Origin: Haliotis cracherodii
Lineage: Eukaryota
NCBI RefSeq assembly: GCF_022045235.1
Contig: NW_027266286.1
Coordinates: forward strand, 57,164,001 to 57,228,000
Length of the DNA stretch: 64,000 nt
Direction of reading: 5' to 3'
In this document: piece after piece, positions 1 through 64,000 of the stretch
Layout of the letters: every line of letters begins with the position of its first letter
Numbering within the stretch: the first letter of the stretch is position 1
Notes under the pieces: model-generated
What the model was told of the DNA's origin: nothing
What the model saw: only the letters and a program-made list of their open reading frames with translations
The model's database searches: none
Made by a program: the position numbers and the translations under genes

Positions 1-339
1 AATATGGCTTGATCAAATTTGTTTATCTTATGCATTTGATCAACATTATTCAATCATAATAACACAGTATTTAAGTAAGTCCCTTCAATGTAAATTGAAC
101 TTTCTGCCTTCTTAACCATTGTAATCATGAGAAATGTTCTGTGGCAGTGAATGATTAATTTACCATCGATATTCATAAATTTGTATAGGTAGTGTATCAA
201 CGGTAAAATGTATTGATACACTGATATCGTGACATACGATGACATCCCTATGCTAAAGCGTTCAACATGTTCAAGAATCCCTTGAAAACATGACAAACAA
301 TTCTAATCATGCTAACAAGGGAGATAACCCTGCCTAGAC

Positions 340-2150
340 TGGTCAACATGAACCATTATTGGTACAACTTGATATACATAAAACACAACACTGTTTGACA
401 TAGTAGTAGATCGTAGTGGATCACCTGGGGAAGTAGAACAGGTGGCGTGAAAGCAAATGCTTTCAGCCCATCCCAAGGGATGCTGAATGCATCCACAACC
501 CATGCCTGCGGATACGGTAATGGGGAGACATACCTCATAAGTTGATGGTTTTGGCAAACAGGTCGATGTTTGGTTGCCCGAACTTCAGAGGCAGTAACTG
601 AAATGCTTTTGTGTGAATTTCCACTCAGTGAGAGCCACCCCGTCTGGGCACAATAATGCATCGGCCAGTATGTTCTGACATACGGGGATATGCTGAACTA
701 TGAACTGTAGTTCCAGACAATCAAATAGATGGAAGAACCTGCATGTCTGTTGAAGAAAGGAGTGGGAGTGCGTTGTATCCCGATTGCGCAGTGCTGTTGT
801 CTGTGGATATTGCGAGTTGGTCGGACTGTAGCTGATTCTACCAATGAGAGATGGCCAGAATTAACACTTCCAACTGCAGATTGATTATGTGCCAATTTCA
901 ATGAGCGCCGGACCATAGCCCTGAGGCTGTCTGGCCTTGCAGGTGAGCAACCCACCCCTGAAGGAAGGTGTCTACAAACAAGTGTAATTTCGGGATAACC
1001 CAAATAAAGAGACTCCTCCCAAGTCCACCGATTGAGGTAAGGCCTTTGAGGGACCGGTAAAGTGATGGCCTTGAGTGGATCCTGACGCCTGATGTAAGGT
1101 TTCAGGAATTGTTGGATTGGGCACAGTTGTAATCAGTCTCTGCTGGTTAAGTCCTGTGCCGAAGTGAGTAACCCTAGCAACACAACAATTGGTGAAGCGT
1201 GCATGGTTGGTGCAGTGCAGATGACAAGAGGCGTAAAATCTTTAGCCATCTGTCCTTCGGTACTGATAGGAGATCCTGGTCTGTCCGGAACAGGCCTCCT
1301 GTGACCAGGAGCTGATAAAGATGGAGTTAACTCTGAATTCGCCTCGTTAATTAGCCATCCAAGTTGATACAGCAGCCGTCTGATAAACTCCGGATGGCTT
1401 ACTTATGTGGGTATGTGTTGATGACACAGGAGACAGTCGTCTATGTACGGCTCGAATCAAAAGTTCCTCAGGTGTAGAAACGTGGTTATTGTCTTCACTA
1501 TTGAATAGCCACGGGGCCACTGAAATGCCAAATGGGAGAACTGCCCGTTGGAAGTGAACTCCATTGAACTGGAACCTGAGGAACCTTCGGTTGGAGGGAT
1601 GGATAGGTATATGCATGTAGGCATCCTGGAAGTGGAGACTGATCAAGGAAATATTGTTGATCATTCTCATCTTGTCCGAGTCCTTATTGGGTACCAGGAA
1701 TATGTGGAATAAAACCCTGGGGTTAACTCTGGTGTGCGAACAATCTCTACAGCTCCTTTCACCAACAGTATGTCTATGTTGGAATTTACTAGCAGATGTT
1801 GCTTTCTTGGATATTTCCAAGGTGGAAGAGTTGTGGTCAACAATGGGGTTACCTCTACGTCTAGAAGGTAACCGTGACGTAGTACGTTGAGTATGTGATC
1901 GTCCTTGAGAAAGGTCCGTTTTTTCCAAAACAGATTCAGTCTCCCGCCTACGGGGGAATCGACAATTGGGACGACTCGGGGCGTGGAGATCCCAGGCGTG
2001 ACTGTCCAACACTTCAGTGTTTACCCCTCTTATCCCCTCCCCTGCCTTGGTATTTACCACGACTGGACTGATAACAACCTTGAGGTTTCCCTGTGCCACG
2101 CCCTTTCCCACGAAAGGAATCCTGGTCTTGGCCTTCCTTGAGACATGTGT
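340..2150 (-). mobile_element. Degenerate DIRS-type (tyrosine recombinase) retrotransposon, RT-RNaseH-MT region, in VTA1 intron 3
   Basis: RT motifs QDAYMHIPIHP..RRFLRF and LPFGISVAPWLF, a frameshifted YIDD near 1440, RNaseH-like HIINLQL/STDNST and HIP..QNILADAL, and the DIRS MT-like motif DAFSIPWDGLKAFAFTPP. Multiple frameshifts and stops. Confidence 0.85.
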
Positions 2151-2841
2151 CTAGGCTTATAATTGTCCTACCTGCCAGCCCGCTGGGATAGACTATACGA
2201 GACGTGCTCTAGAGCCTTGAGTGCGCATGATACAGGTGTGTGATAGACTGCTGCCACACACAAACTCGATGTAACACCAAAGCTACTAGTATTTAAAAAC
2301 ACATGAATATGTTATACATACGAAGCTGAGAATTGTAAACAATCTGACTACCCTTGCAGGCAAACAATTGTAACACAAATTCAAAATGGGGGGAAACAAA
2401 GAGCATGTGACAAAGTCTTTTTATGCCTAAATAACCCTCATAAAACTACACAACTTAGGGAAAGTAAGATGAAGAGAATACATCACCCATCAAATATAAA
2501 ATCTAGAATTATATTCAAAGTTGAAGGTCTAAAATTAGCCAATTTGAAGAGCTGCGCTGAGACATGTCCTTGTCCTGTGACAGGCAGTGATGTGAGGACG
2601 GTCATCAAGGTCACATGACAGCAGCGATGGCCCGTATAAAAAGTAGAAGTGGGACTTTGAAACAACATTATTTCGACGTACGCTGTCCTTTTGTTGTCGT
2701 AAGGTAAGCAGTGAATGCATTAAGGAGTAATGCAGGATAAGTAAAAAATATCTTCTTTATTAACACAAACATTCTCATTTTCCAAGCAGATAATTCATTC
2801 AAGTCTTCCACCACACAGAACACACCATTTCATTTTCACTA

Positions 2842-2990
2842 GGGGCGGTCAGGTAGCCTAGTGGTTAAAGCGTTTGCTCGTAACGCTGATTCCCTACATG
2901 GGTACAATGTGTGAAGCCCATTTCTGGTGTCCCCCGCCCTGATATTGCTGGAATATTGCTAAAAGCGGTGTAAAACCATACTCACTCACT
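2842..2990 (+). mobile_element. tRNA-derived SINE family A
   Basis: Head GGGGCGGTCAGGTAGCCTAGTGGTTAAAGCG, tail GATATTGCTGGAATATTGCTAAAAGCGG...(CACT)n, flanked by TSD TCATTTTCACTA. Confidence 0.85.
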
Positions 2991-3481
2991 CATTTTCACT
3001 ACATCCAGTCTTCTTCAAGCAACATGTTTAAACCTTTTGTTGGGTTTACAGAATCATATGAAATAGTTTGAATTTACATTTAGTGGCCTACCATTTTACT
3101 GTAAACTGTAGACATGTAATGAAAAGAAAAGTGAACTTTGACAGTCGTGAATACATACATTTGTTGCTGTTAAAATAATTAACATCCTGCACTTTACATG
3201 CTATATACAATATATACAGTGCTAAAAAAACACAACTTTGACTGTTTTAGCATTTATGTTTTCTCAACAGCCAGATCCAAACAACTTATAGACAAATAAA
3301 TAAAAAATACTGTGTTGATCCAATTTATTTTAATTCATTCTACCCAACAGCCCAAGCTCACATCTAAGTTAAAACACTGAAAACCCAAACAAAAAACAGA
3401 GTGTGGAATCTTTTAACACATGCATTAAATACATTGGAAGGATCCAGTTTCATGAGAGAGTGGTAGCCTGTATCAACTTAC

Positions 3482-6400
3482 TTGTTGAATCTAGCAGCTC
3501 TGTCCTCATTGTCAGCAAACAGGAAGACTTTGAGAGCATAGTTCTCCATGTGAGCCTGCCCAACCACCTCGCTCTGTATAGCATCAGCCTCATACAGCTC
3601 CTTCTTGGCCTGAACAAATGTATGTTTACAAATTTACAATCACGATTCAGGAGCAATGACCACCTCGCTCTGTATAACATCAGCTTCATACAGCAAGTAA
3701 TTTTTAATGTGAAGTTTACAGGATATGCAGCTTTTCCATTGGATGAGCATGATGAGAGGCCGGTCACATGATCGTGAAACTGACGTTCAAAAGTGTATGA
3801 AGGACACATTTTGGTGTTCATACGTTTATCATGAGAGTGTATTCCTGAAATGATGTAAACACTGACGGACTACTTCCACATTCCTGGGGGAAAACACAGG
3901 GAATTCCCTTCCACAACAACATACAGAAGCGTTGTTTCTGATCATGTAGACCCTTCAATCTTGAACTCAGTGGTTTAAATTACATTGAGAAACCTGAGAG
4001 TTTGACTGCACGATTGTTCACAAATATCCCTGCTACTACCCATCCTTTTGAACAAAGAAATGCACATCCAAACTATCGTTGTATCGACTCAATCCATATT
4101 TAGACTGACAGTGACAGTCTACAGCAATCTATGAATTTACCTTGGTATCTATTAAACACATCTTCAATGACTTGACAATTAATCCATTAGCAACACATGT
4201 AACCGCCAAAGGTTCATTAACTACATCTCTCCTGTCACTTTTATCGTGTCAGCCATTTTGATGTTTTGTATTTGATGCAAATGTATTACAATGCGCTGTC
4301 ATTGAGACTGACTTACTGAGGTAGTTCTCAACAGACCTTTTTCATCTAATGATGACATCATTTTGAATACATTTATTGTAAACAAACAGCAAAAGTTGTT
4401 CCTATAGAGCATGTTGAGCATACATAAACTCATGTCACCTCTATTTTTTAAGAAACTATTTTATTCCATGATACAGCTAGTTGTTGTATGGCTGTCAGAG
4501 TAAACATGAAGTAACGCATACTAAACAAAATTATGTCTAGATCCAGGGCTACAACCTTCGAGGTACAATATACTGACATGATGTTTGGGGACAGTTTGGT
4601 CCTCACCTGCTCACTCCATAAAGGTTCAAACTCGAATTAACTCACACATAGTGAAAGTCAATTATTAATTAAACAAGTTTACCAGTTTACAATCAGGACT
4701 CAGGAGGTGAGGTGAAATGGGGAATAACGTTGCGTCCAAGATTATTGCACTTATATAACATGTGTGGCTGCTTGTACTAGTCCGGACTGATGCCGATTTA
4801 AAGTGCTAGCCCACTGAGATACCATGCCGCAGCTTAACATAATTATCCCACTCAGACACAGTATACTGACTCCAAGCCGACCAGTCCTTGTTTTAGCCCC
4901 TTAATGCCGAGCGCCAGACAGGGTAACCACAAGTACCATCTTTTAACGTCTTTTGGTATGACACGGCCGGGGATCGAACCCCGGATCTTCCGTTCTCTGA
5001 GCAGACGCTCTACCACTAGACCACGGAGGCAGTCAGGACTCAGGAGGAATAGCCAACTTGCTCCGTGAAGCATCAGCCTCATCATGCTCATACATCTCTA
5101 GTCAAATACATGTATGCTCAAAAATAAGTGATCTGATTTGAGTACAGTAGAACATGGATATAACGAGCTACAAGGGACCAGAGAAATCAGTTCGTTAAAT
5201 CCATTGTTTGTTATAAATCTTTTTGCTCGGAAACGTCTGCCATCTTGGATAAAACAAAACACTATACACGTAACTGCAGCATTGCCTTGTATTAGCAGTG
5301 ATCACTTCATAGCATTCAATTGATAACATTTCATAACATTCATTTAAGTTTAACAAGGTTGAGCCGTCACCGCTGATTGTGTTGATTCTCCGCTGATTGG
5401 GTACAGCCAGTTGTCAGTGACACTCAACACTGAGTGAAATTTCTTAGTTCGCTATACACGTCACTAATTAGTGGTAGATGTGCGTGTCGGTGATCAGATA
5501 TCAGTTTGCTGTATCCGTTAGTTCGCAATAGAGAGTTTGTTATATACGTAAATATTATATGATATTTTTTAACAGATCGTTGTATCTGTTTGTTCGCTCT
5601 ATCCATGTTCTACTGTACGTGTACCAGTATGTCAACTATGTATGTTTCAAGAAATTTCTAAACAGTAAAAAAGCATGATAAAAAGTTACACAGCGTGGTG
5701 TATGCACAAGCGTGTTTGGCTGCTTGTACTAGTGCAGACGGCCTACCTTTAGAATACAGTACCACAAACTTTTCAAACACGTGATCATACCCTATGACGT
5801 AATTTGTTGCCAGTCACACCGGCGAAACAATGCCCTGTGACGTCAGGGGTCATCGAGTGTGCATAAGCTCCTCCTAGTGATCTATCTTCTCTACACGAAA
5901 TGTCATTGAATATGCCAAGCGCTGTGGAGAGTTTTGAATATTTGTTTACTGAATATAGCCTGCGGCGGCGCATTTTATAGCAAGCGCTAGTTTACGAAAG
6001 CACTTTTATTTTTTATTCATTTTTTATTTTGTTTTTCTTGTAATTCAAGTGGCTAAAAGGGTTATAAATGGGAACTAATATACATATATTATTTTTTCGG
6101 TGCATTAATTTTCATTATTATGCAAAAGAATGTAGTTTGTTAGGGATATTTAGTGGTGCTGAACACATCCAAATGTCGCCAGTGTTAGGGTAGGTTACCC
6201 CGAACTCTATCCTTAGCCCTTGGATCCCCTTTACGATAATTCACCCCTTTACGATCATTAGGGTTAGGAACCCGTTTAGTGGCTATTAGATTACCCTAAG
6301 TCTATCCTTAACCCTTGGATCCCCTTTACGATCAATCACCCCTTTACGATCATTAGGGTTAGGGGCTAGGTACTCGTTTAGTGGCTATTATAGATTATAT

Positions 6401-9336
6401 AGAGGCTCCTTATATTCTTCCCACAAAAAAGTCGAGTAAAAAGGATGAAATGGTTTTGTGTCGAATATTTTGGCAACTGGAAACTGTCCCGGAACATTCA
6501 CACAAGCCACTTTCACCGGCTACATTTTTCAGTACTGATTCAAAAGCTAACTCACCGTTGTGCCGTCACTAGTCATGCTTATTCCTCCATCGTTCCTTAC
6601 TTTTATCCACATCATCCTTACAGTGTTCCCTACCACAATTTTCCACAGTGTTCCCTGTCACAAAAATCACCCGACGAATTATTAAATACCATATCATTCA
6701 TGCGCACTCGCGAGTTCGACGTCTGACGTCTGACGTCTGGAGCCGTTTTCAGTTCGCGGCATATCGGCTCATTCCTCACCACCCGGTATCTTGTAGATTA
6801 CGGAATGTGACGAGTGTGCCAAATGGCACGGGATCATTCGTAAGTGTCCGTAGACTAAAGTCACGAGACACCTTGCCCACCCGTAACCTTCGTAAGTGTC
6901 CGTCACCTATTCGACCCTTTTCGTTCAGTTCCGTAACGTCATAGGCATGACTAGGTAGATTTGCACTAAGTTTAACAGTGTGGACGTAGCTCAGTCGGTT
7001 AGCTGTCAGGCTAACAATCCGAGATCGTCCTCACGAGAAGTTGTGGTACTGTATTCTAAAGGTGCTCCGTGCAGACAAATGCAGGGCTCATACAGTGTTA
7101 GCCCACTAAAATACAACGCTGCAGTTTTAACATGGAAACCCCACTTTGACACACTATACTGACTCTCAGCCGACCAGTTCTTGTTCTATCCCCATAATGC
7201 CGAGTGTGATGCACTCCAATTTTGGTATGACATGGCCGGGCATCGAACTACTGACCATCCGCTCTCCGGGCAGACACCCTTTCTGCTAGACAACTGAGGC
7301 GGTCGGCTGGTAATGAAGGAAACATGTATAACCATTTCTCACCTTTTCCAGATAGTCCATCATTGTGACCAGGAAAGTCCGACAATCTGGGGACTTCATA
7401 TCAATCTCCATTCCTTTCTGCATGGCATACAGTCGACCTGTGAGGAGAAAGAGGCCCAAATGTTGACAGTGAAGAAACAAACACACCTGAAAAATGTAGT
7501 ACTACCATGGTGGAGATACAACAATATAGTGATGGCAGATAGCATCCACTCAACCTAAAATCTAGCACTTGTACCAAAAGTCACCTGGTCCCAGAAGCAG
7601 AAAATCATACAGGCTGAAAATTCTTTTGGAAGCCCCCTCATCCTTGACCTCCTACCAAAAATATGCACAGGTCTGAAATTAGAATTGGCAGATGTCAATC
7701 ATTTCTTTCTTTAAATTATAATTTTGTCACAATCCTACATTAAGAATACTGTGACCAAGAAATACTTCATGTGAAAATAATTAAATTTGCATTCGCTCAT
7801 GTTCGTACATATCATATAATCACACTGACCAAATTTCTGATTGGCCATGTTTAATTCAAGGTTTATGCAGATATAGAACACTAAAATTCAAGGTTATTTA
7901 CAGCAACCACGGTCAGATTACCGATATTTACAATTTGAAATGAACTTTAGTTCACAGGGAATGGATACATATATCATAAATGCCACACTTTGACTCATAT
8001 TTGTTGTAGTTTGACTATGTCAAAATGTGGTTTTCACAAATCTGTGGGAGGTCTCAACAGTGACGGAACAAATTGTTCCAACATAAAAAATAGCTGTTCC
8101 AAAGTTTTAAATACAATTCTTCCGATCATCACATAAAAATTCTTTGAAGTTATATTATTATGTATTTTTTAACGGAATCACAGGTAGAAAGGGAGAAAAT
8201 GTGATTGTTATTTCTGGCTTAGTTAAGTTTACGCGAAAATATACATGATAATCTTAATTTCAACATATAAAAACAATCCCTATGAATTTTAATGGTAAAC
8301 ATCATGACTACTGATATATTATCTACACTTTTACATTCTTACTTACAATTGAAGTTTGTTATCACCTGTTGGTACCGTGCATAATATGATGTTGACCGAT
8401 AGTGCTTGGTCACTTGTGCAAGTCGCATTTACACTTATCACCAATAAAAACATGTCAGTCTGACTGTATCTCTGTATATAATATCTTTTTTCATGATATC
8501 CGGTCTCAGGTTGTAATATTCGGCAAGTAGTTTCTCGAAAATATCTGGTTGGCAAATTGCCAAATTCTATAATGTTTCGGTTTGCACTTTTTGAAATCGG
8601 ATATGATAATCATGTGCTTTATCCGAAACTCTGAATAGCCCAACCATATCAACATAAACATGATAAATAGGTGATACAAATATATGCATAGCTTAACACT
8701 CTAGTGTTTATTTGTTGTTTTAGAGACGGTGGTCAGTAAATACTCGAGTATGGACCAGACAATCCAGTGATTGACCATGTTGACATCATGATCAATCGTG
8801 AAGGGACTAATTTTGTCCATGAACATCGTACTACGTATCCATATCCTTACTACATATCCAACACAATGCTTATTTACGTATATTCTTGTTTCACTAACAT
8901 GACACTTGTCATGTATCTCTAACTTAGTCTAAGCCAAATGTCAAGACGTTCAGAACACTTGATCTAAACAGAAACACATTCGTGAACGTTTTTGAAAAGT
9001 AGAACTTGTAACTCTGTACAAACAATCAGAAAAAGTGAGGTGAGTGAACAATTCGGTGGTACACACCCTTCCAAAACCCCACCCTCAATAAATAAAACAT
9101 TGAAATGTATTAAGATCATCGTGATCATGAATCATACCTAAAACAACCAGTTCGTAACAACCTGTCAAACGAGTTTATCGTCTCATGAAAGACATTTAGT
9201 TCCATGTCGACGACACAATATACTCACAATAGTAAGCGACAATAGGGTCTCTTTTGTCATGTTCTGTAGCTGTCTTCATATAATGTTGAATCGCTTTTAG
9301 ATTCGGAGGAATCGCTGGCAACCCCGCCGCAGCCAT
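3482..9336 (-). CDS. VTA1: VTA1/LIP5 (Vps4 cofactor, ESCRT) exons 1-3; remainder outside the window (<1)
   Basis: Exons 9336-9228 (MAAAGLPAIPPNLKAIQHYMKTATEHDKRDPIVAYY), 7437-7343 (CRLYAMQKGMEIDMKSPDCRTFLVTMMDYLEK) and 3609-3482 (AKKELYEADAIQSEVVGQAHMENYALKVFLFADNEDRAARFNK). GT-AG boundaries with consistent phases 1, 0, 2. Closely matches the N-terminal MIT region of VTA1 as I recall it. Confidence 0.95.
4708..5032 (-). mobile_element. tRNA-derived SINE family B (Meta-domain-like body), full length
   Basis: A/B boxes (GGTCTAGTGGTAG, GGTTCGATCC), body AAAGATGGTACTTG..GGCATTAAGGGGCTAAAACAAGGACTGG, TCACC tail, 15-bp TSD TCAGGACTCAGGAGG (4693-4707 / 5033-5047). Confidence 0.88.
5145..5615. mobile_element. 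MITE, Tc1/mariner-pogo type
   Basis: Terminal inverted repeats CAGTAGAACATGGATA / TATCCATGTTCTACTG flanked by TA on both sides. Confidence 0.85.
6185..6392. repeat. ~95-bp tandem duplication with TTAGGGTTAGG motifs
   Basis: TCTATCCTTA.CCCTTGGATCCCCTTTACGAT...CATTAGGGTTAGG occurs at ~6206 and ~6301. Confidence 0.75.
7085..7303 (-). mobile_element. Diverged SINE family B copy
   Basis: Similar to 4708-5032 (CTGACTC..GCCGACCAGT, TTTGGTATGACA.GGCCGGG.ATCGAAC). Confidence 0.7.
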
Positions 9337-10854
9337 TTTGATGTTTTGCAAACGGTAAGTGCTAATTCCGGGTTATACTAAAAGACGGACAGTAATAATT
9401 GATAAACTTTTCGATGCAGCATTTGTTGTACTGACATGATAATACGTTACGCTTAAACCATAATATATAATTAACTACAGAATATGAGAATGTGGCCCCA
9501 TTCAGCTTAAATACGTCAATCTTATGAAGCCACGAATATTGGATTAGCTTGGTAACTGTGAGTCCGGATACACCGCTCAATATCCACACATCGTTCAAAT
9601 AAAGCTCCACACAGGGTCTCAAAGGTAGCGCCCTTCTCTTGGCAAAGATTCTATAATAATGAAATTTACATCTTGATTTAATATAGAGAGGTCAATTTCT
9701 CCCATTGGACAAAAATAAGCAAAGCAAATGTAAGTGTGTGTGTGTGTATATATTATATATATAGATACGCTGCATATATACGCTGCATTTGACAATTTGA
9801 AACAATGTCGGACACATGGAGTATATTTTATGTTATCTGTTTAAGACATAATCGTTGATCTATTCCAGTTGGTATAACGAAGACGACATATGCACTAATA
9901 TTATTTCATCAATTTTGTTGATACCCTCAAACTTTCATATTCAGATATAAGCCATAAAAACCGAACGATTTAATTTTCCTGAAAGCTATCTCTTCATCTG
10001 CATAACCATCTGCGACACACGTGAAAACTACTTGCTTCTCTCATCCGCGGCGGGTATCCCAGGGGCATACTGTCACGTGACAAGGGTAGGCGAAGTAGCA
10101 ATTACGCTCCGAGCAATAATATTTTATGTCGACATTTAACGAAAGGAACACCCAACACCGAGTTACTACTGACTTAATTTAGAAGTGTAAATATTTCTTT
10201 TATTTTTGTTTTATTAACAATGATATTTTTTTAATTTCTAAAGATCATGGTGACATGATTCAAAATTGTTGAACATCTCATTTTTTTAAAATCTCGCAAG
10301 GTGTAATGAAAAGAAAGCGCGTTATGTATCTTTCAATGATTCGTTCGAAGCTGAGATACCCGAGCCCTGTGTCCATTACCTCTTGTTAATGCTGCATTAG
10401 CCCTAACTGTGCTTGCATATTTGCATGAACAAAACCCTCTTGTGTTTGTAAATCCTAACTCAATCATGTCATGCCAATAACCCCTTCAACTGCATCTTCA
10501 ACACATTGTTTTAATTAATAATATTCAAACAACGATTAATTTTCTATCCAAACTACTCTAAAAACTATACCCACACATATGTGTTCACCTACACACCCAC
10601 ATCATCCATAGCGCAGCGTTTCCTGCCTGCAGTATCTTGACTTCCTTTATTATGACAGGTGATTGATTGATTGACGGCTAATTAATCACTTATCACCGAA
10701 CCACCCTGGTCATCACTCGCGGTTCATTGAGAGAACAGTCGTGTAGGAATACATTACTTGGAGGATGTACATACAGACATGAAGTTATTCACGGAGTTTC
10801 CAACTTAGTACAAGCAAACAATGGATTGACGGACGGAAAGTCGGTGGAATTAAT

Positions 10855-13800
10855 ATGAATATTTTTTATGTACTATTCATCTTTTGGATTTATATATTCC
10901 TAGGTATGTACTTCCTTGTCATGAACTTCCTATTTTAGCGAATATCTAATTTCCGTTTTAGGTGTGTCAGACAAATCTTTAGAAATTAAGTAGGGTCACA
11001 AATATGTGTATTTTGATGTTTCTTGGTACAGGGTGTATCTCTTTCGTTCAGACAGAAATTCAGCATCGCACTTCCAGAATTAAAACTACTTTCATTCTGT
11101 AAACTTGTTTTTTGGGTTACCACCTGCTGTTTAGACGCTCTATATATGTTTTATCAAATAAAAAGATAATGATTCTGCAATATGTTTTAATATCTGCCAT
11201 TGGGTTCTATGTTGGCATAATCGTATTCTTGTTATACTCTATATATCCATATTCAAAGTATCGAAGTAAAATCTCAAGAGCGACACCCACAATATGCCAC
11301 AACTAAAAAATTGTTGGCGGACACTCTCATTAGTTTGTTAACACAAATGTCACTGATTGACATTCATGCTTTATATTTTATGACAATATCAACAACACTA
11401 ACCCGCCTTGGTACAATATCAGTAATATCAAAATAAATAACGTTGTTAATCATTACAATGAGATCATATTATGTTGGCGTCAATGCGGCATTTGGTGAAA
11501 AGGTAAAACTAAACAGGAGTGAAAAAAGGTGCGTGTATTGATTTCCTCAGAACAAACATCGAAGTATCAACTGTTTGATTGGCATTTTCATAAGTTGGCA
11601 AGAAATAGTAAAGACAAGATAGTATTATTATTTATTCTATTATGATGAGACATTTCGGTATAGATCCTAATACGTCGCGTCATAATAGAATAAAGAAGTT
11701 GTCACCCACAGAACAATCTCGCTTTTCTGAATTAAACATTGGCTGCGTTTTGGTAGCGTGACCATTAATATGTTTAAAAAGTGTACATACAGGAGGTGAA
11801 ATGTGAAATGGGGTTTATCGTCGCGTCCAAGATTATAGCACTGATACAGCGAATTAGAATTTAAGAACAGACAGGAAAAGTTACACGAAAAGCAACGACT
11901 CTTTTTTTTGACAGATGTTGAAGCCGCTATTTTAGAGAAGACGGCAAGCGTGTGCAATGGGGAGTGTTCTAATCTGTTGATGCAATGCCCACCGGCTCAC
12001 AAGATCGCCATTAGAGAAGCGCTGTATGGAGTTCACGCCGTGAGTTCCCCCTGCCCGTATTCATTTTCGTGTGAAGATGCATGGAAGGACGTGTGTTGTG
12101 ACATGGCTGCTGGCAGAGACTGTTTGTTCCCGTACCCACTGGACCACCTGGAGACGTTCCACCGAGACTGTTCGGGAAATAAACAGTGTACTATTAAAAC
12201 AGACCAGAAGCCCGAGGCATCACCAGCCTGTTCACCAGTAGAACACCGAAATGTCTCAAGCTATTCTCTCATTGACTATGTCTGTGTTAATGGTACGTAT
12301 AGGTTTTCTTCTTCTTTATATATGGGCAGAGGTGTAGCCTAGTGGTTAAAGCGGTCGCTCGTCACGCCGAAGACCCGGGTTCGATTTCCCGAATTGGTAC
12401 AACGTCTTAATCTTTATGGATTTCTATATGTAGTACTCACATTTTAGAAAATAATGTGTCTTATTCCATGTGTTCATGTTAATTTTCATATGGTGATAAC
12501 CTTTCTATATCGATGGATTCTTTTTGGGCAAATAGTAAATCTGTCAAGAATGGCACCTAACTGTCCGTGCCTTCTATGTCACCCCAGATAGCTCTTTAGC
12601 CCTACCACCCCCACCCCCCCCCCCCCCCCCCCCCTCCCCCTTCCCCTTACACCAAATTCAGCCAATGGTTAGATGTTTTAATTAGTTCCCTGATTGCGTC
12701 TGTTTGCATTTTGTCTCTGTAATATATTATGGTACTTGCTGGATCAATAGTTTAAGATTCTTTATAAGTTTTGTTTGAAATACTTAAACTGAATTCTAAG
12801 TTGCACTAGTTCCACTCTAAGTACTCTTGATGAATTATTGTTTAATGTGTTTCATTATGAGATATTAGGAATTGTTTTAGATGACAATAATGTTGTGTTT
12901 ATATTTTTCCAGACTCTTTTACTGCCGACATGTGTAGTCCCCTCAGTGTATCAATCCGGGGAAGAACTCTTTTCGCCATGTTCGACGCCAGGCGGGAAGT
13001 ACCTCCACCACCTGGGTCAGTCTGCGCCTGCGCAGCGACACCTACTTCCTGGTCAGGAAAGGGGAGAGTATCAGCATTTGTAGTTGACATGAGACTCAAC
13101 AAGCCTAGCTCTACCTGGTGTTCGGATTCAGAGTTACTGATGGAAGCTCAACCCAAAATACACGAGATCACATGCCTCGCAAGCCACGACCCATATTTTC
13201 CTTATCCTTTCGTCTCCATCCTTAACTCTACCAACGGCGCCATTTCCCGCTTGGTGATCAATGAGATCCCACCCGAGTTTGTGTGGATAGGATTTGAAGG
13301 TACTTACAATGAGCGAGCTGCAGAAGTGCCCCCTTTGATAGTACGGACCTCCTGATTCTGACCATTTCTTGTCTGTGGAAATTATTAAACTAAGTGCCAA
13401 AAATGAAAAAGTGAAAAAGAAAATATACTCTTGAAAATTTGATTGGACATAAAAATCTACGAACATTAACAAAACGTTACTGGACCGAAAACAGTCGCAG
13501 AAACTTAACCATCGAATAACCAATTCTTGTTTGTTTCATTTTAGCAACCATCAAGCAAAGGTGTTTACTTTCATTTGTGTGGCCGTTTAATTCTTTGCTC
13601 AGTTTTATCAGATGTTTCGTGTGTCAGGCACCAGTTACTCGCAATAACTGAAATTCACTGCGGCTGGAATTAGGTAATACAGTAGACCACGTTCATGACG
13701 AACACGCTTATAACGAACTGACGGATATGACGAACTATTTTTTTTGGTCCCGACCATTTGCTGTATATATGCCGTACATATGCTTATAACGAACTACAGT

Positions 13801-16800
13801 TATACCGAACTAAAATTAGTGGCCCATTTGAGTTCGATATAACCGTAGTTTACTGTATTTAGTTTATGTTTCGTGTTGCTCCAAGGTTAAAGTTCGGACA
13901 GCCGGTCAGGAAAAGCCGTTTATCGTGTAAACTTCAAATTAAAACATTATATGTAAATAACCAAAACGCGAACTTAAACTATACAGTTTGACCAAGAATC
14001 ATTTTAACTTCATGTTTAAAACCAGTGACCCAAATAACGGGTTAACACAAGGGCAGATATCATCGTTGTAAGAGATTATCATTAACTATTCAATTTTTAC
14101 TGTTTTGGCTGAAAAGTATTCCCAACATATATTAAGTCGACATAAACTGTTGAACACGGCTGCTTTTGATCAGGCAATTACGATCCGACTGATTATGTCA
14201 TAGATGGTGTTTCCGATACTATAACCCACCTTTTTCGCCTTGTCCAGACTCTTTCAACTGAAGGGGCTGTCGGGAAGCCTAGTGGTTAAAGCGTTCGCTC
14301 GTCACGCCGAGGACCCGGGTTCAAATCTCGACATGGGTACAATGTGTGATGCCCATTTCTGGTGCCCGCGGTGATATTGCTGGAATATTGCTAAAAGCGG
14401 CGTAAAAGAATACTCACTCACACTCACTATCAACTGGACTTAAATAGTTCTGACTGCGGCGTTACTCATCATCCACTCACCCACTTTGTAGTTTAGATAA
14501 CCGGTAATTTATTCCCCCCAGCTAGTAAAGATGAGGAAGTGCAGCTGACCTGTGGTCTACAACCTTCACCTACGACAACTAGCGCACCCCCAGGTATGTA
14601 ACACCGTCTAGATAGGACATGCAACATGGCCTACGGGGACATGTGGACAACATCATGACTATGTATAGCTGAATACCTGTGTCAGTCAAAGAAGCTGCCA
14701 GCCCATCCCGCCCGGAAGATAGGGCCCGCTGGAAACAGCCGCGCTCGTTATTTGCTTTAAACATACAGCAGTTTGTAGCATTTTTTTACTTGTTTATTGT
14801 GCATCTGCAGGGGCTAGGCATTTCTATTTTCAGTAAAAAAAACTCCAGACGTTACAAACTATATTAATATATCCTCGGAATCTCCTTTTTGTATTATGTT
14901 ATATTTTCTCTGTTTGATCCCTTTGTTGACGCTTGTAACTAAGGACGCTGTTGTTAAGGGGGGTACTTGTTTTCGAATTTCCTGATGGGATAAATATCAG
15001 AATAAAAGTCATAATTGTTTTTTTAAACATATATATGTCCCTGATGAGGCTGAAAATAATAATTTGTCCTCAGGTTTAAAAAGGAAAGATTTAAATCTTT
15101 CACTGTTTATGCAGGCTGTACTGAAATTAATGTGTTGCTTTAATAATAAAGTGTTTGGCCCCTGCTTAATTTTCAGTGAAGAAAAGTTCTATTTCTTGAA
15201 GTTATGGCTGAAAAATATATTGTGTCGCAACTAAACAACGTAAGCTACATGTCAAATAATTCTGATGGACTTACTTACCTCTAACGACCATTCTGAGAAA
15301 CACATGAAGATGAAGATGATGTTTAATCTTTAATCACTTGCTGGTATTGTTCCAGCCATGGTCGTCCCCAAAGAAAAGTGGCCCAACAACGTCCAGCCTA
15401 AAGTTATAGACCCACCTCAGCGTCAGCCGGAACACAGAAAAGGTAAAACCTAGGTTACGGCGTTGAATCTTCACGTGAAAGACGGAAGAGTAGCCTGGTG
15501 GTTAAAGCGGTGGCTCGTCTCATCGAGGGGCGGTGGGGTAGCCTGGTGATAAAAGTGGTGGCTCGTCACACAGAGGGGCGGTGGGGTAGCCTGGAGGTTA
15601 CAGCGGTGGCTCGTCACTCCGAGGGGCGGTGGGGTAGCCTGGTGATTAAAGAGGTGGCTCGTCACATTGAGGAGCGATGGGGTAGCCTGATGGTTAAAGC
15701 GGTGGCTCGTCACACCGAGGGGCGGTGGGGTAGCCTGGTGGTTAAAGCGGTGGCTCGTCACACCGAGGGGCGGTGGGGTAGCCTGGTGGTTAAAGAGGTG
15801 GCTCGTCACACCGAGGGGCGGTGGGGTAGCCTGATGGTTAAAGCGGTGGCTCGTCACACCGAGGGGCGGTGGGGTAGCCTGGTGGTTAAAGCGGTGGCTC
15901 GTCACAACGAGGGGCGATGGGGTAGCCTGGTGGTTAAAGCGGTGGCTCGTTACTCCGAGGGGCGGTGGGGTAGCCTGGTGGTTAAAGCGGTGGCTCGTCA
16001 CACCGAGGGGCGGTGGGGTAGCCTGGTGGTTAAAGCAGTGGCTCGTCACACCGAGGGGCGGTGGGGTAGCCTGGTGGTTAAAGCGGTGGCTCGTCACAAC
16101 GAGGGGCGGTGGGGTAGCCTGGTGGTTAAAGCGGTGGCTCGTTACTCCGAGGGGCGGTGGGGTAGCCTGGTGGTTAAAGCGGTGGCTCGTCACACCGAGG
16201 GGCGGTGGGGTAGCCTGGTGGTTAAAGCGGTGGCTCGTCACAACGAGGGGCGATGGGGTAGCCTGGTGGTTAAAGCGGTGGCTCGTTACTCCGAGGGGCG
16301 GTGGGGTAGCCTGGTGGTTAAAGCGGTGGCTCGTCACACCGAGGGGCGGTGGGGTAGCCTGGAGGTTAAAGCGGTGGCTCGTCACACCGAGGGGCGGTGG
16401 GGTAGCCTGGTGGTTAAAGCGGTGGCTCGTCACAACGAGGGGCGGTGGGGTAGCCTGGAGGTTAAAGCGGTGGCTCGTCACACCGAGGGGCGGTGGGGTA
16501 GCCTGGTGGTTAAAGTGGTGGCTCGTTACTCCGAGGGGCGATGGGGTAGCCTGGGGGTTATAGCGGTGGCTCGTCACAACGAGGGGCGGTGGGGTAGCCT
16601 GGTGGTTAAAGCGGTGGCTCGTCACATCGAGGGGCGGTGGGGTAGCCTGGGGGTTATAGCAGTGGCTCGTCACACAGTGGGGCGGTGGGGTAGCCTGGTG
16701 GTTAAAGCGGTGGCTCGTCACAACGAGGGGCGGTGGGGTAGCCTGGAGGTTAAAGCGGTGGCTCGTCACAACGAGGGGCGGTGGGGTAGCCTGGTGGTTA

Positions 16801-19192
16801 AAGCGGTGGCTCGTTACTCCGAGGGGCGGTGGGGTAGCCTGGAGGTTATAGCGGTGGCTCGTAACACCGAGGGGAGGTAGGATAGGCTGGTGGTTAAAGC
16901 GGTGGCTCGTCACTTCAGTGATAGATCATCTGTATCACTATTTAATAATCACATGTATAAAATGACCTGTATATAATGACCACTTGTATATTTATGTTTA
17001 TATATAATGGACACCGGTGTATTCTGACCAACTATTTATGTATGTGTTTCAGCTGTACCGACAGCAGTGGCGTTAGCATGCGGCATCATCGGCGGGGTGC
17101 TCATCATCGGCATAGGCGTCCTCATCGCACTGTGGATATACAGGTAACGTCTTCACACAGTCTTCGCGTTGGTAGCAGTCTGGCATCGAATGGCGTTTCA
17201 TTTCATGGTAACATGTCGTAACACGAGGACCTGTGCACAGCGCACAGATAACAAATCAGGTCAGGGAGAGTCCATTGTTGGGTGGACCGCCTCCGTGGTC
17301 TAGTGGTAGAGCGTCCGAAGAGCGGAAGAGCGGAAGGTCCGGAGTTCGATCCCCGGCCGCGTCAAACCAAAATATCTTAAAAGATTGTACTTGTTGTTAA
17401 ACTGTCTGGCGCTCGGCATTAAGGGGCTAAAACAAGTGGTCGGCACGGACTAGTACAAGCAGCCACACAGCCACACAGACGCACGCACGCACGCACACCC
17501 GCACGCCCGCACGCCCGCACGAACGCCCGCCCGCGTGCACGCGCGTCGCATGCACGCCCGTCGCTATACATGTATACGTACAATAATCCCCATTTAAACC
17601 CCATTTCACCTGACCTCACCCATTGCTTGGAAACCATGTCCGGCAGCGTGCCTCTTCGCAGTTTCCTTGGCTATGGTCCCGTCCCACACTGAAACACGTG
17701 TAGCACGTGGCGTTTCCTTGGGTGAGTGTCTTCGTTCGAAATATGCCTCTGTTTACCCAGCAGTGAATGGGCACCCGGTAGTATTAGATATTAGATGGTA
17801 ATGTGACTGTCTAGTGGAGTACTAAAATGGAATCTTGTAAAAAGATCATGTGAAATGGGGCTTAACGACGCGTTAAAGATTATTTCAGGTAAATTGCGAG
17901 GCGCGTACACGTGTGTTGTGCCCTTAAAACCGTGTGTGTAGTCCGGACTTTTAGCGGTTATAATGCTAGCCCAATCCATGCTGCAGTTTAACATGGACAC
18001 CCCTATGAAACACCATGTACTGACACTGCGCCGACCTGTCCGTGCTTTAAGATTTATTCCCTTGAAGCGAGCACAATCGTTCAACGTCTCTTGTGTGACG
18101 CGGCCAGGTAATCAAATCACCGATGTCGAATCTCTCCGGATTCTTGAAATGCAATAAACACAAGGACGTATTTTTAATTGCAATCGGAGTTGTGCCTTCT
18201 ATATGTCAATGCCATCGCAGCACTATCAAATATAAATAACACACTTTGTACTTATTCTAGAACTAGTGTGTGTAGTGTAGGGTATTCATTTATTCATGGT
18301 ATTTATTTATGTTTATAACATTGCTTTGAGCCTTTGTTATCCTGACACACGCCTGTTATAATTAATTTTATTTACTAGACGCCGACTTCAGAACGATAAG
18401 GCAACCAGCATCCATAACGACCCTTACCTCGAGGAGCATCTGTACGCCGACGTGGACGAGAGTGCAGCTAGACGGCGCGCGCAGTCGGTAACCATCGAGC
18501 CTCTCTATCACACAGTGGGCGTTCCTGGCGCAACGACGGACGTTTATTCCTCACCTTGGGACTCAAGGTCAGAGCTAAGGTTCAAGGACAACGATGGTTT
18601 TAAGAAAGATGACGACAGCGACGACCTTTCTGGCATGTATGTGACGTCAGAACAGGTTAGGAGAAATAAAAAGAATGGAATGGCGTGCGATGATGGCGGC
18701 ACGTCTGACGAATATGTATCCGTCAGTGAAATACGGAAGAAGAAGGAAAAAAAGGTTACCTTTAATAAGAATCTCGAGGAATATGACAGGCTGAACTATA
18801 GGAGAAAGACAAGCGTTGACGACATCCCATCTGGATACTCTCACCTGGGGATATGTATTAATGATCAGTTAGACGAGGAGCTTGATACGTCATTGAAGGA
18901 TCCTCCGACGGTTGAGAAGGATCAGGAGAATATCGAAAAGAACACAGAGGATCTGGTGGAGAAGGAGACGAGTTTTATTGAAGAAGTGGAGAAGAAAGAC
19001 ACGCTAACTGTGGAAGGAAATGACGACGACGGGGACAGCACCCAAGCCAGAGCCAGTGACGACGACTCAGGGTTGTCGACTGACGAGGAGAAAGAAGGGG
19101 AGACAACTCTGTCAGTTCCAGTTACCACTGCTAGAGATCGCCCGCCCTCGCCCTCACCGTATGCTCTTGCTAAGTCTTTTAGCACAGAATGA
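10855..19192 (+). CDS. Type-I transmembrane receptor: signal peptide, SUEL/rhamnose-binding lectin-like domain, second Cys-containing ectodomain, stalk, TM, Tyr-rich acidic cytoplasmic tail
   Basis: Exons 10855-10903 (MNIFYVLFIFWIYIFL), 11915-12292 (C.G...L..CP...IAIREALYG...CSGNKQC...IDYVCV), 12913-13299, 14522-14593, 15356-15442, 17053-17143 (TM AVALACGIIGGVLIIGIGVLIALWIY) and 18379-19192. All GT-AG, phases 1,1,1,1,1,2, and the spliced frame is open. Confidence 0.85.
12326..12402 (+). mobile_element. SINE family A, 3'-truncated
   Basis: GTAGCCTAGTGGTTAAAGCGGTCGCTCGTCACGCCGAAGACCCGGGTTCGATT head only. Confidence 0.7.
13680..13855. mobile_element. Short MITE (CAGTA...TACTG, TA-flanked)
   Basis: Imperfect TIRs with internal TATAACGAAC repeats. 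Second copy at ~52644-52792. Confidence 0.75.
14263..14426 (+). mobile_element. SINE family A, full length
   Basis: tRNA-like head with A/B box, conserved tail, TSD TCAACTG. Confidence 0.85.
15480..16914 (+). repeat. 48-bp minisatellite (~30 copies) derived from the SINE family A tRNA head; intronic
   Basis: Unit GGGGCGGTGGGGTAGCCTGGTGGTTAAAGCGGTGGCTCGTCACACCGA. 16-aa periodicity in both long ORFs. Confidence 0.95.
17287..17620 (+). mobile_element. SINE family B with internal deletion and (GCAC/GCCC)n expansion
   Basis: CCGCCTCCGTGGTCTAGTGGTAGAGCG head, body and ATTTCACCT tail. Confidence 0.8.
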
Positions 19193-20827
19193 ATCCTATT
19201 TAACTCGATAACTTAATCAAATGATCATTTTCAACGGTTGGTCATTCGCATAATAATGCGCAACTAGTCAGTATTTAGGACATTGATTCGTAGAATTGAG
19301 TCTTAGTTGTGTCATCATTTGGAAAGACGAGAACACGTTTCTTGACACTTAAATGAAAAAAAAAACCACCATAAAAGGACGCAATGATCTCAGGCTGTTA
19401 TTTTCTTATGAATGCACGTGTTTGCTCACATACTGTAAAACACATGCGTTTTCACTTTACAAACTGTTGCCCAATAACTTCATAAATATGTTTCTTAGTC
19501 ATATGCACGGCAAGATTAGAGCCGAATGTCGACAGATTTTATAATCGTATTGTTTTCTATGGTATTTCATAAGTTTCTAATGAAAGTGATGAATACAAGG
19601 AGAAGGAGACAGAATCTTGCTTGCCCCTATGTGTAACTACACTACCGGACAAAAGAAAGTATGCACTCGTGGTTGAATGTTATTAGATGGTGATGTATTT
19701 TGTACGGTTATACTTTGGACCTTAAGTCTGCAGTGTTTCGGCGACTGTTAACAGTCTAGAAACGTTTTGATAACGTTTGTAATTATTTATTCACATCTAA
19801 TTATCATGCGTATACTTTCTTTTCCCCGGCAGTTTATGATTGCACAGGTTTAATCTTTTACCAAACTTGGGTTGGAGATGGATTGTATTTCTATAAATGC
19901 TCAATGGATTTAACCATCATGGCTTTTTTGTTACACGTTATTGTACACAGTTGTTTCTGGGTGGTTCAGTAAACACTCACAGATATTTAGAAGCCATTGT
20001 GATGTCAAAACGTCAGCTAAAACAATGGCTTCGTGGTCTTGGCCTCAATGAGGCAGTGGATCACCTTACAATATATATATATATTTACGATTTGGGAGGT
20101 AACCTATTCACACTGTGCTTATAATCATTAGAAAAACAAACAGGTTTGCTATAGTTATATTTTCAGCAGATCGTGAGGGAGAAATGAGATACGCATATTG
20201 AGGCATGATTAATATATAAAACAATATATAGTTCACGGACCCGCCTGTCTCTCGTGTTCATCCGAGTATTTACTTTTTAGCTACTTTAATGAATTTATTT
20301 CTTTCAGCATCAAACTTTATTTTACTGTTGTGTTTTTGTCTGCACGTATAAGGTATATGTCATATATTTTCATTATTTTTTAGTAATAATGTATCTATAT
20401 GTAAATATATATCATGTAAAGCACCCTCGTTGTTTTGTTTTTGTTTCTTAATTATGAGTCTATAGTGGAGCTGAGGTCTTCACTATGGCTGCTGTGTGCT
20501 GTGTTGGAGTGTGTGGGTTGGGTTTATTACGCCGCTTTGAACTGCATTCCAGTTATATCACTGTGTGTCAGATTTATGTGGGACGAAAGTGATGCGATGT
20601 GATGTTTACGCATGACATCTGTCATACGTAACTGAAACGACCATAAAATATTCTCAGACATTTGATTCCCTAAAACATAAATGGTTTCCAAACGCGTTTC
20701 TACCCAGATCTCGGTTCATATCACATGTATCTTGACCTCGATTCTAATTCATGTTTGGCATCATGAGCAATAATTAATAATTTAAATAATTTTAAAATGG
20801 CAAAATCTTGTGTTATTCACCGACACT

Positions 20828-21109
20828 TAGTGAGTGAGTGAGTTGGGTTTAACGCCGCTTTTAACAGTATTCCAGTTATATCACGGCGAGTCAGCTTAAT
20901 GTGGGAGGAAAGCCCGAAGTGATGCAGGTCTAAGACATTTACCGCTTCGGTGAAACCCACGAGCACGGGTATGGTGCTGACAAACCTAGAAACATAATCG
21001 GGGCGAACCGGGATTCGAACCCACAATCATAGGTTTCTGGCGTGTCCAAGGGACGCAACTCTGCACAGCGAATCGCGGCGCCTTAGACGACAGGGCCACC
21101 CGTGCCCCC
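20828..21109 (-). mobile_element. SINE family D (tRNA-like head with long A-B spacer, V-domain-like body)
   Basis: 11-bp TSD TCACCGACACT (20817-20827 / 21110-21120), GGTTCGAATCC B-box, GTGGGTTTC..CGGGCTTTCCTCCCACA body, (CACT)n tail. Second copy at ~54477-54745 (-), fragment at ~43060-43260 (+). Confidence 0.82.
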
Positions 21110-21549
21110 TCACCGACACTCAGATATCTCAGACACTTACAAGAGGGTATAATATATAATGACTTTTCGTAAAATCTGTGTATTGCATACTATTAAGTAA
21201 CTCAATATAGTGCAAGAGAATTTTATTAACGGGAATAGCATTGGTATAATTATACATAATGTGGTAGCAATATGTACATTATCAGAAATAGTAACGTTAA
21301 AACACTTTGAGAAACACGTTTGCGTTGACTCTGGTTTCATCAATATTCAGCTATGTAAGGACAGCACGAAGTGAGTCATGCTGCAGACGTTGTCAACATG
21401 TGTGGTGCTGACAAACAAACTTCACGATCATCAATCACAGAGAATAATTTATTCGAACCCACGATCAGCGGGACTCTGCTCGGCTACTTGAGAGGCCTGG
21501 GGCATATTGTCTGTAGAAACAAAGTGTACACATGTTTAAAATACCCATA

Positions 21550-24500
21550 TTGACATGGTGTACATGTTGCATTGTCATTGTGTACTTGTTGGATTGCCAT
21601 AGTGTACATGTTTCATTGCGAAAGTGTCATGATATATTGCCATAGTGTACATGTTGGATTGCCGTAGTTTACATGTTGGATTGCCATAGTGTACATGTTG
21701 GATTGCCATTGTGTACATGTTGGATTGTCGTACTGTACATGTTGGATTGCCGTAGTGTATATGTTGGATTGCCATTGTCTATATGTTGGATTGCCATTGT
21801 GTACATGTTGGATTGCCATAGTGTACATGTTGGATTGCCATTGTGTACATGATGGATTGCCATTGCGAACATGATGGATTGCCATAGTGTACATGTTGGA
21901 TTGCCGTAGTGTACTTGTTGGATTGCAATAGTATACATGTTGGATTGCCATAGTGAACGTAATGGATTGCCATAGTGTACATGTTGGATTGCCATAGTGT
22001 ACATGTTGAATTGCCATAGTGTACAAGCTGGATTACCATAGTGTACATGATGGATTGCCATTGCGAACATGTTGGATTGCCACAGCGAACATGTTGGATT
22101 GCCACAGTGTACATGTTGGATTGTCATAGTGTACATGTTGGATTGCCATTGTATAAATGTTCGATGACGATAGTGAACATGTTGGATTGCCACAGTGAAC
22201 ATGATATATTGCCATAGTGTACATGTTGGATTGTCATAGTGTACATGATATATTGCCATAGTGTACATGTTGGATTGTCATAGTGTACATGATATATTGC
22301 CATAGTGTACATGTTGGATTGCCATAGTGTAAATGTTGGATTGCCATAGTGTACATGTTGGATTGCCATAGTGTAAATGTTGGATTGCCATAGTGTACAT
22401 GTTGGGTTGCCGTACTGTACATGTTGGATTGCCGTAGTGTATATGTTGGATTGCCATTGTGTATATGTTGGATTGCCATAGTGTACATGTTGGATTGCCG
22501 TAGTGAACAAGATGGATTGCCGTAGTGTACATGTTGGATTGCCATAGTGTACATGTTGGATTGCCATAGTGTACATGTTGGATTGCCATAGTGTACATGT
22601 TGGATTGCCATTGTGTACATGTTGGGCTGTCATTGTATAAATGTTCGATGACGTTAGTGAACATGTTGGATTGCCACAGTGAATATGTTGGAGTGCCATA
22701 GTGTACATGTTGGATTGCCATTGTGTACATGTTGGATTGTCATAGTGTACATGATATATTGCCATAGTGTAAATGTTGGATTGCCACAGTGTAAATGTTG
22801 GATTGCCATAGTGTACATGTTGGATTGCCATTGTGTACATGTTGGGCTGTCATTGTATAAATGTTCGATGACGTTAGTGAACATGTTGGATTGCCACAGT
22901 GAATATGTTGGAGTGCCATAGTGTACATGTTGGATTGCCATTGTGTACATGTTGGATTGTCATAGTGTACATGATATATTGCCATAGTGTAAATGTTGGA
23001 TTGCCACAGTGTAAATGTTGGATTGCCACAGTGAACATGTTCGATGACCTTAGTGAACATGTTGGATTACAACAGCGAATATGTTGGATTGCCATAGTGT
23101 ACATGTTGGATTGCCATTGTGTACATGTTGGATTGTCATAGTGTACATGATATATTGCCATAGTGTAAATGTTGGATTGCCACAGTGTAAATGTTGGATT
23201 GCCACAGTGAACATGTTCGATGACCTTAGTGAACATGTTGGATTACAACAGCGAATATGTTGGATTGCCATAGTGTACATGTTGGATTGCCATGGTGTAC
23301 ATGTTGGATTGCCATAGTGTACATGTTTGGCTGTCATTGTATAAATGTTCGATGACGTTAGTGAAGATGTTGGATTGCCACAGTGAACATGTCGGATTGC
23401 CAGAGCGTACATTTTGGATTGTCATAGTGTACATGATATATTGCCATAGTGTACATGTTGGATTGCCATAGTGTAAATGTTGGATTGCCGTAGTGTACAT
23501 GTTGGATTACCAGAATGTAAATGTTGGATTGCCATAGTGTACATGTTGGATTGCCGTAGTGTACATGATGGATTGCCATAGTGTACATGATATATTGCCA
23601 TAGTGTACATGTTGGATTGCCGGAGTGTACATGATGGATTGCCGTAGTGTACATGTTGGATTGCCATAGTGTACATGTTGGATTGCCATTGTGTACATGT
23701 TGGATTACCGTAGTGTACATGTTGGATTGCCGTAGTGTATATGTTGGATTGCCATTGTGTATATGTTGGATTGCCATAGTGTACATGTTGGATTGCCGTA
23801 GTGTATATGTTGGATTGCCATTGTGTATATGTTGGATTGCCATAGTGTACATGATGGATTGCCATAGTGTACATGTTGGATTGCCATAGTGTACATGTTG
23901 GATTGCCATAGTGTACATGTTGGATTGCCATTGTGTACATGATGGATTGCCATTGCCAACATGTTGGATTGCCATAGTGTATATATTGGATTGTCATAGT
24001 GTACATGATGGATTGCCATAGTGTTCATGATGGATTGCCATAGTGTACATGTTGGATTGCCGTAGTGTACTTGTTGGATTGCCATAGTGAACGTAATGGA
24101 TTGCCATAGTGTACATGTTGGATTGCAATAGTATACTTGTTGCATTGCCATAGTGAACGTAATGGATTGCCATAGTGTACATGTTGGATTGCCATAGTGT
24201 ACATGTTGGATTGCCATAGTGTACAAGCTGGATTACCATAGTGTACATGATGGATTGCCATTGCAAACATGTTGGATTGCCACAGCGAACATGTTGGATT
24301 GCCACAGTGTACATGTTGGATTGCCATTGTGTACATGTTGGGCTGTCATAGTATAAATGTTCGATGACGTTAGTGAACATGTTGGATTGCCACAGTGAAC
24401 ATGTTGGATTGCCATTGCGAAAATGTTGGATTGCCACAGCGAACATGTTGGATTGTCACAGTGTACATGTTGGATTGCCACAGTGTACATGTTGGGCTGT

Positions 24501-25860
24501 CATTGTATAAATGTTCGATGACGTTAGTGAACATGTTGGATTGCCACAGTGAATATGTTGGATTGCCATAGTGTACATGTTGGATTGCCATTGTGTACAT
24601 GTTGGATTGTCATAGTGTACATGATATATTGCCATAGTGTACATTTTGGATTGCCACAGTGTAAATGTTGGATTGCCACAGTGAACATGTTCGATGACCT
24701 TAGTGAACATGTTGGATTACAACAGCGAATATGTTGGATTGCCATAGTGTACATGTTGGATTGCCATGGTGTACATGTTGGATTGCCATAGTGTACATGT
24801 TTGGCTGTCATTGTATAAATGTTCGATGACGTTAGTGAACATGTTGGATTGCCACAGTGAACATGTCGGATTGCCAGAGCGTACATTTTGGATTGTCATA
24901 GTGTACATGATATGTTGCCATAGTGTACATGTTGGATTGCCACAGTGTACATGTTGGATTGCCACAGTGTACATGTTGGGCTGTCATTGTATAAATGTTC
25001 GATGACGTTAGTGAACATGTTGGATTGCCACAGTGAATATGTTGGATTGCCATAGTGTACATGTTGGATTGCCATTGTGTACATGTTGGATTGTCATAGT
25101 GTACATGATATATTGCCATAGTGTAAATGTCGGATTGCCACAGTGTAAATGTTGGATTGCCACAGTGAACATGTTCGATGACCTTAGTGAACATGTTGGA
25201 TTACAACAGCGAATATGTTGGATTGCCATAGTGTACATGTTGGATTGCCATGGTGTACATGTTGGATTGCCATAGTGTACATGTTTGGCTGTCATTGTAT
25301 AAATGTTCGATGACGTTAGTGAACATGTTGGATTGCCACAGTGAACATGTGGGATTGCCAGAGCGTACATTTTGGATTGTCATAGTGTACATGATATGTT
25401 GCCATAGTGTACATGTTGGATTGTCATAGTGTACATGATATATTGCCATAGTGTACATGATATATTGCCATAGTGTACATGATATATTGCCATAGTGTAA
25501 ATGTTGGATTGCCATAGTGTAAATGTTGGATTGCCATAGTGTACATGTTGAATTGCCATAGTGTACATGTTGGATTGCCGTAGTGTACGTGATGGATTGC
25601 CATAGTGTACATGTTGGATTGCCATAGTGTACATGTTGGATTGCCATAGTGTACATGTTGGATTGCCATAGTGTACATGATGGATTGCCATAGTGTACAT
25701 TTTGGATTGCCACAGTGTACATGTTGGATTGCCATAGTTTACATGTTGGATTGCCATTGTGAACATGATGGATTGCCATAGTGTACATGTTTGATTGCCA
25801 TAGTTCAATGTTTGCTTGCCACAGAGTATATGATGGATAGCCGCAGTGTACATATTGTCC
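21550..25860. repeat. 22-bp satellite array (~190-195 monomers) with higher-order repeats
   Basis: Consensus GCCATAGTGTACATGTTGGATT. Variant blocks recur at offsets of 176, 220, 484 and 1474 bp, all multiples of 22. Confidence 0.97.
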
Positions 25861-26235
25861 TCATCATAGTCAATATGGACATCGCTAGATCTGCTATTAC
25901 TACTTTTCCAGAGCCAGTTTTTGGTCATGATGCATCTTACATCCAGCATTGTAGCAATTGTGTTGCAGTGGCCGTTCTGCTACAGGGGAGTCTTATATTA
26001 AAGCTTGAATCAGAGAAGGTAAACAACGTTCACACCTTGACCACCTCAGGTACAACTCAGCGTTTGGGTTATGGATAGCTTTTCATAATCTATCACGCCA
26101 ATGATTTCACGAATGACACCATACGCTGGAAGTGCGGAATTGAACTCGGGCATATGGGCTGTTGAGAGAACGGGTGTATACAACATGGGTGTATATTCAT
26201 GTATGTTTCTTCAGATATTTGCCTTTAAATCGCCC

Positions 26236-29200
26236 TCAGGTGAAAACGACTACCCCACTACCCTGAATCAATTCCTTAGCATCAACATCTTCCATGTTCA
26301 TCAGTGAATAAATGCACTCCCTGTGTTTATGTTTCGGCTTCTTCCATTTCCGCCCCCTGTGTCGTCCGAAAGAAGTTGGTTTGTTTCGTCTTCCATGTAC
26401 GGCTGGCCTCGGCTGTTCATGCGATTTCAATGGCAATGTCCACTTTGGCCTATCCCTCCGTACCACAGGTTGTCCACCACCATCATGTGCGGTGACAAAG
26501 CTATTTGAAAACGTTACTTTTGGAAAGGTGACCAAAGTCGGGGTTACCCCAGACTGTTGACTTGTCGTTGTTCGTGACCTCATTTTGTAATATTTAGAGA
26601 AGATATTAGAGGGATTATTGTGCCGCACGTTCTCAACTAATTTAATTCGCCCTGGATGCCCTGTGTGATGCCGTGTCAACGGCCCTCGCTGGCGTTTGGG
26701 GAATGTATACAAAGGGGCTGTCGCTGATGGCTGTGTGAATTTCACTTTAGTCGGGGAAGATGTAACAGCAGTCGCGGACTGTTTCTTGAAATATGAAATA
26801 AGTGCGGCCGGATGGAATGGTCGTTTATTTGTAGAAGTTCTTTCATCTGTGAAAAATTGAAATAGTTTAGGATACAGATTAAAAGAAAAAATCTTTGTAA
26901 ATGCCAGTCATTGGGATTGTGAAAATTAAGAATAATAATGAAATCAGAATTGTATATTTCACATTGACAGGAACCTGCCCACCATGCTAATCAAGCGATA
27001 AGAACAACATAGGTAGATAGCAGAATCTCACTTATGAACACTTTGTGTAAAGTGTTAGCGTCTATTATAAATAAAAAGATACATGTATAAATATATGTAA
27101 AATATTTGACATAGTAACCCCGATACTAAGTAATGCTGCAGAAATATTGGGAGGTAGAAATTGTTGAATTCTTTCAGAATTACTTTTTCCAACTGAATCG
27201 ATATTATGGCAACGTAATACACTTGATTAATGTCAAGAGTTCCCTTATAATACTCATCATATGAACCTGAGTGCTGGTGTAGAAAATATCTAGACCTTCA
27301 TGGATTTTTCTACCATGCTTTCTATCACAGTGCAAGGATATCAATACACTTATATGTATTGGTAGGCGTCTGTAACTGTCATAGTTATTAAGGAATTAAC
27401 TTATACAGTGTGAAGGATAAGATTACCTTTGTACTTTGTACCTAATATCATACAACATGTAGATAAATGTGGTTATACGTTGGAGATTATGAGCCAAATA
27501 CAGAAAATAAAACTCTGTCTGTGTCTGTCTGTCTGTAAAGTTGTTTACTGCCAACTTTCCCCAGATAGTTTCTTTTAGTAGGCTGTACATTATCACGAGG
27601 GCATTCAGGTTTTGCTGGGTTCGATGTATCAATTTGAATAGCCATGGTCGAGCATGAGGTAGTCCGGTGTTATTATACAAATCTAGCCTGTCAAAGATTG
27701 TGTTAAATGTATCCTTGACGACAGCAGTTTACATTAAGTCTACGTCATCATTTCTCCAGTTTTAATTACAGATACACAAATATATTTTGTAGTTACTTGT
27801 GTTATGGCAACATATTGTAACATTTTTAACATACTTTGATTCATCTTCGTCGGCGTGTCGAAAGATGTTGATCGTACGGTTGTTGGGGAAGACGTTGATC
27901 GTACGGACATCGGGGGAAATGATGATCGTACGGATGTGAACGAAGACGTTGCTCGTGTGTGCATGAGAGAAGGCGTTGATCGTGCCGACGTGAAGGAATA
28001 CGTCGATCGTACGGACGTTATGGAAGAATCTGAGAGTATGGACGTGAGCGAATACGCTGGGCGTGCTACCGTGACACTTGGACGTGTCGTCGAAACGACG
28101 AGATTAATCCCTGACTTTGTTTCCTCGCGCTTTCCTCCTCTGGAACGATCAACACTTTTTTCGTCCACAAAAGGAGTAGTGATGCTACCTGCCCCACTCG
28201 CATGTCCATTTGTAAATTGTCTGTCCATATCGAAAGCCACCTTATCCTGCAGCTTACATGCACAGTCAGCGTTAGTCACGCCGTTCACTGTGGCAGGGTT
28301 TCTGTTACTGGTATAGTCAAGGTCGCCGTTCATGATACCTCTTCGCTTTTGTTGCCTGGCTTCTGCTCTCTCAGCAGATGAAGCATAGTGTCCAATGAGC
28401 TGGAATCATAAGGGACATCTTCAACCTTAATCAAATTTGAACGAAGGCAATATTTTTCGAAGAAGATGCTCTTCGCCATCCTAAACAAACATACCGAATT
28501 CGAGTTGCAATATTGACCTGGCAATAGTTTTTTGAGGCGCTCGCGTTTCAATATGACTTTTTATTTCTACAAGATGGTGCACAGTCGTGAACAGAGAGTT
28601 TTGTGGAATAGGGACCTTGCAAGTGCGTTTCAGACTCGTGAAAAGCCATACTTGTTGTATCTGTGAGGAGGTTATTGGAAAATCCCAAATATCGTTTACG
28701 GTATCTGTTTCGTCCAATGAGAAAGACTCAACTGACGAATCTTTGTTCTTGAGCGAGTCCGTTTGAAAACAGCTGTAGCGAGTTTCTCCTACAAATATAC
28801 AATGATATATGATATGAAAATCAAAGCACCCATAAGGGCCTTGAACATTCAATTTGTTAAAAATTGATGAATGAATGGGTACATAGNNNNNNNNNNNNNN
28901 NNNNNNNNNNNNNNNNNNNNNNNNNNNNNNNNNNNNNNNNNNNNNNNNNNNNNNNNNNNNNNNNNNNNNNNNNNNNNNNNNNNNNNNNNNNNNNNNNNNN
29001 NNNNNNNNNNNNNNNNNNNNNNNNNNNNNNNNNNNNNNNNNACATAAAATTGATGGTTAGATAAGTTTATGCTACCCAGCTTAGAGCAACAATCCTGTAT
29101 CTTTTTCTTCATGAAAGACCTTCCGTGAAGATTAAAGGGCAGGCTATGGTTATCTCTGGAGCACAAGCGGTCAATGCGGCGTCTACGGACATGCTCAAGA

Positions 29201-30176
29201 CAAGGGCTAGCGTCATATTTCTGTAAAAAGATCAAATGTCATATAAGTGGCACATGTTCTGGTTACAAAGCATCGTACGGAACAGAAATCATTAAGTGTT
29301 TATTTTTCCGTTTGGTGCGAAATGACTAAAATTTACTATGTGCAAGTAAAGTTGTCTTCACAGGATGTTCTAAGAAGTTACAAATGAATGTGATAATAAA
29401 ACGAAGTTCATTCTTCATTCTTCATTCGAGTAGTATTCAAAAGTAGAACATACTTCGGTATTTTGTTTTTGCCAGGCTGTTGGTGCTATGGTATTCTCGC
29501 AGCAACTGAGAACATCCAGCCTTCTGAGACGAACCACCTCCGTTATATCAACAACGTCTGACTCGTTGGGTGCGGTGCTGTAACGTCGCTGCAGAAGTCT
29601 ACGTTTGAAGACAACGTCACTCGACGTGAACCGCTTTGTCAGATTGCACAACCCACGGATCAGATGTTCTCTATTTACCTTTAATAAAACTGAACGTATG
29701 AGTAAATAAATGTTGGTTAATGGTCTTTCAGTGTATGTGGTGGACACCAGAGAGGTGCTCAGGTCAGGAGGATTTTGTTTTCTATTGTTTTGTTTGTTGT
29801 TCAAAGCCGCACTCCGCAATATTCCAGCTATATGACTAAATATTCGAGTATGGACCAGACAATCCAGTGATTGATACCATGAGCATCGACTCACGCAATT
29901 GGGATACGATGACATGAATCAGCCAAGTCAGCGAGCCTGACCACCTGATCCCGTTAGTCGCCTCTTACGACAAGCATAGTCACCTCTTACGGCAAGCATG
30001 GATTGCTGAAAACCTATTCTTACCCGGATCTTCACGGATCATGCAGTTATTTGAACGTATTTCTTATGATTATTGAAAGCGTTTGTCGCTTTAATGTTAC
30101 AAAACCTGTGTCTTCTTTATCCCAGATGAAGGTGTCATGTCCAACATTCCGTCGCTCCGGGGCATTGACATCATTC
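26236..30176 (-). CDS. Paralog of the 40022-51864 gene: albumin/ECM1-like CC..C module, S/T-rich stalk, basic tail; 5' exons not identified; partly degenerate
   Basis: Exons 30176-30106, 29678-29454 (..LDVLSCC), 29220-29076 (CLEHVRRRRIDRLC..DCCSKL), 28788-28652 (GETRYSCF..FSLDETDTVNDIWDFP), 28399-27835 and 26846-26236. The first five have the same intron phases as the plus-strand paralog, and the three Cys-module exons align with it. Confidence 0.75.
27600..27767 (-). pseudogene. Decayed anaphylatoxin-like pseudo-exon of the minus-strand paralog
   Basis: Reads LKLEK**RRLNVNCCRQG, then after a frameshift DTFNTIFDRLDLYNN. Aligns with LRKRKRKLDLKLTCCRHGKDAGEVFEVETGLYNH of exon 48763-48964. Confidence 0.6.
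28887..29041. other. Assembly gap (N run) inside an intron
   Basis: Run of N. Both flanks contain AAAATTGATG, suggesting a collapsed short repeat. Confidence 0.99.
29786..30039 (-). mobile_element. SINE-like family C (non-tRNA structured head)
   Basis: Reverse complement begins ATCCGTGAAGATCCGGGTAAGAATAGG, has a doubled TGCTTG.CGTAAGAGG.GACTA motif, and ends GCTGGAATATTGC.GAGTGCGGC. Confidence 0.85.
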
Positions 30177-30246
30177 CTAAAAACATCAATGAAACTGGTT
30201 GTATCAATAACATTCATTAGACATTATGGAGGAGTTCCAAACCTAT

Positions 30247-30603
30247 CCGCCGCCTCCGTGGTCTTGTGGTAGAGCGTCCGCCCGGAGAGCGGAAGGTCAG
30301 GGGTTCGATCCCCGGCCGCGTCAAACCAAAAGACGTTAAAAGATGGTACTTGTTGTTACCCTGTCTGCCGCTCGGCATTAAGGGGCTAAAACAACGACTG
30401 GTCGGCTCGGAGCCAGTATACTGTGTCTGAGTGGGGTATTCATGTTAAACTGCGGCATGGTATATCAGTGAGCTAGCACTATAATTCGGCATCAGTTCGG
30501 ACTAGTACAAGCAGCCACACAAACACACACACGTGCATGCACGTCGCTATATAGGTGCAATAATCTTGGACGCGACGTTAAACCCAATTTCACCTCACCT
30601 CAC
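30247..30603 (+). mobile_element. SINE family B, full length
   Basis: Intact head, body and tail; TSD CCAAACCTATCC. Confidence 0.9.
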
Positions 30604-30651
30604 CAAACCTATCCCATTGAAATTCTCTTACGATCACTTATGTTAGAAAGA

Positions 30652-30900
30652 TGAGGTGAAGTGAGGTGAAATGGGGTTAAACGTTCAAGCTAATTGCATT
30701 TAATGCATGCATGCGCGCGTGTGTGTCTGTCAACGTTTGCGTGTTTGTGTGTGTGTGAGCGCGTGAGTGGGTACTTGTAGTACTCCGGACTGATACCGTT
30801 TTCATAGTACAAGCCCCCTGATTCTCCACTAAGACACAGTATACTAACTAAGAACCGTACCCTCCTTGTTTTATCCACATCCTGTCGGGGTAAGGCAGGG
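30652..30900 (-). mobile_element. Diverged SINE family B, tail-to-tail with 30247-30603
   Basis: GAGGTGAAATGGGGTT tail, CTTGTAGTACTCCGGACTGAT and GACACAGTATACT motifs. Confidence 0.65.
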
Positions 30901-31524
30901 TAAGGCATAAAATGTAAATTTATCTCTCACAATTTAAACTGATCACTCACCTTTAAGCCCAGTGTATGACATACATAAATCACTCACCTTTTATCCCAGT
31001 GTACGAAATCTAAATTTATCTCCCACCTTTAAGCCCAATCAAAGCATGCAACGAAGATTGATGCGTCAGCGTGGAATTTAAATTGACCGCTTAATTATTT
31101 GTCCCATTGCATGGAACTAACCTTTTATCCAAAGAATGACGAGAACAAGAACATATCCGACAGGCTTCATTGGTCAATCACGAAAAAGGACACAGGGCCA
31201 GAGGAATAGAACAAATACCCAGACCTTGTGTACAAGGACAACGGTCTAATGGTACACACAATGTGCACTTGTGTAATATCAACGAGAAAAAGGGGCAAGA
31301 GGGGGTTGGGCTGGGGGCTGGGGGGTGATTGAGGGGGGTGGGAGGAGAGAGCAGAAATGTATAAGGCGAGGGGGGGGGGGGGGGGTGACGACTGTTCCGA
31401 TTGAAAACCTGTTAACAGGACGTTGTCGCCAGTATTATGTTTTGTCATTCCAGTGGCATTGATACTGGACTCTGTAGAATGCACGACAACAAGGTCATGA
31501 AAATTGGGTTATGCACATATTATT

Positions 31525-32372
31525 AGATGTAGCAGTATCATGAGGGGTACATGTGGTTTTATGCGTCATGCGTCAGGTTTTTATACCACGAGCCGGAAAC
31601 CTGACGTGGGACGCTTAAAACCACAGGTTCTCCGAGCCGACAGCGAGTGGCGAAAAACCTAACGAGGGACGCATTAAACTATATGTACCTCGAGTGATCC
31701 TGCTACAACGAATTTATCTTACCGACATGTTTTAATACTAGACATTGGAAGAAAATTAAAACAAATTCAAAATTGATAGAAAACAGCTGTTCGAATGAGC
31801 TGAGGTTAACATGTGCTATGTCAGGTGGCTTTCATTTACTCTGAAAATGAGTGCGGCTCTTTGGTTCGAAGCGGGGTATAAGGGATTTATTCTGCTTCTC
31901 AGAAAAAAATCCATGTGCAGCAAGTCTTGTTCGTGGTGGGGTATAAGGGATTTATTTGCCCCCTGAGAAATGTATTTCCCTCAGAGGCGGCATACATTTT
32001 AAGTTGTAGCGGTATCAGGATGGGTACATGGGGTTTTATGCGTCCCTCGTTAGGTTTCATGCCACGCACCGGAGGCATGTGGTATAAAACCTAACAAGAG
32101 ACGCATAAAACCGCATAAAATAGGTAAGATAAATTCGTTGTAGCAGGATCACGAGGGGTACATGGGGTTTGGAAAAAGCGAGCGTCTTTTCACTTCGACG
32201 CAGGGCATAAGGGATTTGTTCTGCCACTTAGAAATCCACGTGCAGCCTGTATTGCTGGTGGCGGGGTTTAAGATATACATTTCCCCGCTAAGAAATTTAT
32301 TACACTCCAAGGCGGGTTATTTTGTCAGTAATTTATCAAGATCACGTTGACCAATCAGATCTCATCATTTTC
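31525..32372. mobile_element. Non-autonomous DNA-transposon-like element with internal inverted repeats
   Basis: TGTAGCAG.ATCA.GAGGGGTACATG repeated in both orientations. An inverted homologous copy lies at 36630-37014. Confidence 0.65.
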
Positions 32373-32377
32373 GGACA

Positions 32378-32636
32378 TTGTTTGTTGTTTAACGCCGCAC
32401 TCAGCAATATTCCAGCTATATGACAACGGTCTGTAAATAATCGTGTCTGGACTAATCAGTCCAGTGATTGACATCATCGAGATCGGTCAGCGGAATTGGG
32501 ATACGATGACATGCATCAACCAAGTCAACGAGCCTGACCTCCCGATCCCATTACTCGCCTCTTACAATAAGCACAGACGCTTTTTACGGCAAGCATGGGT
32601 TGTTGAAGACCTATTCGATCCCGGATCGTCACGAGT
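32378..32636 (-). mobile_element. SINE-like family C
   Basis: Collinear with 29786-30039 and 55503-55778. Confidence 0.85.
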
Positions 32637-33119
32637 CACTGATAAAGCTATATATTACTACTAAACGTTAGTTATATAATATATTATTCGTTTACTCTTT
32701 TTATAAATTCGTACAAGTGCACCGCCTCCATGGTGCAGTGAATAGAGCGTCTGTCCGGAGAGGACGGTGATTCGACACAACATGCGCCTTCGTCGAATAC
32801 AGTAATGGAAAATTGTACAAGGTCGTTGTTTCGTTAACATCATTGAAAGGAAATAATGATGTCGTTTCTCATTTTTTCGCTTAAAGGATTCGATGAGACA
32901 GTTTGTTTTATGCCACATAAACATTCCGGGTTCCAGTACTGATGCTTGTCTTATATTAAGGGGCGAACAAATATGGATCAGATTCTGAGACATGGCTGCC
33001 TGAATGTCATCGTGACCCGATGTCACCACAGTCATGAGAGAAAAGTGCAGTGCCCGTCCCGGTCCGATTCCCCTCATACCGTAGACTCTGTCTAATCCGA
33101 CATTCCTCGTGATCAAGAG

Positions 33120-33281
33120 AATGGCCTACTGGTTAGAGCGTTCGCTCGTCACACTGTAGTCCTGCGTTCAATTCCCGACATGGGTACAATGAGTGAAGCC
33201 CATTTCTGGTGTCCCCCGCCATGATATTGCTGGAATATTGCTTAAAGTGGCGAAAAAACATACTCACTCACTCACTCACTC
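33120..33281 (+). mobile_element. SINE family A
   Basis: Conserved ATGGGTACAATG.GTGAAGCCCATTTCTGGTGTCCCCCGCC body and (CACT)n tail. Confidence 0.8.
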
Positions 33282-33869
33282 AATTCATGCCACGGGAGTC
33301 TAATATTACACACAATGATATTGTGGCAAAGATAAACATCAGATATGAATTTCACATGCATTTATCCATCAATTACAATTTCATATCCTGTAACATAGAC
33401 TGACATAATTCACTCTACGAATCTTATTATTCTAACATTACTCACCAAACTACATCCTACCAATTAAATTAAGGCCACAGAGGATTAGCTCTTGCTATGC
33501 CCAGAGCGGTAATTGGTTCTTTGTGGTTTTAATGCATTCTATGGCCAAAAAGAGTTCATACCTGTATGGGAATTCGAAGATATTAGATATGAATTATACC
33601 AAGAATCCATTTTCATCGATCATTGGTCACACGTAGTCAGATATGAACACGATCTCAGCAATTTAATCAGTAATCAGAAAATGTACAATTAGTTGTTACA
33701 TGTTTAAATATTATCATGGGGCGTAGGTATCTTCTTTATATCTTCTATATATTTATTTTACTCTACCGTTATGTACTTTGCCCTTGTATTTTTTTGTGTA
33801 TGTATACACGTCTCTCATAACACTTACAGAGTGGCTCAAGTAGAGTAACATGATATTACTGTATGCTTA

Positions 33870-34355
33870 TCATTCGAATATCGAATATCGATCAATTATG
33901 GTCCAATAGCAAAGTCCCTTCCACTATTTTACACTCTTGAACTAAAAATATAAGAGACCAGTGAAACCGCCCCGTCTGTTTTATGTTTAGATCTATGCAT
34001 ATAGATATAGAGAGACAAAACACTCTCCACAAGATTGTATGACAAGAGGGATCAACTTTCCTGTGTTCAACGTTACCTTCAAGTCGAGCAATATTCTAGC
34101 AGCTCCAGACTTTGGTGTCTACATTTCACCCCATTTGAGATCAATTTGTTTGATCAAGGTAAGAACATTCGTTAACCGTTCAAAAAGTGGAAGACTTTTA
34201 CAGATTTGACACACCAATAACAAAAATGATGTCCGATGCAATTCCAAGAACCATATGTTCCCGTGATTTTTTTAGGTGAACAATTGCCTGTGTATGTGTT
34301 TGTGACGGGTGCCACCGGTAGGGCAGGATACACTCGCCTTTCGAGAGAATGTGGA
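33870..34355 (+). mobile_element. Penelope-like retroelement 3' fragment (RT C-terminus, YDKRDDF type)
   Basis: Degenerate translation ELKI.ETSET...CLDL, then LYDKR..NFPVFNVTFKSSNILAAPDFGVYIS. Confidence 0.7.
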
Positions 34356-34378
34356 AATGGTGTTGTCGCTGTTATTTA

Positions 34379-34781
34379 GGTGAGGTGAGGTGAGGTGAGG
34401 TGAGGTGAGGTGAGGTGAGGTGAGGTGAGGTGAGGTGAGGTGAGGTGAGGTGAGGTGAAATTGGGTTCAACGTCGTGTCCAAGATTATATAGCGACGTGC
34501 ATGCACGTGTGTGTGTGGCTGCTTGTACTATTCCGGACTGGTTCCGATTTTTGTGCTAGCACACTGAGATACCATGCCGCAGTTTAACATGAATACCTCA
34601 CTCAGTCACAGTATGCTGAATCCGAGCCGACCAGTCGTTGTTTTAGCCCATTAATGCCGAGTGCCAGACAGGGTAACAACAAGTACCATCTTTTAACGTC
34701 TTTTGGATTGGCGCGGCCGGGGATCGAACCCCGGCCCTTCCGCTCTCCGAGGGGACGCCCTACCACTAGACCACGGGGGTC
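34379..34781 (-). mobile_element. SINE family B with expanded (TCACC)n tail, seen as (GGTGA)~16 at 34379-34458
   Basis: Full body, TSD TGTTATTTA. Confidence 0.88.
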
Positions 34782-35440
34782 CTCTTGTTATTTATGTACT
34801 TTTACATGCATACATTAGGTGCGATTCGTATAAATATACTGCTTGTATGCCTGTCTGCCTGTCTAGCTGTATATTTTATCCATATGTTCATGGCACAGTG
34901 TAGAGGGGTTGCCTCTTAAAGCGTTTATTGAAGTATATTTTATAACGATTTCATTGAGTTGATGTCGACTTACGCAAAATGGATTTGCCAATGGGACCAG
35001 GAAACAGTAACGGGATTTGGAAAAGGCAAATGTTGGATTTGACAGATTTCTACATTAATAGTATATAGGGACTGTTCCGGGACTAACATATTATGATGCT
35101 GAGTCTACTGTACTATATTTCTACATCCCAAACTCCCGAAACCCGATCCAGCCTGTCTCTCCATCTGTTATCCCGGGTAAACAAATGTCAGGATGACATG
35201 AATGTCACTGACTTCGGACAATACAGCTGCGAGAAATGAGAGAACACGTTTAAATAGTAACGGCTGTAGGGGCACCCTGGCGCACACATGCATGGCGATG
35301 CTTTCACTCGTGTTCAGCCTGAGTTTGTGGGAAGTAGACCCGAACGTATTTCGCCTCCACCCGGAATAATACAATTGGATACACAACAGACAACATTTTA
35401 ATACACCTCAAGGCTCAGTGAAGGTGTAAAAATAGATATA

Positions 35441-35750
35441 GGTGAGTTGAATTGGGGTTCAACGTGGCGTTCGAGATTATTGCACGTATATAGCGACGTG
35501 CACTTGTTAGGTGGCTTGTACTAGGCCGGACTAATGCCAGTTTTTTGGTGCTAGCCCACCGAGATACCATGCCGCAGTTAAATATGGATAACCCACCAAG
35601 ACACAGTATATTGACCCCGAGCCGACCAGTGCTTGCTTTAGGGTAACAACAAGTACCATATTTTAACGTCTTTTAGTATGAATCGACTAGGGGATCGAAC
35701 TACCGACCTTCCGCTCTCTGGGCAGACGCTCTATCCACAAGACCAAGGCG
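35441..35750 (-). mobile_element. SINE family B, diverged
   Basis: GAGATACCATGCCGCAGT, GAGCCGACCAGT and GGATCGAAC motifs. Confidence 0.8.
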
Positions 35751-36629
35751 ACGATAAAAAATAGGAATAAATACGATACAATGTAATTAACCTAGCATAC
35801 AACAGAAACAGATAAAAAGAAGAAACCCGACCGCCAAACAGAAGTAATTTACGTGACATTCATTTCGGATGGTATATAAGTTCTAAGCCTCACATAGAAG
35901 AAAATGCGTAATAGTGAAATATTTTGTTGTGGCCATATTGCATGATGTCATTGAGGTATATCCACAAAAAATTGAGTCGTATAAGCAATTATTTTCTTTG
36001 TGACATGTCCGTAAAATAAGCCAGGTCTGTGACCTTTGGACAATCACAAGGGACAGCCAATACCGTCTTCTTCAATATGTATTGCAGCATATGTCAACGA
36101 CAGTTTAGAAGGATACTTATTACTCACATGGGAAGCTAGAGTATTGTTCTTGTAACCTCCCTAGGGAGGGTACAGCAATCGCTCAAGTAATTCTGATTGG
36201 CTGTTTTAGAAATCCTGTAACTTCATTGGTTAATGACGTATTGTCGGAACTACTTTTTCACATTCATCATGTTCATTCATCTTTTTCCACAAACAAGTTT
36301 CTCCTATATAAGACTTAAAATCTAGAACATAAGGCGCAAAAATACAGTCTTTATTAATTCCAAGAAAATATCGTTCACAAAGTTGTTAACGATAATGGAC
36401 TACACAAAACATTAAAACTAATTACGATTTGTAAGTACAGTAATTTTGATTGACTAAATCGTTTTCTATCCCTATACGTAAACAACAATTTCAACAATTT
36501 TATCCCCGATGAAAGTGAACGATCTTGTGAAGAATGACGGAAAATTTTGTTGGAAGACGAGTGAACATGATATAGCCATTGAACGGTTTTAGCGTTTGGC
36601 TCGTTTAATACTAATTATCATACCTCCAT

Positions 36630-37014
36630 ATCAGAATGATGAGATATGATTGGTCCACGTGATCTTGATAAGATAGGATGTATTCCGCCTTCGAGGGGAA
36701 TACATTTCTCAGTGGGAGAATAAATCTCTTAAACCCCGCCACGAGCAAGTCAGGCTGCACGTGGACATCTGAGAGGCAAAATAAGTCCCTTATATCATGC
36801 TTCAAAGCAAAAGACCGCACATTTTTTCCGAGTCAATGGAAGTCACGTGACATAGCGCAAGTTAACCTCAGCTCAACCGAACAGCTGTTTTCTATCAATT
36901 TTGAATTTGTTTGTAGTTTGTTACAATGTCATATCAAATCATTTTGGTAAGATCAATTCGCTGTAGAGGGACTCATAAAACTCCACATTCCCCTCGTGGT
37001 ACTGCTACAACTTA
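36630..37014. mobile_element. Inverted copy of the 31525-32372 element
   Basis: Reverse-complement matches, e.g. AACAGCTGTTTTCTATCAATTTTGAATTTG and TTAAACCCCGCCAC. Confidence 0.7.
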
Positions 37015-39734
37015 GAACGTAAGACATTCCAGCATAGTCGCGGTATAAAACGAACTCTGTGACAGCGGGTGAGAATGGGGACAGTAACACTGACTGTTGT
37101 TTCAAAATGCATGACATATGTTCACTTGAAAGAGTCTGTCAAATAAAGTTTATTTGTTGTGGAATCAGTTTACACAGTTTGTTGTTGTTGAGAATGTTCA
37201 GACCGACAAGAGTTTTGGTATTCTCTCTGTAGTCATGAGAGCCAGTGACTTTATGCCACTGACGGACCACTGTCGACAAGTGTTTGGATTTTGTTTTGAC
37301 AACAATGCCACGTCATTGTTGTAGTATTATACCCGAATCAAAATTTATATTTATCTCCAAAAGTTATGACATTGCTTGAATTGTCGAAGAATTAATGCCG
37401 CTCAAACGAACTATTTCTCCTTCGCGGAATCTTAGTTTTGAGTGCAGACAGGTAAAATAAATAAACTACTCGCGACGAGGAATGACGAATTATCTGTCCT
37501 TCGTAAAATTAATTTTGAAAGTCCCTCACAGATAATCCGTCATTCCTCGTCACTCGTAAATTATTTTCTATAACTTTATACAAATGTGTCGGATATAAGT
37601 TAGAATTAAGGAACAAGAATCTTCATCTTCAGATGCTGCTGCGAACTATTATTTGGCATTCCTTTCTTCATCAATTTCTGGTCATATTGTGATAGTTATT
37701 GCGGTACGAGTTCTCTTACATGTAGAAGGCTATCCCCGTAGGGGTGCCGGGGTAGAACAGATATCCATCACCGCTTGCTTGTAAACGTAAAACGTTAACG
37801 CCAGAGAATAAATAACCAGTTTCAATTATTCGAAGAAATAGGTTCTATTGGGTGTAAAAGGCAAAAAGCAGTGAACTGTATTTGAATAGATCACTGAAAA
37901 TCAGTGATGACACCAGGTGTTCGCTAAAAGGGTTAGCATCTCCTGTCCTACGACTTGAAATCAGGGGAATTAACACATCGCATGTCACCTCAGGCCAACC
38001 ATATTTTATTTATGTGTTTCTCATCTCGAACCTCAACGAGCAAGACAGCGGTCGGGCAAAACATACAAACAAAAGTAAAAAAATAAATCGACCAATCACT
38101 AATTGTATAACCTATTTTATGAAATGTTAAAGCTTAAAACACTTGGTTACAGCTCTTAAATCAATCTATGATGAACATCGAGCCGCTTTGCTTTGGAAAC
38201 GAAGTTTTAATAAATATAGCTGAGGAAAGATCAAGCTGACCTGGCTTTTTTTAATATGCAACTGTAGGAGTATTTTCGTTATCACATCGGGGCATACATT
38301 TCCACAGAGGCAGGGACAATTGTGACAGGAAAACTTTTTTTATTATTTCACTTCGGAAGGAAAATTCAGTTCGGGCGGGAGGCGGGAAACACAGACAGTC
38401 TTACTCCTATTGTGAGGATCGTTGCACATGATTAAAGTTAGTGGTTTGCCTGGTCCGTACTCCATTATTTACTGACAGCTTTGATATAGCTGACTGCAGC
38501 TGTGTATAAACACATTTACATACTTCAGAATGATGTGCACGGAAGTCACTTGTGTGCGAGCAGTGGTGTATGCTACAGCCTGCACCCCCGTGCCAACAAC
38601 ACGCGCGACATGCCTTCAACACTGGTGTAGCACAAGGAGAGCGTATCACACCAGTGTTATTCATTATAACTCCCATGTTTCATTTCTGCATTGTCGCAAC
38701 GCATTTGCTGCTTACAGGCGTGCGTCACATGTGCTTCAGATGGACTTCGTATCACCTAATATTCACACACTGATACACATCAGTTATCTACAAAGCGAAT
38801 TTCGTTTTGTTTTATGATAAACCATATTGTGGTAGCCGTGTTATCATCTCATAGCCAAACTGGCTATTGTATACCAACTTCAGATGACGTCTTGTACAAG
38901 TAGTATTAAAAGGATATTTGGTATGAGCATTGAATGCCTATTGATAAGACAAACGTAAAAATCTTCGTTTATTAAATTTACTGACTGTTCACGACAGACT
39001 CAACCGGGTTCGAGTACTCTAGCTCGAATTGAATATTTCTAAGTCAACAGAATATCCATGTCTCACAACGGTTAATACTCTGGTAACTACTTCCATTGGT
39101 CTATATTGGATTTGGTGTCGTGATTTAACTATTGTGTCACGATTGATCGTCGCAGAACTATAAACACACACTCGGGTCTCAACATCGCTGGAATGATATT
39201 CACCGAAATTGGGATATACTTCGTTCGGATCCTTAAAAAGTAGTAATTCTGTATATGAGGGTTGAAGGAGAAAGGTTTCAGATATTTCTGAATAATTGTA
39301 ATGAAGGATTTTGATAATTTTAAAGCGTTATATTTCCTATGTGTTTCTTATTACTTTTTTTCTATGGGTCATTGTTGAACAAATGGATTGTGATATCAGT
39401 TACACATGCAGATGTCAAATGTTCCATGCATAATACATCAATAAAAAAGTATTACACTGATACAATTTCATTTTGCAATTATGATATATTTTGTACAATT
39501 TCTTTTCAATTATTTATACATGCATAGTACAAGGTATAGTTACTCCGTAATTTCGCATTTTTTTCATAGCACGAACTCGCCGTTATTCGTGGATATACCA
39601 TGTTGAACCGACCGTGTATTCTCAGGCGGGTTATGCTGGATATAATTTCACGCGTGCTCCCCCAACCCCTTACCCCCGAAGCCCGTGTCACCACGTGTGT
39701 AACACAAGATTTTCACGACCGTCTACCGAGCTGA

Positions 39735-39776
39735 GTGACCAATCAGCGACTCGGTTTACAATTCGAGGTATAAACG
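39735..39776 (+). promoter_or_regulatory. Candidate promoter (CCAAT + TATA-like) of the Reeler-domain gene
   Basis: GACCAATCAG at ~39737 and TATAAA at ~39769, about 250 bp upstream of the ATG at 40022. Confidence 0.35.
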
Positions 39777-40021
39777 CATCACTCGTGGTTGAGACTGATA
39801 ATGGACCTCCGTTCACATGTGTTTGGTCAGCCAGCTCACTCATGGTATTATTTCATTCACTTATAAACCCTTACCCTGACTGTAGTTACATCAGTATCCA
39901 TGACATTGCCGCCAGAGTGAGGTGCCTTCTTAGCATTTTAGCGAATTGACAAAGTTTCCCTTTAAGGAGAAACTTTTCTTTTAAGAACAGTTATTTTTAA
40001 AGTGTATCTGCCTGCATTGCT

Positions 40022-43000
40022 ATGCGCCAGTCTTTGTTCCTTGAAGCATTGTTCATCATTGGGCTGCTGGCCACCTGGGAAGGTAAGGGTTTCTTAAATA
40101 TTTGACTATTTAGCATGTGGGGTACGTAGTGTGTCTGCTCTGCACCTGATGGTATTATTGTAGATTATTATTTATTCGTCGCGACATCATGCAAGATTGC
40201 ATGTAGTTTTATGGATGGTGTAAGATGTCTGTTGTATGCTTTGCTTTGTATGAACTAAAATAGATGTATAATCATCATTACAAACACGCAGATAGCTTTC
40301 CTATTAGATGGGAACTTTCGCATATATTGCACTCATTATCCATTGTCCATTTAACTGTATCATCGTACTGACACAGGTAGTGGGTTAGGGTCGGATGCGG
40401 TCACGATGGGTCAAATTGTCAGAAACAAATTAGAGGCCTGGCAGATTATGTAGTATGCAGTATAAAACCACAATCTCTAGGACATGACCAACTGCAGCCT
40501 ATATGCGAATGTGACGATCTTACTGGACAAACAATGTTCCAGTGTTTTAACAGAAGCTGGCATATCAACTGAAAGCGACTAGCTCAACAATCAAGCGAAC
40601 GGGCCAGACACCAGGAAGCTTGTGGTGCAATAAATGCATTCGCATATCTAAAACTCAACAACAAGAAACGTGTTCATGAGGTGAAATGGGGTTTAACGAC
40701 ATGTATGCACACGTGTTTGTGATAACTTGTACTGGTCCTGACTTTCATAGTGCTAGCCAAATGAGCTACCATGCCGCAGTTTAACACGGATACTACATTC
40801 AAACACATTATACTCAATCCGATCCTACAATTAGCTTAACAATCTATTGTTTGGGAACTAGACGTTTATGTTATTGAAGGTCTGTTTATACTATGTTCAT
40901 AATCTGTTCAAATGGCCTTTTTTGGTTTTGAAATATTTCTTATAATGAACCACTGAACACCGAACACTGTCTCCACTGTATTATATTATTTAAAACATTG
41001 ATATTTCTCAATTCTTATTACAGAACGAGTATTCATCTAATTTCGTTTTGCTTTGAAACAATTGGTCTTGTAAGATAATGTTCTTTTAATTTTGTTTATA
41101 AGCTTGTATTATGATTTTAATTTTTCTTCGGTGTTTCTCAAACTCGAAAATATTAATAAGAAAATTAAAAGTGTTTTTACAGCAACGAAATAAAATGGCA
41201 ACTCATACGTGATATCTTCCTGTAGGATCTAAGCGAACTGTCCACGAGTGTAAGCTGTATCAATCCAGGTTCCCAAACGTGGTTATCTAGACTCAAGTGG
41301 TATTGCTGTGTTTACTAGTCTTGTTATCACATTTATATCTATCACAGTTATCTAATAATTGATATACATGGCACGGACACAATTTAGCGGTCACATGACG
41401 ATCGTGCACGTGATCAGAAGTTAGCTATAGTTAATGAATTTATCGATACCATTTTTGGCTGAGGATTTTCGTATTGAAAGAGGTGGAAACTTTAAATTTG
41501 TGTTTTATTCAATAAACGTGGAGCAAAGTTTTCGTCATATTGTCGCTCTAAATATACATTGAACAGTCATCGGGTTAGTTTAGTTTTATTAATAAAAAAC
41601 CTGGTAGGAAGGTTGCCCATTGTGGGAGTATATACACGTGACATAAAGTGTGTTATTACTGCTTAATTGATTCGTGATATTCAATCTTTAGTGCGAGCAA
41701 TATTCAGTTACATTAAGTTTACGCAGGTTATTCTTTCTTACGTCCAATTTAGATGCCGTGATGTTTAAGAATATCCAGATGAAAGTGTTGAAATACCTCA
41801 GAATTCATGAAACAGTTTTGATCGTTACATCCTGTCGATGTTTGATATCGCATCACAACAGTCCTTTTATTCACTTCACTTGTCTTTATATCCCACGTGT
41901 GTAAATGCCTCATTACATTGCAGCGTACGCCCTTGACTGCCCGGGGGGCGTGATACCGACAGGTCTGACCTTGGGTGTTAATGACGTCAGTGATGGACAT
42001 GCCCTGTTCTGGTTGAACGTTGGCCGAGCCCGTTTCGGATACAAGCCAAACCATTACTACAAATGTAAGCTAAGCATTCACACCCACAAGTATACATTAT
42101 ACATGTTGAAAGAATAGCGTGCAGCATACACACCCACAAGTATACATTATATATGTTGAAAGAGTGCAATGTGGTATACAAACGCACAAGTATACATTCT
42201 ATAAACTTCCAAAGAAGGATTCGCGTTGGAATTTCGGTACAGAACTAATGTCAATTGTTGTAAATCGAATTCCAATGTGTATCAGAAGGTCAAAATGGTT
42301 GCACAGTATGAGTGTCCTTGTATATGGTTTTGAGGTTTAACGTCCTGAAATGTTACTCACACTGTCCACTACCCGCCTTCTGTAATGGCTGTCTAATGGA
42401 AGCCTTATCAAGGCATAACAAGAACATGTTTTTTTGCCTCCTGAAGTGAACATTCCGTGACATAACTACCGACATGGACCTACCATAGCTCGTTTTGTGT
42501 CAAATTCGAATGACGTGACTCTCCCCATAGCCGTCCGTCATGTTACGCTCATCTGAGAGAAATCTTGTGCAAAACTACTGATAAAAGCAATGGCATAGCG
42601 AAGTTATGGTTCGTATTTATCATAATATAACTTTGATATGCTACACTAAATTTTTAGAGATTCAAACATACAGCTATGTATAGCTTTTCTTTTTGATTCA
42701 GTGGGCATCACGACTCTGGACACCGACTTTCCATTCAGCGAGGCCGTCTTGACCCTCCAGGAGGAGGACCCTTCACGTGGGTGTGGAACTGGTCACTTTA
42801 AGTTCGATACCCCCCACCTGTACCAATTCAAAGACTGCCAAGAAGTTCTGCTCACGAACAAGAAAAAACCTATGACTGAACTACCTCCCGTTATGTGGCG
42901 GGCGCCGGAATGTGGCTGTGTTCTTATAAAGTAAGATAATAACTGCATTCTCTTAAGAATATCATCATATGTAATCGCATTAGTTCAAAGGAGAAGATTT

Positions 43001-46000
43001 TGTGAATGTCAATTTCTTCATTGTGCGGATAAAAATTTCCCGGTTACATTTTTGCGCGTCAAAGGCACCGCAATTCGCTTTTGCAGAATTGCGTCCCTTG
43101 GGCACGATAGAAACCTATGACTGTGGGTTCGAATCCCTGTTCGCTCCGATTATGTTTCTTGGTTTGTCAGCATACCCGTGCTCGTGGATTTTACCAAAGT
43201 TGTAAAGGTCTGCGACCTGCATCACTTCGGGCTTTCCTCAAAACATTAAGCTGACATGCTCACTCTCGCACGTTAGTGTGGATAGACACACTCTCTGAGT
43301 ATGTTCACCTTTTTGCGCGATTGGTAAATGAGTTAGGGAATTCTCTGAGACATTGCTTGTCTATATACGATAAACATGATGACACCCATAAAACATGGTT
43401 CTTTTATATGTATTTCAAAGTCCAATTTAAGTAACAATTCACGTCATTTTTTTGTCAAATATTCACTTGACACTGATCAGGTGGTTTGTACTCGCAATGT
43501 ACCCACTCAGTTTTCAATCAATTTCAATCGATGATAACAAAACACACATACTTCTGAATCCAAGCCTGCATGTTCTTTCAGTAAAATAATCAAAATATAA
43601 ACGACTAAAAATGAACATGAAAATAACTTTGTTTAATAAGTGTCCGAATGCGAAAGTGAACGTACTTTCAGGTTGTTTAGTTTATGTTAATAAGTGAAAC
43701 AAGTTTTTTAAGGGGTGGACTTTCAAGAACCAAGAAGATTTTTAAGATGTTTCATATTTTGTTTTTAGTGCTACAGTTATAAGCAATGGAACGACATACT
43801 ATATGGATCAGACACCTTCTGGCTTCCTCTCAAAGCGACTTTGCCCAAGACAGAATCTACATGGTAGGTCATCGACCTTAACAACATGACTATATAACTC
43901 CTATACTTCAGCATGGACGTACATGTCTTAGAACCATGACTGATTATTGCAAATTGGCGAAGTATGCAGTGAGGTTAGTGTAACTTCTATATGTCCTTGT
44001 AGTCCGTTTTAGCCGTTTTCAGCACTCATAAAAATGCCATCTTGACACCATATTGGAGTATAACGGGTTTCGCATTATGAGAATCAAGTTAACCTTGTTC
44101 CTCCTCAAGTACAGATAGGGTTATTTAAAACTTATTTAATTTGTCGATGGTTATGATACTGTCCATTATGAAGCAAATGATTTGTGTTTGTGCTTCAGTG
44201 TTCAGAACCAAATATACACGGTCAGTTAAGACAGAGCAACCCACCACGACCACAACTACAGCCAGTACAACACAGAAACCGCCACAGAAGAAAAAGGTGA
44301 GTTTACTTCTTTGTCAGAGGAGCCTTGCTAATGCATAGGAGCCTTACACAAAGCCACCATTGCACTACGATAAGGGGAGCTTCTTTACCCATAGGGGCCG
44401 TGGGGCAGCCTAGTGGTTAAAGTGTTCGTTCGTGATGCTGAAGACCCGGGTTCGATTCCCCACATGAGTACAATGTTTGAAGCACATTTCTACTGTCCCC
44501 CGCTGTGATATTGCTGGCATACTGCAAAAAGCTCCGAAAACCATAAACCATCGGTGTAACGATCTGTTGCCTCAACTAGTAGGCTATACTCGGTGTAACG
44601 ATCTGATGCTTCAACAAGTAGGCTATACACATTGTAACGATCTGTTGCTTCAACTAGTAGGCTATACTCGGTGTAACGATCTGTTTCTTTAACTAGTTGG
44701 CTATACTCGGTGTAACGATCTGTTTCTTCAACTAGTTGGCTATACTCTGTGTAACGATCTGATGCTTCAACGAGTAGGCGGCTATACTCGGTGTAACGAT
44801 CTGATGCTTCAACTAGTAGGCTATACTCGATGTAACGATCTGTTTCTTCAACTAGTTGGCTATACTCGGAGTAACGATCTGATGCTTCAACTAGTAGGCT
44901 ATACTCGGTGTAACGATCTGATGCTTCAACTAGTAGGCTATACTCGGTGTAACGATCTGTTTCTTCAACTAGTTGGCTATACTCGGTGTAACGATCTGAT
45001 GCTTCAACGAGTAGGCGGCTATACTCGGTGTAACGATCTGATGCTTCAACTAGTAGACTATCCAGTACATGTCCGTGATCTTGAGGAATATTTCCATCAT
45101 TGCCATATTATTGACTTGTTTATGCACATGTGGTTTTGTCACACAATTATATTAAATATACGAATTTGTCCAACTGCGAATGGCTGAGATGAATGTCTCT
45201 TAATTCTTTGGACACACTTATGGATGTACGTTCGGCGGACTACCTTGCATTCCATTTCTCTCAAATAAAATATTTCTGTTGTGTCGGTATATTTCATCAG
45301 TACATTTCATCACCTGAGGATTACGACATGTAGTAATTATCTTAAATATCCAGAGAGAAAACAACCATGCAAAAAATGTCATTATTCTTTACAGTTAAGT
45401 CGTCCAGAGAGGATGGATTTATTGTGTCAGATCTCGCTCCATTTCAACGGCGCTGAGTTGTTGGCCAGGGAGGTTTTCCTTAGGAGAAGGCAGATAACGA
45501 GACTCAACCTAACTAGCCTAATGCGGACTGAACTGGCTCTTGACCAGCGCAAACTGGATATCCATGAATGTTGCAAGATCGTGGTAAGAAGATTGACGAT
45601 CAAACGAAAACAGCGATTTCACAATAGATTGAGACCGGGACAATATTGTAAATTTGATCAGAGAAAAATCCTAGATAAGACAAATATTCCATTTATGCAA
45701 TAACAGACATATATTTCGCATATTCGAATAATGTCAACGTGACATGCTGCTATGCAAGTCAGCCATCATCAGACCAAACACGGACAAAAGTCTTGAACAC
45801 CGCATTGTCTCAGTTCAACATCTATCAATGTTTTTTTCTTTCAGAGCACGACCAAGAAGACGCGGTGCTTTGACGACATGCGACGTCGTCGTATCGACCG
45901 GTACTGTAGAACGGGACACCCAGACGTCCCCTTTACCGCCAGACGGGATGTTTTCATGAGGGAAAAAGAGGAGAGATGTTGCTGGAGACTTGGTATGTTG

Positions 46001-49000
46001 CGGATGAAGTTCTTTAATAGCCTCTGGTCCCACGTAGGAAAATATCGGATTTTGATATTAGTACAATGTCTTTTCAATGATATTTGTGTGGGTTAGACAC
46101 AACTATATTATCAGTGACTTCATAAACCCAATACTCTGGTTTAAAGATTTAATGTGTTGACGAAATGTCGAAACAGTAACTTGTTCGCAAAGATAATTCC
46201 GAGACCCCTAAATCCTGGTGTGTCCTTTCGCTTATAAATTTATACGACCCATGAAGGGTCCGGGTTAGAATAGGCCTCAGCAATCCATGCTTGTCGTAAA
46301 AGGCGACTATGCTTGTCGTAAGAGGCGGCTAACGGTTTCGGGTGGTCAGGCTCGCTGACTTGGTGAATGCATGTCATCGTATCCCATTGCGTGGATCGAT
46401 GCTCATGATGTCAATCACTGGATTGTCTGGTTCAGACTCGATAACTTACAGACCGTCGTCATATAGCAATAATATTGCTGAGTCCAATATCCATACTGTA
46501 CATGAAAATACTCACTATCGTATTCACGTCCACAGGCGAACCACGTTATCAGTGCTTTGCCCACAATTCGATTTTCAAGACGGTGAGGGGAAAAAACTCC
46601 GTGGATTATTCTTTTGACGAGATGGATCCCGTCAACGACATCGGGGACTATCCTTCAGAAATACGAGAAGTAGAAATGGTAATTATACATACCTCATGAA
46701 CGATTTTGTATCGTGAGGCTGTCGGTGTTTATTTTGATTAATGTATTGAGACAATACATCTAGAGATCGTGCAGCAAGACGGTAAAAGGCAGTCGGTGTA
46801 AGGAGTAAAGGAAATTTACACAGAGATTACATTTCTAAAATCTATTCAGTGTACATGCACGTAACAAATTATCTCATTTAAGTTTATTATGTTCTGGCGT
46901 TTATCTGAAATTAAATAATCTTGACAAACATAATATCTCGATGGAATTTCATTTATTAGCCTGAGAACATCCTCATGAATATATATTCTTCGCACAGCAA
47001 CACAACACTGACTACTTTGTTGATGATGCTACACAAGACGTTGTAATTAGAGGGCGTGAAACTGTCACCTACACCATGTCTACTGGACCGTCATCGTCTA
47101 CGACAATGGCTACAACAACATCTGAGGCACGTGACAAAGGTACTTCAAAGACACACACCACCAGGAAGTCTGACCAGGCGGAGTCATCCACATACAGCAG
47201 CGTTTTGAGCGACGTTCCACGTCGGCAAGCTATCGACGTTAAAACGCCGGTTGCTGCGATATCTGCGGTGGACGCGGAGCTAGATGGTAATTAATGTGAT
47301 ATATGTCTTTGACCCACATTAGAAACGTAATGGTGTTTTCTTTGTCGAAACTCACCTTCCAGGTACATTTATAATGCACCAGATTCCATTCACCAAATGT
47401 GTGAGGGAGTGAGTTTGGTTTTACGCCACTTTTAGCAATATTCCAGCAATATCAAGGCTGGGGATACCAGATATGGGCTTCAAGCATTGTACCCATGTCG
47501 GGAATCGAACCCGGGTGTTCGGCGTAACGAGCTGACGCTTTAACCACTAGGCTACCAAGTGAATGTTCATGTCGCTATTACCCCGGTCAATTGATCATTC
47601 TTCCATGATATTGAAAAATGCTTGATTTTATATTGGTTAAAAAGAGGTATCCTTTTACCTCCTGATGCCTCGTTTAAATGAAGCCTTTTCATACAAAAAA
47701 TGCATATGAAAACATCGATCTTTCGACAGCCTACGCATCGATGCATACAACAGTGGAAGTCAAAACCTTAAGATTATTGTATACGTTCGATATAAGAACG
47801 ACAGCTTATCAAATATGATAATATCTATATTAGAACACATCCAGTTAAGTAACACACACACTTACTCAGGGCCACATAATCATCGATCGCAAATGTGAGC
47901 AGTCTCTCTCATATCGTCGTCTGCAGCCAACAGTTAACGGCAGTGATCGCCATACTTCAGGGTGTTTTCTGTTGGCAATGGGTGTGACAGTAGGCACGTT
48001 TTACAACAATACTTCCCCGGGTTGAAATGTTGAACATAAATGAAGACCGAGCTTGTCCTCTTGGTTCATACAGTTTGTAAATAACACTGTCGTCGTGAAC
48101 AACTATTTTAGCAGCAATGGACAATGACGAGTAACCTAGTTTAGCCAGGATGAAGTTCTGGGTAGAGATATGTAGTCATTCGTAATATGTATTACTTTTG
48201 GGAAGATATGTCAAACAAACTATTACATAAGTACAACTTCAATATAAATCTACTCTTGTTATTTGTTGGAGGCATAAATTTGTTCAGCATTTATTTCTCT
48301 TTACTTGACTTATTTGAGTCCAAGGAGTGCAAATAGGACATGTTGCAATGAAATTAAAATTTTGAAGCGTTATTTGACAACTTCTATTTGAAACAAATAT
48401 GTGTTCCGAACTGCATTTTTGAACTAGTCAATACTATGAGTATTTTAATCTTGAACTTCTGTAATATTTATTGCATTTAGAAGTACGTGTGACCTCATTT
48501 TGGAATGTTCTAATATAGCAGACCTACGCGTTCCAAGACAACACCGTTTTCGAAGCGATCTTGCGCATCATGGTGCGCACTCGATTTTCTTGTGATAAAG
48601 CTAAGACAGGCCTAAAAGTATAAAATAACTTGCCCGATAGTGTCATTTCTCTCAATGTCTATGACGTAGTGTAGGGAATGAGACAGATTTACTTTCAGGA
48701 ACTCAACATTACAGTTCAATATTGAATTTTGGTGATGTTTATGATTATGTTCATAATTTCAGCCTTAAGAAAACGGAAGCGGAAGCTGGATCTGAAGCTC
48801 ACCTGTTGTAGACATGGAAAAGATGCTGGCGAAGTCTTCGAAGTTGAGACAGGACTTTATAACCACTGCCGTCATCAGTGGAAGATATACCGGAGGAGCC
48901 TGAAGACTGGGAAGAACATGTGTATGAACAAGTTCATGGAATGTTGTGTCGACGAGGCTGGCATGTAAGTATTTTAACGAACTTCAATTGCGTTTAAAAT

Positions 49001-51864
49001 TTGGATTATGATTAAAATACAAACCTAAAGACCTAAAGTAAAAAAGAGGATGAACAACATGAACGGATTTTTTTTTATTGCGTGACTACAAATTTACGGA
49101 AAATAGAAAGGTAAAATAGTGGACTTTTGATAACGTTAGTTCAAAAGAATGTACGAAGAATCTCGAAATTAATCAAGAGTAGAAAGTAACCCCAAAAGCC
49201 ACTATTAGAATATATTTTTTTGATTAACTTCGATATAATCGAAGGTATTATGTTGTTCTGAACTGAAATAGCTGAATCACAATACTCTCTTATTTCAGAC
49301 GCAAAAACCATGATGTCACAATTTCTAAAACATTCTATTTTGATATTCGCATTCCTTCAAACCATGTTACCCATTCAACCAATATTAGACACTCGAGAAA
49401 TATTGAAAGTAAATTGTTCCATACCATGCAGGATCTAATTCAGCAAGTGAAAAAATACAAAATGAAAGAAATGCCGCACCTAAACAATAACGTATTAACA
49501 ATTTCACCCATTTTAATTTCTACCAATATTTCCAAAATGCCCGCAAAACAGAAACCCCCAGATCGACAGAAAAACATTGTAAGAGATAATGTCTCCGATA
49601 TTGACGTAGATGTATATAAAACTATTGAAACCAACATGATCCCAACCTTTAATCATGAAACCAAGGTCAGTCCCTCATTCACTCGTTACACCATGGTCAC
49701 ACCCGACAGCACACCCGACAGCACACCCGACAGGATTATCATTCAACCAATGGTCACTGATAACCAGAGTAACCAAGAAATGCAACACATTCTAGGTATG
49801 AAAACAGTCGTAAATTTGCTTGCGAGTATATTCATCATTGTTAGTTTATTTTTATCATTGCTTAAATATAGATCGCCTAAACCTTCATACCTAATACCTA
49901 AATAGTTATTTTGTACATGCCAAAGTCACTTTTATGTTTGTCCTATGAAGAAACTAAATTGGAATTGGTCTTCGACAAAAGCTGTTGAAATTTTGGTGCC
50001 ACATTTAAGTGTGGACATCCGGGAAACTCTCAGATTCTATCTAGCTCTCCTCGAATGCTCGTACCCGGGGAGATGCCCTCACATTCAGATGATGGTTTGT
50101 CTGTTCTGGATTCGATCTAGTTTTTTTATTCAGAAACTCTGCCCTGTTTTCCTATACTTACTCTGCGGTATATTAACATGGTAACGAATACATATTTTGA
50201 TAATGCTATGAGATTTGATGTCAGCACATTTACTCCCTTCATAACGATGGCGAATGGATTTTGAAATATATCATGTATATACCTTCCCATAATAGAATCT
50301 AACAACAAAAGGCTCATTGAAGGATATATTGTCATATATTGATATTACCCTTTTCGTTCTATCTCTAACTGCGGGGATGGTGTAGCCTAGTGGGTAAAGC
50401 GTTCAGTTCGATAACTCACATGGGAACAACGTGTGAAGCCCATTTCTGGTGTCCCCTGTCGTGATATTGCTGGAATATTGCTAAAGAGGCGTAAAACCTT
50501 ACTCTCTCACTATCTCTAACTAACATTTGCTTATACTAACATATTTTGCATGCGGCATCTACTGGGATTAAATATGGAAATTACACATTCTTTGTGTAAT
50601 TCAACTTTCTATCAGTATTTATAAAATAAATAACAGTTGATTTACAGGAGAGAATAAAATCTCAGTTAGGAAATTCTCATTGAGTATTGCTAACGCAAAT
50701 GAGAAAGACTGACACAAGTCAAGTTACACAAGTAAAGAACGATATGTTGACGCTCCATTTCAATACATATATATTGTCATTTTTGTATCTGCTATCACCA
50801 ACTACCATCTGTAACCTACTATGCTTCTATGAATATATTATTATGCGTTAGACTTTGAGATGAACAGTTACTTCAATAGTTACAAATCCAAATAATTTAA
50901 CATTTAACATTTTAATGAAAACAGTTATAATGTACTATTATAAGGCTATCAATTTTATTAAATGACATAAATAACACTGACACTGAACAGTTAACAGGAA
51001 CAAGGAAATAATTCTAATAATCTTTGCAGACAGTGAAATTCTAAGGCTGAATAAATATTTGATTTCATCAAGTATAACAATAATATTTCTTGTAAGACTC
51101 TTTATCAGGTGTGTTCCACGTTACGATTTCCCAAAAGTTCAAGATTTAATATAGTACGGTTCAATTACAGATCCTCAACACAAGCAGCCCCGACGCACAT
51201 TTCGTATCGCGGCCATCCGATTGCGCAGGTTGCGCAAGCGACACCGACGAGATTACTACTGAGCCTAGGAACAGAGGCGGGTAAATCCACACCGCCAGGT
51301 CAAGATCCTCCCTTGAGAGAGAAATCGAAAGGACCCAACCAACCAACTGGATCCACCCCTACCACATACAGAAAATCGACTTCCAACCCAAAAGCAACAT
51401 CCATCCTTCCATCCATCAAATCATATTCAACACGTGCTCCGGAACTGACGTCACCTTCATCATCTTTCATACCGGAAGCTGTTACCCGAAAGGTTAAGGT
51501 AGTGAGGGTTGAAGAACTTGATGAAAGCAATGGCGATGATGTTGAATCTGAGGACGCTGACCAAGACGACGATGGCACAAAGAAAGAGAACAAAGACGAA
51601 GACGATAAAGAAAAAGAAAGTGACAGACGTGAATCAGAAAAGGATCTGACTTTAAATGTTTCAAAGAATCTCAAAAGAAGGCGTGGATTGCGGAGATCAC
51701 GTAAACAGACACCTATGTTACGGTCGCTAGAAAAACAGATAAGTGGATCCAGGCGTAACGTTAGAAAATCAAACACTGATTTTAACTCCAAGTCAAGGAA
51801 AAGCATGAAACAGAGGCGAAGACACAGGAGAAAGCGACCACATCGTTCTCACTTCAAGAAATAA
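40022..51864 (+). CDS. Secreted mosaic protein: signal peptide - Reeler (F-spondin-like) - Thr linker - albumin/ECM1-like CC..C module - S/T stalk - anaphylatoxin-like module - C-terminal tail
   Basis: Exons 40022-40082, 41924-42064, 42702-42930, 43769-43863, 44199-44296, 45395-45583, 45845-45992, 46536-46678, 46998-47286, 48763-48964, then 49299-49905 and/or 51171-51864. All GT-AG and phase-consistent. Reeler motifs YKPNHYYK..WRAPECGCVLI.ATVI..LSKRLC. ANATO-like CCRHG..C..CMNKFMECC. Confidence 0.85.
42077..42203. repeat. Short intronic tandem repeat, 3 degenerate units
   Basis: CACACCCACAAGTATACATTATA repeated. Confidence 0.7.
44394..44545 (+). mobile_element. SINE family A
   Basis: GCAGCCTAGTGGTTAAAG..GGGTTCGATTCCC head and diverged tail. 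Confidence 0.8.
44551..45061. repeat. 39-bp minisatellite (~13 copies), intronic
   Basis: Unit GGCTATACTCGGTGTAACGATCTGATGCTTCAACTAGTA. A +3-bp variant recurs 237 bp apart. Confidence 0.93.
46247..46482 (+). mobile_element. SINE-like family C
   Basis: ACCCATGAAGGGTCCGGGTTAGAATAGGCCTC head and doubled TGCTTGTCGTAA.AGGCG motif. Confidence 0.85.
47401..47556 (-). mobile_element. SINE family A
   Basis: Reverse complement of the family A consensus. Confidence 0.82.
50372..50510 (+). mobile_element. SINE family A with internal deletion
   Basis: Head and tail present; TSD CTATCTCTAACT. Confidence 0.82.
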
Positions 51865-52643
51865 GAATATATTCATCCATAGTTTTTCATATTCAAGATC
51901 GTGTTTCCGAGAGACCATGGACGGTCGAATCCATACAAACAAACGGAGATTCATTATTATTCTTATAGAATAACTTATTCGTGGAACACCATATAGAATC
52001 ATGGATCCGCCTCATCGTGTTATTTCATACTTGATGTACGTTGTGTTCTTGAAATCTTTAATTTAGTCAACACGGGCAGAGGGTAGCATAGTGGGTAAAT
52101 TGTGAAGCGTCATTTACTCTCTTGCCCCTCCATCGATTTATGTCATGATAGTTCAAGAGATTTCAATAGACACACTTACTGATGAGTACTCATCGTGATC
52201 TCCATGCACCCATCAAGAAATGAACGATCTCCTCATTGACATTGTGAAGAAGGCCATCTGGTTCCACACTGCTGTTTCAGTGCTTGGGCCTTCTAGTATG
52301 CATGACCCCTTGTGAAATTGAAGTGAAGTGAATGTTTTTCAATGTATGAACGAGTCTTGTGTGTGTGTATATATATTTTTGATAAAGTACAGTTTGTTAT
52401 TTATTTTTTCAATAAAATTGTTTGAGCATCCTTTGTTTGAGGCACATTGATATACTATTCCGGTTTGCTCTCTGCGAAGGCAGAAAACGTCATCACCGTG
52501 TGACAATAGATGTGATGTATTATTGAAATATTTCAACATATGAAACAATATTTACAGACTAACACGTAAATAAACATCTTGCACAACTGAATTTTCACAG
52601 ATTACATCTCTTTTCAAAATAACATTTGGATCAATTAACCTAG

Positions 52644-52792
52644 CGCCTATAACGAACTGACGGATATAACGAACTTATTTTTTGGTCCCGGCTATTTGCT
52701 GTTTATGTGCTGTATATATGCTTATAACGAACTGCGGTTACAACAAACTGAATTAGTGGTCCCTTTGACTTCGTTATAACCGTAGTTTACTG
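52644..52792. mobile_element. Truncated copy of the 13680-13855 MITE
   Basis: TATAACGAACTGACGGATAT...AACCGTAGTTTACTGTA. Confidence 0.75.
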
Positions 52793-53203
52793 TATTTGAT
52801 TGTAAATAATTGAGTCCGGGTAAGACAGTCCCTTGAGAATCGATCCATGAAAATGAAATACGGACACATAAAAGCAAAGCAAAGTTTTTTTTCTCACAGG
52901 ACAGCTGTGCCCGTAAACAAAAACATGTCTTTGTCGAAAAGATGAATGTCGAAAGATGTCATTAATATTTAATTAATGACTGATTATTTAGGTTCGTGAC
53001 GCTGAAATCAATCACACAGTCAACAGCCCTTATTGATTCTTATACGTATGTGACAATGGATGTCTTGCTGGCTTCAGGCAGTTTGGACCCCATGAGACTT
53101 TACGTGGACAAGTTAAAGTCCAATGCCGTCAAGAAGAAGCTTGCGGTCTGCAATGACGCATTTGTTTCGTTGGGCACGTTTGTTCAGAGACGTTCTTTCA
53201 AAA

Positions 53204-56200
53204 ATGCCTGATGTCATCAACAAGAGCAGTTTGTGGCTTGTAATCCTACTATACTCGGATTGTGATACAGGGTTGGCGATTGATATTCACGCGGCTAGCA
53301 TGGAGAATTGTAGGCCATTGGACATAACGAGAAATACTTTTCTTGATCCTGAAAACGTTTTTCTAACCCTGCAGACGTGGAACTACTTCTCCTGCTGCGG
53401 CCTGTGCACCTATCAAGAGGGTTGCCATTACTTTCGGTGGGAAAGCCAAAATCGTACATGCTCTCTTCTGAGTAGCAACACAAAGCATGATGTCTTAAAA
53501 TGTTCGGTAAGAATATTGCGATCAGTTTCAAAAATTGGTGCCATCCTAATTAAATTCCTATTGAATAAGGATGGGTCTACACCTGAACAAATTGCCACGT
53601 TATCAGATTCTGGTTCTGGCTGCAAATATTATTCTCCATTGTGCAATAAGCAATACAATGTCAGTAAGGGATACAAATATGTACCCTGTTTTTATATTCC
53701 CGTGTTTGTTCAGGAGAACACTTGACTTGCCTTTGCATGTATTCATGATGGGCGCCACAGGTGGGAAAGGATGCTTTCATCTTTTCGCGAACACCTGGTA
53801 TATTCACTATTTGATATTGACTCATAAGCACATGATTATGATAATTTTATTATCGGAATAGTACAACGGGCTTTGCTTTTGTCACTTTTATTTACATGTT
53901 TTGGATAAAGTTTAGCTCCCCGGCATTCGTAATCATTTACTTTCCCCTAAGCGGCTTGTGCCAGTTACAAGACCACTGATATATTATATCGGTAATATAA
54001 CCTGTCTGCAAAGAAAACATTTATATCATATCATCGTAACAAGTGAGGTGTTGGATCCAGTAGTGGTTGGTGCCCTCAGTCTTTTTCTTGTTTCTGTTAA
54101 TATGAATTGGAATTTCTGCTGGTATTGGCAAAATCAAAACAAGGGGATTTGGATACACACTTAAACGTAAGCTTCGGGTAAATCGATGATCTGGTATCAT
54201 TCAATGATGATCAAATAAGCAGTTCCCTTCCACTTATTTACCCATCTATACTAGAAAATATATTAGACAAATAAAACCGCTTCAACTGTTTCATGTTTAG
54301 ATCGATGTATAAGTGGGGATAGAGTATGCAATAGAGTGTGGCTAGAGGAATGACTTCCAGTTGTTAACTTTCCGTAACGGTTTATTTCGAATAATGTTAC
54401 AGCAGACCCAGGCTTTGGTGCCTACATTTCATAACATCTCTAATTGATTGAGTATATTTTCAAAACTGTATCTATAGTGAGTGAGTGAACTGGCTTTTAA
54501 CGTCGCTTTGAAGTTATATAACAGTGTATCAGCTTGATGTGGGAGGAAAGCCCGAAGTGATGCAGGTCTTAGACGTTTACCACTTTGGTGAGACCCACTA
54601 GCACGAATATGGTGCTGACAAACCCAGACATATAATTGTGGCGAACCGGGACTCCAACCCACAACCATAGGTTTCTGGCGTGCCCAAGGGATGCAACATT
54701 ACACAACGAATTGTGGCGCCTTATACGACTTGGCCACCCGTGCCATAATTTGATTATTGCCATCGTATATCTCACTAATCAAGATTGGTGACTCTTGCTT
54801 TTAGGTGTACTTGTTTCGAGGACTCATCACATTCTGTCCAAAATAGTCCTGTAGGGTAATCTCGGCGTTGTTGTTATTGACTTAAATTCATGAATGTTTC
54901 AAATGATTTAAAATGTCTCCTATAAATATTTCAAAATAGTATGTGCAGGCAGAGGGTGGAAAATGCTCTTTTTCGAAAAGGAATAGGGAAAGCAAATAAC
55001 CCTGGAAACTATATATTTTATACAACTTTATTTTCGGGCAAGGATGAGAAACAATTAAGCTTCGTTGTGAGATTGCGAATATATTCATATATTGGCATTT
55101 TACCGAATATATTTCATATAATTTAGCTTCAGTGAATACGTTCAATGACTGGTTCAAATATGTTCCCAAAGTGCGTTTTATTGAATGTATCTTTTGTTTT
55201 AGTACCCGGGAAACCATGGGTGTCTCATGAGTCCATGTGGGTATCGGAAGGTGTATGTACCAGTGGAGGGTGCGCATGGCTACATGTGTCTCAAAGGTAA
55301 TGGGCGAATTTCGACAATGTTGATTCAGTAATTAGATCCATAAATGGATAGTTCAGACCATCATTGGTCAATCAATAGTGGCCGAGAAATTATAGATAAG
55401 AAACAATGTTTCTCTGCTTCGGTTAAAAAACAGTTGCCATCATAAAAAAATCTGGGGATTTAAATGGGTTGAGTGTCAGTGATTTGAGTAATCCACAGAG
55501 GCACCCGTGAAGATCCGGGGTAGAATAGGTCTTCAACAGCCCATGCTTGCCATAAAAGGTGAATATGCTTGTCGTAAGAGGCGACTAGCGGGATCGGGTG
55601 GTCAGACTGGCTGACTTGGTTGATGCATGTCACCGATCCCAATCGCGTTGGTCGATGCTCATGATATCAATCACTGGATTGTCTGGTCCAGACTCGAGTA
55701 TTTACAGACCGCCGTCATATAGCTGGAATATTGCTGGGTGCGGCGTAAAACAACAGCCAAACCAAAACCAAAACCAAACATCATCCACAGAGGCAAGTTC
55801 GTCATCGTTTCATAATTTATGTAGTGATTATTAGAACCTGTGAGTGTATGGTACCATATCAGTTACATGAGACAATCGAGAACGAATATCGAAATTCACA
55901 CGAAGAGTGTGTGTCCCGGAAACATAGACTTTGTAAGGTTTCCAAAGTAGTAATTTAGACAAGTTAGACAATAGTCAATCAACACTCGGGCTCATTAAGC
56001 CACTTACAATTGGATATTACATCGGTGCAACATCGTTAAAATGACATATTCAATGCGTTATACAACTGCAAATCTGATAATCGTTATAATGAAAAAAACC
56101 AACCCTTAAAATAACAATCTTTCTCATTAGAATGCCAGTAATAGATATTTGATGTGACCACAGCAAGTACGACATTTTGAAATGTTTTTAATGCGTTCAA

Positions 56201-56845
56201 TGTAAAGCAAATAACATTTTTAGCGAAAAGGGATTTTACGGTCAAACCTTCAATCTGTAGTTAACGAGGGTAGTTGGCTTTTTCATGGAGCACTGGGTAG
56301 AAATAGATCGCTTCTCAATGATTTAAACGCAAATGAACAAAACCAGCAATCACGCCGTCAGTGAGCGATGTCATAAGATGTAAGATGTATGATCGCTTCT
56401 CAATAATTTAAACGCAAATGAAGAATACCAGCAATCACGCCGTCAGTGAGCGATGTCATAAGATGTAAGATGTAAGATGTAATGACGTAAGATTTATTCG
56501 GCCGTAGTGATACAGCTGCAGGTTAGTAAATAATCCAACTGCCTTTCCAGCTTGAACAGCCCATTGGTTAAAGCGTTTGCTCGCCGAGCCGAAGGCCTGG
56601 GTTCCAGTCCCCACATGGACACTATCTGTGAAGCCCATTTTTGTGTGTTTTTGCTGGAATATTGCTAAAAGAGGCGTTAAACTTTTCTCCCTCTTACTCA
56701 CCCACTCCAGCTGGAACTGACCTCGGCTCCCCCTGTAATTCTGAAGAGGACTGTGGTGGCGGACTTCACTGGGTGTGCACCGATGGGAGATGTCGCTGCC
56801 AACTGGGCTACCTTCACTCCAAGTCTCATCGCCACTGCCAGAGAG
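53204..56845 (+). CDS. Partial gene for a secreted/membrane protein with PAN/Apple domain plus EGF-like and EB-like modules; 3' end not located
   Basis: Exon 53204-53506 (signal-like LWLVILLY; SCCGLCTYQEGCHYFRWESQNRTCSL), probable 53570-53659, 55203-55296 (CLMSPCGYRKVYVP..GYMCLK) and 56711-56845 (LGSPCNSEEDC..WVCTDGRCRCQLGY..C). Phases are compatible. Confidence 0.7.
54160..54450 (+). mobile_element. Second Penelope-like RT fragment
   Basis: Degenerate IDDLVSFNDD..LPLIYPSILE and RNDF..VNFP..SNNVTADPGFGAYIS. Confidence 0.6.
54477..54745 (-). mobile_element. SINE family D
   Basis: Collinear with 20828-21109. Confidence 0.82.
55503..55778 (+). mobile_element. SINE-like family C, full length with (CCAAAA)n tail
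   Basis: Structured head and conserved tail; flanking direct repeat ATCCACAGAGGCA. Confidence 0.88.
56305..56480. repeat. ~87-bp tandem duplication
   Basis: GATCGCTTCTCAAT.ATTTAAACGCAAATGAA...CATAAGATGTAAGATG occurs twice. Confidence 0.8.
56555..56705 (+). mobile_element. Diverged SINE family A abutting a splice acceptor
   Basis: TGGTTAAAGCGTTTGCTCG, GTGAAGCCCATTT, TTGCTGGAATATTGCTAAAAGAGGCGTTAAAC. Confidence 0.75.
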
Positions 56846-57771
56846 GTGAGCCAGATGCAAATCCATGAGTAGGGGCCAACGCTTCTGAGGACAGGTCTTA
56901 GTTAAGATTTAAAAACTTTTTTCAGTAGATATGCTGGGGGGGGGGGGGGGGCGGTAGGGGGGGGCGGTAGGGGGGGGCGGTAGGGGGGGGGCATTTGAAA
57001 ACATATAGAGGGCAAATTTCGCGCAACAGTGATCACAATGATGTTAAATATATTATTGGACTTGGCCATGTGTTCCGGTGTTTGTTCAAGTTTACATTTG
57101 TCCTGCCTTATCATGTGTTTGTGACGGATGGCTCAACGCTCAGGATATCGCCCCCCCCCCCCAACGAAAAATCCTACTAAGGGGTTTACTTTGCAATTTC
57201 AACGGTCGTAACGATCGGGCCGACGCCCATCCTTCCTGCTTCAGCCTCGTCACCTTAGTAACAACGCTGCAGATGACTTCAGTTGTTTGTTCTGTTTATG
57301 GGATTAATCCCTGACAGGCATTTATTGTGTGGAATAGAGCTGGTGTTATATATTACCAAAAAACAGGACAGACATTAACAGGATGTTAGTAATTCAACGC
57401 TAGTTACCGACTGTTAATTATTAATTTCATTATTCACAATGTTAAGATCAAAGGTCGTTTCACACATTGAACAATGTGATGCAATGATGTTACTTTCGTG
57501 GGATTAACAGAAATAGAAGACTCGGTACGTAGAAGAAGAAGATATATGTGTTATGATACCTGTTCGTTATGAGCTCCACACAATGATAATCAACGACTGA
57601 ATAGGTTGATGTTTGTTTATATCGAGCACATGTTTACGCCATGGGGTTTGTACATGAACTAATAAGCATGTGCAATTTAAGAGCGATATTAAGTCAACTG
57701 TTTCTTAACTAATACTACGACAATATAAAAGGAAGGGAATTTATGGGTGTCAACTTCTTTATTATGAAGAA

Positions 57772-57812
57772 CACGACGTTTCGGAGAAAAATGCTTACTC
57801 CTTCATCAGGTG
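57772..57812 (-). ncRNA. Minimal type-I hammerhead ribozyme (Penelope-type)
   Basis: Minus strand CAC-CUGAUGA-A-GGAG(loop)CUCC-GAAA-CG-UC-GUG, followed by AAUAAA. Confidence 0.7.
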
Positions 57813-59639
57813 AATGAAAGGTGTGATTGGTTGGTTGAAGGGTTTAACGTCCACTTCACAGTTAATGTATTTTATGGAAGGGGTAATTGGGGAAAAGTAA
57901 ATATAAATAATATTTGAATAAAAGTAAGTCACCATAACCCAAAAACTATAAGTGATGGGGCATAAACTTTATCTATGGTACTATAGCTATAATATACACA
58001 GCTGGTGTATTTAAGTAAGTATATTGATTTTAATAATTTAGAGAGGAGAGGATTTAGAATGAAATATATAAAAATGGTCTAAAAAGAAGACGAAAGAGCG
58101 TTTTAAATGATCCTAGTATTACTATGAGCTAAGCTTAGTAAAGGTAAAGCATAACTGGGTGTAAAATGATTGCAGTAAAGCAGCAATTTTAGAATAAGGG
58201 GCTTGAATAAAGAAGATAAAGGGAATTAAGCGCCTCGTGTAAGTATAGACAGGTGGGTGTGTGGAGTTGGCCTGTCCCCATTTCGCCTACACCCTTATCA
58301 AAACAAATTTACAGCTGACTGCACATAAGTTCTGTGTTACCTCTAAAATAATGAAGTGACCCAAAAGAAGGTTAAACAGACAGGACAATTTTGAAGCTTC
58401 ATACATTGTTTAATAGCTGATATTTACATTATGCAGTAATAATAAGAATGACTCATGATAACTGTAGCTTTAGTACATATCCGACTTCATCAAGAAATTG
58501 CATTACAGTTTTTGGAGTTCATAGGTTGGGGGGGGGGGGGGGGGGGGGCGTTATCCGTGTGACTGGTGAAGTAGAGAGCTCTTAGTGGCCTTGAGAGTTT
58601 GGCTGGTTAATCAACATTGGTATTTAGTAGTATGGATAAAAGAAATTTAACGCGCGGACGTCGTAGAAGACAGTCAGCGCTGTAATTTGGTTCCCGATCC
58701 TAAATGGGAGATAGTTTGTTTACATTATCAGATTGTGGTCAGACTTGTTTGGGAAGTTCTAAAACATGTTGTAGGTTATGTATAAACATATAATTAGTAG
58801 ATGAACATGCGATGGACGTAAAAGAGGCGAAATTGTGGGGATAGGGCATATTATTAGTGTTTTTAAGAGCAGATTGCAAGAGAGCCGGAGTGAAGATTTT
58901 TTACCAGGTTAAAGTCTAGGTTGGTGAGGGGCTGATATTGTTTTTTTTATGAAGTTGGTAGTACTGTTCATGATGAATTGGGTCGTGGGTTGGATGCCCC
59001 GGTCTTGAGTTTCGATCAGAAATGAGTTTAGATCTTGAAGAGTTAGAATCTCGTGGTCAAAACGTTCTTTTTCGATGCTATGAGGCAGAGAGCATATATA
59101 TTTACATGTGAGAACAACAGAAGTAATAAGATAGCAAAAGGTGGAAACTTAACAAGGGAAGCCAACATATAATTGGCGCTGATTGATTAGCCAACACTTT
59201 ACAGTAATTAGCGCTGATAGTTATGGACAACTGAAAGGCAGGACTTAAATTATCACTGATTGGTAACTGGCAATGGACAATGGGCAAACTGGAGGGCGGT
59301 GGGTAATTAGCACTGATAGGTAAAATAATACAAATGGCAATGGGCAAATGGAAGTCAGCTATAATTAGCATCGACAAAGATCAAAGCAATAAGTCCCAGG
59401 CACTAGGCAGATAGGTTCACTGGTCACGGTTCATGGCTGGCTGGTGTCTCCTGATGCCAATGGCTTCATGTATATTTCTTTGTCGTCAGTTGTTGTTAGT
59501 AGACAGGAGTTTGGTGGCTTCCCACAATTACTCCACAGAATCATAACAATTGAAATTAGTGTTAATACCAGCAGACCTTAAGTCTGTAAAAAAGGAACAG
59601 TCAATCAGAAAATGTTTTTCGCCTTCAAAATGTCCAATG

Positions 59640-60225
59640 GGAGAAGTCGAGCATGTGCAACTGTTGTAATATTTACACGTCCTTTCAGATAAAGGAATAG
59701 TGGGCTTGGAGTATCGGGCTGGCTATTATTGATATAGACAGTGATCCACATCTGAACCTTGGTAGTACAGTTCTTTCATCTCTTCGTTTACGTGATTTCA
59801 CATATGAACTAGGTGAGCACTCGAACTTATACAATCTGTAGGTTTTTTTACTTGTTGCCATTAACCTTTCCATAGCCATTCCAGATGTCACAATACCACT
59901 GCAGATTGTCTCTCTATATTAATAATTCCTGTAGAATGTAACTTTCATCTTTAAGCTCCCCCAATTATCTCTTATAATCCATAATTCATTACTCTTTTGG
60001 AGTATATAAAAAGATTTATTAATAAGTGATTTTTTTCTGGCTTTGAGGCTTTCTACCCCACACCCAGAACATATTTACACGCTTTGTTTTGAATGATTTC
60101 AATTTCTCTGTATTTATTTTCAACCTAATTCCCAGTACCATAGAATAATATGGGCTCACTCAAGATTGATACAGTTTGGTATACACATCATAGGACATTC
60201 CACCAGCACTGGTGAATTTAGAGCA
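59640..60225 (-). mobile_element. Degenerate LINE 3' fragment (CR1/L2/RTEX-like)
   Basis: KTYRLYK...SYV..RRDERTVLPRFRCGSL matches the typical post-RT KLRTY..FK / R..L.RFR.G motif. Confidence 0.65.
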
Positions 60226-61319
60226 TATATAACGGCTGAAAATCACAAGACAGAGAAACGTGGCAAACCTATCAGCCAATGAAATCTGTTGTCACCGCTG
60301 TGCCGTTGATTTTAGTCCACGCCCACAAATTATTTTTTTGTGAGGCCGATTACAGAGCATGTGATTTCAACGCTTTCACTTGGACATTTGATTACTTTCT
60401 TCGAACATTATGAACATTTCACTCTCGGACATTGACTTAATGTATCTACTTTGATATTCGCAACAAAATCGCAATCATGTTCTTTCACTTCACTTGCCCT
60501 TTATCGGGATTTGGACAATCAAGGAACTTAACTGCTTCGTGTTGATAGTGATATTTGTTCATTCCCGCTTTGAACAGTTGTTTCATTTACATCTCAGCGT
60601 TTCGGCCTGATCGATGCTGAACGAAAGCTGGACATGTTCAATTGCAGTGTCACCATAACTGTCATAAGTTTAATTTTTTATTTCAATTCAGTAGACATAT
60701 ACATTGACAAGGTAGACACAATTTTATGGATAAGAACCTATTTAATACTGTCTTGCTTTTTAGAGAATTAAAGAAGTTGTTATCCATAACATTGTGTCTA
60801 TGTACTTGCTGATGTTTCATTTTTAGATGTGATACTGTTGGTAAATATGAGTACTGTTGTGGCTTTTCTACATGATGTTTTGCGATAGTGTTAAGAGAAT
60901 ACATGATCCTGTTAAATGTTATTGCTATTCAAATGCTTTTTTTAAACGTCTGTAGTACGACATTCACTGATCATGTTTATGAGGTTTGGCAGAGCATTGC
61001 TTTTATTGGACCCTAATTACGTTATGATGGTTGGGTCTCTTTGTCTCAGCTGTATAGCCGTGACTCTGGGAAAGGAGAAGAAGAAGAATTTTTTTTATTT
61101 ACGTGTCACACACTGTACAACAATGACAATAAAAATACACAAATAGTGTGTACAGTGTCCGGCCATTATGGCCTACGAGACACGCAAAGGGCAGCATTTA
61201 ATTAATAAGAGTAGGTTATATCATGGAGTATACACTCGAGGGAGAGGGTGCTACTAATTACCGTACAACAGGAAGAGACCTGTAGACGTGAGCGCGGGGT
61301 TGTGTATAAGATGGCAGAT

Positions 61320-61730
61320 TTTGTATCACAGTTAATTTATACGTATGTAAATAACATTTTGAGAGACTTGTTGATAGGAACAAAGGGCTATAGAATATTT
61401 TATGATAAACTCATAGCTACAACTAACTTTCATCTGATGTGTGATAAATGGGAAAATGAATTTAATCAAAGCATTTTATGAAGAATGTTTGCGCTAATTG
61501 TAGAATAAGTACCAATGATGTTAAACTAATAGATTTCCAGTACAGATTCAGAAATAGAGCTCTATATACTAAAAAGGATTTACTGAAGTTAATGGATGTT
61601 GATATATGTTCATTTTGCGTCTCTGAATCGGGAAACCTATACCATGCATATGTAGAATGTGTTTTTGTAAACGCATTTTGGTTAGAAATTGAAATGTACC
61701 CCAAACTCTATACAAAAATGATACATGCTG
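61320..61730 (+). mobile_element. L1/Tx1-clade LINE ORF2 C-terminal fragment
   Basis: KLIDFQYRF..RALYT..CSFCVSESGNLYHAYVECVFVNAFW, a zf-RVT-type CCHC motif. Confidence 0.75.
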
Positions 61731-62449
61731 ACTGACATTCCTAATGGGTCAGTGATTAAGACAACAGATCAATACACACGCTTCTTTTTCAGTATGTACG
61801 TGTACATGGCTGTATGTGTACATGAAATGTATGGCTATTCCCGGGAAGAAAACCTACTCTCGCAGTAGGTCACTAGAGCAGAAACTTCTCTCGCGGAATA
61901 AGGCGTGTATAGCAGAGTGAGCTGGGGGAATATCGGCTGCGGCTGTTGTGAGAAAACAATGCTTCAGAAAGATCGATGTCCTGTCCCTGTGGACAAACCT
62001 ACAGAATACGGATTGAACGCCAAAAGTGCCAGGTTTCTTAATGCTTAATTACTTTTGCTGGAGAATATGTTTCTTGTAAAAGCGCTATGTTAAGGCTGGG
62101 CTTTACCTCCCTTTTCCTTTAATTAGCAGGCCCCTTATGCTACAAACAGCTTAACTGTTTATATTACTATATCCTAACATGACATAACATAATATGGTTT
62201 ACATCTATTGATTGTTAAGTCAACGTAAAACATATAATTGATGATGATAATATATGAATGTTAATGCAAAAAGCCCTGTGTGTGAAGATAAAATTAAATA
62301 CGTTTGACATATTAATATATTTCAACACCCTTTTAAACGCTAAAATTAGATAATTTAAAAGTTAGTAGTATATAGCACTTGAAATTGAAAGGTCTCCAAA
62401 AATATGTATTTCTTATAATAGAAGGTCCATAAGGGTATTTAGAAAGGTA

Positions 62450-62913
62450 CCGTAACTTGTTACGAAAAAACAGTTCTCTTGATATTATATACTGGACATT
62501 TCCCCACATTCCACTTTTTGTTTGTTTTTTGTAAAAGTTGATACAAACATATTTATTTTCATAAAGTGGAGGGATTGGCAAACAAGCAAAATTTGCTTTT
62601 CTCTCCCAAACATGATACATATACAAATTACAATGTATTGAAAGTGACATGACATTAAAGAGAAGAATTGTTCTGTAAGTGTTTAATTACTGGATTATCT
62701 TTCATAACTACAGGTACGTTATTATTTACATCCAGCACAACAATATCATATAGCAAATCCAACATCTCAGACAAAAGCTCGAAATCGGCAAGAAGATTGT
62801 AAAAGTAATAATAACTGTAAAAGTTAATAAGAGGATGATTGGTGGGGGAGGTATCTTTTCAGAGGGTCTTATTCTGACATTACTCACTATTTATTGGAGG
62901 ATATTGGAAATGA

Positions 62914-62944
<31 letters not shown>

Positions 62945-63950
62945 TATAAGAAGGTAACATTTTATTATTAGAGGAAATTGGTATTGAATACTTAATACCA
63001 TGTACATGTATACAGGATATCTTCAGGATTTTTAGCCCTTTCTTTCTGAGTGTGTATTTCTGATGGAAAGAATTCACTCAACCAGTTGCATTCTATGTAA
63101 AAGAAGATCAGACTTGGTTAGAATCCGTGTTTCTCTGTGACAACTTCCCACTGGTGACATATCTAAGAACTTGGCTAGTTGTGATGAATTTCGATATTCA
63201 TATTATAATCTGTCAAATTGTACATAAAGTTGTGTGTTCAGTCATAAATATTCAAAGGTACTGTACCCTACACCCATCAATATCTTCATGAATGAAATTA
63301 GTTTATTGTATGGATTATATAAAGATCTCACTAAATATATGTTTTATATTTTGCGTGCATGAAATATGGGATTAAGGGAGAAGGGAAGTATTTTCCTAAA
63401 CGTTTCCAATAGTGGAGGAAATTGGAAATTGATGAACCTGTGGATTGCAACAAATCCGTGATAGATGTGACATATCTCACGGGGTAACATTCAACAGACT
63501 CATTGCTTTGATCATGTTAACGTTTTTTTCTTAACAGTTTAGAAAAGGAGAAGAAATTTGAAGTGAACTGCATTGGAAAATGTGAGAAGAAATTAATAGT
63601 TAATGTTTCTTATCATAAAAAAACTCTCTGTTCGGTAAACAACAGCTGTTATTTTATTACTTTCAAGAGGAATCCCAAACCTTCTCTTAATGATATATTA
63701 TGTCAAAGTGAAAACAAAAAACATTAACGTGCAACAAAGCATTTTCCATGGACTTGTTAATTTGCTTATTGTTGTTTTACATGTGTTCATACCATGTTTA
63801 TACCAGCTACAACACAACTTTGGAATATGTTACCAGAAAACCTAACGGGGCAGAGACCGTTACACAATTTAAGAATTTGCTTCACGTAAAGGGAGATAAT
63901 GGTATACACTGGGATTTAAATGATGGAAGCAGATTATGTCTAATCATTCA
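62450..63950 (-). mobile_element. Possible highly decayed L1/Tx1-like fragment
   Basis: Only scattered motif remnants (AGINMV, SPWK, QYQF); no intact ORF. Confidence 0.3.
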
Positions 63951-64000
63951 CAGTCTCCTCAGGCTTGGCTGCAGCGATCTTAACGCAGATCAGTATAATA

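Follow-up and report, generated by a model that had tools for sequence, protein, structure and literature searches.

The window analysed here, a stretch of 64,000 nucleotides from Haliotis cracherodii, raises the question of whether a chain of exons that is invisible as a single open reading frame is a real gene and, if so, to which family its product belongs. A sequence-only reading had proposed 11-12 phase-consistent exons encoding a secreted protein with Reeler, albumin/ECM1-like and anaphylatoxin-like modules, and knew of no characterised protein with this combination.

A spliced gene for a predicted secreted mosaic protein

Twelve exons spanning positions 40022-51864 were joined by coordinate and gave a 727-aa protein (Table 1). 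Every intron is GT-AG and the exon phases are consistent, while random chains with the lengths of the first 11 exons were open in 0 of 20,000 cases. The product is identical at 727 of 727 residues to the H. cracherodii RefSeq protein XP_071115155.1 ('uncharacterized'), has 97% identity with H. rufescens LOC124116410 X1, and contains all of the motifs quoted in the earlier reading. The exon junctions are also backed across introns by contigs from 4 runs in 4 studies; that these runs are RNA is the tool's guess, and they come from related organisms with a few differences per 100 bases. One contig (run X12, record 7) reads exons 6-7-8-9 joined directly. Another (run X8, record 13) runs from exon 1 to the last exon, and its unprinted stretches equal the lengths of exon 2, exons 4+5 and exons 7+8 to within 2 bases. 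Contigs beginning at 39905/39909 extend the 5' UTR back to ~39905. The signal peptide was called by eye from the sequence and the model's N-terminal helix. At 48519-48572 a possible phase-1/1 mini-exon was rejected: the two junction-spanning contigs (X1 record 1 and X8 record 13) lack it, as do the RefSeq proteins. The proposed exon chain and its junctions are thus confirmed: the abalone gene is real and spliced, and its product is predicted to be a secreted Reeler, albumin-type and C5a-like mosaic.

Table 1. Features of the mosaic gene and of its neighbouring paralogue (positions in the window).
Feature	Positions	Strand	Description	Evidence
Paralogue	26236..31170	-	7 exons, 600 aa, open; head-to-head with the main gene	
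Exon 1	40022..40082	+	start codon, putative signal peptide (hydrophobic, aa 1-20)	contigs, RefSeq
Exon 2	41924..42064	+	Reeler domain begins	splicing, contig X12 record 5, Pfam
Exon 3	42702..42930	+	Reeler core, motifs CGxG, CP/CQ, WxxPxCGCV	splicing, contigs, family alignment
Exon 4	43769..43863	+	Reeler end (whole domain aa ~24-172)	F-spondin structure match
Exon 5	44199..44296	+	basic Thr-rich linker, low model confidence	sequence, AlphaFold model
Exon 6	45395..45583	+	albumin-type helical module, first half (C219 ... CC267-268)	contigs, model, profile
Exon 7	45845..45992	+	albumin-type module (C279, C292, CC316-317), conserved RRxRIDxFC	contigs, profile
Exon 8	46536..46678	+	final albumin-type cysteine C327 and conserved acidic motif S.DE.DP.ND..DY	contigs, alignment
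Exon 9	46998..47286	+	disordered Ser/Thr-rich linker, then helix entering the ANATO-like module	contigs, model
Exon 10	48763..48964	+	anaphylatoxin-like three-helix module CC-x2-G...C...C-x3-F-x2-CC	profile, model
Cassette exon	49299..49795	+	optional, 497 nt, disordered product	contigs, RefSeq
Last exon	51171..51864	+	two reading frames; 3' UTR to ~52350	contigs, RefSeq

The N-terminal module is an F-spondin-type Reeler domain

The assignment of the first module to F-spondin-type Reeler domains, as first read from its motifs, is firm. Pfam Reeler (PF02014) matched aa 60-156 with 32 bits against a gathering cut-off of 21 (E 2.1e-7). In the full-length AlphaFold model the domain matched the F-spondin reeler with a Foldseek E of 5.8e-10 (TM by target 0.80), and a second comparison of the full-length model with the F-spondin reeler gave Z 16.6 (rmsd 2.4, 132 aligned residues), compared to Z 10.2 for the next unrelated row. 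The Reeler profile was also found in 7 deuterostome proteins of the family (E 1e-34 to 3e-20). F-spondin (Spondin-1) carries a Reeler of this subtype at its N-terminus (20-23% identity, Z 15-17), and its Reeler binds heparin. In contrast to the abalone protein, F-spondin also has Spondin_N and TSP1, for which we found no Pfam match downstream of the abalone Reeler at E up to 10, and the extra Reeler cysteines of the abalone family (CGxG, PxCGC) are absent from F-spondin in the alignments made.

An albumin-type module is indirectly supported through homologous repeats

The second module carries 8 cysteines within 109 aa, arranged as C-47-CC-10-C-12-C-23-CC-9-C, and this spacing is kept across the mollusc members. 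It includes the CC-xn-C double-loop pattern that is described as defining for the albumin-type domain (PMC5480655). The AlphaFold model predicts aa 211-329 to be all helix, with pLDDT of 83-97 by blocks of ten, mostly >90. Repeats in all 7 of the deuterostome proteins that were tried matched a profile built from the mollusc-type members (E of the best domain 9e-7 to 0.027, Z=1e6), as did 0 of 8 reversed decoys. Pfam names such repeats Serum_albumin, above the cut-off in Glandiceps (E 3e-10) and below it in four further matches (E 2e-7 to 4e-6). Profile-profile comparison gave a probability of 93% (E 2.7e-7), and language-model features placed aa 205-345 with albumin/ECM1 clusters (0.84), which we take as a lead only. 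The abalone module itself had no Pfam Serum_albumin or ECM1 match, and the best Pfam values among 41 mollusc-type members were E 0.17 and E 4e-4 for Serum_albumin/ECM1. No profile or sequence search reached a solved albumin, and the match lists of structure searches with the full-length model were filled by the Reeler. Support for the albumin/ECM1-like assignment of this eight-cysteine module is indirect and comes from its homologous Serum_albumin repeats.

With ECM1 and with serum albumin, AFP, afamin and vitamin-D-binding protein, the module shares the double-loop pattern, a helical model and indirect profile links. It differs in being a single half-domain-sized unit (~125 aa), whereas albumin has three full domains and ECM1 several subdomains, in being fused to Reeler and ANATO modules, and in having no significant direct similarity. 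The repeated full domains (~176-190 aa each) by which the serum albumin family is defined are absent from the abalone mosaic protein.

An alternative reading is that the protein is a soluble carrier or matrix-bound depot, with a hydrophobic ligand (lipid, sterol, pigment or lipidated morphogen) in an albumin-type pocket and with the Reeler and basic tail merely parking it on the matrix. The cysteine spacing, which resembles that of subdomains IIA/IIIA, would fit such a pocket. Ligand binding is described as retained by a 101-aa piece of human albumin subdomain IIA that has 8 cysteines (PMC8508759), and afamin carries Wnt3a according to an abstract. The neighbouring paralogue also fits. It consists of a signal peptide, an albumin-type module and a basic low-complexity tail, without Reeler or ANATO-like module, and is 90% identical to H. 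rufescens LOC124116411. Because it keeps the module alone with a signal peptide, the albumin-type module probably works without the other two. Against a carrier, the most conserved non-cysteine residues of the module are charged (RRxRID, DE.DP.ND) and suit protein or ion binding better, and ECM1, whose isolated subdomains make it the closer analogue among vertebrate proteins, belongs to the matrix and binds proteins. We consider a carrier or depot unlikely.

The C-terminal module is probably anaphylatoxin-like

The third module had been read as anaphylatoxin-like, and this is moderately supported. Its six cysteines and a Gly are invariant in 28 of 28 aligned family modules, which were chosen by the same cysteine pattern. 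All 10 matches of the module profile to the PDB were C5/C5a with the cysteines in register, at weak E values (0.67-1.8), and Pfam ANATO (PF01821) at E up to 1 matched 6 of the 28 members (best E 0.0037), the abalone module not among them. With the model of the module (pLDDT 94), the top 4 Foldseek rows were C5a, but at E 0.9-2.6. Comparison with C5a-A8 gave Z 7.0 (rmsd 1.9, 53 aligned, 26% identity, rank 3), a value tied with unrelated helical bundles, and exceeded by EMC6 (Z 7.9); fibulin-2 gave Z 5.1. With complement C3a/C4a/C5a and fibulin-1/-2 the module shares a six-cysteine pattern in the C5a register and perhaps the three-helix fold; it differs in its longer loops, single copy, lack of a thioester-protein or EGF context and lack of a conserved release site.

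Since C5a gives the closest structure and profile matches and a Lys/Arg run precedes the abalone module, the protein could be the precursor of an immune or signalling peptide, cut after this basic run and acting on a receptor like C3a/C5a. However, R-x-K/R-R lies 4-25 residues upstream in 0 of 36 family modules (KR or RR in 10 of 36), the model shows one unbroken helix over the preceding stretch, no C-terminal Arg is conserved after the last CC, and fibulins use the same fold as a structural part. An immune anaphylatoxin role is very improbable on these grounds.

The abalone protein probably belongs with Endo16-like proteins

The search of other invertebrates that the sequence-only reading had called for recovered the order Reeler-albumin(n)-ANATO(n) in 27 of 56 homologues, from gastropods, bivalves, octopus, hemichordates, sea urchin and amphioxus. 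Named members of the family come from four mollusc classes, a brachiopod, hemichordates, sea urchins and amphioxus, and small single-module relatives from abalone, limpet, bivalves and octopus. A tree of 47 Reeler domains grouped them broadly by taxon; it has no outgroup and an open base, and it does not prove one-to-one orthology.

The family includes Saccoglossus ALR88644.1, named 'endo16-like' by its depositor, which has a Reeler, albumin-type repeats and an ANATO-like module. A Lytechinus member, P0065, holds all three modules. Both of the primers given for S. purpuratus Endo16 (NM_214519.1; PMC12673967) translate in frame to P0065, as two 6-aa peptides 48 aa apart. P0065 was the top protein for the primer pair among all collected proteins, and its score was reached in 0 of 300 shuffles. 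A search for S. purpuratus Endo16 itself gave 3 matches among 3431 candidates, none from S. purpuratus. The Saccoglossus architecture and the primer matches on a three-module protein suggest that Endo16 is most likely a member of the abalone protein's family, and S. purpuratus Endo16 would then carry Reeler and ANATO-like modules, as judged from the Lytechinus protein. Contrary to the earlier reading, a characterised protein with this set of modules probably exists. In the literature searched, we found no mention of Reeler or ANATO-like modules in Endo16, and no report of the Reeler-albumin-ANATO architecture or of its mollusc members.

Sea-urchin Endo16 is a calcium-binding protein of the matrix and cell surface with an RGD motif, long acidic repeats and an albumin-like cysteine pattern, and is used as a marker of endoderm and stomach. 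Like Endo16 (S. purpuratus being judged via Lytechinus) and the Saccoglossus protein, the abalone protein is predicted to be secreted and has the same Reeler subtype, homologous CC-xn-C repeats, a C-terminal ANATO-like module and acidic tracts. The deuterostome proteins are 1,300-2,000 aa long with ~14-15 CC-xn-C motifs, whereas the abalone protein has one module with two. The sea-urchin proteins have long acidic repeats; the abalone protein has only short acidic tracts, no RGD and a basic tail. An RGD is present in Lytechinus P0065 and absent from the abalone, Lottia, hemichordate, Diadema and amphioxus proteins tested, and is therefore not defining for the wider Endo16-like family.

The taxonomic range bears on a role as a mantle-secreted shell-matrix (biomineralisation) protein. 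Reeler proteins are reported from mollusc shell proteomes (PMC9365450, PMC12277549, PMC11401363), and the disordered, acidic and basic tracts of the abalone protein are typical for shell proteins. Crepidula SMP1, too, is secreted, comes from a gastropod and joins a Reeler to a disordered tail. In the papers' descriptions, however, SMP1 is set apart as a gastropod-restricted protein of 275 aa with a Reeler and a Gly/Gln-rich tail, and no albumin-type or ANATO-like module is described. The abalone architecture recurs in Octopus, hemichordates and amphioxus, the sacoglossan slug Plakobranchus has a Reeler with albumin repeats, and the Lottia and Haliotis gene identifiers appeared in no paper in a search outside supplements. 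A shell-specific role, also considered in the earlier reading, is improbable since the family occurs in these animals; the abalone protein may have a secondary use in shell.

Collectively, these results most likely place the abalone protein among the Endo16-like secreted matrix adaptors, as a compact member from molluscs. As to function, we favour, with somewhat more than even confidence, a modular matricellular adaptor of a family common to molluscs and invertebrate deuterostomes, of which the mollusc form is compact and has one module. Once secreted, the adaptor would be tethered by its Reeler and very basic C-terminal tail to sulfated glycans of the cell surface or the basal lamina. The albumin-type module may bind other matrix proteins, as do the albumin-like subdomains of vertebrate ECM1, one of which binds fibulin-3 and laminin according to the title of a cited reference. 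The ANATO-like bundle would help in assembly or bind proteins, as such modules do in fibulins, rather than be freed as a peptide, and the acidic stretches could bind Ca2+. By analogy with Endo16, the adaptor may link an epithelium, of the gut or another remodelling tissue, to its matrix.

Implications for the origin of albumin-type domains

That the abalone protein and sea-urchin Endo16 most likely fall in one family suggests that the albumin-type domain predates the split of molluscs and the vertebrate lineage. A published survey with the Pfam albumin profile reached the conclusion that only vertebrates have albumins (PMC5480655), and we found no report of an albumin-type domain in molluscs in the literature searched. 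Should the indirect links stand, the domain arose in a matrix protein before protostomes and deuterostomes parted. We tentatively raise the possibility, which we would not yet expect to be right, that the albumin domain first resided, in ancestral bilaterians, in the Reeler-albumin-ANATO protein. The single mollusc module would then be the primordial double-loop half-domain. Endo16 and its relatives in hemichordates and amphioxus would have multiplied it, while vertebrate ECM1 and the serum albumins would descend from copies that had lost their Reeler and ANATO partners. The abalone paralogue without a Reeler would have taken this last step independently, and fibulins and complement might also owe their ANATO module to the Reeler-albumin-ANATO protein. 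Endo16 is a classic model of gene regulation whose protein has been little studied. With these links its structure could be described, and abalone, limpet, bivalves and octopus would supply it with small relatives that have a single module. Such relatives, in molluscs accessible to CRISPR and structural work, would open the origin of serum albumin and ECM1 to direct tests.

Alternative splicing gives two C-terminal tails

The cassette exon is present in contigs X3 record 10 and X1 record 3 and skipped in X8 record 13 and X12 record 8, and RefSeq also has both forms, as isoforms X1 and X2. When the cassette is included, the last exon is read in a different frame and encodes a short Arg-rich tail with a stop ending at 51262 (727 aa). 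When it is skipped, the last exon encodes a long Ser/Thr, acidic, then Lys/Arg-rich tail with a stop ending at 51864 (762 aa), and the gene end first placed at 51864 holds for this form alone. Skipping would tune the length and charge of the tail. A frame-switching cassette that draws two different Arg-rich tails from a single last exon is a minor point of interest.

Gene model and transcripts

Spliced by coordinate, the main gene comprises 12 exons with GT-AG ends and matching phases. An open reading frame was obtained in none of 20,000 random chains built with the lengths of the first 11 exons. Exon 3 as a query retrieved two RefSeq isoforms of Haliotis rufescens LOC124116410, whose cluster includes the H. 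cracherodii protein XP_071115155.1; this protein equals the spliced 727-aa model at 727 of 727 positions. All Haliotis matches (LOC124116410, XP_071115155.1) carry the RefSeq label 'uncharacterized'. Contigs from four runs, each belonging to a different study, also joined exons across the introns. These runs come from related organisms and their RNA status is a guess, none being recorded as RNA; the joints nevertheless sit at GT-AG introns, which shows that the contigs represent processed transcripts. The phase-consistent exon chain proposed in the sequence-only reading was thus confirmed by the identity to XP_071115155.1 and by the spliced contigs of the four runs. A candidate mini-exon was missing from spanning contigs and from RefSeq and was rejected. 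Within the genome of H. cracherodii itself, the Reeler exon gave one match and the albumin-type exon two. The interspersed repeats in the introns of the main gene reached very high contig depth in 4 of 4 runs and crowd the joint tables.

Coordinates of the gene, its variable segments and neighbouring features in the window
Feature	Position	Strand	Remark
Main gene	40022-51864	+	12 exons
Candidate mini-exon	48519-48572		rejected
Optional exon	49299-49795	+	497 nt
Variable part of optional exon	49698-49790	+	12 nt in short repeat
Acidic stretch, last exon	51450-51656	+	207 nt, in frame
Reeler-less paralogue	31170-26236	-	600 aa, open
Gene upstream	11845-19189	+	exon-like ORFs; weak SUEL lectin match, E 0.0011
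PAN and EB ORFs	53117-53722, 56632-56865	+	PAN domain E 2e-4; EB module E 4e-6
Broken frames	350-2150	-	reverse-transcriptase-like motifs, by eye
Long tandem-repeat arrays	15450-16920, 21600-25980, 44570-45060
Short interspersed repeats in introns	~43100-43260, 44400-44480, 46250-46480, 47400-47550, 50370-50500

The product is a secreted-type protein with three disulfide-rich modules and flexible linkers

Pfam searches with single exons gave no Reeler, albumin or ANATO match because the exons are too short. For the first module, Pfam Reeler was above cut-off (E 2e-7). F-spondin was the only significant sequence match in the PDB (E 0.003; E 3e-10 with the family profile), and the model agreed with F-spondin in fold (Foldseek E 6e-10; VIA Z 16.6, rmsd 2.4). 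Module 1 is therefore a Reeler domain, as had been read from its motifs, and the Pfam and F-spondin matches place this assignment on firm ground.

The second module, residues 208-335, is helical in the model at high confidence. It contains eight cysteines (C-47-CC-10-C-12-C-23-CC-9-C) whose spacing is kept across molluscs and resembles that of albumin subdomains IIA/IIIA. Pfam recognised neither albumin nor ECM1 in the abalone module, and its best values among 41 mollusc-type proteins were E 0.17 for Serum_albumin and 4e-4 for ECM1. When 37 rows of the mollusc-type alignment were turned into a profile, this matched repeats in 7 of 7 deuterostome proteins tried; the 8 reversed decoys gave no match, nor did Lingula. 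Pfam assigned Serum_albumin to repeats of five such matches, one of them above cut-off, and profile-profile alignment gave a probability of 93%. Language-model features also pointed towards albumin (0.84), as a lead only. No solved albumin was reached by PDB sequence or profile searches. Albumin was likewise missing from the fold matches of the full-length model; these lists were filled by Reeler matches, so its absence there is not evidence of absence. Collectively, these results suggest indirectly, through homologous repeats, that module 2 is of albumin type. The earlier albumin/ECM1-like call gains indirect support from the Serum_albumin-assigned repeats of relatives and none from Pfam for the abalone module taken by itself. 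According to PMC8508759, a 101-aa fragment of human albumin IIA with eight cysteines still binds ligand; that the abalone protein is a ligand carrier appears unlikely to us.

The third module carries a CC-x2-G...C...C-x6-CC pattern that is repeated throughout the family. Against the PDB, all 10 matches of its profile were C5/C5a, weak in score (E 0.67-1.8) and with all six cysteines aligned, and Pfam ANATO was found in 6 of 28 family modules (best E 0.0037). The model of the module had a pLDDT of 94, and the top four Foldseek rows were C5a, again at weak E values (0.9-2.6). Its comparison with C5a-A8 gave Z 7.0 (rmsd 1.9, 26% identity), where an unrelated bundle gave 7.9; fibulin-2 gave Z 5.1. 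Tests that are individually weak but concordant thus suggest that module 3 is anaphylatoxin-like: the call made from the cysteine pattern gains from the profile and Foldseek agreement on C5a and is tempered by the weakness of every score and by the unrelated bundle. Release of an immune peptide from the protein is very improbable, as a conserved release site, R-x-K/R-R, was found upstream of 0 of 36 modules.

The protein most likely belongs to an Endo16-like family

Word-index searches gave Haliotis only and had made the protein look like an orphan. This was overturned by a full HMMER search over 1.84 billion representatives, which gave 56 matches. The order Reeler, at least one albumin-type and at least one ANATO-like module was found in 27 of the 56, a count that is descriptive because the profiles were built largely from the same proteins; most of the other 29 are shorter proteins, perhaps fragments. 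Taxon look-up covered 19 matches besides the abalone isoform, 15 of them with names. The named molluscan members are from Lottia, Plakobranchus (two), Candidula, H. rufescens (the paralogue), Mactra, Solemya, Potamilus, Octopus and Liolophura; the others are from Lingula, Glandiceps, Saccoglossus, Diadema and Branchiostoma. With the Diadema protein as query, Lytechinus and B. lanceolatum were added; the Lottia protein, searched in the Atlas, retrieved Reeler and spondin clusters and nothing else. The Lingula variant (P0050) has a Reeler and two ANATO-like modules without the albumin-type module, and in three relatives (P0011, P0032 and P0042, two of them from Plakobranchus) Reeler-albumin units are arrayed in tandem and the profile found no ANATO. 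The 47 Reeler domains placed in a tree grouped broadly by taxon; the tree is unrooted and its base is open.

The Saccoglossus member was deposited as 'endo16-like'. Its candidacy as a listed deuterostome novelty was dropped, since it is unmentioned in the main text and two supplements of the Nature genome paper (PMC4729200). As an independent test of the Endo16 link, the two S. purpuratus Endo16 qPCR primers given in PMC12673967 were translated. The peptides matched residues 504 and 552 of the Lytechinus protein P0065, a better-scoring pair than in any other protein of the set, and the pair score was equalled in 0 of 300 shuffles. P0065 contains an RGD, the family Reeler, six albumin-type matches and an ANATO-like module. 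The primer match and the three modules of P0065 make it very probable that Endo16 has the same three-part build. Two points count against this: S. purpuratus Endo16 itself was absent from the matches of the Diadema protein, and the primer test involves two 6-residue peptides. The view that no characterised protein combines these modules is probably wrong in light of Endo16, via P0065, and the 'endo16-like' Saccoglossus protein; the family has a known member and is not categorically new. The Reeler-albumin-ANATO architecture was not found in the literature searched (largely open-access papers, shell-proteome supplements excluded), nor were the mollusc and brachiopod members or the one-module form.

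That Endo16 shows an albumin-like pattern is already known. An ancestral origin of the albumin domain in the Endo16-like family is a bold and tentative idea, one we would sooner doubt than accept. One survey describes albumins as unique to vertebrates (PMC5480655).

An optional exon selects the C-terminal tail

When the optional exon is included, the frame of the last exon stops at 51262 and the product has 727 aa; when it is skipped, the other frame runs to the end of the gene, giving 762 aa with a tail that is Ser/Thr-rich, acidic and then Lys/Arg-rich. Contigs of run X3 had the exon-included form and those of runs X8 and X12 the exon-skipped form, and both are present in RefSeq. An Arg-rich run terminates either frame. 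The long-tail form is probably the older, since Lottia and other relatives have similar tails, acidic at first and then basic.

The acidic stretch of the last exon was skipped in X3 and X8 contigs, kept in X12 and missing from the H. rufescens RefSeq isoform X2. It starts with GT and ends with AA in the window, and is perhaps an intron-in-exon in some species, or a deletion. The optional exon shows small in-frame length differences between species, including a 10-residue stretch lacking in H. rufescens.

Proposed function

By analogy with related modules, we favour, with some reserve, a role as a matrix adaptor. The Reeler and basic tail would anchor the protein to sulfated glycans; the F-spondin Reeler binds heparin. 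The acidic stretches may bind calcium, as in Endo16. The albumin-type module might bind matrix proteins in the manner of ECM1, and the ANATO-like bundle could have a structural role or help assembly, like that of fibulin-2. Endo16 is described as a marker of endoderm and stomach. A shell-specific role is rather improbable: the Crepidula shell contains a Reeler protein, SMP1 (PMC9365450, PMC12277549 and PMC11401363), so that Reeler proteins can be shell proteins, yet SMP1 is by description a 275-aa Reeler-plus-tail protein, and family members also occur in shell-less animals.

Paralogue and neighbouring features

The Reeler-less paralogue encodes a signal peptide and an albumin-type module only, and within that module its introns lie at the same places and phases as those of the main gene. 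It lies head-to-head with the main gene, 8.9 kb upstream of the start codon, and shared regulation of the two is possible.

Judging from its ORFs, a later one of which resembles a cytoplasmic tail with Tyr motifs, the gene further upstream perhaps encodes a membrane receptor. The PAN and EB ORFs probably form a single downstream gene for a secreted or membrane protein, and the broken frames are probably a decayed retrotransposon. The long tandem-repeat arrays yield spurious repetitive ORFs.

Follow-up and report, generated by a model that had tools for sequence, protein, structure and literature searches.

Endo16 of the sea urchin is a calcium-binding extracellular gastrulation protein, and a likeness among the cysteines of ECM1, Endo16, and albumin was reportedly noted in the 1990s, so that non-vertebrate deuterostome examples of this arrangement are not new. 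In albumin, alpha-fetoprotein, and afamin, the full domain (PF00273) consists of subdomains A and B, spans approximately 176–190 amino acids, and usually occurs three times. ECM1 is a secreted protein with several albumin-subdomain-like repeats, described in the accessible text of one study as double loops of the form C-Xn-CC-X7-10-C (PMC11524739). The available portion of a 2017 genome survey places ECM1 in the albumin family and reports PF00273 in vertebrates only, save for one mosquito sequence (PMC5480655). Here we describe a 64-kb window of the Haliotis cracherodii genome (the whole stretch of DNA analyzed) in which two genes, designated A and B, share a cysteine-rich module. With a probability of roughly 70%, this module is homologous to albumin subdomain IIIA and the ECM1 repeat, and gene A belongs to a secreted bilaterian family of likely matrix scaffolds.

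Genes A and B are head-to-head neighbors on opposite strands, with approximately 8.9 kb between them (Table 1). Gene A starts at 40022 and comprises ten exons with GT-AG ends followed by an eleventh, into which exon 10 continues via a donor at 48965; all junctions are GT-AG, and the joined exons form an open frame of 762 residues. Gene B starts at 31170, and its first module exon follows an AAG, not a YAG, acceptor. A stretch at 31471-31409, considered as an upstream exon of gene B, was rejected in favor of the first exon listed in Table 1. Gene A corresponds, at 98% across the queried exon, to H. rufescens LOC124116410, the proteins of which have the same N-terminus as that encoded by exon 1. 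The first module exon of gene B is 100% identical over its length to H. cracherodii protein P0008, and the gene also matches H. rufescens LOC124116411; all of these records are named uncharacterized. Splicing of gene A was observed in contigs from three of four runs (X1, X2, and X4; three studies, with the RNA nature of the runs presumed), which bridge the module introns a few bases from the predicted ends. One X2 contig spans exon 1 through exon 9, and the fourth run, X12, yielded partial pieces only. No gene B pieces were among the matches listed for contigs of these presumed RNA runs.

Table 1. Features of genes A and B, in positions of the 64-kb window.
Feature	Position	Strand	Evidence or remarks
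Gene A exon 1, putative signal peptide	40022..40082	+	Hydrophobic N-terminus, judged by eye
Gene A exons 2-4, Reeler domain	41924-42064, 42702-42930, 43769-43863	+	Pfam PF02014, PDB match
Gene A exon 5, Thr-rich linker	44199..44296	+	
Gene A module exon 1, phase 0/0	45395..45583	+	First Cys, predicted helices, first CC pair; spliced contigs
Gene A module exon 2, phase 0/1	45845..45992	+	C-x12-C helix with RRRRIDRYC, conserved PFT loop, second CC pair
Gene A module exon 3, phase 1/0	46536..46678	+	GEPRYQCF, then acidic DE.DP.ND..DY tail
Gene A exon 9, Ser/Thr-rich linker	46998..47286	+	Contigs
Gene A exon 10, anaphylatoxin-like domain	48763..48964	+	CC-19-C-17-C-6-CC
Gene A alternative exon	~49303-49794	+	tblastn with RefSeq isoforms X1, X2
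Gene A last exon	51171..51864	+	Low-complexity, acidic tract, very basic C-terminus; 762-aa frame
Gene B exons 1-2	31170-31122, 30176-30106	-	31170-31122 signal-peptide-like
Gene B module exon 1, phase 0/0	29678-29454	-	~11 residues longer beyond CC than gene A
Gene B module exon 2, phase 0/1	29220-29076	-	RRRRIDRLC; Haliotis-free profile, iE 1.4e-12
Gene B module exon 3, phase 1/0	28788-28652	-	GETRYSCF, DE.D.VND tail
Gene B last exons, Ser/Thr/basic low-complexity tail	28399-27835, 26846-26236	-	

The module common to genes A and B consists of three exons and eight cysteines, and the motifs that an earlier note had read from the DNA were recovered in each gene where that note had placed them, as was the identity of the intron phases, which are 0, 0, 1, and 0 in both. 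The cysteine spacing is C-47-CC-10-C-12-C-23-CC-9-C in gene A and C-47-CC-21-C-12-C-23-CC-9-C in gene B. The two modules are identical at 54 of 173 columns and align with a local score of 220; 2000 full shuffles never scored above 63, nor 2000 shuffles with the cysteines fixed above 94. The earlier note had described this region as the best conserved block of the two paralogs; it is conserved, but when the full proteins were compared it proved to be the sole homologous block (BLASTP E = 2e-23), the next-best piece having an E-value of 1.3. Profiles lacking Haliotis rows detected all three module exons in both genes, and found the Reeler domain and the C-terminal six-cysteine, anaphylatoxin-like domain in gene A but not in gene B, which has the repeat only among the three family domains.

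The protein encoded by gene A contains three disulfide-type domains with Ser/Thr-rich linkers between them, and its single eight-cysteine unit is followed by a cysteine-free linker. The Reeler domain, which F-spondin and Reelin also possess, was matched in the gene A ortholog by PF02014 (E = 4.9e-7, 30.8 bits versus a cut-off of 21), and a search of the PDB with the family profile retrieved the F-spondin Reeler domain (E = 2e-9). Pfam identified no Spondin_N, TSP1, DOMON, or EGF domains in this ortholog, no informative match in scans of single exons, and no families in the whole gene B proteins. The C-terminal domain was modeled with a pLDDT of 90, and Foldseek placed C5a at ranks 1–5 with weak E-values (0.8–2.6); a wide search favored generic bundles and returned fibulin-2 anaphylatoxin modules at rank 48, and Pfam gave no match. 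The cysteine pattern and these weak fold matches, in both of which the domain resembles the anaphylatoxin domains of fibulin and C5a, make an anaphylatoxin-like identity likely, if unproven.

A four-sequence profile searched against 1.84 billion protein representatives resulted in 59 matches at E ≤ 0.001. Organisms were looked up for 30 of the 56 non-Haliotis matches, yielding 16 molluscs, five non-molluscs, and nine entries without an organism; no vertebrates were found among these 30, giving no indication of orthology to vertebrate ECM1. The molluscs span four classes (Patella, Lottia, Nucella, Candidula, Lymnaea, four proteins from Plakobranchus, Crassostrea, Solemya, Tegillarca, Dreissena, Mactra, Octopus, and Liolophura), and the names given to the records looked up go no further than uncharacterized, hypothetical, or Reelin domain-containing. 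The usual mollusc form has a Reeler domain, one module with the spacing C-46..52-CC-9/10-C-12-C-22..24-CC-9-C, and a C-terminal CC-17..22-C-17..22-C-6-CC domain. The annelid (Capitella), hemichordate (Glandiceps and Saccoglossus), starfish (Acanthaster), and amphioxus (Branchiostoma) matches contain three to six or more repeats. In both hemichordates, the same two flanking domains as in gene A, a Reeler domain and a C-terminal CC..C..C-x6-CC domain, enclose six full repeats and partial ones, as opposed to one in molluscs. In Capitella, three to four repeats occur together with the C-terminal domain, and the gene model examined has no Reeler domain; the C-terminal pattern is absent from the Acanthaster isoform, and the Branchiostoma protein is without either flanking domain. 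Gene A is the abalone member of this family, conserved across Bilateria, that combines a Reeler domain, one or more albumin-subdomain repeats, and an anaphylatoxin-like domain.

The Saccoglossus protein was deposited as 'endo16-like 235', and it shares with the Glandiceps and Acanthaster relatives the same eight-cysteine repeat as the mollusc module. A putative connection to sea urchin Endo16 itself comes from the depositors' name 'endo16-like'. When an ambulacrarian alignment served as the query for the sea urchin protein (word-limited search, 7180 candidates), one protein was returned, the query's own first member.

Of the 68 modules extracted, 43 were used for one phylogenetic tree and 24 for another. 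In the tree of 43, the mollusc-type rows fall into a single group (support 99/99), and within the gastropods gene B occupies a long branch. A clade uniting A and B was neither recovered nor rejected (p-AU 0.335). Gene B is probably a faster-evolving local duplicate that retained only the signal peptide and the module.

The relationship to albumin and ECM1 put forward in the earlier note is supported with amendments. All four Haliotis modules match the ECM1 family (PF05782) below its 25-bit cut-off, with gene A at 15.6 bits, and an unnamed relative (P0026) scores 19.9 bits, likewise below the cut-off. One of the four matches albumin (PF00273) with an E-value of 0.08, below the 34.4-bit cut-off, which only the hemichordate relative P0045 passes. 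Comparison of predicted structures, the check suggested in the same note, gave albumin subdomain IIIA as the best match of the module model, with the helix layout aligning to HSA 382-490 and seven module cysteines in register with HSA domain IIIA, including exact spacings of 12 and 9. PDB searches by sequence (P0005, the four-row profile, a 34-row profile, and P0045) returned the F-spondin Reeler domain or noise and no albumin, and the ESM Atlas gave no usable match for P0052. The module differs from subdomain IIIA, with which it is 14–17% identical, in a loop approximately nine residues longer before the second CC pair, an R.R[IV]D helix, and an acidic tail, and it is a single A-type unit rather than a full albumin domain. 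Its second loop, C-23-CC-9-C, fits the ECM1 motif C-(X12-38)-CC-(X7-10)-C, whereas the first is longer (C-47-CC-10-C in A, C-47-CC-21-C in B); relative to ECM1, gene A has one repeat instead of several and the extra Reeler and anaphylatoxin-like domains. From the profiles and the predicted models we infer, with good support, that the module is homologous to albumin and ECM1, which would make it a protostome variant of that superfamily.

Given the same homology, the module could instead work as albumin does, carrying lipids or small ligands through haemolymph or mucus in a hydrophobic pocket. In human albumin, subdomain IIIA, the best structural match, contains on its own a site for drugs and fatty acids, and the module, for its part, conserves several hydrophobic residues (P92-F93, M101, Y117, and F120). 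No B-type subdomain follows the module, however, and a single subdomain amid Reeler and anaphylatoxin-like domains and long low-complexity linkers is an architecture typical of matrix proteins, making a carrier unlikely. We consider it more doubtful still that the likeness is convergent, with the module an independent CC-rich helical bundle, given that sequence profiles, a language-model search, and structure searches agree on the family and the subdomain, that the register of the seven cysteines extends to the two exact spacings, and that intermediate proteins attain the curated albumin cut-off.

Constraint on non-cysteine residues, also proposed in the earlier note, is borne out by the 34-row alignment. 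D81 and C84 are kept in 34 of 34 rows, both CC pairs and the two intervening cysteines are invariant or nearly so, and the tail retains D140 (29/30 rows), P144 (30/31), N146 (26/31), and D147 (27/31). Within the Arg run, R76 is conserved in 30 rows, R77 in 26, R78 in 13, and R79 in 32. The RRRRIDRxC motif that had been offered as a signature is present in both genes but does not hold for the family: it occurs exactly in seven of 61 family proteins, five of the seven from Haliotis, and the looser RR.RID..C occurs in 26 of 61. Judged from these sequences, the family signature is RRx-R[IV]DxxC, and the four-Arg run is its Haliotis-biased version. In the module model, exon 1 forms helices 3-14, 19-23, 26-31, and 39-60, the Arg run sits in a predicted helix (65-86), and the acidic tail forms two confident predicted helices. 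It is very improbable that the Arg run is a cleavage site at which a furin-type convertase cuts the precursor to free a peptide such as the anaphylatoxin-like end: RRRR fits R-X-K/R-R (a pattern found once, at residue 284 of gene A) and an RKRKRK run lies ahead of the C-terminal domain, but the Arg run is mid-helix between C71 and C84, only 13 of 34 rows have Arg at P2, 33 of 34 follow the run with Ile, Val, or Leu, residues that convertases disfavor there, and the invariant Asp81 points to a structural role.

As part of a matrix scaffold, the reading that we prefer, the module would be one disulfide-locked, all-helical unit with the double-loop pattern C..CC..C..C..CC..C, the pairing of which we take from albumin IIIA to be 11-60, 59-71, 84-109, and 108-119 (module numbering). 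It may present a protein-docking surface, in analogy to that proposed for ECM1. Both the conserved Arg/Asp helix (R76, R79, and D81) and the helix of the acidic tail are likely either to lie against the domain or to provide a charged face for binding. Attachment of the protein to matrix, glycosaminoglycan, or calcium would be the task of the Reeler domain and the acidic/basic tail. An acidic tract (at least 15 D/E in 30 residues) is present in the tail of 15 of 21 relatives, and nine of 21 have a basic tail end. By analogy, with secretion and a binding role for the module both presumed, gene A most likely functions as a secreted matrix or matricellular scaffold. The product of gene B would amount to a docking module by itself, carried on a long disordered arm, and might modulate gene A.

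No description of the mollusc family, or of an architecture combining Reeler, albumin-repeat, and anaphylatoxin domains, was found in the open literature. The family is not described in the accessible portions of PMC4729200, PMC6003135, PMC4224354, PMC5562858, and PMC3050790, and neither the locus identifiers nor 'endo16-like' led to papers in the open literature. Endo16, albumin, and ECM1 are absent from the main text and two supplements of the hemichordate genome paper; an 'endo16' match in a brachiopod study proved to be an artefact of a citation. What appears to be new here is the protostome branch and the architecture common to molluscs and hemichordates. The occurrence of relatives across molluscs and in a worm suggests that the fold is far older than vertebrates; a conserved albumin-subdomain family in four mollusc classes and an annelid, with an architecture shared by hemichordate 'endo16-like' proteins, would shift its origin to the bilaterian ancestor and would suggest that its first role was docking in the matrix and not transport in the blood. 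The odds seem even that the single repeat of molluscs represents a minimal form, that ambulacrarians enlarged this form into Endo16-like proteins, and that chordates lost the flanking domains on a path leading to ECM1 and serum albumin. If so, the mollusc module would be a living model of a single ancestral albumin subdomain, and, as it is small, at 160 residues, and confidently modeled, the origin of albumin would become directly testable. In the accessible part of the H. laevigata shell proteome, Reeler proteins are listed as ferric-chelate-reductase-like.

The 3' end of gene A, the forward-strand Reeler-module gene, was compared with the RefSeq isoforms of its H. rufescens ortholog (LOC124116410), from which two alternative 3' exons were assigned. 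Isoform X1 uses the first of these exons and translates the last exon in a different frame. Isoform X2 lacks approximately 67 acidic codons of the last exon (51450-51652), which are present in frame in the window and are similar to the acidic tract of the module family. Downstream of gene A lies an open frame encoding a PAN/apple-like domain, which is probably a separate gene or exon.

Features of the window
Feature	Position	Strand	Remark
Tandem array, 48 bp x 30	15490-16913		
Tandem array, 22 bp x 196	21549-25857		
Assembly gap (N), 155 bases	28887-29041		Within the gene B intron between module exons 2 and 3
Tandem array, 39 bp x 13	44551-45061		Within gene A intron 5
Alternative 3' exon of gene A	49303-49794	+	Comparison with RefSeq isoforms
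Alternative 3' exon of gene A (last exon)	51171-51864	+	Comparison with RefSeq isoforms
Open frame, PAN/apple-like domain	53222-53722	+	PF00024, E 4.4e-4, just below cut-off

Among the relatives recovered by protein search, five without an organism name (P0055, P0062, P0059, P0052, and P0064) are of two kinds, namely small secreted-looking single-module proteins lacking a Reeler domain and two-module proteins with the anaphylatoxin-like C-terminal domain. In the module tree, these five fall outside the mollusc clade together with Capitella, and they may mark additional phyla. The sea slug Plakobranchus has several family copies (P0010, P0039, P0043, and P0050), three of which have close locus numbers, and some of its models carry two or three Reeler-module units in a single protein; either local expansion or fused gene models could account for this pattern.

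The three tandem arrays of the window give rise to long spurious open frames. Interrupted open frames on the reverse strand at approximately 350-2150 look like the remnant of a reverse-transcriptase retroelement, presumably DIRS-like.
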